Shown here: positions 1-64,000 of the stretch, in pieces | Layout: the number at the start of each line of letters is the position of its first letter | Position numbering within the stretch: the stretch's first letter is position 1 | Assembly: GCA_965285935.1 (NCBI GenBank) | Contig: OZ260664.1 | Coordinates: 18,228,001 to 18,292,000, forward strand | Origin: Ophelia neglecta | Lineage: Eukaryota | Direction: 5' to 3' | DNA length: 64,000 bases | Position numbers and translations under genes: made by a program | Notes under the pieces: generated by a model | The model's database searches: none | What the model was told of the DNA's origin: nothing | Seen by the model: only the letters and a program-made list of their open reading frames with translations

Positions 1-3000
1 TATACTAATGACATATCGAACATAATGATATTTAAATATAAGGTCTAGCGTCACCCAATCCAATTCGGAAAGCAGGGTTATATGCGAATATTCTTACAAA
101 AATGACTCATTGTACATTACATATTTTACCGATATGTTTTGTTTAAATATGTTTAACTCACAAAACAACATTTACAGAGAGAGACTGTCTTTAGTAGCCG
201 CCCTGCAATGTCACTGTTATATTATTTTTTGTCATCGTTCTACTCCGTTTAGGAAAAGGAGGAGAAGCAATCTGAGAAAACACGAATTGTCCGCTTACCG
301 ACACCCAATACTTGGTTAACCCGTCGCCAGGCGGCACATTTCCTGGATCATGTATCACGTGTGATGTTCCCAGCGTTATTTATAATCTTTAACATACTAT
401 ACTGGTCGGTCTACCTTTCCAATCCAGAGAGTGCGTGTTAATTGAGCGAAATTAAACAGTTAGCCCTATTTAGAAACCCCCCTCCAATGTATGAGGGTTC
501 ATATCGTTGTATATAATTATCTCAGCAACTATCTGATAACACCTGTATGGTTTGTTCAATAAATGTTACTCCAATATTCATTTCAATCACTGTTGTTTTA
601 ACTTAGAAGAAGCTAAAACTATTTCAAACCGGTAACTTACGTCAAGGAAGAGGCTTAAATCACTTTAATAGTTTCAATATATACAAATATACAACCTAGT
701 TAATTTAACTATTAACAGACGGTGGGCTTAGTGATGGTAGGATGTTATCTGCAGTCTATGTTCTGAAAAGACCTTAGCACTTCTCAGAGTATCCCGGGGA
801 TCCTTCGTCCCAGTTTGCTATAGACATCCAACAATGATGGTGTTTTCTCAATCTTATTCTTTTTTTAACTTCTCACTGAAAGTGATATCAAACGTTATTT
901 TTCACTCATACTTGTCATGGAGCTTGGGATTGACCATTGGATCGTCCATGCATGGTATTTCATAACTAATGTGGGCCTACGATTAAATGGATAAATAGAT
1001 AATTTTTAGAACATTTTCTATTATCACCAACATTTGTTGTGTTTGTCACAATCTATCTATGGTATTGTCTGATGGAGTGAAAAATAACAATCATATACGA
1101 GTCAAAAGAATTTTTCGCCGAGTCTAATTTAATTCGTGGAGTACAATCACAGACACTCACCTAATAGCTGTGTAGTCCTCGCATGGTCATGTTAAGGAGG
1201 TTCATTTTTCACGGACTAGGATGACCAATGGTTGTTTTACAAACATGCTTGACGCAGTTGGACCCCTAATTCTTCACAGCAAACCGGACAACTTGAAAAA
1301 AGAAATGAATTATTCGTTGGCGTTGTAAGAAAAACACCGAGAACGGTCACGCTATGTTTACTAGGTAGTAGATAATAGAAATAAAAAGGAGCCGAAGATG
1401 ACGTTTTATGCCCAGGTGCAAAAACCTATCTATTGTCCCCCGGACTACCATTGACAAACCGGGAGTGGATACCTGGCAAACAATCACCTCTCCTTTTGAA
1501 TTGTATATTTTCCAATTGTAAATTCCGATTTCTTGATAAAAATCTTCTTTTGGTATACGTTTGTAAATTTGTGGGCTACACCAAAGCTACTGCACTTTGA
1601 TCTTCTATTTACGGCATATTTCGGCCCTTGTCCAAATGGCTGACATATACACATCTTCAGCTTATTGATTTTTTTCATGTGCTACTTATATCGCGGCCAA
1701 TGCTTACCGAGCTTATTAATGTATTCTATTTACATAACACAAGTACTGACTTTATTATGGTTATACATCCTGGGATTTATGCTGCATGTGTGCTTATGCA
1801 TGGACCATGGTTGACCTTCAATTGACTAATAAAACGAGCTTGTAATTTAAGAGAAATAAAACTAATATTTAATAAGCGCGATAATAAAAGGCGATGACGA
1901 AGCTTCATTGCTTATTGATAAAGTTTATGCTGTGATTAACGTATGGCTAACAACGTGACGCGTTGAAAGCGTTAAATCGGAATGACGCTTTCAAACGACG
2001 GACAAAATCGCCGCTTGGATTAATCTTTAAGAATCACCCTACAACGCGACTTAGTGTCGTCGGCGAAAGCCAAAGTCGTGGCAAACGCGGGAAGTTCGTG
2101 CCGACTCATACACTTTTCGTTATAACCCTACCCTACCCCATTTATGCCTCAAATAACATTTGGATGAATGGCTGAGGGTCTGGTTAGATTTAGATAATAA
2201 ACTGATTGATATTGTTGATTGTAAGGTTATCGCTTGTCCCAAGACTTTCGCCGATCATATAACATCCTCATTCAATATGAGACAAGATCCGAAGGCATGC
2301 AATATGGTTACCGTTAGATGTTTCTTTTACAGATTCATTATTAAATGAAAATCAACATGATGTGTTGTTTGGTGTATTGCTGCAGCCGACGATTAACGAC
2401 TGATTTTATGATCTATTATTGACCAATGGATTTGCGTTGTCTGCCGTGTGTGCGCTCCCCTTTTATCCTTTAACCACATTGGCAATTCCTGATCTGTAAT
2501 AATACTGGCAGGAAAATAGTGTAGCGAGAAGAAGCATTAAGGGCGTCAGTATCTACATTGGCTAGGCAGTGTATACTTTGTTTAAAACTGACTAGAAGTT
2601 CAAGCTAGGTGAATAGCTATCAGTGGCCAGATGTAGTTCTTGAATGCCTAGCACCATTTGGCTGCGGACGTCATCGACAGTCATTCCAATTTGGCAGCAC
2701 ACACTATACGAATCCCTAATTGGTTTCGTATTTCATCACCTTCACCTCCAAATTGCGGTCACAGTAAATTACAGTGCAAGGATGTTCACATTAACCAGAC
2801 ACAGCTGCGAACTTATATACATGTATTTTAGTGCTCAGCCGGCGAGGAAGGATGCTATGGCCTTAACATCAACACATGACCCGCCACATCAGTAATTATA
2901 TCCACATAATAAACAAGAATGCGTAGATCAAAATTTATTTGGTCTCCATCGCACTCAGCGAGGGTTGTCTGCAGCGGGAAATAAGTGCATTCAGCCTGTC

Positions 3001-6000
3001 GCCGCAAAAAGAATAAATTTACTGCATTCAATATGCTTACATACAAGTAAGTTTGCCGATTCATGAATTCTATAAGTAATATATGTACATCGAGCATATA
3101 TACTAAACCGCTTGCATCTCGAATGTGTCTTTGACAAGTATCAATTTAAGCTTACAAACTCGAGGTGACCAAGAATGTATGTGTGCTGTTTATAACATAA
3201 CCCTGCTTATTCAGCTGGCTTTGGCATGGGTCATTATCATTCGTCAGCTTTACTTAAAAACAGGAACACGTGCAAGCTTTTCTTGCCGTTACTATATGAT
3301 ATATTTTACACGGTGAGATTTCTCTTTGGAATCGAATAAATACATCCTTTTCCTTTGCCTAGTAATCTCATCTGACGAGAAAACTGCCATGAGGCAACAT
3401 TAATTCTACTACATAGTCTACACTAATCAGTAAAGCATTAGACTGGTGCAATATTTGAAGATTGCTGTATGACAACAGAAAACCTAGGTGTGTATGGATT
3501 CCCGTTCAGACAAACTCACATCACTTTACAGTGTCACAACTATTTTTTGCCATGCTAGGAAGCCGCCGCAAGGAACTTATAAAAACAATAAAACTATAAA
3601 ATGCGAAATACATGTAACATACTGACGATTGTCTATAACATAGCTGGTTTTTTCTGTCCATACCAAGAGTGATTATTGTAAAGGCCTTCATGGTATGCCC
3701 TAAAGTCAATAAAAAATATCACGTGTTTCTCCTATTATATGCCTGTCTATAACATTTATAGAAGAAAACGCTTATTTCGCCCCATATCTGACAACAAATT
3801 GAACTGTACTAATTACCTGATAACGTCATACTTAAAACCAAATAGTCACTCTATATCCTGCCTACTATGTGTGTGTGCTCGTCCAACCATAGTAAGTTCT
3901 GATAACCGTGCTGGCCTGAATCAGGCCAAAGGCAGCTCAGGTGGCTACTTATCAATCAGCCGGCGTCACAAGTATCAACCTGGTAACTGTCGATCTACTG
4001 TCTGCTGTTCAAAATATAAATTGAGAAGGTAGAAGTCATAGTGTTATTTGGGTTAGGAAAACATACAGAATAAAGCTTTTCGATCATAAAAAATCATAAG
4101 GTCAACAACTATTTAACGCAACATTTTACAGATGACACCAAACAGATTTTGTCATAAAGGCAATGGAATGCCTAGTGAAGGAATTCCCTGTTCGTGATGA
4201 AAGTTAAACATATGTATGGACCATTATCTTTACGTTCTCGAGAATGTGTTTTTCCCCCGATGACCAATCATTAGTGGTAGTGAGCTCTATGATTGCTTAC
4301 CAGGATGGAGATTTGCGTATTGGTAGGATAGTTTCTTCAGATGTTGTAGGACTTATCTCAGTTTGTATTGATTGGAGAGTCGCAGAAGCACGATGGCCAG
4401 CCAATATGCTGGAGGTGCCATCACTTTTCTTTTGCGTTAAGGATAGGATGTCATGTTTTCAAACCCAACAAGGGATACTGCCACCCTATCTAAATTCTTG
4501 GATGGACACTTGTAAAATGTAAACCGCCATTGGATTTCGTAGAAACTGACACCCTTATAACATTTAAGAATATAATAGTATAATTATGAACTTTGAAGGG
4601 TTTTGTCAACCTACCTTCACTACGTCCACCACAAACACATCTGTGAGGCTCAATTTACTCCAGAAGATTTAACAGTCAACAATTGGTACATTTTATCCGT
4701 CAAGGCTTATAATAGGAGTGCACTTATTCTGTTATCTGGCTAGTATGAGGATACTAAGAGAATAATTTAGACTTTCGGGCGAGCTTTCTACATTCCACGC
4801 ATTGATGAAATAATTCTTGCCATTTGAACGAGCACCAGTTCTATAAGCAAGCAATATTCTTTAGCAGTGCATATGAGTGCATGATTCATTCCTAAATACA
4901 ACTGTAATGCGTTTCATTTGCGTTTTATTTGGATAGGGACAAACGGCTTAAATCGGTCCAATTATTGCAGCAATATTGCAGACCCTGCGTAATGAATAGG
5001 TAAAAAGCCGCATTTCTGACAACACCGAAGAATGCTTAAAAACATATAACATTTATGTTCCTTGTTCGCCGAGTTCAGACCAATGCGATACTTTATGTCT
5101 GATTATTGATTCATTGCCGGGTATTCACCTCCATTTTACCTTGGCAACACCGGACGGGCACACGATGTCTAGATGCCTAGGTTTGCAATTTCTAACATTT
5201 TTTTACATGTAAAACTTAGTAATTCGGTGCATTTATGCTGCTTTAATCCGTTAACATGAAAAATACAATGTGGATAAGGATGCCAATTATATGGCGTTTG
5301 ATAACAGTTCTTACGTGGCCTGATACCTTCAAAGTTCTGCCCAATGGCTCATTTTCAACTTTTGGTAGGAAGCCTTAATGAGGAATGCACGCAAACAACG
5401 GTCCAATTATGAAAAAACATAACAGACACTCATGATTTCGCTAATGATGATTCTGATATAGACATGAACAGAATCTTTGTTTAAATCCGGTTGAATAATT
5501 GCATTCATTGTAATACCTGCAATATTAAAAAATCAGCGTAATTTGTCTTTCAAACCTTGCTATGATCTGTATTAGCTCTGTCATGGAAATAATTTGCTGC
5601 GAAGGCACGTTCGCCACGGCACATTCTCTCTCAATAAGAACAAACTCAACCTAGCCTATGACAATTTTGCAATGCCAGTGATATTGTATAAATAAATATA
5701 GATTTCATTTACATTTCCTTGGCATGTTTTGGGCATGGAACTGTGGATGGATGTTTTTGCTCATCATCGCATGGCGTTTCCTTGTTATTGTTAGCCTATT
5801 AATAAATGAACATTTTATCGGTTCATTATTTTGTTTGGTATGCCTGGTGTCTAAACCCTATTGGTCTCCTTTAAGGTCAAGTTTGTTTATAAAAAAAGAA
5901 ATTTGTTATAAATGCATTTTGCAGAGCCAGGATGAAATCGGAATTATGTTACATTAAAAGAAAATGCTTCTTGAATAACGAAACTTTGAATCCGAACTGG

Positions 6001-7801
6001 ATAATGGGAATATGATGGTTAATTCTTGGCTAAAGGGACTTACGCTGATGATATAGCATGTCGTAGTATTGCAATGAATAAAACTTCTTTGACGATTTGA
6101 GTATACATAAATCAAATACAAATATAAACATGTTCCGATGTGTAGTGTCCCTTAATGGCACCGTGATCACTGCTTTTGGGTCCATTGATTTCGTTATCAA
6201 GTATATGTTATCCCCTTTTTGTAGGGTCGGGGAACGAAGTGGACACTTAATAGGCAAAATTAAGACTGCCTATTTCGTTTAAGGTGTGCCATTATTTATT
6301 ACATAAAAAAATAGGCAGAGGATATTAAAATGGATATATATAACAAAATACTCTCCATCGGCTTTATCCATACTGATAAGCTCTGTTACCGACAATCATC
6401 ATTGAGATACATGGTTGTATCATGCGTGTTTTTTAAATAGCCTATAAAGGAACACGACCTGCGGCAATATAAGCAACCATAATCAATCCCAAATTGCCAA
6501 AAGAGACCGAATGACACATAATGACATTCTTAAACATGTTACTCTTTCACTACCTGCGGCCTTTAAATATTGGGTTTGACTTGTGCATTGAACTTTGAAA
6601 ATAGTTCCTAGTGGTACTGCTTATTGATATACTCTCTTCCCCATTTCCGCGATCACTCTGTTTGTAAAGGTTTGGCCTTTACTTTGAGCTAAGAAAACAA
6701 ATGCTGTATTGATCTTGCAATTTAACTGCCCCCGCCCCCGAATCCCTCCCCCCCCCCCCCCATGCCCCAAATAAAATACCTAAATAGGTGATATTATTTG
6801 GTGGTCTGCTCTATATCATGGACAACTTTACACTCTGTAAAGATTTAATTACTGATCAAGATGTGGCGCCGCAAAACAAAGGGACATCCGGGCATCTGTT
6901 CATTTTAAAAGCAGCAGACGCGCTTGTATAAGCTTCAGATTTGGCAGTTGACAGAAGGTAGAATGTTTAAATCGAGAATTCAGGCGTGTGTGGCTAGCGT
7001 GCAGATCAGAAGACATAATTAATGGATGTGTAGCTAAATTCTTCACCTGTTAAACTTTTGATAGTGTAGGGGAACTTTGTCGTTTTATCCCTTTATTCTC
7101 TTTTCATCCGGTAAAGTTTAAAATTTGAAAAAAAAACTACGCGGAAAATGTGTGCAATAAAAGGCAGTTGCAAAACACATCGATGTGACCCTTGGAGCTA
7201 GTATATTAGTACCCACGTGACCTGCTTACATCGAAGTTCTTGTCAAGAACAAAATAACTAACTTTTTACAGTAAAAACTTAGTGGCAAATGCACGCTAAA
7301 GGCCTCTCTAATGTGTCCAAAATGCAAAACTGAAGCTCGTTATTTCGCCTATAAAAGCACTGAAATGCAAATTGTACATGGTCGTGGGTATAAAACTGGT
7401 CTTTTACTTGCATTTATGCGTAAGATTTCAGATGACACTTACTAAATAATATCCATTGCCATTTCATTTCTTTACCATCAACCCACACAAAGGCGAAACA
7501 AGCTATGATCTCTGCAGAGACGAATTATTAACTTCATCATGAAAATCATTAGCTGGGGAGGCATGCTCGCCACATCATTATTTTGTTCAAAATAGTAATA
7601 ACAAGGAAACGAAATATTTGCAAATAATGATATGTGACTACCCATAGTCAAAGAAAATTGGTATATTAAGCGCTATTGTCGCAACGAACACATAACAAAA
7701 GGCGGAGGAATGCAGAGATCTTAACCAAAGTAAAGTGTACAATCAGTCTGACGACTGCACGCTAGAGACTGTTTAAGAGATTTTCATTGACCAGAACGAA
7801 A

Positions 7802-8155
7802 ATGAACCAGTATGAAGGGGTCATGAGCAGCGACGGCCCGACGGTGACCGGGGAAGTTAGCACTTTTCTCGGTGATTCCTTCACCCAAACACATCTGAGA
7901 TCAAGTAATGTTGTTGCAGTGATCCAGTCGATTTCCACCCTTGTTGGACTGGTGTTCAATGTGGTCATCATTAGCACCTATCAACTGAGTCCGCGTCTGC
8001 GTACGCCACAGAACGTGTTTGTGGTGAATCTGGCCATCGCGGATTTTTTGGTTCTTCTAACATCCATCCCAGCCATCTACAGTATTCTGAGTGAAGAAGA
8101 CGGAAATGTCAATAGCGGTTATGGCTGCGACATATTCGCATGGTTCGTTGTTGAG
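7802..8155 (+). CDS. GPCR coding exon 1 (N-terminus, TM1, TM2, start of TM3)
   Basis: ATG at 7802; MNQYEG...NLAIADFLV...GCDIFAWFVVE; ends at the GC donor GAG|GCAAG, phase 0. Confidence 0.88.
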
Positions 8156-10701
8156 GCAAGGAAAGACTAAAATGCATGTTCGTCACATATCAAATAATAA
8201 AAAATCTTGAATGCAGTGATCTGCTTCAGATGGAACGTTATTGATAAGAATATGCAGATAGCTCACAGTGTTATGTTTCACCTTAACTGGAAAGATTTAA
8301 TTCAGCAAATTGGCAATTTCCTGCCTGGATTTAAAATAATGATAAATAATTTATTTATTATAGGTATGCGCCAGTTCGATGTGGTTCATTGGCGCCATTG
8401 GAGTCACCCGATATATCTGCATATGCCATCCCAACTTAAAATCCAAGATTTTTACATGGCCTAAATGTACCATTGTGGCCACGCTGATATGGATCTTTAA
8501 CACAGGTCAGAATATGAATTGATTCTTTTAACGCGATGCTAAAACTATTAAAACCGTGCTTCATATTTTCAACTTTTCATAATCCATTATTAAAAAAAAC
8601 TGGAACGACACAGCATAAGATTATCGTTATTAACTTCTATGTTTTAATGCCCGACTAATGGAAAAGAAATAGTTGCTGTTAATTCCTTTTTTATTTCATT
8701 TTCTGACAAAAAAAATTGACAGTATAAAATGATAAAAATTAGTAATAATACTAATCAGTGGGCATGAAGGTTTCAGGTCTCCAAATTTAAATATTGACTT
8801 TTATATAGAAATTCTCTTAATATATTAATGAATGCATAGGCACTGGTGAAGAAAGAAAAACATTCAGGTATGAGCATTTAGGGCAAAAGGCAAATAGGAT
8901 TGATTGAACGATTTTACCCTTACCTACCGACCCAGTATATTTATTATCATTACATGAGACGCATGGTCCTTACTAACGATGCTTATCCGACCAGTTTTAA
9001 TTCAAAGAAAAACATATTTCCTTAAGCATATGACAATCGTACCCTTAACGAAGTAAAACTTTGTATTTTTGTTTCAGGAGTTGTATTACCCGGCCTGGGC
9101 TGGGGCCGCTTCGGTTACCGAGAAAAAATACACATTTGTGCCATTGATTTTACCTACAACTTGCTTTATAACGTATTCTCGCTCATAGCAACGTACGGCC
9201 TGGTTGTCATCCTGATCTTGTATAGCTATATAAGGATTTTTCTTGTCTTCAGAGCCAGCAAAAGAAAGGTAACTTATGATTTGACTGTATTAGCGAACGG
9301 TTTGGAAAGTACTTTTCCGCTAATCCACTTATAATACCATATTACTAAAAAAAAGTCCACCTTTTTCTGCTTAACTGGGTCCTCGAAAATTGTTATCATT
9401 TGATGAAAGCTGTTTTTCACATGCTTTCTATACCTAGTGAAAGATTACAATAGCTTTCAGTGAGACATACCGCCCATAATTCATACTGATAAAGAACCGT
9501 ATATTGTACCTATAAAATGTTAAGTCGCATAAAAGCGTGACTGCTTCATATTTATTGCGAGTTTACCTGTTTATTGCCCTATCGAGAAGATAACACACCC
9601 TGTAACTCTTTATTTATTTTTGTTCAATATCAAATTCTTCAGGCAGCATGTAAATGATATTTTCAACCATATTTGTAACTGAACCATGCATGTACAATTA
9701 ATGGTTGTTCTTATTTCGATATTTGTGTCTTCAAAGGCATTTCATAAGCATTTCATGAGCATTTTTGGTTCACGTCCTTCTGACAAAAGTGGCGATTTTG
9801 ACTTTCCTATAATAAATTTCTAATACTTGTTAGCAATTTTCCAGCATATAGGGACGTACATATCCTTCTTAAATTGTCAAAATCATTTTGTTACACAAGA
9901 CTATTTCCATTTTCATTTAATGACAAATTAGAGACTTATCCATCTCCAGGGGCTCACATCAATAATATAGACCCCCCTACTCTTCTTGCGGAATATTTCA
10001 TAGTTGATCACTTTTGACAGTAACTCATTACAAATGGTATCATATTTAGTCTTTTTTCTTACACACTTGCTTACATCTATGGAACTGAGGATTGATACGT
10101 TTTGTTTTACGTAGCAGACGGTTCCCGGTGACCTAACCGATTAAATGCCTAATTCCTGATTAATGAAAAATGATAACGGTGTTCAGCGTATCAGTAAAAT
10201 GCCAATTATTTTCTATTTACCTTTTTTGAAGCCGGCTTATTTAAACGGTCTTGACTAAGCATTTTATATAAATTAAATCGCCTTCATTTAGGGAGTATAA
10301 CATTTGTTCCCCTTTATCGATAGGTTACCGGAGGAAACCCTGTGAATAAAATTCACAAGTCTGAATATCGCCTGGCTATACAACTCCTGGTCATTTTCGT
10401 CATCTACAACATATGTTGGGGTCCAATCTTGAACCTGAACTTGTGGATAGATCCGATGGGCGAGGCGGACCTGGCTATCTACGAGTTTTGTCTGTTTGCT
10501 ATGTACTTCAACTCGATGATCAACTTTCCTTTCTACATGTACTTCAATATTGCATTTCGTAAAGAAGTATGCCGAATTTGGTTACGACGAGGCAACAAAG
10601 AGAAGTCAACTTCTTCAAACGTGGTTAATTCGGGGCAAGGAACGAGATCGACTAGAGTTGGAGCCACCAGTACTGACGAGTTCCGTCAATCAGCTGGCTG
10701 A
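7802..10701 (+). CDS. Class A (rhodopsin-like) GPCR, melatonin-receptor-like orphan; join(7802..8155,8364..8505,9078..9268,10324..10701), 354 aa
   Basis: The spliced frame is continuous (1065 nt) and gives 7 TM helices. Motifs: TM2 NLAIADF, C3.25 exactly 25 residues before R3.50 in TRYICICHP (melatonin receptors have NRYCYICH), ECL2 GWGRFGY..C, TM5 SYIRIF, TM6 CWGP, TM7 MYFNSMINFPFY, helix 8 NIAFRKE. No opsin Lys at 7.43. Confidence 0.92.
8364..8505 (+). CDS. GPCR coding exon 2 (TM3 to TM4)
   Basis: ttattatag|GTA TGC...; VCASSMWFIGAIGVTRYICICHPNLKSKIFTWPKCTIVATLIWIFNT; ACAG|gtcaga, phase 1. Missed by the ORF track. Confidence 0.9.
9078..9268 (+). CDS. GPCR coding exon 3 (ECL2, TM5)
   Basis: ttttgtttcag|GA GTT...; VVLPGLGWGRFGYREKIHICAIDFTYNLLYNVFSLIATYGLVVILILYSYIRIFLVFRASKRK; AAG|gtaact, phase 0. 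Confidence 0.9.
10324..10701 (+). CDS. GPCR coding exon 4 (TM6, TM7, helix 8, Ser/Thr-rich tail)
   Basis: ctttatcgatag|GTT ACC; ...YNICWGP...YFNSMINFPFYMYFNIAFRKE...QSAG; TGA ends at 10701. Confidence 0.9.
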   Translation, partial: VTGGNPVNKIHKSEYRLAIQLLVIFVIYNICWGPILNLNLWIDPMGEADLAIYEFCLFAMYFNSMINFPFYMYFNIAFRKEVCRIWLRRGNKEKSTSSNVVNSGQGTRSTRVGATSTDEFRQSAG

Positions 10702-12804
10702 TGTAGATCGAAGTTAGCTTAACAGACTAGTGTCGATTAAATTTCGTCTATAAGAAAGTTCAAGCATTTTAGAGTAAAAGTTGGCAGATGGACTTTGTAT
10801 GACCATTTGATTATGCTGAATTCAATTGTGGTGTTTCCTTGACCTTTAAAATCGCATAAACAAAATGGCCGCCGATAAAAAGCTATTTCTTCAATTTCGC
10901 AACACCGAGGTCACCGAGGACTTCTAGCCATCCAGATTTTACAAAATGCCTGACATTTCGATAATGGCGGTCATTCCAATCTAAAGCCTAATCTACATCT
11001 ACCCATACATGCTAAGTGGCCAATGTTAGTTTTAAATGGTAGCTTTTCAGAGCAGGCCTGTGAAGACCATTTTCATTGACAATGGAAGCTCATTTCGACT
11101 TCGGTCGACAGGTCCGCTACATGCCATCTCGGACGTAACAGGAGAAGTTTGAGAGCACATTCGCGAGGAACAACGGACGTGCCTAAATTCAGACCCCAAT
11201 ATTTATCGTTTATCTCTTCGAATCAAAATATCGCTTGCTTCAATTGTTCAAATTATATTTACCAACTGTTTCACGAGTACTCATATTATATATTACATCG
11301 TTGGTGTAGCCTACAACCGGTCCAAACAGCACATACTGTCATCTAGACATATCACCCTTCTTATCTTACACCAAAGGATAAGACCTACCCATCACTTTGC
11401 TTAGTTCGGCGGCTCTCACACCATTCCTAAACATGCTCACATACCAGTAAGATGCCATCAACCCAATCTGAAATTATCGTCCACTATTCCTGTTAAATTC
11501 AGAACTCTGCTTGTACCCAGCCACTGATCATACCATCAACGATAGATGTCAGGATGGGCACCTGTTGCAGACTTTACAACCATCTAGTCGGTTGAGGATG
11601 GAATCACAGACATTCCTTGATAGAGGCCTGAATACTCCATCTACCATAGTTCGATGTCGGAAGCTTGTTTCATAATGTAAACACACATGGTTTGTGCACG
11701 GAGTTTAAATTGCATTTATACTGTATCGTCACATATAAGATGTTTGTAGATGACATTGTTTTTAGTGTACCGGCAAAGATATATATGATGAATGAAAATA
11801 GCTACCAAGAGTTATTAAAGGTCTCCGTTGACCATAGTTTCTTGTACATTTAAGATAGACACCGAAAGGAATGTGTGCCAGGTATATATATAAAAACATA
11901 CACATACATAAGGAACATAACAGATTAATAGTTACGCACAGAGACCACTTTTGTTTATTGTTTATAATTTGGTAATAATGTGTATACTACTCAAACCGCT
12001 AAATATGTTGTAAACTTATACATCTCGTCAATTTGGAATAAAAGTTGCATTCACTCTACCTTTGTATAAGCTACCTATTATGCCTGATCATAAATAACCT
12101 TATCTGAGTATGTCATTCTTGAAGGCTTGTTTATACAAGCAACATGTATTCCCAGAACGCATGTAATACCCATTTTCCAGTGAGGAAACGACTTATTCTT
12201 CCGTAAGTCAGAGTTAAAATGTCAGAGGATACAACATTTTGTTGCGATCAGTTATTGTTGATGACAGGATATGTCTCATGAGAGTTTTACACCTTGGTTT
12301 ATAAAACTGAACCCTGCTACTTTTCTTATGAGATTTATTGACTACAATTTAGGGTAGAGGTGCGAAGCTGAACAACTTAACTCTTGGATCTTTTCTAGCA
12401 ATGCCGCTGATATGCGAGCATATCTTCTAGCATAGTATTAAAATAAGGCTCTATAGTCTAGCATTTATAAAGGAATATGGTCATAAGTTAACTCATCCAT
12501 TTTTGCTCAATTCTTACTCGCGGAGGCCCGCCATCGGCGGTTTTGATGCAAGTACATGTAAAAGGTCAAAACGGTTTTCTTATTGCTAGGCGAAGCTTTG
12601 GGGCCATCTTCTGGCATCTTTCTGAAAGTAAGGATTCTCCCAGGCGGCCAGCGACCCGCCTCCACCCCCCCCCCCCCCCACACACACACACACTTAACCC
12701 CTCCTGTGCGCACATTATAATATCCCCTGGCTACATAAAGGCTGAAGCAGGTTTGGCACTGTTAATTAATTGTTCATTCTCGTGTTAAAATACTGCATTC
12801 TGAA

Positions 12805-12930
12805 CTAGGCTGTTGACTCATTCCCAGCCGTAGGGGGCGATACATCCTTTCTACTTGAACTTTTATGTCGCCGACCTCTTGCTGACCTTGGAGTAGAATT
12901 CGTCTGGTCCGTATGTGTCAGTCGATTCAC
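12805..12930 (-). CDS. TRP paralog A exon 10 (C-terminal tail)
   Basis: ttcctccag|GTG AAT; VNRLTHTDQTNSTPRSARGRRHKSSSRKDVSPPTAGNESTA, TAG stop. Confidence 0.65.
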   Translation of the reverse strand: MNRLTHTDQTNSTPRSARGRRHKSSSRKDVSPPTAGNESTA

Positions 12931-15900
12931 CTGGAGGAATACAAGTAGATATTAAGTATAACCTACTTCAATTTCATCAACACAGCTTCCGCTGTTTTGT
13001 ACGTAATTTGATTCTCAGGCTTTTTGTCATAGCAACCTTTTCGGCTAGTTGTTCATGGGACTTAGTCAAAACATCCAGTTTATTCTCGAGTCGCTGTATA
13101 GCCCTTTCCTCTTCATTTGGCATTGATTGGTGAATCTGTTCCAGAGTCAGCGTGGATATACATCTATTATATTCGAGCATAAAAATCTGATTTGTAATTT
13201 GTCAGTTGTGTTATTAAAATGTTGAAAGAAATTATGTACTCCTTTTGTAGTATAGACATCTGTTCAAGGTGAAATATAGATAGCTATCGCCTATTTTAGA
13301 AGTTTTCTTCCAAAGGCGACCCACTAAAGTCAGGAGTCGGGTAGGTATCTCTTTTAGTACACTTACCTGTACAATTTCGTATCTTCTTGAAGATAACTTT
13401 TATCTGGTGATTTGATCTCGACTAATCGCAGACGCGCATCTAAAGCTTTAATGTATGAAAGAAATCGTCGGAGAAATGCCATTTTTCTCTCGATGCGGAC
13501 TGCCAATGTCACTGTTGATATCTGCCATGTTCGTGCTTCATTTTCCTAGTACATACCGACAACATTTCATTCATCAACTGCCCTGATCATAGTTTAACTG
13601 TACGCATTGTATAACATTGTTCAGACAAGAAATATGCTTGTAAACTACTGTTGACAATAATAATACTGGGAGTCCACAAAAAAGAACATAATTCGGCGCA
13701 TGCCTAGGTGTATTTTATACCTACTTAATCAAAGAATAAGTGTTACCTTACCTGAACACTGGCATATGTATCCGTCATCATTGCAATAAGTAGATTGAGA
13801 AAAACAATGGTGGCCAATATTATATAAATTAGGTACACTATCTTAGGGACCGTCGGGTCCAGTCCAGCAGCTGTGTAATTGGCGTAAAAGTCGTCTGTAA
13901 GAAAAAGTTCTCCCATTCCTAGCATCATGTTGAAGGTCATAAACAAAGTATCCCACACCGACCCTTTGTAACTTGGATCGGCGATAAAAAGTGCATGGAG
14001 GGCAAATCCAAATGCCAAGAGAATGAATAGATAGACAAAGGTGAATCTGGTCATATCACGCACGATTATGTACTTCAGCATCACGTTAAATGCGTGGACG
14101 GACTTGAAACCTTTGGTGAAACTAGTCGCGTATAGCCATCCTATTATTAAGGCGACAACAACAACGTAAACTTGATTACGATTGGACAGCAGGTTAAGCA
14201 CGTACCAAGTGGCAACAAATACACAAAATACTATCGCTGCTACGTGGGGAAGGTTGTCAAACGTCGTCAGCGCCAATTCGATTATCCATTTTGCGACTTT
14301 GTTCAGGCGAGAGAAAGGACCAATCATCTCCTCTGGAGACTTTCGGGTCACTTTGCGCCGTTTTCTCGATTGGCACCAGGCAGCTACATGGGCGATTGCG
14401 TAGTATATTTCGAACACAAGTAGACACCCAGGCCATATAAGAAAAGCCCAGTATTTCGTATTAGTTTCGGCTGCCGGCAAAACACGAAAGGAGAAGATGG
14501 TGAACAGGGCCATGTAGGTTACATGTATAAGCATCATAAAGCCGTAGATCCACTGGTACGCCGCCCAGTAGTTCTGTACCAATTGTTTGATAGGGGTAAT
14601 TTCTAAAATGTGAGCGGCTGTTAGGTTGTCCCCATTGGTGGCCAATATATCTAGACAACTGCCGATTCCTTCGGTGTCGGAATAAAAGTTGTCACTGAAA
14701 GATCTATCATTGGATCTCATCCGGGCAGGATCAGCCGACGGGGTCAAGTCTGTGACGTCATAATCATACAGAATTTCCCCATGGTTCGACTTATTCAAGG
14801 GAAAACAATAAACTTTCGGTGTGTTTAAGATTTTCTCAAGCATTCTAGCTGCTCCCAAAGCGGTTGCAAAGGCCACAACGGACATTCCCTCTTCATTGAG
14901 TGTGCACGCTGTCAACTCCAGAACAACGAATCTGTCAAATACAGCTTATCAATTATGCATGCGGGTCAATCGTTTTATCTAAAAACGTCACAAAATACGG
15001 AAATTTTCATTAAGGTTCAACACTAAACACTTGACTATTTGTTTTGCAGGTTTAAGAACGGTATAATAAACAGCGCATACATTAAACTACTACAGAAAAT
15101 ACTTGTTCACATATATAGTCAGTAACGGGAGGTGTTTTGTATAAAAGTGCAATTAGGAAAAGTTTATTGCACATGACACCAATGCTATAACAGAACAAAC
15201 ATTTAACACAATCGTTCAGGTTGTGGCACCTTTTGAAATGCCCATACGAAGAGCTGGATTGATCAGGAATCTCAATTTGTTTGGTTTTACACCACCAAGT
15301 GACTGACTCCTCCACGATCACATCATACACGTTGGCCATAAGTTCGGTTTTTCGTGGCTCAATGACCGTCTCAGCCACTAGCGAATGAAGAATCGTGTCC
15401 CCGTAGTAATTCTTGGCTAGTACATTAGCCCCTTCTTGCATTAGCATCCTAAGTGACAAAAAGTGAGCATTGAAAGTCCCTCTTATTCATAACCCTTTGT
15501 TAAATAAATAGATTGATTGAAACGATTTATCATGGCCTATCAATACTGGTATGTTCGCATAGGGATACAAACATATATATGTCATCCTAACCAAACAAAA
15601 ATAGTGTACGATACCTAACACTTCTAACGTCCCCAGTATTGGCACATATGTGTAAGACTGTCTCATGCTTGTGGTTTTCTTGGTCTATGTGGAAGTTATC
15701 ATGATCCCGAAATACTGCAAGCATCTCTTTGATAAACTCTGGATTATTCCGAATAGCAGCTTCATGGAGAGCTGTGTTGCCTATATTATAGAGACAGAGA
15801 CTGTGATTGATGTAATAACATGTTTCTTCAACACATTCACCAAAATAACTTTCTGTTTAATACTAGAAGAAAATCATCACTTGCCATTTTCGTCGATTAT

Positions 15901-18900
15901 GCTTGGGTCAAGGCATTCTAGTGGTTCCACTATTTTGACTTTTCCTTTTCTAGCCGCTAAATGAAGTGGCGTTTTGCCTAGGTTGTCTCTTTCGTCCAAA
16001 AGGGAGACGTTCCCACTTTCTTTGATAGCGTTCACCATATCTTCTGTAACCTTGAATGGCAGTTGCTTGACAGACGCTGTTATATGCAAAGGAGTTCGCC
16101 CATAGTGGTCCTAAAGTTTAATCAGGGCAGACATGTTTTACTAACCTTCGTAAAGAGTCAATGTTCCATTATATTTTCTATATAAAGCATAGTGTGAGTC
16201 AGTGACAGGTTACAGTCAATGTGTCTACCAATATTGGCTAAAGAGCAAAAAGGATAAGTTTACTATATTTTGTCGTTTAGAGAAAAACTAGTTTTCTTAC
16301 ATAACCTAAAATAATGGAAACTTACAATTATTTAAACGTGATTTATTATTAAAAGATTATTTGTATAATTGGTCCCATCATAAAAGTCATACCTAGTGTT
16401 TAAGTTGCAAATTATGCGTTCAATCAGTAATTGTACATATTGAATTCAAGACTATAAAGATGATTACTTATTAAATGACTTATGTAGTGAATAACCTACC
16501 TTCATTCCTAAGCTTGCTTTGTGCTCCATCAAGAAGTATATAGCATCTATCTGATTAAACCAGATCGCCGTGTGAAGAGCTGTGTCACCTTGGGAGTTCC
16601 TCTCATCTATATCTGCGACATCAATAAATGCCTCTAATACCTCTAAATTTCCCATGAGCGCCCCTAGATGAAGGTACGTGTTACCAGTTTCGTCCAGTTC
16701 CTCGGAATGACTTAGAATGAGGTGTCGATTGCTCAAAAGGACGCTTGTCACCTCAGGGGTAGAACGTACAGCCATAGAGAGAGCACTCTACAAATAAACA
16801 ACGGCGGATGCATACTATACAAGGGTAATGCTTCAATTTTAACAAAAAAGATTTTCAGCTGCGCTATTATTATAGACTGCAGTTTAACTAAGGTATATGA
16901 ATAATTGGTGAACTCACGCGCAGCGAGATCAGATTTAAAGTTAACTGGTCCACTTTTTCATTGTTAATAAGAATCTGTGCTGCTTCAGGTCGTTCGTGTT
17001 TGGCAGCCAGATGCAGCGGAGTATCGCCCTCGATGTTGTACTTATTAAGCATTTCGGGTGTGGCATCTGGCACGAACGTTTCTAGAATATTCAAGCAATT
17101 TCCTCGGACGGCCACGTGAAGGAAATTCTCACCACGTTCGTCGTATTCTGCTTGAGCTATCCCGAGTCCAATAAGTTCATGTATCAGATCCGGTTTGTCC
17201 TTTATCGCTGTTTCATTGAGCGGACGGATACAAACATCCAGCGCCTTTTGCCTGCGGCTCACCCCAGTTGTGCCCATATCGATCTGATCTCCTGCTACAT
17301 TTAAGGAAGCGTTCACATTTCCTTTGTTTATATCAAAGTTCAAACTACTTGTGTTGTTTAGATAGTACTTTGCTATGTAACTCTCTACCAATTCAGCTAT
17401 AATTTCTCTCCTTAACCGATCCTCATGAGCCAATGCAAATTGCCAGACTGATTGTTGTTGGTTGTTTCTCAGTGTGATGTCTGCACCGAGAAGTAGCAGT
17501 CGTTTCATCGCCTGTATATGGCCACTTTTTACAGCAAACATGAGCGCTGTGTGCCCAAATTTGTCAGTTAAATTGACATTCAGACAATCATATTGCCAAA
17601 TAACCCCTCTGGTAAGAGTTTCAATAATGTGAGTGTGTCCAAGGGCCGCAACAAAATGTAGAGCAGTCTCCTTTTTTCTATTTTGGGAATTTCTATCCAC
17701 GTTCTTGGCCAAGAATATATCCACTATTTCTTCATTACCGAGAGCGGCTGCTAGTATTAAAGGCAAGCCGAATCCTCTTGGTCTTTTCGGGGCCAGTTCT
17801 GCTCCTTTTCTTAGAAGAAATTTTACTAGGTCTGCCCTCTCGTACCTTACTGCCCAATACAAGGCAGTAGAGCCATTGGCAGTAACATAATTTACTTTGG
17901 CCTTAAGAAACACTATTTTCTCTGTGGTTTGTTGATGCCCACTGCGTATGGCATAAAAGAGAGGAGTCGCTCCTTGTGCATGGTTATTATCCAAGGTCGC
18001 ACCTTCTCTGATTAGCAACTCCACCATCTCCGTGTCTCCCCTAAAGGCTGCTATGTGAAGGGCGCTGAAATGGTGCAGTTTTCCATCAACTCCTTCCATT
18101 TTCCTAAGCGTGAATGCGTCCATGAATGCGAGGTTGCCGCGACGGAAAACTCCTGTTTTAGTCAAAGATAGTAGTCTGCAAACCATTGGCAGCCGCTCGG
18201 GGTCGCTAAGATCGGCGTTCTGTACGAGCGCGTGCAGAGCCGTCTGCTTGATGGCGCGGTTGTCTATATTTGTTTTATATGGCGTAATAACCATATCTCT
18301 GCTGCATTTATCATGTATCAAATACCAAATAACTTTCTTACTATACTCCTCCATTGCCACATGCAAGGCGTTTTTCTGGGAATTTGGCTCCTCCCATTCG
18401 TCGTTATTTAAATTGTGAATCGTACCAATTTTGGCAAAAATGGCACGACAGGTGTCAACATCATCACTTGCTGCTGCTTTGAACAATTGCTGTCGGCGTT
18501 TCTCCCCAGGGGGCTCCACGGTCACATGCACAGGAGATCGAACTTGAGCGGCTGGTTGCCCTCTCTTTGGGCTGTTTTGTTGGATAATGGCTTGGGCAGG
18601 GACCACCGATCTCCTTCTCAACCTTCGACCTAAGCCCTGCACACCTGCTTTCAAAGGCTGGTAAATTTCCTGATGTATAGGCTGCAATATTTCTCTATCA
18701 ACTCCACGCTGAATGCTTTTAGGAATCACTGCGTCAATTGCTCCTTGCAACACTGTCTGCTCCTACAGTTGAATAAAGAGAAAATTGCAGTTATGGTTCA
18801 TGTGTAATCAATACATCCCATGTGAGAAGCAAATGATAACATAAAGGATGGTGTATTTTTAATAATTCATAATACACTTTGCCACGGAAGGCCTGAGGAC

Positions 18901-19592
18901 ATAGGCAATTGTCTTGGACCATGGAACAGAAATTGAATATGTCCAATATCGATGGTAATACCAGAAGATTTCCTTAAAGTTATGTCGAATATGAGTTTCA
19001 TTCGTAACGCTTATTATGCACGTCCTGTTAAAAGCTTACGGAATATTGACTATTCCTTATATAAAAAGTCACATGCATAAAATCTGGATTAATGCTGGAA
19101 AGCTTGACACTGCTTCCTAAAAAATATACAAATTCAATCAAAGAAAATTTCGCAATTCATCCATGAATCCATGTATTTCATTGAAATGCAATGAATATTG
19201 GACAAGAATACACCGGGGTTCGGCAAAAAGGCAACATTGAACCTGGGAACTAAGACCACCAAAGGGACTGAAAATACTGGTCTGATTTCGGAGGTGGTCT
19301 GTTTAGACAGGTTATTTAATATTGAAAGTAAGCAAGTGGCAGGTGGTCTCATTATAGAGGTGGTCTTTAAGGCAGGTTTCGCTGTAGTAATAAAATTCCT
19401 TGCATGTATTTTGATAAATATAATATGTCCGTCTATTGCGTGTCCGGAGCTTGAATTGTTTACCTGTCTTGTTCTTTCTATCCCATCGGGAAGCTGGCCA
19501 GTGGACGGATTTTGTTTTTGAATCAGAGCCCTGTAATCATCGTCTAGGTCCGGATTTGCATTAGGATCCGAAGGTAAATTAAAAACATCCAT
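12805..19592 (-). CDS. TRP cation channel paralog A, TRPV-like pore with ~20-22 ankyrin repeats; complement(join(12805..12930,13037..13163,13367..13545,13752..14931,15230..15448,15615..15780,15885..16110,16500..16787,16918..18762,19464..19592)), ~1494 aa
   Basis: Ten exons splice in frame (4485 nt) with no internal stops. Many G-x-T-(P/A)-L-H repeats; 6-TM domain with TRPV-like GFKSVHAFNVMLKYIIVRDMTRFTFVY, pore FNMMLGMGEL, S6 LNLLIAMMTDTY, TRP helix TWQISTVTLAVRIER. Seven of ten exon lengths are identical to paralog B. The last exon is less certain. Confidence 0.9.
13037..13163 (-). CDS. TRP paralog A exon 9 (coiled coil)
   Basis: aatag|A TGT; CISTLTLEQ...AIQRLENKLDVLTKSHEQLAEK; weak donor AAG|gttgct at the same position as the paralog B donor; 127 nt. 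Confidence 0.8.
13367..13545 (-). CDS. TRP paralog A exon 8 (TRP helix)
   Basis: tactag|GAA AAT; ENEARTWQISTVTLAVRIERKMAF...KLYR; AG|gtaagt; 179 nt in both paralogs. Confidence 0.88.
13752..14931 (-). CDS. TRP paralog A exon 7 (last ankyrin repeat, linker, S1-S6, pore)
   Basis: ttgacag|A TTC; six hydrophobic helices, GMGEL filter, LNLLIAMM; CAG|gtaagg. Confidence 0.93.
15230..15448 (-). CDS. TRP paralog A exon 6
   Basis: cacttag|G ATG; EGANVLAKNYYGDTILHSLVAE...HFKR; AG|gtgcca; 219 nt. Confidence 0.88.
15615..15780 (-). CDS. TRP paralog A exon 5 (ankyrin repeats)
   Basis: atatag|GC AAC; GNTALHEAAIRN...HETVLHICANTGDVRSVR; AG|gtatcg; 166 nt. Confidence 0.88.
15885..16110 (-). CDS. TRP paralog A exon 4 (ankyrin repeats)
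   Basis: ctttag|GAC CAC; GRTPLH, GKTPLHLAA; ends at GC donor AATG|gcaagt; 226 nt. Confidence 0.88.
16500..16787 (-). CDS. TRP paralog A exon 3 (ankyrin repeats)
   Basis: tttgtag|AGT GCT; GNTYLHLGA, GDTALHTAI; AAG|gtaggt; 288 nt in both paralogs. Confidence 0.9.
16918..18762 (-). CDS. TRP paralog A exon 2 (~13 ankyrin repeats)
   Basis: ctgtag|GAG CAG; 615 open codons with ankyrin motifs; CGC|gtgagt. Confidence 0.92.
19244..19386. mobile_element. Truncated Tc1/mariner-type MITE end in intron 1 of TRP paralog A
   Basis: Repeated GGTGGTCT subterminal motifs ending ...GGCAGGTTTCGCTG-TA; the reverse complement is TA|CAGCGAAACCTGCCTTAAAGACCACCTC. A related end, TATAGTGAAACTTGTGGTAAAGACCACCTC, lies at 42694-42723. 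Confidence 0.55.
19464..19592 (-). CDS. TRP paralog A coding exon 1
   Basis: aacATGG start; MDVFNLPSDPNANPDLDDDYRALIQK...RTRQ; CAG|gtaaac; 129 nt as in paralog B. Confidence 0.85.
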
Positions 19593-22361
19593 GTTACCGA
19601 ACCAGTGGCAGAGAAAGTAAGGAAGAGTTAGCTACGAGGATGTGCGTAACTGGCTTTTATGCCTGTCCAATGAATTGACATCTTGACAATGTTTTTACAT
19701 TCCACGTAGGACAGTTCTCTCTTATAAACTTCGGTGTAACATTACATGGAGACCTTAGTGAAGAGACCTTGGCAGCTGAAATGACAAGAAAAAGGGATGT
19801 ATGAATATTTATTATTCAACAAACTATATTATGTATAAGACACGTGGTCACTCAGCTTTGAGAATGTGTATCATTCAAAATATGATAATAGCCAACTTAT
19901 TGCGGTTGTATAAGCTCTACTGTTCTGTACCAATGCTCACCCGCTCTCCACACGCACTACTTTCAGGGCACGATATTTGATAAAAGGGTGATCAGGTTTT
20001 ACCAATATTTAATCCTAAGGTATTGGGTGGCAGCGTTATCGATTAGTCCATGTTGCCGGTAGCGATGATAACGGCAGCCATGACATAGTAAGAGGATAGC
20101 ATAGAGGAACACCCAATTGTATAACCGAGGGCGGGGGGGGGGGGGGCTAGAAGAATATGGGGGCGGCGATATTAGGACTGAAAAAAATGCTAATTTCCGG
20201 CGAAGGAATTTGTTTTTTTTAGCCACATTTTACAAAATTTGAAGAACAAAAATGTCTTTGGACTAATCCCCCCTTCACCAACCACCCAAACCCCAAGCGT
20301 GTCCGCATACCCTTTACATGTGAATCGCTTAAGGTGCATGAAGTTTGCCGTCTGAGCATGTGCTGTCATGTTAACAAGCTTCATAAGACCATTATGAATG
20401 TCAAAAAAATAGTATCTTGGAAAAATGATACCACCAGCCCCAAAGCTTGGTCCAGCAGCTACATGTGCAGTTGTCGGTGCTAAACATGTTTAATGTTACT
20501 GTCATGGTGTAGGGGCAGGCTAGTCCAGCTTAAGACATTATTTATAGCCATGTCTAGTGCAGGTAATGTTGACCAATGCTCTATGTACTATATATTTTTT
20601 ATCAATATCGTGGAAAAACAGCATAAACTTACCATATATAATATCGCTGCTATATTTTCTGCATGTCAAACCGTTCCGTAATCCACTATGACCTAGCATA
20701 TCAACAAGCACAGACGACCCGTCGCTAAGCAAGTGTGACGTGTCCACACACGTTACGGATCAATACACAAACACCTTTGGCAGCCTTCACTAATATTACT
20801 GCATATAGACATGGCCCTCGTGTGTTAGCGGCTGCTTTATTGCACATACATCCGAGTAAAAGCTATATAAGAGTGTTAACGAGCCATATCACATCAAATT
20901 TTGTAATAACTAACACTATAACGCTATGTATCGGTGTAAACGTGTACACTCTCCCCAGAAAAGGTAACCCCTTTGACCATTGATCCCAGGGACAGGACAT
21001 TGTCAATTGTAGTCATGAAAGTAACTTGGGATATTTTTTCCGATGATACCCGGATGTTGGTATTAACATCCGGGTATCTGCGTCTTTTGTGTAGTGCCTT
21101 TGTTTTATGGATGGGTAATTTATATGGTTTAAGGTGGACTAGGTACTTATGTGAGTGAATTTGTGTACATGAAGAATAAGGCTTTTGTTTATAAAAAATA
21201 TACAAGTTATTGAAATGACGTAAGTTTATTTAAACCATGATTAATACAGTTAGCACAAATATGCCCCCCCCCCCTTCCGGGTAGATTTACACCCTTTACC
21301 GGACAATACATCGGAGGACAGCATGTGTGGTCTCAAAAAACACATGCATATTTATATGCATATGATTAAAGTTATTTTACAAAGCCCTGCGTCTTTATTG
21401 GTTTAACGGGTCATTGTGCGATATGCTGGTGAAAAGGTAAGGAGGGAAAAATTATCGAATAGACAAGTAGGGCAACTACTTTGATTTGCCTATAACACCT
21501 CCCAGCACGCTCCAACAAAGTATAGCCCACTTTATTTGACGTATGGGATATAAATGGATAAGCTAATAACAGGAATTAATTTCTTTTATAATTCAAAAGT
21601 AGTATATATAACACAGTGGTTAGGAGTTCATCGATGTTTTCTTAAAATAAGACATGTGCACACCATCCTCGAGTGAAAGTTTATATGCCTAAAACTCTCA
21701 TTTGTATACAACAAAAATGGTATTAACATAATAATTACATTTTTTTATTTTTGAAGGCATACCGTTTTGTCAGGCGTAACCACGCATATCGCCTCAGAGC
21801 TATTACTCAAGCCAAGAAAAGCTTGGCAATGGCGACTACGAGGAGCAGACGGGGACCGTTTTCGCTAAAATTCTCCGCTCGAGTGCAATTTTTGAGGCGA
21901 TCTGCGTGGGTTTCGCATGGCAAACTGATACAATAAATATATTATAAAAGGTGTTGTCCTAGTTTGAAGTATGTGCAATTAATATTCTTGTACATCATTT
22001 ATACATAGCGCATATACTCGAGAATTTTTAGGAGCTAAACAACAGTGATTTCATGTGATAAAAACTCGGGCAAGCAGTTTTATTAACCGCTGATGTCCTA
22101 ATGCATAAGTACCTACCTACCGTGTTATTTTATTCCCAAAATTAGGCAAAATTTAATGAACTATAATTTTCCAGGCAATGCCATCATATTGACACTACGT
22201 GATTCGGCCAAGGGACAAGTTATTCAAAATCTATGTGTGTTCAATTATTTACCATGTTGTGCCTCTTTTCATATCTTATATACTCTGAATTAGGAATATC
22301 ACGGATTTCAACATCTATGCTATGTCAGTCCAACTGCAACGACCCATTTTTAGATTTTTCA

Positions 22362-22466
22362 TCACTCTGCTCCCGCTCCATGTCTGTATTTTGATTTAAT
22401 GCCCTTGCTTGTCGCTGGGGAAATAGCCTTTCCTTTTCCATCTCCAACTGTTCTGAATGTTTGTAT
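22362..22466 (-). CDS. TRP paralog B candidate last exon
   Basis: ttctatttag|ATA CAA; phase 0 reads IQTFRTVGDGKGKAISPATSKGIKSKYRHGAGAE*. A second frame is open to 22325. Confidence 0.5.
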   Translation of the reverse strand: MQTFRTVGDGKGKAISPATSKGIKSKYRHGAGAE

Positions 22467-25400
22467 CTAAATAGAAATATTACATATAGAATTCAGTTGC
22501 CAATATAAATGTTAAAAATACCTCAATACCGTGCTGCAAGCCTGAATATTAAATATACACCATCCTCGACCAGGAAGGAAAACAAAAGCCAATTTAGGCC
22601 ATGGGAATATGAACATAAGACAAGGACGTGAGTTTGGAACAAGTGGCCAATCATAGCAAAGATGAATGAGTGGAAATGTCTCAAGTCGGGTATACAAATA
22701 CCCAACAACTATAGGAAGTAGGTAATTCCCACGGAACGCAGTTAAGCCCTTGCTATTACTTTATATGTTTAATGATTTGTAACCCAATGTGGTCTTTTAG
22801 GCTCACCTGTTCAGTCAGTTGCTGGTAGCATTCGGTTAAGACTTCCAGTTGTTTTTCAATGTTTTTTTTAGTCCACGTTTTATCGTGCGGGAACAACTGG
22901 TGACTCTGGTCCAATGTTAAGGTAGTCATACAACTACAAAAGCAAATACACAGGTTTGATATTTGTTTAACAATGAAGCAAAGAAGAAGGAAAAAGGAAT
23001 CATCCCAATTATTATCTAACTGTTATCATTAAAAGTTCTGAATATCGCAATAATTAAGGGTTGAATATTTTATATCTCATTTGGTTTAATGCAATGTGAA
23101 ATGCCCTTTTTTGTGTGTTACAAATATCCTTCATCGGGACTGTTACAAGAGAAAATACACAATTAAAAAATGATGAATTGGTGAATTTTACTGAGATAAT
23201 ACCTACCGATACAATTTGTGCTTGGGCTGCAAGTAGCGTCTCTCTGGGGACTCAAGCTCAACCAATCGTAGACCGTCGTCTGAGCCTCTGATATTGGACC
23301 AAACACGTTTAATGAACGCCATCCTGCGCTCTATGTGAACTGCCATAGTCACGGTTGATATCTGCCAGGTATGTGCTTCATTGTTCTATTAATTCACAAA
23401 GCAAGTTTGTATCATTTACATTGACATAATATGTTTGTTATGTTCATAAAAAGATCCAACTGTTATAAAATAAGGCATAGTTTACCACATATTTGAATCT
23501 TATTATCGAACATTTGAAAAAAAACAATAACACAAACTTGATACATTTTAATACTTAACAAAAAATGCTTCAGTTCTATACATTTTTACTTGCCAAACCT
23601 GGGTTCAAACCAGTATAAACACACCTGTACATGAGAGTATGTGTCCGTCATCATAGCGATCAGTAGATTGAGGAAAACAATGGTGGTTAATATTATATAA
23701 ATCAGGTACACTATCTTAGGGACGGTCGGATTGAGTCCTGCTGCCCTGTAACTGATTTCGAACTCCTCGGTGAGAAAGAGGTCTCCCATTCCAAGCATCA
23801 TATTGAACGTCATGAATAATGTGTCCCAAACGGGGGTCGTGTAATTAGGGTCAGAGATTAAGAGTGCGTGAAGGGCAAAACCAAACGCCAGAAGAATAAA
23901 AATGTAGACAAACATAAATCGGGTCATATTACACACGAATATGTACTTTAGTATCTCGTTGAATGCATAGACAGATTTAAAGCCTCTTAGAAAGCTGGTT
24001 GCATAGAGCCATCCTATGATGAGGATGACAACTACCAGGTAAACTTGATTTGTATTTGACATGAGATGCAGAACGTACCACGTGATAACAAAGGTACAAA
24101 ACAATAGCGCCGCTAGGTGGTGAAGATGATCGGCAAACGACAATGCTATGTCTGAGACTGAGCGTTTACTGTTCAGGTAAGGTACATTCCATTCTTTGGC
24201 AGACTTCTGCATTACTCGTTGGAACGTTCTAGATTGTGACCCCGTTATAATGATAACAATAAGGTAGTATATTTCGAACATGAGCAGGCAACCAGGCCAT
24301 AGAAGAAAACCCAAGTACTCAATATTGGTTTCCCTCTTTGACACATGCCTTATGGAGTAAGGTAGTACGCGGAATGAGTAAGCTGTAAAAAGGCTCATGT
24401 GAATAACATGCACTATCATCATAATGCCGTAAGTCCACTGATATGCCGACCAGTAACCCTTGACCAACTGTTTTATAGGGGTGATCTCTAGAATCTGAGC
24501 TGCGGTAAGGTCATTCCCACTGGTTGACAGTATATCCAAACAGCTGCTCATTTTAGTCCCAGATACAAAGTTTTCCGCGAAAGATACAACATTGCATCTG
24601 ATTTTTTCGGGATCAGCTGCCGGAATTAGATAGGTGACATCATAGTCGTAGATGATTTCTCCATAAGTTCCCTTGTTCTGAGCAAAGCGATACACTTTAG
24701 GCGTGTTCAGGATTTTTTCCAGCATCTGGGATGCCCCGAGTGCAGTTGCCATGCCCACTACAGTGAATCCCTTATCGTTATTGGTGCAGGCCGTTAACTC
24801 AAGCACGGCGTACCTGTCAATGGAAAACAAAATTAGCTACACTACAGTTTGCAATAGTTTATAACTAGCAATGAAGGAAAGTTTGAGATACTACTGTCCT
24901 TTTCACACAACGTGTTACGAACGGTGTTCTTATCATGTCGATGATAAGTGTATGGATACGCAGATGCTTTTCCTAGGTCCCACCTTTTCAGTTGCCCATG
25001 CGCAAAGCTTGTCTGGTTTGGAATCTCCGCATGCTTTGTTTTACACCACCAGACAACAGATTCTTCCACAATGACATCGTACACTTTTAGCATGAGATCC
25101 GTCTTGTGAGGTTCAATGACTGTCTCAGCCACCACTGAGTGAAGAACAGTGTCGCCTTGGCTGTTTTTGGCTAACAGATTAGCACCTTTTCTCATCAGAA
25201 GTCTGGCAACCCAAAAAAAACCACACATTTATCAATTCAAAAACTTTTACCGGTTGAACTAGAACTGTACAGAAAGCGGTATACCTTTTCTTATGCATGT
25301 GGATCAAAATAAGAATATTCTATACAAACTTGGAGACTTGCGGCCTTTGCAAGAGCCTGCGCTTTTCTGTCTGATTTTAACAACATACCTGTAGCCCTGG

Positions 25401-28400
25401 TGCCTAAATTACTGACCCAGGGTAATAAACTCTGATTATAGCGAAGACATGTTGTAAAATATACGGATGAATATTCCGCCAAATAATTTTACACAAAAAT
25501 GGGAGTGGATACCAGGCAGACAAAGCCAAATTATTGATTAAGAAAGGTCCATTAAAACGGTACACATCAGGAACCAGCAGTCACAAGCCACTTGCAAAAA
25601 TAAATAGATCTACAACCCCCAAACAGTAAACAAATATATATCAAAATGAAACAATCGAAAACAACATTTAAATATAACTAGCAATAAGAAGTAGTCAACT
25701 GTTTTCCGTGAGGCGAGGTGTAACATAAAACGCGAATCCATTATAACACATGCTTCGAGGATTGTTGAATCCTATAAAAGACTCACACAGGCTTAGGGAT
25801 GGTCAATACAGTCGATGACTCCCTTTCGGACTTTTCCTTTGTAGTATAAGTTCTAGTTGCCATTAGTTTTAACAACTACGCGGTATCAGGTTGTCATCTT
25901 TAACCTGATCTATTCCGCCCATCCAAAGCCTAAAGGCCATGTGAATCTGCTTCATACTGATATAGTATCGTAAATTACAGATGAACGTGATCAGTCATAA
26001 TAAAAGCGTGACTGGTTCACTTTACACGGTTAACATTTTTTATTGCACCATCGAGGAGATCTGATACCAGCTTTGCCTCATATAACTGTACGAACCTTTC
26101 ACGGCCCTCTTTTTCTTGTGTTTATTGAGACAATTTCATCTTCAGTGTCAAAAATTCTGAGGGTGTTTAGACCACAATATGCCCTCCTACGACATATTAC
26201 ATCGATGTTCTATATTTACTACTGTGGTTTTGGTAATGTGACTCGGAGTTTGGGAAACTTTTGGCTTTTCCTGGTTTTAAGTGTATATTCATTTCTGGTG
26301 CCCATTTTTTTAATGTGCATTATAAGTTAATTTGCTGGGGCTTGGGTTGATGTCTGTGATCCTGTGTTCGGTGGATCCTAGTTTTTCGGACCATTTTTTT
26401 TCCGTTGTGTATCCACTCCCGATTTTTACATTGGTTCATTACTGTTTTATAATTTGAACTTGCTTATCTTCAATTTTTTACCTACAGTTTACATATACAA
26501 TAGATATCATTGTTCTAGCGATCAGGACCGCAAGTACCTGACACTCTCCACACTGCCGTTCTTAGCACATATATGCAGGACTGTTTCCTTTTCATAGTTT
26601 TGTTGGTCGATTTGAAAATTGCAATGGTCTCCAAAAACAGCAATCATTTCTTTTATGAACAATGATTTGTTTCGTATTGCAGCTTCGTGCAAGGCACTGT
26701 TACCTATTACAATACATAAAGAATAAATGCACACAAATAGCAATAATTTGTGTTAAACACTAATGCTTCGTTACTTTCAGAGTGTTCCATTAGGATTTAA
26801 GAACGGCTGACTGTGTGTTATATATATATAGCTGGAAATTGATACATTTTGCTGATGCTTTAGTTACTTGCCATTTCCATCCACAGCCCCAGAATCCAGA
26901 CTCACCAACGGCTTTACACTATCTAATTTGCCCTTTTTAGCCGCCAGGTGGAGTGGTGTTTTGCCGTCGTTATCTGCTTCGTCAAGTAGGTAGAGGTTTC
27001 CGCTTTCCTTTATGGCATTTACTATATCTATGGTGACCTTGGCTGAAATCTGCATGACTGAAGCCGCAACATGTAAAGGCGTCCGTCCATAGTTGTCCTA
27101 AACAAAGTTGTGTAAGACGAACAAAACGGATTGGTATAAATCTGCTGGATGCGTAAGGGGCTCATTTTTATTTCTGATAGTTACATTTGCCAAAGACGTC
27201 AGTGACAAATACTAGGATAACAAGCATTGTTAACACTTTGTTTTTTATTCAAAGATACGTTTACGAAAGGCAAACATAGAATATGTATATATTCACAACT
27301 GTTTCATTTATTCATTGGTAAACTTGTTACAGGAATACCTCTGTGGGTCACCGACAATTCCAACAAGGCTACTTATGACATTTAGGAGAATAAGTGACTA
27401 ACCGCTATTCCCAGACTGGCCTTGTTTTCCATAAGGAAGTATATAGCGTCCTTCTGATTTGACCTGATGGCCACGTGAAGCGCTGTATCACCTTGGATGT
27501 TCCTTTCATCAACATCAGTGTGGTTAATGAATGCCCTTAATACGTCCATGTTCCCCTCAAGCGCACCAATATGGAGGAATGTGTTACCATCATCATCTAC
27601 CTCATCAGCTTGTGACTGGACAGCGGGGAAATTGCCAAGCAGGATGGTTGTCATATCCGGACTTGTGCGCACGGCTAGGTACAGCGGACTCTGTTACAAC
27701 ATATCAGATTTAAACACTCGAACAGAAATAGTTTTGCCCCAATTAAAGTTTGCTACGAATTCATAGCCTAGAGGTGAACAACTAGTAAGAGTAAAAAAAT
27801 AATTGCTTTACAATGACAATTTTTTTGTTGATTACTAAAATTCTGATAGACCAAATGAAGATAAATTGTAAATGTCCAAAAGAATGCCCAGGGTCGGTAA
27901 ATCACTGTTCTCATTGATACTGACAGTACAACTGGTCAAATTTAGGTTAACCGTACAATGGGAAAATCACTGCCCTGTTTATATGGAAAAGACATACCAA
28001 CTTTTTTCATATTTATCAACAAATGGCCTATATTAACTTACCTGCAGGGTGTCTATTTTCGTCGCCAGTTGATTTGTTGCGGCGTTTTTAATCAATATTT
28101 TTGCCGCCTCACATCTATCATGCTTTGCAGCAAGATGCAACGGCGTGTCACCCTCAACATTTTGTTTATTCAGCATAGTGTGAGTAGCGCCTGTAACAAA
28201 CGTTTCTAGAATTTTTAAGCTATTACTCCTAACAGCTACGTGAAAAAAGTTTTCGCCGCGGGAATCGCACTCTTCTTTGTTAATTCCCAATTGGATAAGT
28301 TCGCTGATTAATTCTGGATTATCCAAAGTTGCTGCCTCGTTAAGTGGCGAAACTGCTGCCTTTAGTGTATTTGCTACCACATTTAAACAATTGGTATACA

Positions 28401-30496
28401 CAGCAATCGCTTGTTCTACTACATTTTCGGCAGCATGCGAGTCGGTATTGCCCTGGCTGATTCTGACTTTGTATTTCTCAACTAATACTGATAAAGTTTC
28501 CCTCCTGAACTCCGCATTATTAGTCAGCGCAAGTTGCCATGCTGATTGTTGATTGTAGTTTCTCGATGATATGTCCGCCCCTAAATCAATGAGTAGTTTC
28601 AAAGCATTTACGTGGTTGCCTTTGACCGCATACATAAGTGCCGTGTGTCCGGATTTGTCCATCGCGTTGACATCTAGGTTTTTCGATGGCTGCCCAGCCG
28701 CCAGGATTTCGATAATATTCACGCGGCCTAACGCCGCCGCGAAATGCAAAGCGGTCCGTTGTTTGGTATTCTGTGAATTTTTATCTACGTTCTTACGCAA
28801 GAATATATCGACTATATCTTGATTACCAAGAGCGGCGGCGAGTATCAGGGGCAAGCCAAAACCCCGCGACCTGAGAGGTGCTATGTCCGTGCCTCGCTTT
28901 GACAGCAAGAAACGGACGATGTCTGCTCTCTCGTATCGGACCGCCCAGTATAGAGGGGTGGAGCCGTTTGAAGTTACATAATTCACATTGGCCTTCAGGT
29001 CTACTAATTTCTTCGTTGTCTCCATATAGCCGCTTCTTATGGCATAGAACAGGGGTGTCGCCCCATTGGCGTGGCTGTTATCTATGGTTGCCCCCTGTGA
29101 TATTAGGGACTCCACCATATCTGTGTCTCCTCTGAAAGCAGCCATGTGAAGTGCGCTTAAATGGTGTAGCTTTCCATTCAACCCATCGGTTTTGCGGACA
29201 GTGATTTTGTCTATAAAGCCCGTGTTTACCCTCCAGAAGTGCCTTTGTTTGGTAAATGTAAGAATGCGCTTCAATAGGTTCAGTCGCTGGGGGTCGCCGA
29301 TTTCGGCGTTCTGGACGAGTGCATGTAGTGATGTCTGTTTGGCCTGGCGGTTTTCTATGAAAATGTCATATGGGGCAACCACCAATTCTTTGCTACATAT
29401 GTCTAATAAGTACTGAATTACGTTCTTACTGTAACACTCTAAAGCAATATGCAGTACATTTTTCGCGGTATTTTTCTCTGTCCATTCTGTGTTGCTCAAA
29501 TTATGAATCGGGTTGATTTCCTCACAGATTGTCTTACAGGTGGCGACATCATCGTACTCAGCTGAATTGAACAACTGTAGCCGTCTTTGCTCCCCTGATT
29601 GCGTCGAAGTTAAACCTGGGGCTATTAAGGGCACATCTCGCTGTTTCCGCGGACTGCTCGTCTGATGGATCACGGCCTGAGAAGGTTCCCATGCTTTTTT
29701 CACCTTTAGACCCAAATGCCGCACGCCTGATTTGTTTGATTGGCAATATTTTGGTATGGCTTGACGTTGTTTAACATTATTGCTAGTAGTGTTCCTTGTT
29801 CGTTTGTTACTGTTTGTTGAAACTGTTGGCTCATTGGCAGGAGTAACTTCCTGCAAAAGAATAACATGATTACCAAAAAACTATGATTTTTCTTGTTGTA
29901 AAAATTTCACTTATCGGGGATATAGTGTTATTTGATCAAAATTTGCAGGAGCTAGTTGTTCTACAAGGTCCAATTGCAATTTAAGTTATTAAAGCACTGG
30001 TATAAATGACCCTGTACACGAACAAAGACTTCTTAATAATGTATGTGCATATATTCAGACTGTATGGTAGTTTGTGTGATGGATGGCACTTTACGTGCGT
30101 TCAAACTGATTTTACCGCGTTAAAGTAGGTTAAATTCCCTTATTTTGCGAATGTTTTCGCTTTGCAGCCACTTCAAAATTAAAAGCCACGTTGTATTAAA
30201 ATATTAAATACACTCACGTTTGAAATTATCATTATTAAGAAAGAACTAGATAATCTTAACAGGGCTTGCTCGTTTCTTTCATTATCAACAACATGTCTGG
30301 TAAGTTACGTCGAATAACTGTATAATGAAAACTGTCTCTGGTTTCACAAACATTTTATAAATATTACCTGTTTTTCTTCCTCATCCAGTGATTCCGACAC
30401 ATTACAGTCCGTATTAAGCTTTACAATCAACGCTCTAAAATCATCGTCCAAGTCGGGATTTGCATTAGGATCAGCCGGTAGATTGAATACATCCAT
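22362..30496 (-). CDS. TRP cation channel paralog B, TRPV-like pore with ~20-22 ankyrin repeats; complement(join(22362..22466,22807..22933,23207..23385,23625..24813,24984..25202,26538..26703,26872..27097,27403..27690,28042..29850,30368..30496)), ~1478 aa
   Basis: Same exon order and phases as paralog A, open throughout (4437 nt). In-frame TAA 9 nt upstream of the ATG. Pore FNMMLGMGDL, S6 LNLLIAMMTDTY, TRP helix TWQISTVTMAVHIER. The frame of the last exon is uncertain. Confidence 0.9.
22807..22933 (-). CDS. TRP paralog B exon 9 (coiled coil)
   Basis: tttgtag|T TGT; CMTTLTLDQ...NIEKQLEVLTECYQQLTEQ; CAG|gtgagc; 127 nt. Confidence 0.85.
23207..23385 (-). CDS. TRP paralog B exon 8 (TRP helix)
   Basis: aatag|AAC AAT; NNEAHTWQISTVTMAVHIERRMAF...KLYR; CG|gtaggt; 179 nt. 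Confidence 0.88.
23625..24813 (-). CDS. TRP paralog B exon 7 (S1-S6, pore)
   Basis: ttgacag|G TAC; 6 TM helices, GMGDL filter; CAG|gtgtgt. Confidence 0.93.
24984..25202 (-). CDS. TRP paralog B exon 6
   Basis: gccag|A CTT; KGANLLAKNSQGDTVLHSVVAE; AG|gtggga; 219 nt. Confidence 0.88.
25495..26427. mobile_element. ~0.93-kb non-autonomous TIR element in intron 5 of TRP paralog B
   Basis: Left AAAAATGGGAGTGGATAC and right GTATCCACTCCCGATTTTT are inverted repeats. The intron is 1335 bp versus 166 bp in paralog A. The same terminus recurs at ~1455-1483 and, inverted, at ~59101-59148. Confidence 0.6.
26538..26703 (-). CDS. TRP paralog B exon 5
   Basis: aatag|GT AAC; GNSALHEAAIRN...KETVLHICAKNG; AG|gtactt; 166 nt. 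Confidence 0.88.
26872..27097 (-). CDS. TRP paralog B exon 4
   Basis: tttag|GAC AAC; GRTPLHVAA, GKTPLHLAA; GC donor AATG|gcaagt; 226 nt. Confidence 0.88.
27403..27690 (-). CDS. TRP paralog B exon 3
   Basis: taacag|AGT CCG; GNTFLHIGA, GDTALHVAI; GCG|gttagt; 288 nt. Confidence 0.9.
28042..29850 (-). CDS. TRP paralog B exon 2 (~13 ankyrin repeats)
   Basis: ttttgcag|GAA GTT; 603 open codons; CAG|gtaagt. Confidence 0.92.
30368..30496 (-). CDS. TRP paralog B coding exon 1
   Basis: MDVFNLPADPNANPDLDDDFRALIVKLNT...EEKQ; CAG|gtaata. Missed by the ORF track. Confidence 0.85.
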
Positions 30497-31236
30497 GCTA
30501 GCTTAAAAGACGGTAATGTTAAGTGAACGTGTGTACTGTCCAAAGGAATTAACGTTTCATGCGGATGTTGTTGTCATCGTTAATACCATGACATGTTATT
30601 TGTGAGGTGCTTTACGACTTTACACGCCCTCCCTTTACATGTAAATTTGGCAAGTTGTTGGATTGTTAGTCACCACATTTAGGCAAAATGATATTCCAGA
30701 ATGGACCATCGTATTACGTCAATACAACATGGTACATGTTCCTAACTTTGTATGCTACGCTCCTGGTACATTTTAAGGCCCAGCCATGTTTATGACCTTT
30801 CCAATTATTATCATCCACAGATTCTGTACGACAACAGGCACAAAAGTTGTTTCAATTTAGAAACAAATGCCGATTTTTTTATTCAATGTCCACTCAAGTG
30901 TGTATCCCTGCAGAAGAAAATGTTTGGTCTTAGCATTATAATCCGTGCATGGTTAATTACTGGGGTGTGTTCTAGTGAGGCAGGTGCGGCTCACCCGTTA
31001 CGGATCAATGAAAACCGGAGACTGAGCTGCACGCGTGCGATGTGTAGCTATTTCCATGACGACCACATAGAATCAATACATTATTAAAAAGTAGAACGGC
31101 GGAGTTAGCCAAATGGAACGTCGTGTATAATTTAAGTCATTGCAAAGCTTAGCGTCGCAATAGACCTCTAGCGTGGAAATCGGTATTCGTAATAATGAAA
31201 GTAGGAATATACGTCACATATTGAGTCATACTTTAC

Positions 31237-31345
31237 ATCGAGTTTCGAGTTAAATAAGCGAGTTTCGAGTATGAAAGTTCGAGTGTATAGTATAAAATGT
31301 CGAGTTTCAAGTCAAATATTAGAGTTTCGAGTATTATGATTCGGG
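31237..31345. repeat. Degenerate 21-bp minisatellite (CGAGTTTCGAGT core), ~5 units
   Basis: cgagtttcgagttaaataag / cgagtttcgagtatgaaagtt / cgagtgtatagtataaaatgt / cgagtttcaagtcaaatatta / gagtttcgagtattatgattc. Confidence 0.7.
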
Positions 31346-31362
31346 TCTCTGCTACGAGACTT

Positions 31363-34101
31363 CATCATTATGGTATTTAAATAAAACTGTAGTACACGCT
31401 ATATTTTACACACAAGCAAATGCTCTGTTAGAAACTATTTTAGAGGTGTATTAATGCACTTGGTCGCAGCACTGTGAAACCACACTACTTGTTACAAATG
31501 GTACATAAACTGTTCAATTATAAGACATTGCACTACTAATCAGGTGAGGTATTGGCAGCGGTATCCTACATCTTAATCGGTGTGTCAATCTAGAAAATAT
31601 TACTATCGTTTTCCCAATAAAGAAAGGTTGCTTGGCTGGGCATACAAAGCGTGTTCTAGTCACGCTGTATGTCAATGATTACTGACTTAATACTGTCAAC
31701 CAAATTGTGATTAATCTTACTTCGGGAAAATAACAGTAATGAGGTAATTACATATTATCAATAAAAGAAACAGCTTTTGATGATATCCATGGGTCATTCG
31801 CTGGTGTAGGAATCTCACTGGGTTGTCTTCTATGAACGATGAATGTTTTAGCCGATCAAGAGTTTGAAACAAATTCTTGGATTGGAAAAATGGACTCTAA
31901 GCCAGGATGTGAAGTGTATAGCTACGGCTTTGGTAGCGAACTAGAGGCAATGCCATTAATGCATTTGCCAAAAACAATGTAGAATTTCAGAACAATGCTG
32001 TTAATCTGAAACTTTTCTTCCTTTACAACCCGTGTATAGCTGCCTCGTGTACCATGTGTTCTCATGATGCAATGTGCCCTTTCAGTCATATATTCTGTGA
32101 AGATGTTTGCAAATATTTATCTGATGTGCGTAATTGTTTCTGGTGTGTATTGATGGATACTGGAGATGTTGAAAATTTCATCAAACTAGAAAACATGAGT
32201 GATATTGATGTTGCTGTAACGCTCCTGGGCAGTAGTACATGTATATCCTTGCAATTAGACATAAAAGATGCTGACCAAGTGATGATATTAGTTTGCCAAA
32301 CTTTTGGCCATTCTGTAGGCTCATATACAAGTATACTTATGTGAATCATTAAATAAGATAGCGTGATATGCTGTAAACGCTCACCTTTTATAGCGTTATT
32401 GGTTTGATTTATTATTTATTTCATTTGTACGATGTGCTTTTGCTCTCATAAGGTTGAGGAGAATACACCTAATCAATCATATATACCAATGCTCCGTTTA
32501 CTGTACATCATTGTGATAAGGGAAACTTGGAATGTACATAAAATCTCATTGCCCAAATGTACAGGTTCACATATCAAGTCAAATTAAAGCCCAATAGTAG
32601 TTTCTCAACTGGTGTCTCTTTGGTGGCGTTTCATAAGGTTGGTATTTCTTATGTGTTTGAAGTCTTTGACAGTGGAACAATGGTAATCAGCTGTCTGCTT
32701 CATAGTTGCCATGCTGCAATTAAGTACAGAAGCGCCAAATAGGCTTTGTGAATTATTAGTAATATCATACCTAAGTGACATCCTCTAATTATTGATGTAC
32801 GCTACACAGGGTTTATAACTACCACGTAGTATACAATTAATACAAGTCATGTCATATTCATTGCCAATAAGTCACAATTTGTGGCTAGCAAGCCAGTCAC
32901 TCACGCAAAAGACTCCAAACACGCGAATTGCAAAGGGCTCGGAAGCACGTGTATGACAAAGGGTACGGAGCACTAATGCAACACTGTGCGGCTTAGGCAG
33001 TCAGCCGTGGCCAGTAAATCAGCCAATACAAAAGGCCAGGAGCACTCAACCTGTCAGTCCGAAAATCTCTGATTATATTGGTTGGTCATGCTGGACCAAT
33101 ATAAATGGCCTTCAAACATATCTATAACAGAATACACAGAACGCCATTTATAATGTCAGAGATTCTCAGAACATCAACCTGTGTGTCAACCCAAAAATTG
33201 CAAAATGTTAGGAGTAAAGTGAGACTGACTAGCGAATAAAAAACAATAAGAAGGTCGACCCCCAAAATAATAATACACCTTAATAAAGATGTGTTGCTAG
33301 GTAAAACCGCTGCAGTTTCTAAGAGTGACTGGCAAACATTCAAAATTAACCACCCCTAGAGTTTCCAGACTTACGGTTACTCACAAACTGAGAGTAGGAA
33401 TATATTTAGACACAAATAACAAGGTGCTGCTAAGCCAAAATATTGCACAGTTTCCGAGAGTGACAGGCAAAGAATATAAGCACTCTTAATTGTTAAGGTT
33501 CCCAGACTTAATTTTGCACATAAAACAATAGAGGTGTGGCTGGGTTTAGATAATTGCTTTTAAATAAATGTAAATATTAAAAGGTCACTCCAACTTCTCT
33601 TCAAATATATTGAAATATGATCTAAATAGAATGCAGCTTATTGTGGGGGTCCTCTAGTAAAATCCTAAAGCCAATATATTAGCAACCAACCTACGTTTAA
33701 ACCTGATATGCAAACATTAAAGGTACGCCCCGGAGAGGCGTAAACGCAATACGAATGATTTTGCTAAGTGGACATGTTTTATGTGAAGTCTTCGTGCAGA
33801 AAGAAGTAATAGATTACATAGTTGGAAAAAAATTAAAAAACACTTGTGTGACAAGGAGAACTATGATCAATAAGTTATTTTCTCGAGAATAAACGATGCT
33901 GTAACAATAACCACTTTTAAATTGTACTTAATCGAATAATGTGATTATGAATACAAACATCATTGTTCATTCACATTTGCTTACTTAAATTCAAATAGGC
34001 TTATTGCCATGAAAAACACATAGGATTCACAATAAATGAACACAGATAGTCCCTTTACATGGCAATGAGGATAGACAACTAGTGTTGTATGTCCCCTCTC
34101 C
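31363..34101 (+). repeat. 2.7-kb direct repeat, copy 1
   Basis: Starts CATCATTATGGTATTTAAATA and ends TGTATGTCCCCTCTCC; collinear with 34479-37227. The ORF track shows duplicated peptides (32557/35687, 33122/36251). Confidence 0.97.
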
Positions 34102-34478
34102 AAGGATGAGCGTCTCGTGTATTTATATATTTGACCGATTGAACATTACGGTCTTCGTGATTTAGTGTACCTGAAGAAAGAAAAATAAGAATCAACTTTC
34201 CAACTTTTTCCTCTTTTTCTTGAAAGCATGACGCATTCTCTCTCAAAATCTGCTATTTTCACCTTTCATAGAATAGTTGTTGTCTGATAGATTATAACCT
34301 GTTCTTGCTAGATATAGTATTCTTCCCCGTATACACGCCTTCAGATGTCAGCAGCAAAAAAACGGATGTGTTATATGATCAAATGAAATTTAAGCAGACA
34401 TATATTCGAATAATATTTGCATTGTATGTAACCAAGCTCGTGGTTTTACTTTGAATGATTATCACTACCATATAAGAA

Positions 34479-37227
34479 CATCATTATGGTATTTAAATAC
34501 AACTGTAGTACACGCTATATTTTACACACAAGCAAATGCTCTGTTAGAAACTATTTTAGAGGTGTATTAATGCACTTTGTCGCAGCACTGTGAATCCACA
34601 CTACTTGTTACAAATGGTACATGAACTGTTCAATTATAAGACATTGCACTACTAATCAGGTGAGGTATTGGCAGCGGTATCCTACATCTTAATCGGTGTG
34701 TCAATCTAGAAAATATTACTATCGTTTTCCCAATAAAGAAAGGTTGCTTGGCTGGGCATACAAAGCGTGTTCTAGTCACGCTGTATGTCAATGATTACTG
34801 ACTTAATACTGTCAACCAAATTGTGATTAATCTTACTTCGGGAAAATAACAGTAATGAGGTAATTACATATTATCAATAAAAGAAACAGCTTTTGATGAT
34901 ATCCATGGGTCATTCGCTGGTGTAGGAACATCACTGGGTTGTCTTCTATGAACGATGAATGTTTTAGCCGATCAAGAGTTTGAACCAAATTCTTGGATTG
35001 GAAAAATGGACTCTAGGCCAGGATGTGAAGTGTCTAGCTACGGCTTTGGTAGCGAACTAGAGGCAATAACATTAATGCATTTGCCAAAAACAATGTAGAA
35101 TTTCAGAACAATGCAGTTAATCTTAAACTTTTCTTCCTTTACAACCCGTGTATAGCTGCCTCGTGTACCATGTGTTCTCATGATGCAATGTGCCCTTTCA
35201 GTCATATATTCTGTGAAGATGTTTGCAAATATTTATCTGATGTGCGTAATTGTTTCTGGTGTGTATTGATGGATACTGGAGATGTTGAAAATTTCATCAA
35301 ACTAGAAAACATGAGTGATATTGATGTTGCTGTAACGCTCCTGGGCAGTAGTACATGTATACCCTGCAATTAGACATGAAAGATGCTGACCAAGTGATGA
35401 TATTAGTTTGCCAATCTTTTGGGCCATTCTGTAGGCTCATATACAAGTATACTTATGTTAATCATTGAATTAAATAGCGTGATATGCTGTAAACGCTCAC
35501 CTTTTATAGCGTTATTGGTTTGATTTATTATGTATTTCATGTTGTTATAATTCATTGTACGATGTGCTTTTGCTCTCATTAGGTTGAGGAAAATAAACCT
35601 AATCAATCATATATACCAATGCTGCGTTTACTGTACATCATTGTGATAAGGGAAACTTGGAATGTACATAAAATCTCATTGCCCAAATGTACAGGTTCAC
35701 ATATCAAGTCAAATTAAAGCCCAATAGTAGTTTCTCAACTGGTGTCTCTTTGGTGGCGTTTCATAAGGTTGGTATTTCTTATGTGTTTGAAGTCTTTGAC
35801 AGTGGAACAATGGTAATCAGCTGTCTGCTTCATAGTTGCCATGCTGCAATTAAGTACAGAAGCGCCAAATAGGCTTTGTGAATTATTAGTAATATCATAC
35901 CTAAGTAACATCCTCTAATTATTGATGTACGCTACACAGGGTTTATAACTACCACGTAGTATAAAATTAATACAAGTCATGTCATATTCATTGCCAATAA
36001 GTCACAATTTGTGGCTAGCAAGCCAGTCACTAACGCAAAAGACTCCAAACACGCGAATTGCAAAGGGCTCGGAAGCACATGTATGGCAAAGGGTACGGAG
36101 CACTAATGCAACACTGTGCGGCTAGGCAGTGAGCCGTGGCCAGTAAATCAGCCAATACAAAAGGCCAGGAGCACTCAATCTGTCAGTCCGAAAATCTCTG
36201 ATTATATTGGTTGGTCATGCTGGACCAATATAAATGGCCTTCAAACATATCTATAACAGAATACACAGAACGCCATTTATAATGTCAGAGATTCTCAGAA
36301 CATCAACCTGTGTGTCAACCCAAAAATTGCAAAATGTTAGGAGTAAAGTGAGACTGACTAGCGAATAAAAAGCAATAAGAAGGTCGACCCCCAAAATAAT
36401 AATACACCTTAATAAAGATGTGTTGCTAGGTAAAACCGCTGCAGTTTCTAAGAGTGACTGGCAAACATTCAAAATTAACCACCCCTAGAGTTTCCAGACT
36501 TACGGTTACTCACAAACTGAGAGTAGGAATATATTTAGACACAAATAACAAGGTGCTGCTAAGCCAAAATATTGCACAGTTTCCGAGAGTGACAGGCAAA
36601 GAATATAAGCACTCTTAATTGTTAAGGTTCCCAGACTTAATTTTGCACATAAAACAATAGAGGTGTGGCTGGGTTTAGATAATTGCTTTTAAATAAATGT
36701 AAATATTGAAAGGTCACTCCAACTTCTCTTCAAATATATTGAAATATGATCTAAATAGAATGCAGCTTATTGTGGGGGTCCTCTAGTAAAATCCTAAAGC
36801 CAATATATTAGCAACCAACCTACGTTTAAACCTGATATGCAAACATTAAATGTACGCCCCGGAGAGGAGTTAACGCAATACGAATGGTCATGCTAAATGG
36901 ACATGTTTTATTGGAAGTCTTCGTTCGGAAAGAAGTAATAGAATACAAAGTTGGAAAAAATTAAAAACACTTGTGTGGAAAAGAGAACTATGATCAATAA
37001 ATCATTTTCTCGAGTATAAACGATGCTGTATCAATAACCACTTTTAAATTGTACTTAATCGAATGATACGATTATGAATACAAACATCATTGTTTATTCA
37101 CATTTGCTTACTTAAATTCAAATGGGCTTATTGGTACGAAAACACATAGGATTCACAATAAATGAACACAGATAGTCATTTTACATGGCAATGAGGATAG
37201 ACAAATAGTGTTGTATGTCCCCTCTCC
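34479..37227 (+). repeat. 2.7-kb direct repeat, copy 2
   Basis: Near-identical to 31363-34101; separated from it by a unique 377-bp spacer. Confidence 0.97.
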
Positions 37228-37478
37228 TTAGACAATCCGATACAAGACGAAAACAATGAAACCATGATGAAAATAAATGTTAATTATAACGTAACATGTC
37301 GACAATAAAGAAAACAATGTTAATATTATTACATTAAGTGTTCTAGATTTTTATACCTCTTACTTTCAAAGATCTTTGAATGATAGTTGTTCTATTAAAT
37401 GTTAAACAGAGCTTAGTGGATTGGCGCGGTACATGTCTGTGGATTTGTAAAGAGACAAATTAGTTGTTCCCGACATTG

Positions 37479-37558
37479 ATAATATCACGTTGCTTTCGGA
37501 AAAACAACGTGATGTTATGAAGGTCTTCCGACCTTTATAACATCACGTTGTTTTCGGA
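37479..37558. repeat. Three-arm inverted repeat with a 25-bp palindromic stem
   Basis: 37501-37525 pairs with 37530-37554 (24/25, TTCC loop); 37479-37500 is a direct repeat of 37537-37558. Confidence 0.9.
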
Positions 37559-39812
37559 AATACATATACTGTTCCTCAACGAATTAAGTACAGAGTAATT
37601 GAGCGGCTTGCTCTGTTCATCAGTCGATCTCACATAAACCTATTAACAGAAGTTACCAGCTTTCTACTATATTCACGATTTATGAAATCACCACAACGTG
37701 TGTTGTATGGGTGTGAACGTGTGTCTTTTAGCCTTAAAGAAACCAGGATTGATTTTATTTGCACATCACAGTACGACAAGGGTACTATGTTTATTAAAAA
37801 GTCAATAAAGCTTCGAAATGCCACAGCACTACCCAGGATAGACAAATTATTACCGTGATTACTTTTGGAAGTCACATTGTAACGTCGCATGCTAGATTAG
37901 GATTCCTGTTCCCTGCCTAGTAGCCAGTGCTATGTGGCAAGGATGGTTGCCCATAAGCTGCTGCTACCAGCCTCCATTGAATTGTCTACACATATGGGTC
38001 GTAAAGACAACTGGCCAGGACATCACACACGAAAGGATGGGCAGTGACCATGAAAATGTAAAATGTTAGAGGAGGTGTAATATATCATTTTACAGGTTGC
38101 TGGCGAACCACGTTGCCATTTTGACAGTCACCTAAAATCAGATAGTATGAATAATTTTCTATTGTACGTTGGAGATAACTGCCACCACCAGCCCCCCCCC
38201 CTCCGCCACCCCCACACCTCCATCTTACCCAACTCGCCCCCACCCCCACCACCATCCCTATTTCTCCAACCATTCATACACTGACCTCGCCATAAAACGG
38301 CTAACTGTGGACCGTTCGAGTAATATTGCGATCCTGAAGGAAAGGGTCTTTCGAAGGCTATTGATAACCTGTCATATCATGTCTTGTGTTCTTACGCTTC
38401 GCTGACTGTATTCCGTGAAACTGCCCCTTGAGACTGCAAAGCCTATATAAGCTAAATATTTTGAATAATTCCAAGGCACTAAACACAAATATACAGCCCA
38501 TTACACCGCTTTTATTACAAATATGCAACGATCGGCTCGGGTTGGTTTGTTACACATGCATCTTAAGTAGATATTGTCCTATCCGGCAAAAAACGCGGAT
38601 ACGATGCCCATCAGTTAATGCGAAATCAAATCGAGAATTGTCCCAGTTCATCAGGAACATTCAGATGTAGGTTTACAGCCAAATCAATGCTTCGGCATCA
38701 TTTATTATATGTTTATACGTAAACCGTGTTATTAATAACCGATTGATTTGCAATCGAGGCATATTATTGGGCAAATGTCTAGCTTTATATTACCGTGCTT
38801 ATGGTTCTCATGGAACCTTGTAATAAAATTTAGCCTCATTATCATTGATGGTTAATCTAGTTTATAAATCATGTTTTAAATCCTTCAGTTAACAAGAAAA
38901 TAGCGTATAAAACGTTGCCTTTTCACAACAAAATTTCTTATTCGTCTAATGACGTGTGAATTCAGTCAAATGTAACAAGCATTAAGACAGCGACTTTCAA
39001 TCCTGTCTTTTGTAACAAAATCGATTTTTTCCCTGATTCGTCTTTTAGAAGCACAGTTGTTTGGACGAGATGTCTATTTCGACAATCCCATTTATATATC
39101 ATTTGATTGCCGTAACTGGCCAGAGCGCTGAACGATTATTCAAAATCAGTTCACGCTCAATGAATGAAGATGGGAGTAAATCTCGGGTTACATCTAGTTC
39201 AATGGATTCCTATCGTAATCGATATTTGTGTATGATCAATCAACCGAGTTTGTGCATAAATGGTTATTATATGTTCCAATTTTTGTCTGGTCTGTGTGCC
39301 ACATACAATTAGAAAGTGATGTTCAAAGAAATCCATTGAGTGTAAGGAGAAGCATATATTAACCCCATTCCAATATTAAACGCGCCTGGCGTGAATGCTA
39401 TCAGTGGATGAGCCTGATCTCCATTCAAGATTCATTTAGGAGACTGCCGCGCTCGACCAGTTTTCTGGCAAGATGCAATGGACACATCAGAACACAATTC
39501 GACAGAGATTTCTCAGTGTGTGTGTCCTCAATCCGCATGTGGAATGACTGATAGGGTTAAGTAACTCGTCAAAAGGTAGATCCATTTGTTTATCATAAAG
39601 TTAAATGTCGAGGGAACCGGCGGTGATGTTTATTTACAACAGAAAGGAACAAATAACTATAATATTATAACAAATAGTATCAAACACAGCCCAAATAGAA
39701 CATTCAGTGTCCGATGTTTACTGTGGCAAGTGACCTTAACCTTTGAAACTTCCTACCGTACTTCTGTCAGCATGCGTCTCTCGCACCTAGTAAGTAGTGA
39801 AGAAACACAAAC

Positions 39813-39995
39813 CTGTCCACTCTCTGTAAAATTTCCCCACACATCTTGTTTTTGATTTTTGTTGTTACTCCCATGCTGTGAGTTGACCGTCTTTCAACAT
39901 AGGCCCTGACGAGGACCTCCTCCTCCCGTGCACTCCAATTTTTTGAGGCGTGAACTGGGCTCGGACGCGTCGTCTGCTGGAGAGTGGGGATCCAT
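39813..39995 (-). pseudogene. Myb/SANT-like DNA-binding domain relic (Harbinger accessory ORF / NAIF1-type)
   Basis: MDPHSPADDASEPSSR, then a 1-nt frameshift, then KNWSAREEEVLVRAYVERR..HSMGVTTKIKNKMCGEILQRVD, followed by AG|gtttgt. Fits the (K/R)NW/FS..E...LV....R...GVT...K...W.EI...VN pattern, with the conserved Trp changed to Cys. Confidence 0.65.
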
Positions 39996-42900
39996 TTTTC
40001 TTTTCTCTGCGTCTCTGACAACAGGGTGACGCATGCGCGTAGGTAGTAAATAGCGGAAAGGCCCCTCCATGTGAATTTGCAATTTGGTCGCGACTTTCGA
40101 TTTAATCCGATAAAGCATTTGGTAATAGGTATTAAGTATTTGCTAATAGGACTAACTAATCGGGCCTTATGGACTTTAGACATATGGACTTTAAAGCAAC
40201 CGTTTGAATCAGGATTGTATGCTTTATATTTAACTCATATTTGAAAAAGAATGGTACTCTAAAATTCTCACTGTTCTATCGAACTAGTTCTGTCAAGATT
40301 GTTCCTTAACAGCCATGATCATAAAATCAATAGAGGGCGTCTCTCGGAGCCAGGTTTCACAACCAGCACTAGAATTTGCTAAATGAGTAATACTTATTTA
40401 TAGGATCGGCATCATTTCATTCCTAAACTTAAAATACCAAAAATGTGATTTTTTACAAGGTACACATTCCTAGAGGTGGAAAACTTCGAACAGCATTGCA
40501 TTAATGGTATATGCAGCGAGTATGATCACCCAATTTTTAAGGGCACCCTCCAGGGTGACGGGTATAATTTGGAATGACACTTTATCTTCGTGTGGCAAGA
40601 AATTCGTGTGCAAACAAAATCCAAATATTTTAATATATCGGTTTAAAAATAATCAATTGGGGCAGACATTTGTATGAATTGTTACATTTCAAGCTTGTGC
40701 AGAAACCTACTTATTTTTGGATCTTAGGCATACAATGCCCTACCAAACTTCTTTCCTATATTCAAGCATTGTTTACCGGTCTCCCGCAGCGTGCAGTAAT
40801 ATATTTAACCAAGCAAACGAAGAAACATTTCATGGCTTTGCTGTCAGCAATTGTAAGCTTCAGATTTCTCATGAATTGCTGCTCTGCATAGTGAGAGCTT
40901 AGCATACAAGAATCTGCACATATGTAGCTTGCCGTGTATATAGCTTTGGCTTTTTCCTGGCGCCTATTGGCGCTTTGAGAGATTTTGCTGCTGGGAAAGC
41001 CGCCGCCAAAGTAGAAAAGGAGATTGACGTCAGCGACTGGCATAATGACAACTGAAACAGGGCTAGGTAAAGAACTAGTCTCTTAACACATATTTAACTA
41101 AAAGGCAAGGGTCAAGGAAAACCAATTAAGCCCATTGTAAACCATCTTGCCCCTTGAACTTAGCTTTTTGTCTTCAGAATAAGTCTTTTCTTTCTTGTGC
41201 ATTAATGATGTACAAGATACAATATTATACAGTCCGAAGTAATAAGTGTACAATGAGATAATATAGTGGCGGAATGTGTGTGAAATGCATGCCCCTACTT
41301 GTTTGATAACTACTTATCTCGATGGATACTCAACGAAAAAAAAATTAACACGTTCAAATGTTTTACAAATAAACTTTGTTTGTATAATCCAATTTCGTTT
41401 TGTATTTGTGCGGCAAAATTATCCACAAAAAGCATTTAGGTTATAATAGTTTAAACAATTATTGCGAGGCTAGCCCCATCTTATATGCGTATAACCTTCT
41501 AGCTTTTCTTCGTCATTCCGTGGAACTGGCGAGCCGGAAGGACATTTGATCCAAGGCAGAGAGAGTCCGGGACTCATAAACGTCAAGTTGTTTGTTAAGC
41601 AATGCATTATTCAGTAACTCCACGCGAGTTTTACTTGTGTAGCCACTAAATTATAGCAGTCAAAAGGAAATTGGCAGCTTTTGCATTTAACTGTGGCATT
41701 TGGTTAGAGCTGGAAAATATCTCAGTTGTAAAATCATAGAACTTCGACATGGGAATTTTGCTGATGTAAATTTTATTCAGAGATTTCCCTGCAAGAGTAA
41801 TACCACACAAACAGCTGCCACTTACGCAATATTATCACACGTATTCCAACTCTAGGGATACATAACTTTGCGTGAAGCACTATTCATTACAGTGTCCGAA
41901 CATTTGACGCCGAGCTCAAGGCTTAAAACATTTTTTGGTAACAAAATTATTTGTTCTTTTTCGGACCTATTTTATGAACTATTCTTGATCACTGATTTGG
42001 TATGCCTGCTGGGTATGCACCACTATTTTGCGTATAGGTGGACCAGAATTCTTTATTTAGGAATAGGATTTTGATAGATGTATATACTCAGTTCTCTAAA
42101 ATGAAACACCTGCAACGATAAATTTAACAAAACCAGGCTTTCTTTTTCATTTGCCATCTTTGATTAATTAAACCATTGCTTGAGCTATGAGCTAAATAAA
42201 TTTCATTTTTTTCGTATGTGCCAGGTTAAGGGTCAAATTGAGTATTCTTGATTTAACATGTTACATTTTCTTTCATCATTACAGCTTTGCATGATTAATC
42301 GCTATGGTTTATACGCACGAACAGTGGAACATGCTTTGCGTCTAGATAAAATGGATATCATATTCACCTACATCAGCATACATTAATCATTCAAAGAAAG
42401 CCAATCGGGAGGGCTAATACCCTGAGAGCACTGATGTAGGGACAGAGGACAACGTGTGAACCCATTAGTCAGGTGATTTCTATTGATGAAAAAATATCCC
42501 CATACCGAACACATCTGCCACAGCATCCAATTGTTCTAGCGTTTTAGTCGGGTTAGGTTATGTGTTATTTCGTTCTGGCATTTTTATAGTTGCTTCCTTG
42601 AGTATTTACGGGTTGGAGAGGATAATTTTGCTCGCTTAAGACCAGCTGCGCACCATATCAGATAAATTATGATATACATGGGAAATAGGGGTATATAGTG
42701 AAACTTGTGGTAAAGACCACCTCTGTATCTAGTCAACAATATGCACTATTATACCAATACAAATATGACAATGTTGAATAATTGCAATATAAAATATCCT
42801 GTTTTAACATAAAACCTTCCTAGATCGACTAAATTTTGTCGTTCTATTCCTATTTTTTATTTATGTAGATATATAGAGTAAGAATCGTAATTTCTGCACA

Positions 42901-44428
42901 TTTTGTATTTTGCGAATAGTATAAATCCATAATGATAATAGTTGCAGTCGCTGAGTATATTAAGTAGCAGAATGTGAATTTTTCTGTGCGTTAAGATAAA
43001 AAAAGTACCTATTTTTCATGATTAAATGCATATTTATCAACATTAGCATGGTATATCGAGTACTTTCCAGGAGCTTCATCCGGTTATAAAATAATGTTTC
43101 TACATCCATGAGAGACAGTTAGTTGATGAATATAGGAGTTTCTATTGACTAGTTAGTAACATAAGAACAGTTATATGCTAAAAGCTTAGTGTTTTCATTT
43201 TAAGTAACTCTATTCATTCTTGGTTTATTCAAGCTGTGGTTATTTAAACCCAACTTCAGTTACCGGTTTCAAAGCACTGCGTGACGCGGCGATACGATTT
43301 GTTCCTGTTTACTAACTCACGCGGTGAGTCTTACCACTAACAGTCAATGTAAGAGCGTCACAGTGCAACATTCTTTCATATTATATATGCAGCTATATTG
43401 AAACTCAGAGAGATGTGGATATTAATAACCGCTAAGGCATGTGCAAATGCTAGAAAGGTGTGCAAAATTGGGCTTGATATTATATTTCCCATAGTTTGTT
43501 TGCAGGACATATTGTTAACGTCTTCCTCGACCTTTGGTTGTTAGGTTTTACACAATTAATCTTTAAAACCTCTGGGATATGATAAACGTCTTTCATAACG
43601 TAATCCTCGAGCAGATAACAATGTCTACGTACGTGTATAAAAATATAGCCGAGAATATCTAGTCTATACACCATTCACCTTCGCCAATATTATAACCGGC
43701 TTATTTTTCCGCCGACAGCGAACAATGAAACACCTTTCGATATATTGCATTTTTTCTTCAGCGTGGTCAATAATTGAGTCCGAAAAAAACATGTTCTATG
43801 CCAATTAGATAGTTAAACACGTATCACTTTTGTTTTATTCAAATGTGGGTTCAGTTTAAAAGCAATCGCCCGTCTCGCCCTGTAAACTTCGCAGTTTTTA
43901 ATCATTTAATCATCGCTTCTCTAAACAGCAACAAAAACACATGTTAAAACTTTCTCCTATCTCCTATCGCCAGTTACAGCAGTAGAAGAACGACTACCAG
44001 TGATTTATGTTTCTACTGTGTGATATTTCCGATGGGAACAGCATGAAATTATCTAGGCAACCATCTAATTGATGCAGTACATTTGCTGTCAGCGTGCTTT
44101 TATTACCACAAAGTCACAAATTACTAACATAATTATACGGAAATTAAAGACAAAAACGGTGCTTGATCATGCGCTTTAATTATGAGGAACTACAAAGATA
44201 TGCGATGACACATGTCATGCCTAGTTCAAGGCCACAGCTGCTGGACTAGTACACGTTTGAAAAAAATCATCAATTTATCTGAGTTGGAAGCTACACGCCG
44301 ATGTAATTAAGCTTTCGTCATGTATGATCTCTAATAGTAAATTATCTAAATCCAAGACCAAGAAGTACAAACTAACAACTTTGTATGTAACATATTCGGG
44401 ATGCCTTGGCAGGCGACGATACGTCAAG

Positions 44429-44507
44429 GTCTATGATGTTTTGTGCTGTCTATGATGTTTTGTGCTGTCTATGATGTTTTGTGTTGTCAATGATGTTTTT
44501 GTGCTGT
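44429..44507. repeat. 19-bp minisatellite (GTCTATGATGTTTTGTGCT) x4
   Basis: Four adjacent units read directly; the last two carry substitutions or an indel. Confidence 0.92.
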
Positions 44508-47500
44508 TATCTAACTGCGGGGCCGCCCTATTCTTGGATAATATTCCCGATACCTTTGTAGATTAATTCTTCTCGGAAATGTGTATAATAAGGTACTCAA
44601 GAAATAATATACATTGCACAAGATACAAAAACAGGGCTGTCCTTCCTGAACCAACTAAGATCCCCGATAAAGGAAATTTAACCCATATTTGTGGCCTTCT
44701 GTCCATCCATTCTTAATTAGTTTATAACATATTAACAGGACCGCAAATCGCCGCAGCAAATTTTGCACTGTCATATTTAGGTTCACCATTGTGGTCTCAT
44801 TTCGCAAAATTCTTCCGGGCTATTCCTGGTTCAACTGGGGACTGCTAGTGCGGAAGGTACTGCTGATCACGACGTTTTACCTGAACCCCATAATTTGCTC
44901 ATGACGACACCATGTGCTATAGAAGTAAACGCGTGAACTTTCGGACGTACGTGAATATGACGAAGGATAAATCTGCCCTAGGATAGATGTGGATTTAACG
45001 TCACCTACATTGTTTTCTAGATACGCAGTATTGTTCACTAATATAACACCATAAAATGTATATCTGCCCTCTATCACCGTCTCATATCTATGACCATCTC
45101 ATATCTTCACAGTGGGGGGTGGGGGGTAGGGGGTGGGGGTAAATAATAACCACATTTGGCGGTAGCAGTGTTGGCCCATTGCCACAATAAAAGTATTACA
45201 ACGCTGATATGACGACTGGTTATGTTGACGCTGGGATCTTCGGCCAGTACACCCAAAGCAATGAGCAACAAGATTGCATAGAGCGAGTAATCTGACGCTA
45301 TCGGCCTTTGAAACAACAGTGCATTGTTATCAAATGGCGGGCAACTCCGGTGTAAATTTGGAAGTCAAGCAGTGAGTGTGAACTTCGAATAACAGTATTT
45401 TGCTTTTTGTTAACAGAAGGAAGGACTGGCAGTGGAATAAGGTAGGAGTAATAGTACTTTATAATAAGGTGTATAGGATTGCAGATGCTATTAATTCATA
45501 CTGGTCTTGTATATATCGTGGACAACAGTGAATAGACATGGATGCTAATTTGCAACATAGATTGAAACAAAACAAGGATGAAGAGGGGGTGCTCATGAGT
45601 TTTATATCCAACACATTTTTAAGGTGAGATTGCTTCGATATTTATCAATACGAACATGACTTAATGTATATTTATTGTAGGTGATACTAGCAAAGCTCCT
45701 TTAAATTTATAGCACGTTTTCTCCATGTACGCCACCGCCGACAAGGCACTGCATATGTAAGTGTAATAATAAACATGATTAACCCAACAAAGTCCAAACC
45801 ACAAATAAATCAGTGTGTCTAAGTGCATGACACATGCTAATGTCCTATTAAAGGGGCACTCTAATATGCGTTAGCTTTGCTTAAGCCATTTTCATATGGA
45901 TTTATTTGCTATTTGGAGCTCTTATTTCAATTTAATCAAGATATATATATGCAGCTAAAAGAAGAACATGTCCCGATTGATATGATATCTAGATAAGACC
46001 AGATAAATTGATACACGGTTGTTAGACAAAAGTATTTGACCGTTTAGCCTGATATGGTATTCCATACTATGGGTAAGCTGTTTACAGTTTCTACGTTATT
46101 GAACATTCCTTGAACTGGGGAACGTTGAGTTGCCTCTGAAAGCTTGAAGTGGGCGAATAGAAGTATTGCTTGCATACCAGCTTTGGTGAATGTTGCTAGG
46201 TTATTTGGTTTTAAGATTTTATCAAATGGCGTATATCTTATAGCCATAATTACAGGTTTACAAAATATATGCCTAATCATTTAGACCATGGCGAAAATAT
46301 AGCTAAGCAAGCTTATGCATGTTTGCATGTTTACTAACGAATACTACACGTACATGTTTGTTAATCATCCCAAGGTCATATCGTACTTTCCGCCACCTCG
46401 ATTGACGTATCTGTTTTAATATTGTTTCCCTCTTACAGCAAATAGAAAACGATGTTGCTTCATTGGCCAAACATTTGGTCAGTTAGCCATCAGCTTTATT
46501 ATTTTTCATAACTTTAGTCCATAAAAAGCCACATGGATAAATGTGTTGCATTGTTCCAAAACCAATTAAAACAAATGGAGTGCTAACATAATTTGTCATT
46601 GTTTCAGTATCTGACAAAATATATGTCAGCAATTTATCCTTTGATAAATATTTTTTTTGTATATGGGATTGTCTGTGCAGGTTTCTATTCATAATCCTGT
46701 GCCCTTGAAACAAATGCGGCTTAAATATTTTGCATTTTCTTTCATATATCGGGAATGCCCTAGTTACATGTTTGGTATGGCCAGTGTTGTTATCAACACC
46801 GAATTATATATGTGATGCAGTGCCCTGGGTGCGCTTTCTTCCGGACACTACGGCTGCCAGCCAAAACCCGCACTTGGGTCGTGCACGTCACATGCATGAT
46901 TATTGGACATCGTTCTGGAGCCGAGGGCAACTGTGCCAAACAATGACAGAAAAATCAAAGTAAACAGAAGACCCTCCCGGGCACTTCGTATACCTTGGTC
47001 ATTCCAAAACCCACCCGACGATGTGGGTGGATTGTTTTGCCGACACGAGTCACCTGCCACATACCCATCATAGACCTTTCTGCTACATATAAATAGAACA
47101 TACAATTGTACGAGTCGATATCTAGACCCAATTGTTTTTCAGTTATTACCCTGTTAGACCATTTTATTACGTATTGAAAATGAATTATGCGAACACTTTA
47201 TATAAAGAGATGAACAAATATGAACTTATATATAACATAAACCTGGTGTATTACTCGTAAACAGCTTTCAACGACAGACTCTCTAAAACGTGGAACCTTC
47301 AACATATTATATTTCTTCTTGACATCACTTACCTGGGAAGTGCGTTTACTTTACAGAGTAGCGTGTAGTATAATTTTATATATTAGTAGACAATCATATA
47401 TTGATTTGGTATCAGCCTTGAATATCCGTTCATTTCGATATCAGAATAACATGCTAGGGATTTCAATTTAGCATGAACAAAAGAAGTTAGCTTGAATATA

Positions 47501-50500
47501 TACATATATGAATATGCAAAGCAATCAACTGTTTTCCATGATATTATGCAGATCACAAAATAAGCTTTTAATTGCTCAACCAGATTGAGAGCAATATGCC
47601 CTTTGTAATGAAGTAAGAGTCGCTTGGCCATTCTTCATCGTGGGAAAATAGCTGAATCTATCCCTATATACTCTACACAAATAGGGGTGCATTCTTGGGA
47701 TATCCCAAGGAGGATTGAACACGTGTATCTGCACCATATGATGTAAAGTCGGTACATTTCGATGCACATTGGGATGCACGATATCATGACACAGTTAATC
47801 TCAGACACAGTCAAGGAAAGCACTGACATACGTGAATGTTGACAAATAGCGGATCCCTAATCGTTTCTGAACTGTCGTAGAAATAAATACCGTCTATTTC
47901 CTGTAAATATAAGCCACTTGTTACTTCTTGGGATTCTAATGTCTTATTGACGTAATCTAAGAATAAGTAGTCTAAAACGCAGGGTCTTATATTTACAAGT
48001 ACTGCAAGGGCTGTTCGGTAAGAAAATCACGTAGTTGAAATTGTTGACAATAACAGTCCACAGGGTTCACTGAATTGCTTTTGAAATATAAACCTTCAGT
48101 TGCCTGTAGTATAAATAAGCTACATGTTACTTAGTAGCTGCCTGTTTATAAGCTTGGAGATTGCCAATATTCGAATCCTTTTGCTAAGTACAATTGCATA
48201 TAAACAGTTTATTGTATGTTGGTTCTTGAGCATCAGATATGTAAAGTGTAGAGTCCAACCAACACCACATGAAAGTGAATTAGTCTGTCCGTTGTTTTAT
48301 GCAAGACCATAAATGATTGTAAACTGGGATATTTTAGCGCAATAACAAAATGTTGTGCAGTTTTCGTCTGTTCGAAATACATTGATCATTGAGCTTTGAT
48401 AGATAACTTGACAGTTGGCACCATGCAGACGCAAGCAGAGCTCTTTTATTGCATTAAATAAGTGGCAGTTCATTATTGGGAATGTCAAATGAATGCTCAC
48501 AGTAGTAATTTACCTCATTATGTCATTCCGGGAAAAAGGCTGGACTGAAATATACTATTTCCAGATATTGAATTGAGCACCACAATATCCATATCATTGA
48601 AATCCCCCTTAGAATTGAAATGTTTCAAATGAAATAATAGTCCATGGCTGTCACGATTCTTTATGGGATCATTGCTTTCGTGATTCCCAATGTGACCATA
48701 TATTTGCCTTCGCTGAAAGCGTTCATCTACAATATAATGCAACATTGAATATATAATATTGAGAATGAACATGTAAAACAACAAAGTAAGTATACATCTT
48801 CTCCAAAATGAAGAATTGTTTGAATATCACTGATATAATGATGTATTTAGATGGAACAAACCTCTCCTCTAAAACATCAATTCACATGTTATTTATACTA
48901 CTTACCTTCTCCGCAGCAAAACAAAGAAACGTATAAATGTGTCACAACATTGTTGTGTTGGTAATTATATCTAAATATGTTTCCAAACTATTTAAAGAGC
49001 TGTATAAATAGCATATCAATGATTGTTAGTTCCAAAGGCCATTGGGGAAAAATAATTATTAACTAATACAATGTGAAACTTGGAAGAACAATCCTTTTTC
49101 ATGAACACGTGAAACGAGACATATATCTAAAGATCTCAGACAAATAAATTGTTCCAATCATTGATTGGCTGTGTACAATCCTAGTAAATGTCAGTTGATA
49201 TCAGTGTGGTTTGTTGTTTTATCACATTTTCAGTGAGTCGCGATGCTGAATCCAAACCATACTAACTTAGCTGGCAAGACTGGTACAAGACAAATTAGTT
49301 CATTGTAGCGAAACCAAGCTGATTATATTTTTATATTAGTGTATAGTTTCAAATATATTTTGGTTCGAAACATGATCATTCTTGTCGGCTCAATCAAAGC
49401 TCATTACACCTAATCTTGCAATTATCAAACAAAACATATTTCATGCAGGAATTTATTCAAAGCTTATCCTTCTTAAAAAAATTCAAAGGAAGGTTATCAT
49501 GGGAGAAATCCTAGAAATCAGTGAAGAACTATCAATGTTTTTTTCAGCGCCACGAATTCTAGATAGTATTTCCCTATAGAATGTATTCTGTGCAATCAAT
49601 GATTTGTGTTGTACCATATATTTGAGATACTAACGATAAGCCTCCCGTATTAATAGGTGTAGCTAGTTGTTTCTACTACAGTTAATAGGCCTCCGACGAA
49701 ACGTAATATAGCTTGGTCAGTAAGCTGTCTGGTAATGCCTTTATTTACACGGACACCAGTTAATACACAGGCGCTAATGCTAATCCTAGCACCACTTTGT
49801 TTGTTTTGTGGCTTTACTGACCTTATTGAAGACATATTGTCTTCTTGCAAACGATAGCACGTTTAATGCTGTTAATGATTTCAAAAAGCAATATTAACAG
49901 AAATTGTGAATTGGGAGTTTGGGCATGTTTGTGTGGCTGCAGCTGATGTTTCCTGACAGATATAATAGGCTTATTATGATCAATAATGTTGCTTGGTGTA
50001 CAGGGTATCAACCTTCTTGATGAACAATTGAAACCCGTCATGTCAACAGTGAGCAAAACATGTGTCATTGTTTTCTTCGCTAGTAGCCAATTGTCTACAA
50101 AACAGGTTTCTTAAAGTACTGACTGACATTCTGGTATTCTGATGCTGGTATGGCTCTAAAGAAAATGATTTTTTTATGACTAAATATATGATATTATGTT
50201 CTAATGGTAATAAGACATTGATATCAAAAGAAATGCTTGGTTTCTATTGAACCGTCATTTTAAGTTTTAAAATTGGCAATATGTGTATGGAATTGTAAGA
50301 TCATTTCATAAAAAATGGCAGTCATTACGTTCACTGTTTTATTATTGACTTTACATGTCTTACTTAGCGTCAAAGACCCAGTATTTGTATGAATGTCTGA
50401 TCTTCACCTTGATACAATTTCTTTGTTAACATATGCCGTAACGCACGTGTCGTGATATGTAGAGTGATTAGTTACTTGGCCAAGACCATCTTATACTTTT

Positions 50501-52014
50501 CCACACACTTCAGCGCACACATGGATTCTATTAAAATCAGATTCCTTTGGAGTCGAGTGTATCCCAGTCAATGAAGTCGGGGAAAATAAACATACACGAG
50601 ATCGGACTCGGCTGAACAAGAGTAATGTAGGGATTGGCGAGTTTTATATCGATTTTCCGATATCAGCCAATTGGTTGAACCGACAACGAATTTCCCGGGT
50701 TTTATAGACAGCATAACAACACAATAACAAAATGGTTACATTATATGTATTGCGCTCTGTGGATTAGAATACACTAATAGTCGAGTATCGCAAAAGTAAT
50801 CTGTCTCTAGAAATCCCATGTGTGACATTCCTTCAATGTATAATGATCATTGCATTAGCTATTTCACATTTTGGCTAGATATATCTTTGTGGCTTGCGTC
50901 TTCCCCTGTTTTGAAGGGTTGCCGGCCATAAGTAAGCAGAAAAAGAAAATCTAATACAGTTTTTCTTAACAATTCTCTTCCTTTTGAGGTTCAGCCATAA
51001 TACATATTATTACTTTGCTACTTTATCGGATTTGGATGTTTGGGGCTTAACGACATATAGGCACCATGTGGGCCATTTCGTGTCTTGGCCGGAATTCTGT
51101 GCTTCTGTCCTTCGGACAAGCACGAAATCCGGCATGGACATCCCGGACGGCTAGGGACCTACCAGCAACGTTAGTCGAATAATTGTACATTGGCACAATT
51201 GACATTTCATAGGTTTGTTGTCTTCATATCTTAGTTCACTTAGTTAACATTCTAGACTGTTGGTGAGCGGTCGGGGCATACCTCGCGGGTGCACCCGATC
51301 ATGATCAAAACACTTTCATAAAGTTCAACACACAAAGGGGCCGATGGGGTAAGAAGAGAACCACATTCTAGCGAAAATACAAAGAAAATGGCAGAAAGCC
51401 CGGGTAACGCAGATGGTAATGATTCAGGTGGTTAACTGCTTCGGTTTCCTCTTTCTTACTCTACTCGGCAAGGTCAGGGATTTTATACACTTTGCTCATG
51501 CCCTGAATTCACACCAGAAGTTTTGGTTACCTATGTATTCGTGTTTAATTTCACACAGACATTGTTTATCTCCAACAGTAGTCCGAATTTCTTGCACTGT
51601 TTAGGAGTTTCTTAGTTCACGGAGGACACCAGGAGAGTACTGAGTTGTATCCACTGGAATGCTAAAAGAGGAACTTACGTCACGCATAGGTCAGTGGAGT
51701 CTAGCAGCATAACTGGAAATTACTAACTGAGCGAACGCCACTTCAAGCTATTCTGCATTATTCACCTTAGAGCCCTCACATCTATCTCACCAGGGCAAGT
51801 CCTGCATCATGTTTGGTTGAATTTTATCACGTCATTTACTGCCAGAAATTTTGTGGGTCTGGGGAAATGCTTTTGGAAATCTAATCAAATGAAATGTGTT
51901 TGGGGTTGGGCGAAATTAAGTATCATTTCCAAATATATTCACAAGCAGAAATAATAAGCTAGAAAGCTACCAGCCTTGTCCATCCATATTAAATCAGTTT
52001 TGACATATGCTTCC

Positions 52015-52045
52015 ATGTTTATGTTATGTTATGTTATGTTTTGTT
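52015..52045. repeat. (ATGTT)n microsatellite
   Basis: atgtttatgttatgttatgttatgttttgtt. Confidence 0.8.
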
Positions 52046-55000
52046 GCTCCAAGAAGTAGTCCTTTTAATGCCCATTTGTTTGAGCGCATTTCTGACCGCT
52101 TAAACGGTTCGTTCGATTGATAAAGCTGTATAACATTGCGCTTCAATTGCGCTTCCGAGATGACTTTAAACATAGTAATCGAATTGTCCTAGGCATTCGC
52201 TTTATTATAATTTTTTAACATGAAATAGGCTGCGAGCTATTCTTGATCAATTTGCACAGCATCCTATACAAAAGAGGACGACATGGGATTACCATCTCTC
52301 TTTATCTCTACCACTTAAGAACATTAACATTATTTTGTATATTAAACTTCCTTGTTTTCACTGAGCATGATACCGACTGATGATGTAAATGGTATTGCAT
52401 GTTAACGGAAGTGTATACCCGGCAAAGAAAACAATAGGACAATATCTAATAAAACACTCAAAATGTATCACAAAACATTTATCTAAGGGCTCAGCAAAGA
52501 AGTTTGTAACGGAATTCTAAATGAATAACACAAATTATATGATTTGTAATGAGAAGTTGACAACACGTTTTCCATAGATCAACCTACAAACAAAGGGCCA
52601 GTAGACTAGAGCAAAGATAGAAAGCCCAATTGGAGAGTCGTAGTCATAGAACTTATTTTAACTATATAACTGATTAAGTGCCAGGGTATATCCGATAAGG
52701 TATCAGTATTAATTGGGGACCGGTGGTTTCTAACCTTGGGATAGGCAGAGCGGAAATAAATAGTAGCTCCTTCGAAATCGCTACATTCTTATATCTGTGA
52801 GGGTGCTAATCGAATAATCTATTATAATGTTCAACAGGAGAGATCTGAATGAGAATCATTGTCTCTGGTGAAATGTATTCTTGAAGAAGCTATGAAACAA
52901 TAATACGGAGGTACATTTCGATGCAATGACTGTGTGATTAACTGCTAGAGAAACATCTTAAAACTAGGCTTAATCTGCTAGTTGTTTCATGTTTTGATGC
53001 GTCTCGATAGACGTTAGCGTGCAGACAATATGTAATTACAATAAAGGCTACCCAATGAAGGAGTTTCATTAGCTAAAGTGTGTGAGCAATTTGTCATTGA
53101 TGATGATGAACAAGTTCGTACGTGACTTCATACGTCCCACTTCAATTCATAAGTGCAAGTGACACAAGTGTCAGACTTATGTAGACATTGGGTCACCGGT
53201 GCATAGGGCCCAGTGGCGGTTCATATTCATGCCATGTCCCTTAACGGCGAATTTATCTCACACTGAGGTCAATTATAAGGAACCAATCTTGGTTTTAACA
53301 ATGGATAAAGTGACGAAGGTCATTTGAAAATACGTAGTAGGTGCTAATATGAATTCATTGCCAGTCAGGGTGGTGAAGACTCTGGAACAAATGTGAATAG
53401 CTCTCTTTCTCGCATTGAACTGCAAAACCACTTAGCCAAATTTGAAAAGCTGAACAAAGAATCAACCGGATGTAACCAACTAAACATTTTCTCTGTCCAT
53501 TACTACAATTAAGACGTTAATTTCTTACTTTTAGACTATTGTGTCAGGTACTGGGTGAAAAGGGAAACACATTATGGTGCTTAGCGCATTAATATTTCAA
53601 ACTTTAAATAGAGACTTGTGCGGCCGGAGCAAAATCATAAGAGGGTAAGTATTTTAAAACAGAAGTAGGGATGTCCTTATACATGTTCAATATGGTTATC
53701 GCTCTCTTTGGTATTTGATGGTTATTCGGCAGGTTATTATCATATGAATGTAGGGTTGTAGAGCAATGTTATGGTTCTAGAAGGACCTATTGCAAATCAT
53801 ATTTAATCGTGGCATGGCATTTGAAACTAGTGCAAACCTGTTTAAAATGAAAAAAATGCTAGAGACCTATTGTACTGTCTAACTGTCCAATGAGGAAGGC
53901 GTATTTTCAGTGAGTTTCAAGGAACAAAATGTGTGACTTCCGATTTATCGACACTCCTGCAGGAAGATTTATAATAAGCAATGACGTGTAAATCATACCG
54001 AATAGCCACAGGTCTCATGACTCATCGTTGATCGTTTTGAACAACTAATTTGCCGAATGAAAGTTAGGTTTATTTCACCCCTGTTTGTGTTTATCGGCCA
54101 GACGCAGATGGTAAGAAGGCGCTCATACATATTGTCTTTTTTAATTTAATTTATAAGAAGGAGCGCAGGATTTGAAAAGCAATAGATCTAGGAAATCCTA
54201 CTTATTAATCTTGCTGGTTGACTATAAAAAAGGCATATACAAATTAGCACAATCGTTTTATTTTCCAACCAACACCATCTGCGACTTTCCATTTACATTC
54301 AATGCGTTCCTGACAGTTGCCGAGCTCCTGGCATTGATGAGTAATTACATCATTTAACTCCTGGTCTTCTGTGCTGCACATTATGTCACATTGCTGTCCG
54401 CCGGGAGCTTAGTTAGCGCCATATCGCAGTTTGGTTTTGTACCATCCAATTTCCAAAAGAAAATTGCTTTCACCTGATAAGCATTGATTCGTACTTGCAT
54501 CAGCCTTACAGAATGTACAAAGATGATTGACATTACTTGAGATTTGTTTGAGTTTGAATATCCACCCATATAAAAAGTATTTTACATTAACTTACGAACA
54601 TGTTTCATTCCTATCATGTATTCGCTCCTCTATAAATTCTAAATTGTGAGAAAAAATACAATGAGCCAGGTGTCAAAAGTACGGTTAATGTGTTTAGCTA
54701 ACCTCGCAGAAAGCCTGCTGGACAGTACACAAAAGCAAAAGGAACGTCTGGTTATTTTGTATTTTGCGCAATAGCAAGGGATTAGCGCGGATGCCTGAGT
54801 GGTAATGTATGTAATGGCCAAAAAGATATTGCACAGTTACCACTATTATATGCTGATCGCATGGCATCAGTCGAATCTGGAGAAGCAGCTGCAAGTAAAT
54901 GACGGTTTTTTCGCGTAGAATACATATCGCAGGGAGCCTCTTTGGACTGCAGTTAAGTTATGTCAATCGTACGGTTCTAATGCAAATAGTAAGTAAGAAT

Positions 55001-58000
55001 TGTGTGACACCACAGAGGCGTTATTTTTGCTTTGTTGCCTCGTATAATACCCATTACTTATTTTGGTCGGTCACTAGGGAATTAGCCTAAACTATTTGTT
55101 CCGAGGGAGGCGTCCGATAAACTACTTCGGTTTCTGTAAGGAATTCATCGGGTACCTCCGTCGGGACATATAGCTTAGCCTGCTTCCCTATCAAGATCCA
55201 TATTTGTTTTATGATACATCCATGATAATATTAATAAAGCGCTATTCAGAATTTCGTGAAGGGCGCCACTTATGCCATTTATGTAATCCCATTGTACAAA
55301 TTTTCGCAAAAGAATAACGAGCCATGTGTACCTATCTGATGCATTTTCTGCAGCGAAGTGTTCATTCCGTCCAGAGCTACAATTCGGTAATAAAATGCAC
55401 TTACACTGATGCTCAATAAGCAATCCAATTATGCCAACGTAAATGTATTTATGCAATATCATTGTTCAATTACCTCAGGTACCATTACGTAACGGATCGA
55501 ATGCATAGTTGACTGATACATGTAGTGATATGTATGCTTTGTTCATTACAAAATAAGTTAAGCTGTACATAATACAGTATTCGGTAACAATGTATCGACA
55601 TGCCAAGTTCCCATTGCAATGATTATAAGGCTTATAAACATTATCTACTATTAGAGTGATATGTTCTTGATATCATGCCATACATCTTATCTCATGAAAA
55701 ATGCTAGTATACAGTCGTTTGGCTAGGCAAGAAGTTTAAAACGTTAGTTCACTGTAGTTTAATTTTGGTAAATAATAATGGTAGCCCTCGCTATATATTA
55801 ACGCATTGAATCAAAAGTCTCAATTGTAAGATTCGCAGATCAGTGTATGTTCATCCCTTAGTTTCTATTATGGTCCGATGACAACTCACCAGGTCACAGG
55901 TTTACCTCACGCTCAATATGACCGCTCCTGTTTGAAAACAATGGCCACGTGTCGACTGGGGCAGCAAACTTGGCCCGGATTGTCCTTACGAATGGTTTCC
56001 GGATAAAATGGCGTCCTTATCTATATACTTACCGTTTCATATACATGTATTATATAACAAAGCTTCTCCGTGTTGTGCCTTTTAAATTATCCGATTATTC
56101 CTGTGATGTAGATGAATTAAGTCATTTCATAGGTCGTCCTTTTTTCACTAGACTGTCCTTGGGAAATTATACGCTTTATTTGTGCATTCGGAGGAATATT
56201 GTGTTGCTCCTTAATTTGTTGGCAGAAAAGACACCATGCCCATGCCTTAAGCCAATTGGAATATTTGTATATTACACGGAAAACTGCAGTCGAATGACAT
56301 TTAGTTCAAAGCTGGGTGTCAGCATCTATCTTGTCAGACGAGCGACCTTCCTGGCATAAAATGTCACTCCGAAGTAATAATTCAAATAAAGCATGTTCCC
56401 GTGGGCATTCCACACGTTCCATAGGCATTTCAGACTGACTCATACACATGCTATATTGCTCTTTAATATGCCCACCTTCACATCTATTGATCTCTTGTAG
56501 ACAGACTTTTAGAGATCAGGAAAATGGAAGCAAGTTACGAAATATTGACAACAATTAACTTTTTGATCTTTTGCTTATTGCTTCCAATGGCAATTACTCT
56601 CAGCGACGGTTTGCTTTACTTTAAGATTGTAGGTATTCAGATGTATCATTCGTTGGACTTGGTTTTTATATTTCTATATTGCTAGGATGCAGCAGACGAT
56701 CCATGAAATATATGAGAAAGAGGTTATCTTCTCAATGTCCTTCCAGGGGCTGGTACCAGCTTCTTGGTATCATTCCGGTTTCCTTAGAAGCCTGGGTTGT
56801 TTTTCATTGACAGGTAATTTTTAACACATTATGTCAGATAAGTGTGACAGGAGATGTGTTAATATTGGTATAGCCATCCATAGCAAAAACTGGGTTCAGA
56901 AAGTTCAATAAATAATAAACTGAAGCTTGTATATCTATTAATTATGTTTACCCTTTCAGTTGTGTTTCATAATGTGTCTTTCGAAGCAATTTTACGCCAT
57001 CTGCTGCATAAAGTTGACGGCTATGCATGTTCTTAATTGGACGTAGTACGATAATAATCAATACATGTTCAGTTCTCTGTTATAAAAGAATTATTTATCA
57101 AAGAGCCATCACTCGGCAAACATCAAGATGATCTAATCACATGCACAAACATCAACCACCTCCACAAGTCACTCGATAAAAATAGGGTATAAGTATATCT
57201 TGTAGGAAATATATTCGCCTTTACGATTGATATATTTCAACAGAAGACTGTATTGCGCCGTGCTGCTGCATAATGTTGGCCACGCAAACATAAGTACATC
57301 AGATCTAGGCGAGGGCCGGCAGGATGGGATGGCGTTGATGCGCTGCTGTGCACGAATCATCAACCATGCATGACTTTGAGCCAGCGACATGCACTTGCTT
57401 TCACTCATATGTTATGTGCACCGAATGGACTCCTGCACATATCGTTTAAGCATTCTGAGGTGGAGGTGTTCGGAATGAGAAGAGTGTGGTAGAATACAAG
57501 TAATGCTTGTAGCCAGAGCACGTTTGGAATTAAAACAGTGCACCTATGGAGACGTGCAACTCCATCTTTGGGCTAAGGTGTTTTGAAATAGGTAAGGAAA
57601 AAGAAATATGCCTCATTTTTTCTTACATGTGATCAGGTCATTTAAGGTCACATTTTTTGCAGACCCCTCATGTTGACATATTCTACCCAACCTATAAATG
57701 TGAAATGTTATTAAGTATCGGAGTCTCTAAATCAATGGTGAAAGGTCTACTGTTTGCATTGGTAACATAAGGACTCGACTAGCGGCTAACAATTAGTAAG
57801 TAAGTGTTCATTTTGCAATTAACAAATGTTGAAAATCTACCTTAGGGATACTTACATGGCTTGTCTGATGCACTATCATCCAGACCTTCTTCATCGCATC
57901 TCGGGAGTCGCCGTTATGTCAATAGATAACTCAATTAGTCGAGAATGGAGAATACTGGCGGTCCAATTACATGCTGATGTAATATCTAGCTGTTTTTGGT

Positions 58001-60236
58001 AGAAACTGCCTTCTTTTGCGACCTTCGTGAGCAGTCCGATATTAAGTACGTTATCGACAATGTTATAAGATTTGACTTTAAGTGTTTCATTTTAGTGTGT
58101 ACTGAGCAAAAGAGGTCATTTCATTCCATGTAATTGGGCTAAAGCTTAAGCAGGTCATATGGGCTAAACTGTAGTTATTAGCACTTGTTAAAACCATCGT
58201 GCACAAATATGTCGATGGGCTTGCAACATTGCCCTTGAAACTAAGTTTCAATGACAATAAAGTTCGGCAGAAAAACTAAGATGATTTGCTGATTTCCAGC
58301 TAATATCAATCAAACCATGGTAATGGGGAAGTATAGTCTCATTAAATTTGCGCAGTCTCGTCACTTATGTTCCAGTGGCCAATGAACTTTTCATCGATAC
58401 ATAGGCACAGCATCGATGGGGGTAAACATGATAAATCTTCTAGCCGCATCTGTTGGATGTAAATATGGAGTGTATGTCCGAGCCTCTTAGCATATTACAG
58501 CAAATGGGGCTTCAATCCGGAAAATGATGGAAGCCGATTCAGTGTTTAATTACATAAAATGGTTCTGTACAGTCATGAGTAGTTACATGTGTTAATATAG
58601 TTACAGACGGGTCATTGATTAAACGCGAGACTAGGGTTAGGCTAAGGGTTAATTACAGGGTTAAGGGAAGGGTTAGTGACAGGTTCATTAGGTCCATTTC
58701 TGTCTTAATTTCGGGATTTACCTCCGCAATGCTTCACGCTTCCGCTTTTAATCAAAAGCCGTACCGGCATGTTCTCTTGTCGGCGCTATGGGAGAATAAT
58801 AAAATAGCTTTTCATTGGCCCCTGTCTAGTACAGTCTGGTGCAGGGACGCGTCTGATGGAGCTGAGACCATTATAGCTCTCCAAAGGCATTTCCCTCCTG
58901 TCCTACGTTGACCACTGAAACGCTTGTTTAATGCTAGTGACTACTTTCCATTGCAAGTGATATCAAGTTTATATTTCCATCATTATAATTTGCAGTACAG
59001 GTTTATTTACTGTTTAGGAGCTGGGGATTAACTTATAGATGTGTGTGGGGCTGTGGCTGATGGTACCTGATGATATCGGTCCGATTGAATGGACAACTTG
59101 TTGACTAATGATTTAGCTTTCTCTGTCGGGTATCCATTCCCGTTTTGTTATTAGAACATCCCTTCCATGCCGATTTTGAATCAAATAGATAAAGATTTAT
59201 AGTTATATTGTGCTATGGATAAGACAATATATATTATTCGCTACGGATTCTTCATTTGCATTGGCTTCTAGAATCAAGGACTGGCGGAAGTTAAGCTTTA
59301 TTTCCACTCTGTTAGTCGCCAAGACGTTTCGTCCAGGCAATCAATTGTGTTTCACTGCGGGCGACAAATAAGGCTCGGGTTGAAACAATGTTGTCGCAAT
59401 CGCCGTTTCAATTGCACGGAAATCCTGAACGTAATAGCAGTACGCGTCTCAGGGCCACTAACAAATGTGAATATCCTGAAAACAGGTGAAAGAGGTGAAT
59501 AAGAAACACATCTTCCTAAAAAATGGACCTTTAAAGATCCATATTCTATTGGACCAATTCGGGGATATCTTTGCTTCCTCACAGCTTAATGAAAGATGTT
59601 CAACGCTGCACTTGGTTTGAAAAGGAAACAGAATGTCTACTAGTACATTGTTATGATGGTTACGTGTTTGCCAAATTTGTGTTGTTTCATCGTGTTATAA
59701 TTTTTCATGTGAGCCATTTTACTTCATAGCACTTGCCATTCAAAATAATAGAACCATAGATATTTGCTCCAAAGAATCTTAATATAACATTGAATTACTC
59801 GGCCATTTACTATTTATAAGACAGTTTGTTATTATTCGAGCAGCATAAAGTCCCATGTTTGACGTTGTTATTCACACAAGTGTGGTGACGCTTATTTTGA
59901 TAGTTCAAGTGATATTATTTTGTGAAGTACTGTTTTACCGTGAAACATTATAACACTCCATTAACACGGGATAGCGCACACCATATAGTTTTTACTTTAT
60001 ACAAATTGTAAATAATAATTATAATAATTGGTTGTTTAATTTCTCAAAACATACACTATCTATCACAATTATAAGAAATGAATCGTTTGTTTAGAATCTA
60101 TGTATGGGATTATTGACCAATTCTGTGAATACGCTGCCCACTGAATAGCCACATCAGTAATGACCAACCTATTCAGGCTGTTTGCTTCAGGACAATAAGG
60201 GCATCTCATGTACATCAGTAAAATTCCGTGACAGGA

Positions 60237-60279
60237 CCCCCCCCCCCCCAACCACACACACACACACACACACACACCC
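60237..60279. repeat. poly-C plus (CA)n compound microsatellite (similar tract at 12665-12693)
   Basis: C13 run followed by ~12 CA units. Confidence 0.85.
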
Positions 60280-61940
60280 TTGGTTCATATCGTACTATGG
60301 GCGTTTCTGTGCATAAAAGATTAATTTGATCTAAGAATGGCTTTTGAATCATATTACGAGCATTAACACTTTGAACCACCGGGTTTCATATTGCAGGGAA
60401 TCAGATAAACTGTAAATTTGAAGCCGAAGCAGCTAATGCATGTATTCGTAGCATGTTGTGAAGCTGCGTTTTGGTTAGCTTGAATTGAATATGATTTTCT
60501 ATTTTATTAGTCTGAGCAGCACGATTTTTCCGAATAATATACATGAATATATTCATTTAGTTTCTGGTGCACCAAGGACTCATCCATATAAATTGAATCA
60601 AAAAGGCATGAAGTTGCACATTTTGGGATAATGATATTGAAATTTATCATGCATCACTCTGCCAATGATATTACTGGTTGGCGATGGTGCCTTTAAACCG
60701 CAAAGTGTATATTCTATCAAATCATTGATCCTAGAAATGTCTGGTAAGCACCAGAGTTTGCCCGCATAAAAGCCAGCTAAGGGTAACCGTAACAAGCACT
60801 GTATGGTGGATAATGTGTTTAAATCTGTCAATTTTCCCAAGCTCCAAGGTCATAGGCCTGGTTTGTACGCGTAGCAACGGATTTCTATAAGAGCCTGTTT
60901 ATCTGGTACATCATATTTTTCGCAATATACTCCATGAGCAAATGGGCTCTTTTTTTCCATCCTTTCTGTCATGAAAAAAGCAATGACTTATACAGAATAT
61001 GAATAGCAACGTACAAGGTAGTCATTAACGCCTCTTCCATACTAAGGTTTTATTATTATTGGTGTGATTGGCGGCGCATAATTAACTTATAAGGAAAGTT
61101 ATAAAATACACTCTGTATATGCTTTGCATTAAAAGTCTGGCTATGACATTTCGCTTAATATATAGGTTTTTTTTCCCATATTAATGTATTGATGCCTTAG
61201 TGGGCTATTTCAAATATTATTCTAGATTACATATAGTACCAGATTTATGGCTGCTGGTTTCACAAACTGGCAGAAAACAGAATGATGCATTTATATTTGG
61301 ATGGAGCTCTTTCGTCGTGGAATAGTAGTGATCACATAGAGTTTTATTGACATTTCTTTCAAGGATGGGGCCTGTTACATTTCGCAATCTTTTTTTTATT
61401 TAATTTTGTTCAATTGATAATAAGCAGATTATGGAGAAGTCCATAATTATTACCATATCTTAGGATTGCAACTTGAACAATGGCTCTATCAAAATATATT
61501 TGCATTTCAAGACACCAAAATTTCAATGTATGTCTTTTAGACAAAATGCATGAAATTTCAAATAATAGTGTCCATGCATTTATAGTAATACTCCCATTTC
61601 TCCAAATTATGTGAACTTTACCCAGAAACTTTGCATTGCTTTTTTGACTGGTGTCTAGCCAAAGCTAAGAATGTCTGCAGCTAGGAACGAGCATATACGA
61701 TCACACGAAAGCTCAATCTCGATGAGAAACAATATGTAATTGAGGAATTTTTTTTGATCATTTGGATTCTGCTATGCTTGGCCTATTTCTTAAACGTTCG
61801 CAACGTGAGTTCAATTTGACCTTTATAAACAGAAACCAATTAGGAAGTCATCAAAATAAGCCGGTTTTCCTATACTGTGTCTGCCCTTTCGGCACTGGAC
61901 ATCTTTGTACTAATACTAACCAAAAACCACAGCTACAGGC

Positions 61941-62155
61941 GGCTTTGTGTACACGGCGAACGCGAAAGCAGCGAAAGCAGCATTTCACAATACTCTAAAA
62001 TATTAGTTATTTTATAACCCAACCCTAACCCTAACTCAATTTTGTTTACGATATAAATGGGTATGGATAGGTTTATTATTGTGTTCATATTAGCTCAATT
62101 TAAGAAGCCATGCCGCTTTCGCCGAAGCTTTCGCGTTCGCCGTTTACACAAAGCC
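61941..62155. mobile_element. 215-bp MITE with ~29-bp TIRs and an 8-bp TSD (Merlin- or hAT-like), internal CCCTAA repeats
   Basis: Left GGCTTTGTGTACACGGCGAACGCGAAAGC; right end reverse complement GGCTTTGTGTAAACGGCGAACGCGAAAGC (28/29). Flanked by CTACAGGC at 61933-61940 and 62156-62163. Confidence 0.9.
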
Positions 62156-64000
62156 CTACAGGCTGGGTAAACCAACTTTGTAATCTGCACTGAAATAACA
62201 AGCAACATTATTTTCCTTCTGCAGCAAACAAATTAGTTTTTCTAGTCCATCTGGCATAGCCAAGTAACCTAACCGTCTGCCCCAAGCACTGGTCAATCAA
62301 TCTATCAGCCTCCTGGCGGCCATTCTGAGTAGAAGGAGGCGTCATCACTGCAACGATAGGTCAAACACGTACATAGGCTTCCTTATTTACTTACGGCATA
62401 CGAGTGAGGAATTTTGCTTTATTGTAAACATTTTAGACACCTTTTGTTGGAGTTGGCTCTACGGAAATTCTTCAAACGTCTAATAAAGGCAGATTTATTT
62501 CAATACCTCCATGAAAGATATTGCGTGATAGGGAATGACAATGTTCACCAGTGTCAAATAGTTTGATCTAAAAGATGGTCAAACATCTTTACTACATTAT
62601 ATTTCGTTACTTTGCGATAAGGTTTTATGAACGTCATTCATTATTTATTCATTTTTCGATATCTAACACAATATAGATTACAAATTATTAAAATGCAAAA
62701 ACATCATTTATCATTCATTCATTTTTTCAAATATTACATAATATACACAGCCGTTACAAATTATTTAATTAAACGGCATCTTTAGGACTGTTGCAGCTTT
62801 CGGTGTAAGCCGTGAAAAGATAATAATTTCCCCAAACGAAATTCTTAGCTCGTACATACTTTTTGTTTGTGTTTAGTTAATAACCTATAATGAGTTCAAT
62901 CAAGTGCACCAAAGCAATAACGGCTCAGGCGGACATACTACTGACTTATACTAGTACGGAGTATTTGGTATTGTTAAACTGTGGTGTTTACAATATATTC
63001 AACAGTCCTAAATGGGCGATTGTGGCTTTATTCATAGCCTAGACGTTCATTGTTATTGACAATAAAGTCAAGTCAGAAAAGCTAAAGTCATGGGCAGATG
63101 TCCAGCTAGTATCAATAAAACCACGATAATGAGTATGTATAGTCCTATTTGGTTAGTTCGGTTAGTCACATCTGTTGCAATGGCCAAGGAACTAGCCGTT
63201 AATTTACTAATATACCAGACATCTTATTATGAGGCCTATGAGCATAAATATATACACCGCCACTGCTTGCTGGAAATTTATATATATAGTTTATGTCCGA
63301 CCTTCTTAGTGAGGTGTCACTTTGTTACAACGATTCCAATTGTCAGTTTTTCTCACGGAAATGATGGAAAGAAAACGTTTCTACAAGACCAAGGTTTGAT
63401 CGAAGGGTACAAATTATCCATAATATTTATATATTTCAATACAAACAGGATATTCTCTTGTTCTACCCCTCCCATGCGGATGTTCAGTCACACGTAGGAA
63501 GTACAGATATAAAATGCTTGGAAAGATAGGTAATCACTAAGAAAAATGCTTTATTGATTCGCTAGAAGGGATGTTCACATTTGTTCTGTGTTGAATTCAC
63601 CAGAGATCCACCACCCAATTTGGATAACCTGGTTGCTGTGGAAGTGTGCTCGAGGTAAGAACGGGGTAGAGCTGATAATCTCCACTGTTCAAGTTATATG
63701 TGCACCATTTTTATATTCGCTAAAATGCACACATCTGCCACTTCTCTTGTATTGCTCTTTTGTAATAGGTTGTAGTCGGTGGTCTGAGTTCAAGGGGGTC
63801 GTATGTTTCACACAAACCGCTGTGTCCGTAGTGGCGAGGAGTTGTTATTGCGTAGCTGGGCAACGAAAGCAATATTTTTCAGTTATGGTAATGCAATCAG
63901 GACCTTTGCGTCACTGGCATGGAACTGTATTATTAAATGAATTGAGAAACGGTTGTGTAAAAAGAGTCATCACATAAAAAATGAAACCACTGACCAATTA

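What the first reader, a model, noticed from the sequence alone, without database searches (positions are those of the whole stretch)
12805..30496. Tandem pair of giant-ankyrin TRPV-type channels: TRPV pore on a TRPA/TRPN-like scaffold
Seen: two intact ~1480-1490 aa paralogs with ~20-22 ankyrin repeats (hand count), a 6-TM domain, a TRP helix and a C-terminal heptad repeat. Known: the S4-S5 linker (GFKS..F..MLKYI...DMTRF.FVY), GMG[D/E] filter, LNLLIAMM.DTY and W....V.....IER helix are TRPV-type. Canonical TRPVs have only 6 ankyrin repeats and ~700-950 aa; long arrays are typical of TRPA1 (~16-17) and TRPN/NOMPC (29). Inference: an uncharacterised TRPV-related subfamily, perhaps allied to the little-studied TRPVL group. 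The long array could act as a tethered mechanical spring or a thermal/chemical sensor, and the two paralogs might form heteromers as Nanchung/Inactive do. This is the best candidate for a novel system in the window.
Basis: partly seen in the sequence, partly recalled or inferred. Interest (0 to 1): 0.8.

Follow-up and report, generated by a model that had tools for sequence, protein, structure and literature searches.

The report
Tandem long-ankyrin TRPV-like channel genes
Two neighbouring, intact genes in this probably annelid genome encode 1,460-1,472-residue ion channels with a TRPV-type core behind about 21 ankyrin repeats and a C-terminal heptad helix; they belong to a large mollusc-annelid clade that databases mislabel as TRPA1 or ankyrin and that the two TRP surveys whose gene tables I could read do not list.

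Summary
Both genes lie on the minus strand and have 9 coding exons, not 10. A runs 30496-22756 (1,460 aa) and B 19592-12977 (1,472 aa). Intron phases are identical and there are no internal stops. They share 60% amino-acid identity, with pN 0.245 against saturated pS.

One transcription unit is supported three ways: intronless paralogs in the same genome encode ankyrin array plus channel in single ORFs; another species has all nine exons in the same order; full-length homologues are colinear. No RNA data exist.

The channel half is TRPV-like in sequence. All 60 listed PDB hits are TRPV (E 4e-19). The filter is GMGE/GMGD, S6 is LNLLIAMM, and the TRP-helix Trp sits at N+21. The added ankyrin repeats resemble generic ankyrin arrays, not TRPA or TRPN specifically.

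The genes fall in a 100/100-supported clade of roughly 1,130-1,620-aa mollusc and annelid proteins, separate from the clade holding fish TRPV4/6. This clade never has the S4-S5 glycine. TRPVL and TRPA1 fingerprint residues do not match.

I could not put TRPA, TRPN, Nan/Iav or TRPVL sequences in the tree. Function is untested. I read it as a new variant of a known kind.

The parts
22756..30496 (-). Gene A, whole coding span: 9 exons, 1,460 aa
   Evidence: Splice model with conserved sites and phases and no internal stop.
12977..19592 (-). Gene B, whole coding span: 9 exons, 1,472 aa
   Evidence: Splice model. All nine exons are colinear with the ortholog locus L037.
30368..30496 (-). A exon 1 (43 aa, start ATG at 30496)
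   Evidence: 60% identical to B exon 1 and conserved in L037.
28042..29850 (-). A exon 2 (603 aa): disordered N-terminus plus the main ankyrin array
   Evidence: Pfam Ank_2 E 4e-56. 10 ANK HMM hits.
27403..27690 (-). A exon 3 (96 aa, ankyrin repeats)
   Evidence: Pfam Ank. Phase 0/0, same as in B.
26872..27097 (-). A exon 4 (ankyrin repeats); GC donor GCAAGT
26538..26703 (-). A exon 5 (ankyrin repeats)
24984..25202 (-). A exon 6 (TRPV ARD-like repeat, GDTVLHS at 25136-25156)
   Evidence: Colinear with homologues.
23625..24813 (-). A exon 7: last ankyrin repeat, linker, pre-S1, S1-S6. GMGD at 23781-23792; LNLLIAMM at 23649-23672
   Evidence: PDB best hits are TRPV1/5/6, E 7.5e-14. Motif coordinates.
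23207..23385 (-). A exon 8: TRP helix (TWQIS at 23356-23370) and post-TRP segment
22756..22933 (-). A exon 9: beta3-like strand, heptad helix (22804-22869), stop codon
19464..19592 (-). B exon 1 (43 aa, start ATG at 19592)
16918..18762 (-). B exon 2 (615 aa): disordered 1-82, about 13 ankyrin-type helix pairs, disordered loop 473-510
   Evidence: Pfam Ank_2 E 1e-51. AlphaFold2 pLDDT 78.7. PDB best hits are ankyrin-1/2, DARPins and the NOMPC ankyrin array.
16500..16787 (-). B exon 3 (96 aa, ankyrin repeats)
15885..16110 (-). B exon 4 (ankyrin repeats); GC donor GCAAGT
15615..15780 (-). B exon 5 (ankyrin repeats)
15230..15448 (-). B exon 6 (TRPV ARD-like repeat, GDTILHS at 15382-15402)
13752..14931 (-). 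B exon 7: last ankyrin repeat, linker beta-hairpin, pre-S1 (NYWAAYQW at 14550-14573), S1-S6. S4-S5 GFKSV at 14097-14111; GMGE at 13908-13919; LNLLIAMM at 13776-13799
   Evidence: PDB best hit TRPV6, E 4.2e-19, and all 60 listed hits are TRPV. AlphaFold2 pLDDT 86.8. VIA-align Z 17.0 to TRPV2.
13367..13545 (-). B exon 8: TRP helix (TWQIS at 13516-13530; the Trp is 21 residues after the S6 Asn)
12977..13163 (-). B exon 9: beta3-like strand (YR|CISTLTLEQ), heptad helix (13034-13105), stop codon

Best explanation
What it is. A and B are an old tandem duplicate of one gene. Both are kept by purifying selection. They belong to a lophotrochozoan clade of TRPV-related channels that I call long-ANK TRPV-like.

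Build of each subunit:
- a disordered N-terminus;
- about 21-22 ankyrin repeats, of which the last few correspond to the canonical TRPV ankyrin domain;
- the TRPV linker with its beta-hairpin, then pre-S1;
- S1-S6 with a TRPV1-4-type GMG(E/D) filter and an LNLLIAMM gate;
- a TRP helix with the conserved Trp;
- a beta3-like strand;
- a C-terminal heptad helix of about 4 heptads.

How it most likely works (inferred from what is established for TRPV1-4, TRPA1 and NOMPC). Four subunits form a non-selective, Ca2+-permeable cation channel. The long ankyrin arms and a central C-terminal coiled coil build a large cytoplasmic assembly, similar in plan to TRPA1. That assembly receives the stimulus or binds partners and passes it to the gate through the linker and TRP helix.

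The stimulus is unknown. My odds: polymodal chemical or thermal sensing about 0.35; mechanical tethering through the array about 0.25; other about 0.4.

Shown: gene structure, domain order, sequence kinship, clade membership, selective constraint. Inferred: tetramer, ion permeation, coiled coil, sensory role.
For: Gene models:
- Intact, with matching splice sites and phases in both copies.
- Overall pN 0.245 against pS 0.76, which is saturated; 59.8% amino-acid identity.

One protein, not two:
- Same-genome paralogs carry the ankyrin array and Ion_trans in one ORF: L022 (1,213 aa), L024 (1,385 aa) and L025/L026 (1,377 aa).
- L022 is 47.5% identical to P0007 over 1,237 aligned positions.
- The ortholog locus L037 from another assembly has all nine exons colinear.
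- Homologues of 1,212-1,270 aa align colinearly from exon 2 through exon 7.

TRPV core:
- phmmer against the PDB gives TRPV6 4.2e-19, TRPV5 8.9e-19 and TRPV1 1.2e-16. All 60 listed hits are TRPV.
- L022 residues 728-1086 match TRPV6 residues 261-609.
- The family HMM aligns to fish TRPV4 and TRPV6 over model positions 5-384 of 387.
- Fingerprint residues W426, Y666, N676, L678, I679, A680 and W697 are all present.

Clade:
- 665 library hits, 65 of them at E<=1e-30, many of 1,200-1,460 aa.
- The long-ANK clade has 100/100 support and the annelid subclade holding A and B has 98/93.
- The split from canonical TRPV plus group 1 has 94/100 support.

Heptad helix: conserved across the family.
Against: - No transcript evidence. 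No RNA run is on record for this organism.
- No TRPA, TRPN, Nan/Iav, OSM-9 or Nematostella TRPVL sequence could be obtained. Placement relative to those families rests on similarity ranking and fingerprint residues, not on a tree.
- Structure comparison does not separate TRPV (Z 16.9-17.0) from TRPA1 (Z 16.0-16.1). Only sequence identity does: 22-25% against 16-17%.
- Two near-universal TRP residues are replaced in the clade. G563 is His in B and Tyr in A, and is Gly in 0 of 31 clade members. Y441 is His. Coupling between the S4-S5 linker and the TRP helix may therefore differ from known TRPVs.
- The Ion_trans scores of exon 7 are just under Pfam's cut-off.
Confidence: 0.75

Rival explanations
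1. The genes are TRPA-family channels, as RefSeq's names for the mollusc relatives imply. The TRPV-like look of the pore would then be shared ancestry within the TRPV/TRPVL/TRPA group.
For: - Relatives are named 'TRPA1' or 'TRPA1-like' in Biomphalaria, Littorina, Haliotis asinina, Patella and Ruditapes.
- The long ankyrin array and C-terminal heptad helix are TRPA1-like features.
- VIA-align Z for TRPA1 (16.0-16.1) is within 1 unit of TRPV (16.9-17.0).
- No TRPA sequence was in my trees.
Against: - None of the 60 best PDB sequence hits of exon 7 is TRPA1. The worst listed E-value is 6e-12.
- TRPA1 matches L022 and B exon 2 only in the ankyrin region.
- At the two positions that mark TRPA1, G958 and R975, these proteins have Ala and Trp.
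- The region before S1 aligns to TRPV6 residues 261-351.
- Identity to TRPA1 is 16-17%, against 22-25% for TRPV.
Confidence: 0.08
2. The genes belong to TRPVL, the vanilloid-like family reported from cnidarians and annelids.
For: - TRPVL is described as sister to TRPV and present in the annelid Capitella.
- The long-ANK clade lies outside the clade that holds vertebrate TRPV4/6.
- No TRPVL sequence was available for a direct test.
Against: - The published TRPVL fingerprint is N at position 441, G at 563, W at 666, F at 678 and A at 697. These proteins have H, H/Y, Y, L and W there.
- Named Capitella proteins in my searches fall in another group, group 1, not in the long-ANK clade.
Confidence: 0.06
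3. The model is an artefact. An ankyrin-only gene (exons 1-6) lies next to a short TRPV-like gene (exons 7-9), or one or both copies are untranscribed relics.
For: No RNA evidence. The exon joins are inferred.
Against: - The same domain order occurs in single uninterrupted ORFs in this genome.
- All nine exons are colinear in another species.
- Splice phases fit in both copies.
- Exon 6 and the start of exon 7 together form the TRPV-type last repeats, so a split there would cut a fold.
- pN is far below pS in every exon.
Confidence: 0.04

Closest known systems
Vertebrate TRPV1-6 (solved structures; fish TRPV4 and TRPV6 in my trees)
   Same: - Best sequence matches of the channel half.
- Same order of last ankyrin repeats, linker beta-hairpin, pre-S1, S1-S6 and TRP helix.
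- GMG(E/D) filter as in TRPV1, TRPV2 and TRPV4, by my knowledge of those sequences.
- S6 LNLLIAMM as in TRPV5/6 (alignment).
- TRP-helix Trp present.
   Different: - About 21-22 ankyrin repeats instead of 6, and 1,460-1,472 aa instead of about 700-870.
- A C-terminal heptad helix that the fish TRPV6 control lacks.
- The S4-S5 glycine (rTRPV1 G563) is His or Tyr, and Y441 is His.
- A separate clade in the tree.
TRPA1
   Same: - Long N-terminal ankyrin array and C-terminal heptad/coiled-coil element.
- Similar overall fold score (Z 16.0-16.1).
- Relatives carry TRPA1 names in RefSeq.
   Different: - Transmembrane sequence identity is only 16-17%.
- The TRPA1 marker residues G958 and R975 are not shared.
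- Sequence hits to TRPA1 are confined to the ankyrin repeats.
NOMPC / TRPN
   Same: A long ankyrin array ahead of a TRP channel. The NOMPC ankyrin region is among the best hits of exon 2 (E 1.5e-48).
   Different: - About 21-22 repeats, interrupted by a roughly 40-residue disordered loop, against 29 in NOMPC.
- The channel half is a weaker structural match (Z 12.5).
- No NOMPC transmembrane hit appears among the best PDB sequence hits.
Lophotrochozoan TRPVC/D (Morini et al. 2022, PMC9664204), also called gamma-TRPV (PMC13402157)
   Same: Non-vertebrate TRPV-type channels from molluscs and annelids that are closer to vertebrate TRPVs than Nan/Iav are.
   Different: - The listed gamma-TRPV members are 803-899 aa, against roughly 1,130-1,620 aa here.
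- The Haliotis rufescens and Crassostrea virginica long-ANK genes (LOC124135909, LOC111102144, LOC111107780) are absent from that paper's TRPA and TRPV tables.
- Direct sequence comparison was not possible.
TRPVL
   Same: A TRPV-related family outside canonical TRPV, reported from annelids.
   Different: The fingerprint differs at five positions. No TRPVL sequence was available for a tree.

Membership tests
TRPV (vanilloid) family, broad sense | The transmembrane core is most similar in sequence to TRPV channels | tested here: met
   phmmer against the PDB: TRPV6 4.2e-19, TRPV5 8.9e-19, TRPV1 1.2e-16. All 60 listed hits are TRPV. L022 residues 728-1086 match TRPV6 residues 261-609.
TRPV (vanilloid) family, broad sense | Colinear ARD end, linker beta-hairpin, pre-S1, S1-S6 and TRP helix | tested here: met
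   The family HMM aligns to fish TRPV4 and TRPV6 over model positions 5-384 of 387. The AlphaFold2 model shows ankyrin helices, two strands, linker helices and six TM helices with a pore helix.
TRPV (vanilloid) family, broad sense | Group-1 TRP/TRPV fingerprint residues (rTRPV1 W426, F434, Y441, G563, F591, Y666, N676, L678, I679, A680, W697) | tested here: inconclusive
   Present: W426, F591, Y666, N676, L678, I679, A680 and W697 (at N+21). Position 434 is Tyr, a conservative change. Y441 is His. G563 is His in B and Tyr in A, and is never Gly in 31 clade members.
TRPV (vanilloid) family, broad sense | Six-repeat ankyrin domain and a total length of about 700-950 aa | tested here: not met
   About 21-22 repeats and 1,460-1,472 aa.
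TRPV (vanilloid) family, broad sense | Falls inside TRPV in a tree that also holds TRPA, TRPN, TRPVL and Nan/Iav | not testable with these tools
   No such sequences could be fetched. With fish TRPV4/6, Lingula and same-genome TRPV-like genes, the clade (100/100) is separate from the canonical clade.
TRPA | S6 N-L-I-G and an Arg in place of the TRP-helix Trp (hTRPA1 G958, R975) | tested here: not met
   These proteins have Ala and Trp at those positions.
TRPA | Long ankyrin array (14-17 repeats) and a C-terminal coiled coil | tested here: met
   About 21-22 repeats. The heptad pattern is conserved in the family by a home-made score. Coiled-coil formation itself was not tested.
TRPVL | Published fingerprint W - N G Phi F W N F I A A | tested here: not met
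   The proteins differ at positions 441 (H), 563 (H/Y), 666 (Y), 678 (L) and 697 (W).
TRPN (NOMPC) | 29 ankyrin repeats and a NOMPC-type transmembrane domain | tested here: not met
   About 21-22 repeats with a disordered break. NOMPC scores Z 12.5 against 17.0 for TRPV2. NOMPC sequence hits lie only in the ankyrin repeats.
gamma-TRPV / lophotrochozoan TRPVC/D | Membership of the published clade (Pecten XP_033732844 and XP_033761183, Haliotis XP_046376203, Magallana XP_011427399) | tested here: inconclusive
   Those proteins are 803-899 aa. The long-ANK loci of the same species are not in the published tables. The sequences themselves could not be compared.

The most novel reading that the evidence does not exclude
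The long-ANK clade is a so far unnamed subfamily, or a family-level sister, of TRPV that is restricted to lophotrochozoans. On a TRPV core it independently built a TRPA1-like cytoplasmic assembly: 16-22 ankyrin repeats around a C-terminal coiled coil. It also replaced the near-universal S4-S5 glycine that couples to the TRP helix. It would serve as a sensory (noxious chemical or thermal, or mechanical) channel in molluscs and annelids. TRP surveys would have missed it because automatic annotation calls it TRPA1-like, ankyrin-like or uncharacterised.
Probability: 0.3. Interest if true: 0.7.

Novelty: new variant of a known kind. Interest (0 to 1): 0.55.

Why it matters
TRP channels are grouped into families partly by their cytoplasmic domains: six ankyrin repeats mark TRPV, 14-17 mark TRPA and 29 mark TRPN. 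Here a whole clade in two large phyla joins a TRPV-type core to a TRPA-like cytoplasmic plan.

If confirmed, three things follow:
- It is a natural experiment on how ankyrin arrays and coiled coils couple to a TRPV gate.
- It is a case where the almost invariant S4-S5 glycine is dispensable. From my own knowledge, mutation of this position in TRPV1 and TRPV3 gives over-active channels.
- Many RefSeq 'TRPA1-like' and 'ankyrin-3-like' entries in molluscs would need correcting, and with them the counts in published mollusc TRP surveys.

The practical value is limited until one member is expressed and recorded.

Tried and rejected
- Exon 10. No conserved coding block lies downstream of exon 9 in either copy, and both frames end in stops. 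Rejected.
- RNA support. No RNA run is on record. The three runs that hold the sequence contain 70-78% of the sampled words of a stretch that is about half intron, so they are DNA.
- Reference sequences. The word-based protein search yielded fish TRPV6, one TRPV4 and Lingula 'TRPV5'. It gave no TRPA1, NOMPC, Nan/Iav, OSM-9 or TRPVL.
- PF23317 search of the own genome found nothing anywhere, controls included.
- Outgroup exons from the own genome.
- Salpingoeca PTSG_07515 as root. The match is partial, on a very long branch and of odd composition, so its placement is unreliable.
- A cluster of intronless 610-635-aa ORFs with S6 motif NFLIA served as a working root. It does not match the TRPVL fingerprint, so I do not call it TRPVL.
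- Structure search. It does not separate TRPV from TRPA1.
- The Protein Atlas feature search gave only sub-0.9 leads across TRPC, TRPV and TRPA.
- Complex prediction for a four-copy exon-9 helix was not available.
- Spliced model. I sent no joined coding sequence to any search or fold tool; exons went in singly by reference. Frame continuity and lengths were checked in a local script.
Full report
**1. What is in the sequence**

The region holds two paralogous genes on the minus strand. The large open frames translate to ankyrin-repeat arrays and to a six-helix channel domain. Pfam finds Ank families in exons 2 and 3, with E-values down to 4e-56. It finds Ion_trans in exon 7 at 24.4 and 20.4 bits, just under the 25-bit cut-off.

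tblastx of copy A against copy B gives nine colinear conserved blocks. I placed splice sites where both copies share an AG acceptor and a GT donor in the same phase. One intron has a shared GCAAGT donor. This gives nine coding exons in each gene, no internal stop, and identical phases:

| Gene | Span | Length |
|---|---|---|
| A | 30496-22756 | 1,460 aa |
| B | 19592-12977 | 1,472 aa |

Both exon-9 frames end in stop codons, and nothing downstream is conserved between the copies.

The copies are 59.8% identical in protein. Non-synonymous difference is 0.245 per site, and synonymous sites are saturated at 0.76. Both copies have therefore been under purifying selection since an old duplication.

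I sent no joined coding sequence to any search or fold tool. Exons were used singly by reference, and frames were checked in a local script.

**2. Is it one protein?**

No RNA run is on record for this organism, so the evidence is comparative. It comes from three independent sources.

- *Intronless paralogs.* The same genome (window = G000 C7:18228001-18292000) has paralogs in which the ankyrin array and the channel lie in one open frame. These are L022 (1,213 aa), L024 (1,385 aa) and L025/L026 (1,377 aa). Pfam finds Ank plus Ion_trans in each.
- *Ortholog in another species.* A contig from another assembly (L037, ENA ERZ25069296) carries all nine exons in the same order and orientation within 6 kb. 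Exons 3-8 align end to end.
- *Full-length homologues.* Database proteins of 1,212-1,270 aa align colinearly from exon 2 to exon 7. L022 is 47.5% identical to P0007 over 1,237 aligned positions.

**3. Anatomy**

*Ankyrin array.* A local ANK profile recovers 6 of 6 repeats in fish TRPV6. It gives about 19-21 hits in each window gene, some weak or split across exon junctions. AlphaFold2 of B exon 2 (pLDDT 78.7) shows:
- a disordered first 82 residues;
- about 13 ankyrin-type helix pairs;
- a long helix followed by a disordered loop at 473-510.

*Channel half.* AlphaFold2 of B exon 7 (pLDDT 86.8) shows the last ankyrin helices, a two-strand hairpin, linker helices, pre-S1, S1-S6 and a pore helix.

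*After S6.* The TRP-helix Trp sits exactly 21 residues after the S6 Asn, across the exon 7/8 junction. A strand-like motif follows, (L)YRCISTLTLEQ. It lines up with family motifs such as NRFMMTLSLDEV and with the fish TRPV4/TRPV6 motifs RRWCFRVDE and DRWFLRVED.

*C-terminal helix.* The last roughly 35 residues form an amphipathic helix with heptad spacing. My simple a/d-contrast score gives these values:

| Sequence | Contrast | Shuffles reaching it |
|---|---|---|
| Gene B | 0.70 | 4 of 300 |
| Gene A | 0.57 | 10 of 300 |
| L022, P0002, P0007, P0061 | 0.78-0.90 | 0 of 300 |
| P0285 | 0.70 | 1 of 300 |
| L024 | 0.53 | 23 of 300 |
| Fish TRPV6 tail (control) | 0.33 | 280 of 300 |

**4. Which TRP family?**

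*Sequence similarity points to TRPV.* For B exon 7, all 60 listed PDB hits are TRPV channels: TRPV6 4.2e-19, TRPV5 8.9e-19, TRPV1 1.2e-16. The region before S1 also aligns to TRPV6. Copy A gives the same picture. In the intronless paralog L022, TRPA1, NOMPC and ankyrin match only the repeat region, while residues 728-1086 match TRPV6 residues 261-609. A family profile aligns to fish TRPV4 and TRPV6 over nearly its whole length.

*Fingerprint residues.* I mapped the published twelve-residue TRP fingerprint (PMC9242649 Table 1) with an L-INS-i alignment.
- Present: W426, F591, Y666, N676, L678, I679, A680 and W697.
- This excludes the TRPA1 markers (Gly at 680, Arg at 697).
- It disagrees with the TRPVL pattern at five positions: 441, 563, 666, 678 and 697.
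- Two departures are clade-wide. Position 441 is His in all 31 clade members. The S4-S5 glycine, G563, is never Gly: it is His in 23 and Asn in 6, with His in B and Tyr in A.

*Structure comparison is less decisive*:

| Match | Z | Sequence identity |
|---|---|---|
| TRPV2 | 17.0 | 22% |
| TRPV6 | 16.9 | 24% |
| TRPA1 | 16.0-16.1 | 16-17% |
| TRPV1 | 15.9 | 25% |
| Nan-Iav | 15.3 | 19% |
| NOMPC | 12.5 | 18% |

*The ankyrin extension is generic.* The best hits of exon 2 are ankyrin-1/2 (1.3e-63), DARPins and the NOMPC repeats. TRPA1 scores only 1.8e-27. This probably explains the database names of the relatives.

**5. The clade**

An exhaustive search with B exon 7 found 665 cluster representatives. 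Of these, 65 score E<=1e-30, and many are 1,200-1,460 aa with about 700 residues ahead of the linker.

Named members are molluscs and annelids:
- Molluscs: Lymnaea, Biomphalaria, Haliotis, Patella, Pomacea, Crassostrea, Mytilus, Mizuhopecten, Dreissena, Mya, Ruditapes and Solemya.
- Annelid: Dimorphilus.

Their RefSeq or UniProt names are 'TRPA1' or 'TRPA1-like', 'ankyrin-3-like', 'Ankyrin-1', 'SECG-like' or 'uncharacterized'.

*First tree* (IQ-TREE, LG+C20 PMSF, 77 rows). A split with 94/100 support separates the long-ANK sequences from two other groups. One is a canonical group: fish TRPV4/6, Lingula and same-genome canonical-length genes. The other is 'group 1': Capitella, Paralvinella and Lineus 'TRPV5-like'.

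*Second tree* (LG+G4, 63 rows), rooted on a distant same-genome TRP cluster:
- long-ANK clade, 100/100;
- mollusc subclade, 100/99;
- annelid subclade holding A and B, 98/93;
- group 1 as sister, 87/91.

A and B are sisters (100/99). They group with the longest members, including P0013 (1,458 aa) and L024/L025.

The root is provisional.

**6. Literature**

- TRPVL is described as a sister family of TRPV in cnidarians and annelids.
- Morini et al. 2022 name a lophotrochozoan TRPVC/D group.
- A 2026 cephalopod study renames that group gamma-TRPV. It lists its members at 803-899 aa.
- The same study's TRPA and TRPV tables do not contain the long-ANK loci of Haliotis rufescens or Crassostrea virginica (LOC124135909, LOC111102144, LOC111107780).
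- A 2026 abalone survey reports two 'unclassified' TRPs near TRPV and TRPVL, and one 'TRPVL-like' gene. Its tables are not held, so I cannot say whether these are long-ANK members.
- I found no paper that describes a TRPV-cored channel with about 20 ankyrin repeats and a C-terminal heptad helix. Peng et al. 2015 and Himmel & Cox 2020 could not be read here.

**7. Mechanism and verdict**

Shown: two intact, constrained genes; their domain order; TRPV-type sequence kinship of the core; membership of a well-supported mollusc-annelid clade.

Inferred from established knowledge of TRPV1-4, TRPA1 and NOMPC:
- a tetrameric, non-selective, Ca2+-permeable cation channel, from the GMG(E/D) filter and the LNLLIAMM gate;
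- a cytoplasmic assembly of ankyrin arms around a C-terminal coiled coil, acting as the sensor or tether module;
- coupling to the gate through the linker and TRP helix, possibly altered by the missing S4-S5 glycine.

The stimulus is unknown. A/B heteromers are possible but untested. The heptad exon is the most diverged part, at 31% identity.

The finding is real. It is a new variant of a known kind, not a new kind of channel.

Noticed in passing
G000 C2:110.25-111.84 Mb (loci L038-L040, L046) and single genes L041, L043, L044: At least 20 intronless ORFs of about 610-637 aa form a tandem TRP-like cluster. Their S6 reads LLLNFLIAIM and there is no Trp in the TRP-helix region. They are only weakly similar to TRPV6 (E 8e-12), and Pfam gives weak PKD_channel or Ion_trans hits. 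This looks like a lineage-specific expansion of a very divergent TRPV-related group. It does not match the published TRPVL fingerprint.
   Followed up: partly
L022:3919-7557, L024:3957-8111, L025:3980-8110, L026:4034-8164 (own genome): The other long-ANK paralogs of this genome are single uninterrupted ORFs, while the window pair has eight introns. The cause could be retroposition or intron loss, and the direction is undetermined. L025 and L026 are 97% identical and lie 22 kb apart.
   Followed up: partly
window 14097-14111 and 23970-23984 (S4-S5 linker): The S4-S5 linker glycine is 98% conserved across TRP channels (rTRPV1 G563). In the long-ANK clade it is His, Asn or Tyr in all 31 members. 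The S1 position Y441 is an invariant His in the long-ANK clade and group 1, and in 8 of the 14 rows of the canonical group. From my own knowledge, changes at this glycine make TRPV1 and TRPV3 over-active.
   Followed up: partly
window 7787-8170 and 10342-10701, + strand: Two ORF pieces match the start and end of the rhodopsin-family 7TM profile (7tm_1, E 2.6e-9 and 2.7e-4). A GPCR gene with introns lies upstream of the channel pair.
   Followed up: no
Database relatives (P0272, P0278, P0281, P0282, P0285, P0038, P0297, P0310, P0058): RefSeq and UniProt name the mollusc members 'TRPA1(-like)', 'ankyrin-3-like' or 'Ankyrin-1'. This is probably because whole-length BLAST is dominated by the ankyrin repeats. 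The channel half is TRPV-like.
   Followed up: partly
G000 C1:99.59-99.61 Mb (L027, L028) and relatives P0139, P0163, P0165: A second annelid/nemertean TRPV-like group ('group 1') reaches 970-1,140 aa, with 550-700 residues ahead of the linker. Only 2-3 ankyrin repeats are recognisable there, so the N-terminal region is largely unassigned.
   Followed up: no
L037:12422-15337: ORFs with a weak reverse-transcriptase (RVT_1) hit lie just downstream of the ortholog in the other species. Only one channel copy is visible on that 21-kb contig.
   Followed up: no
window 44429-44507: A 19-bp tandem repeat with 4.1 copies, the only array above score 80 in the window.
   Followed up: no
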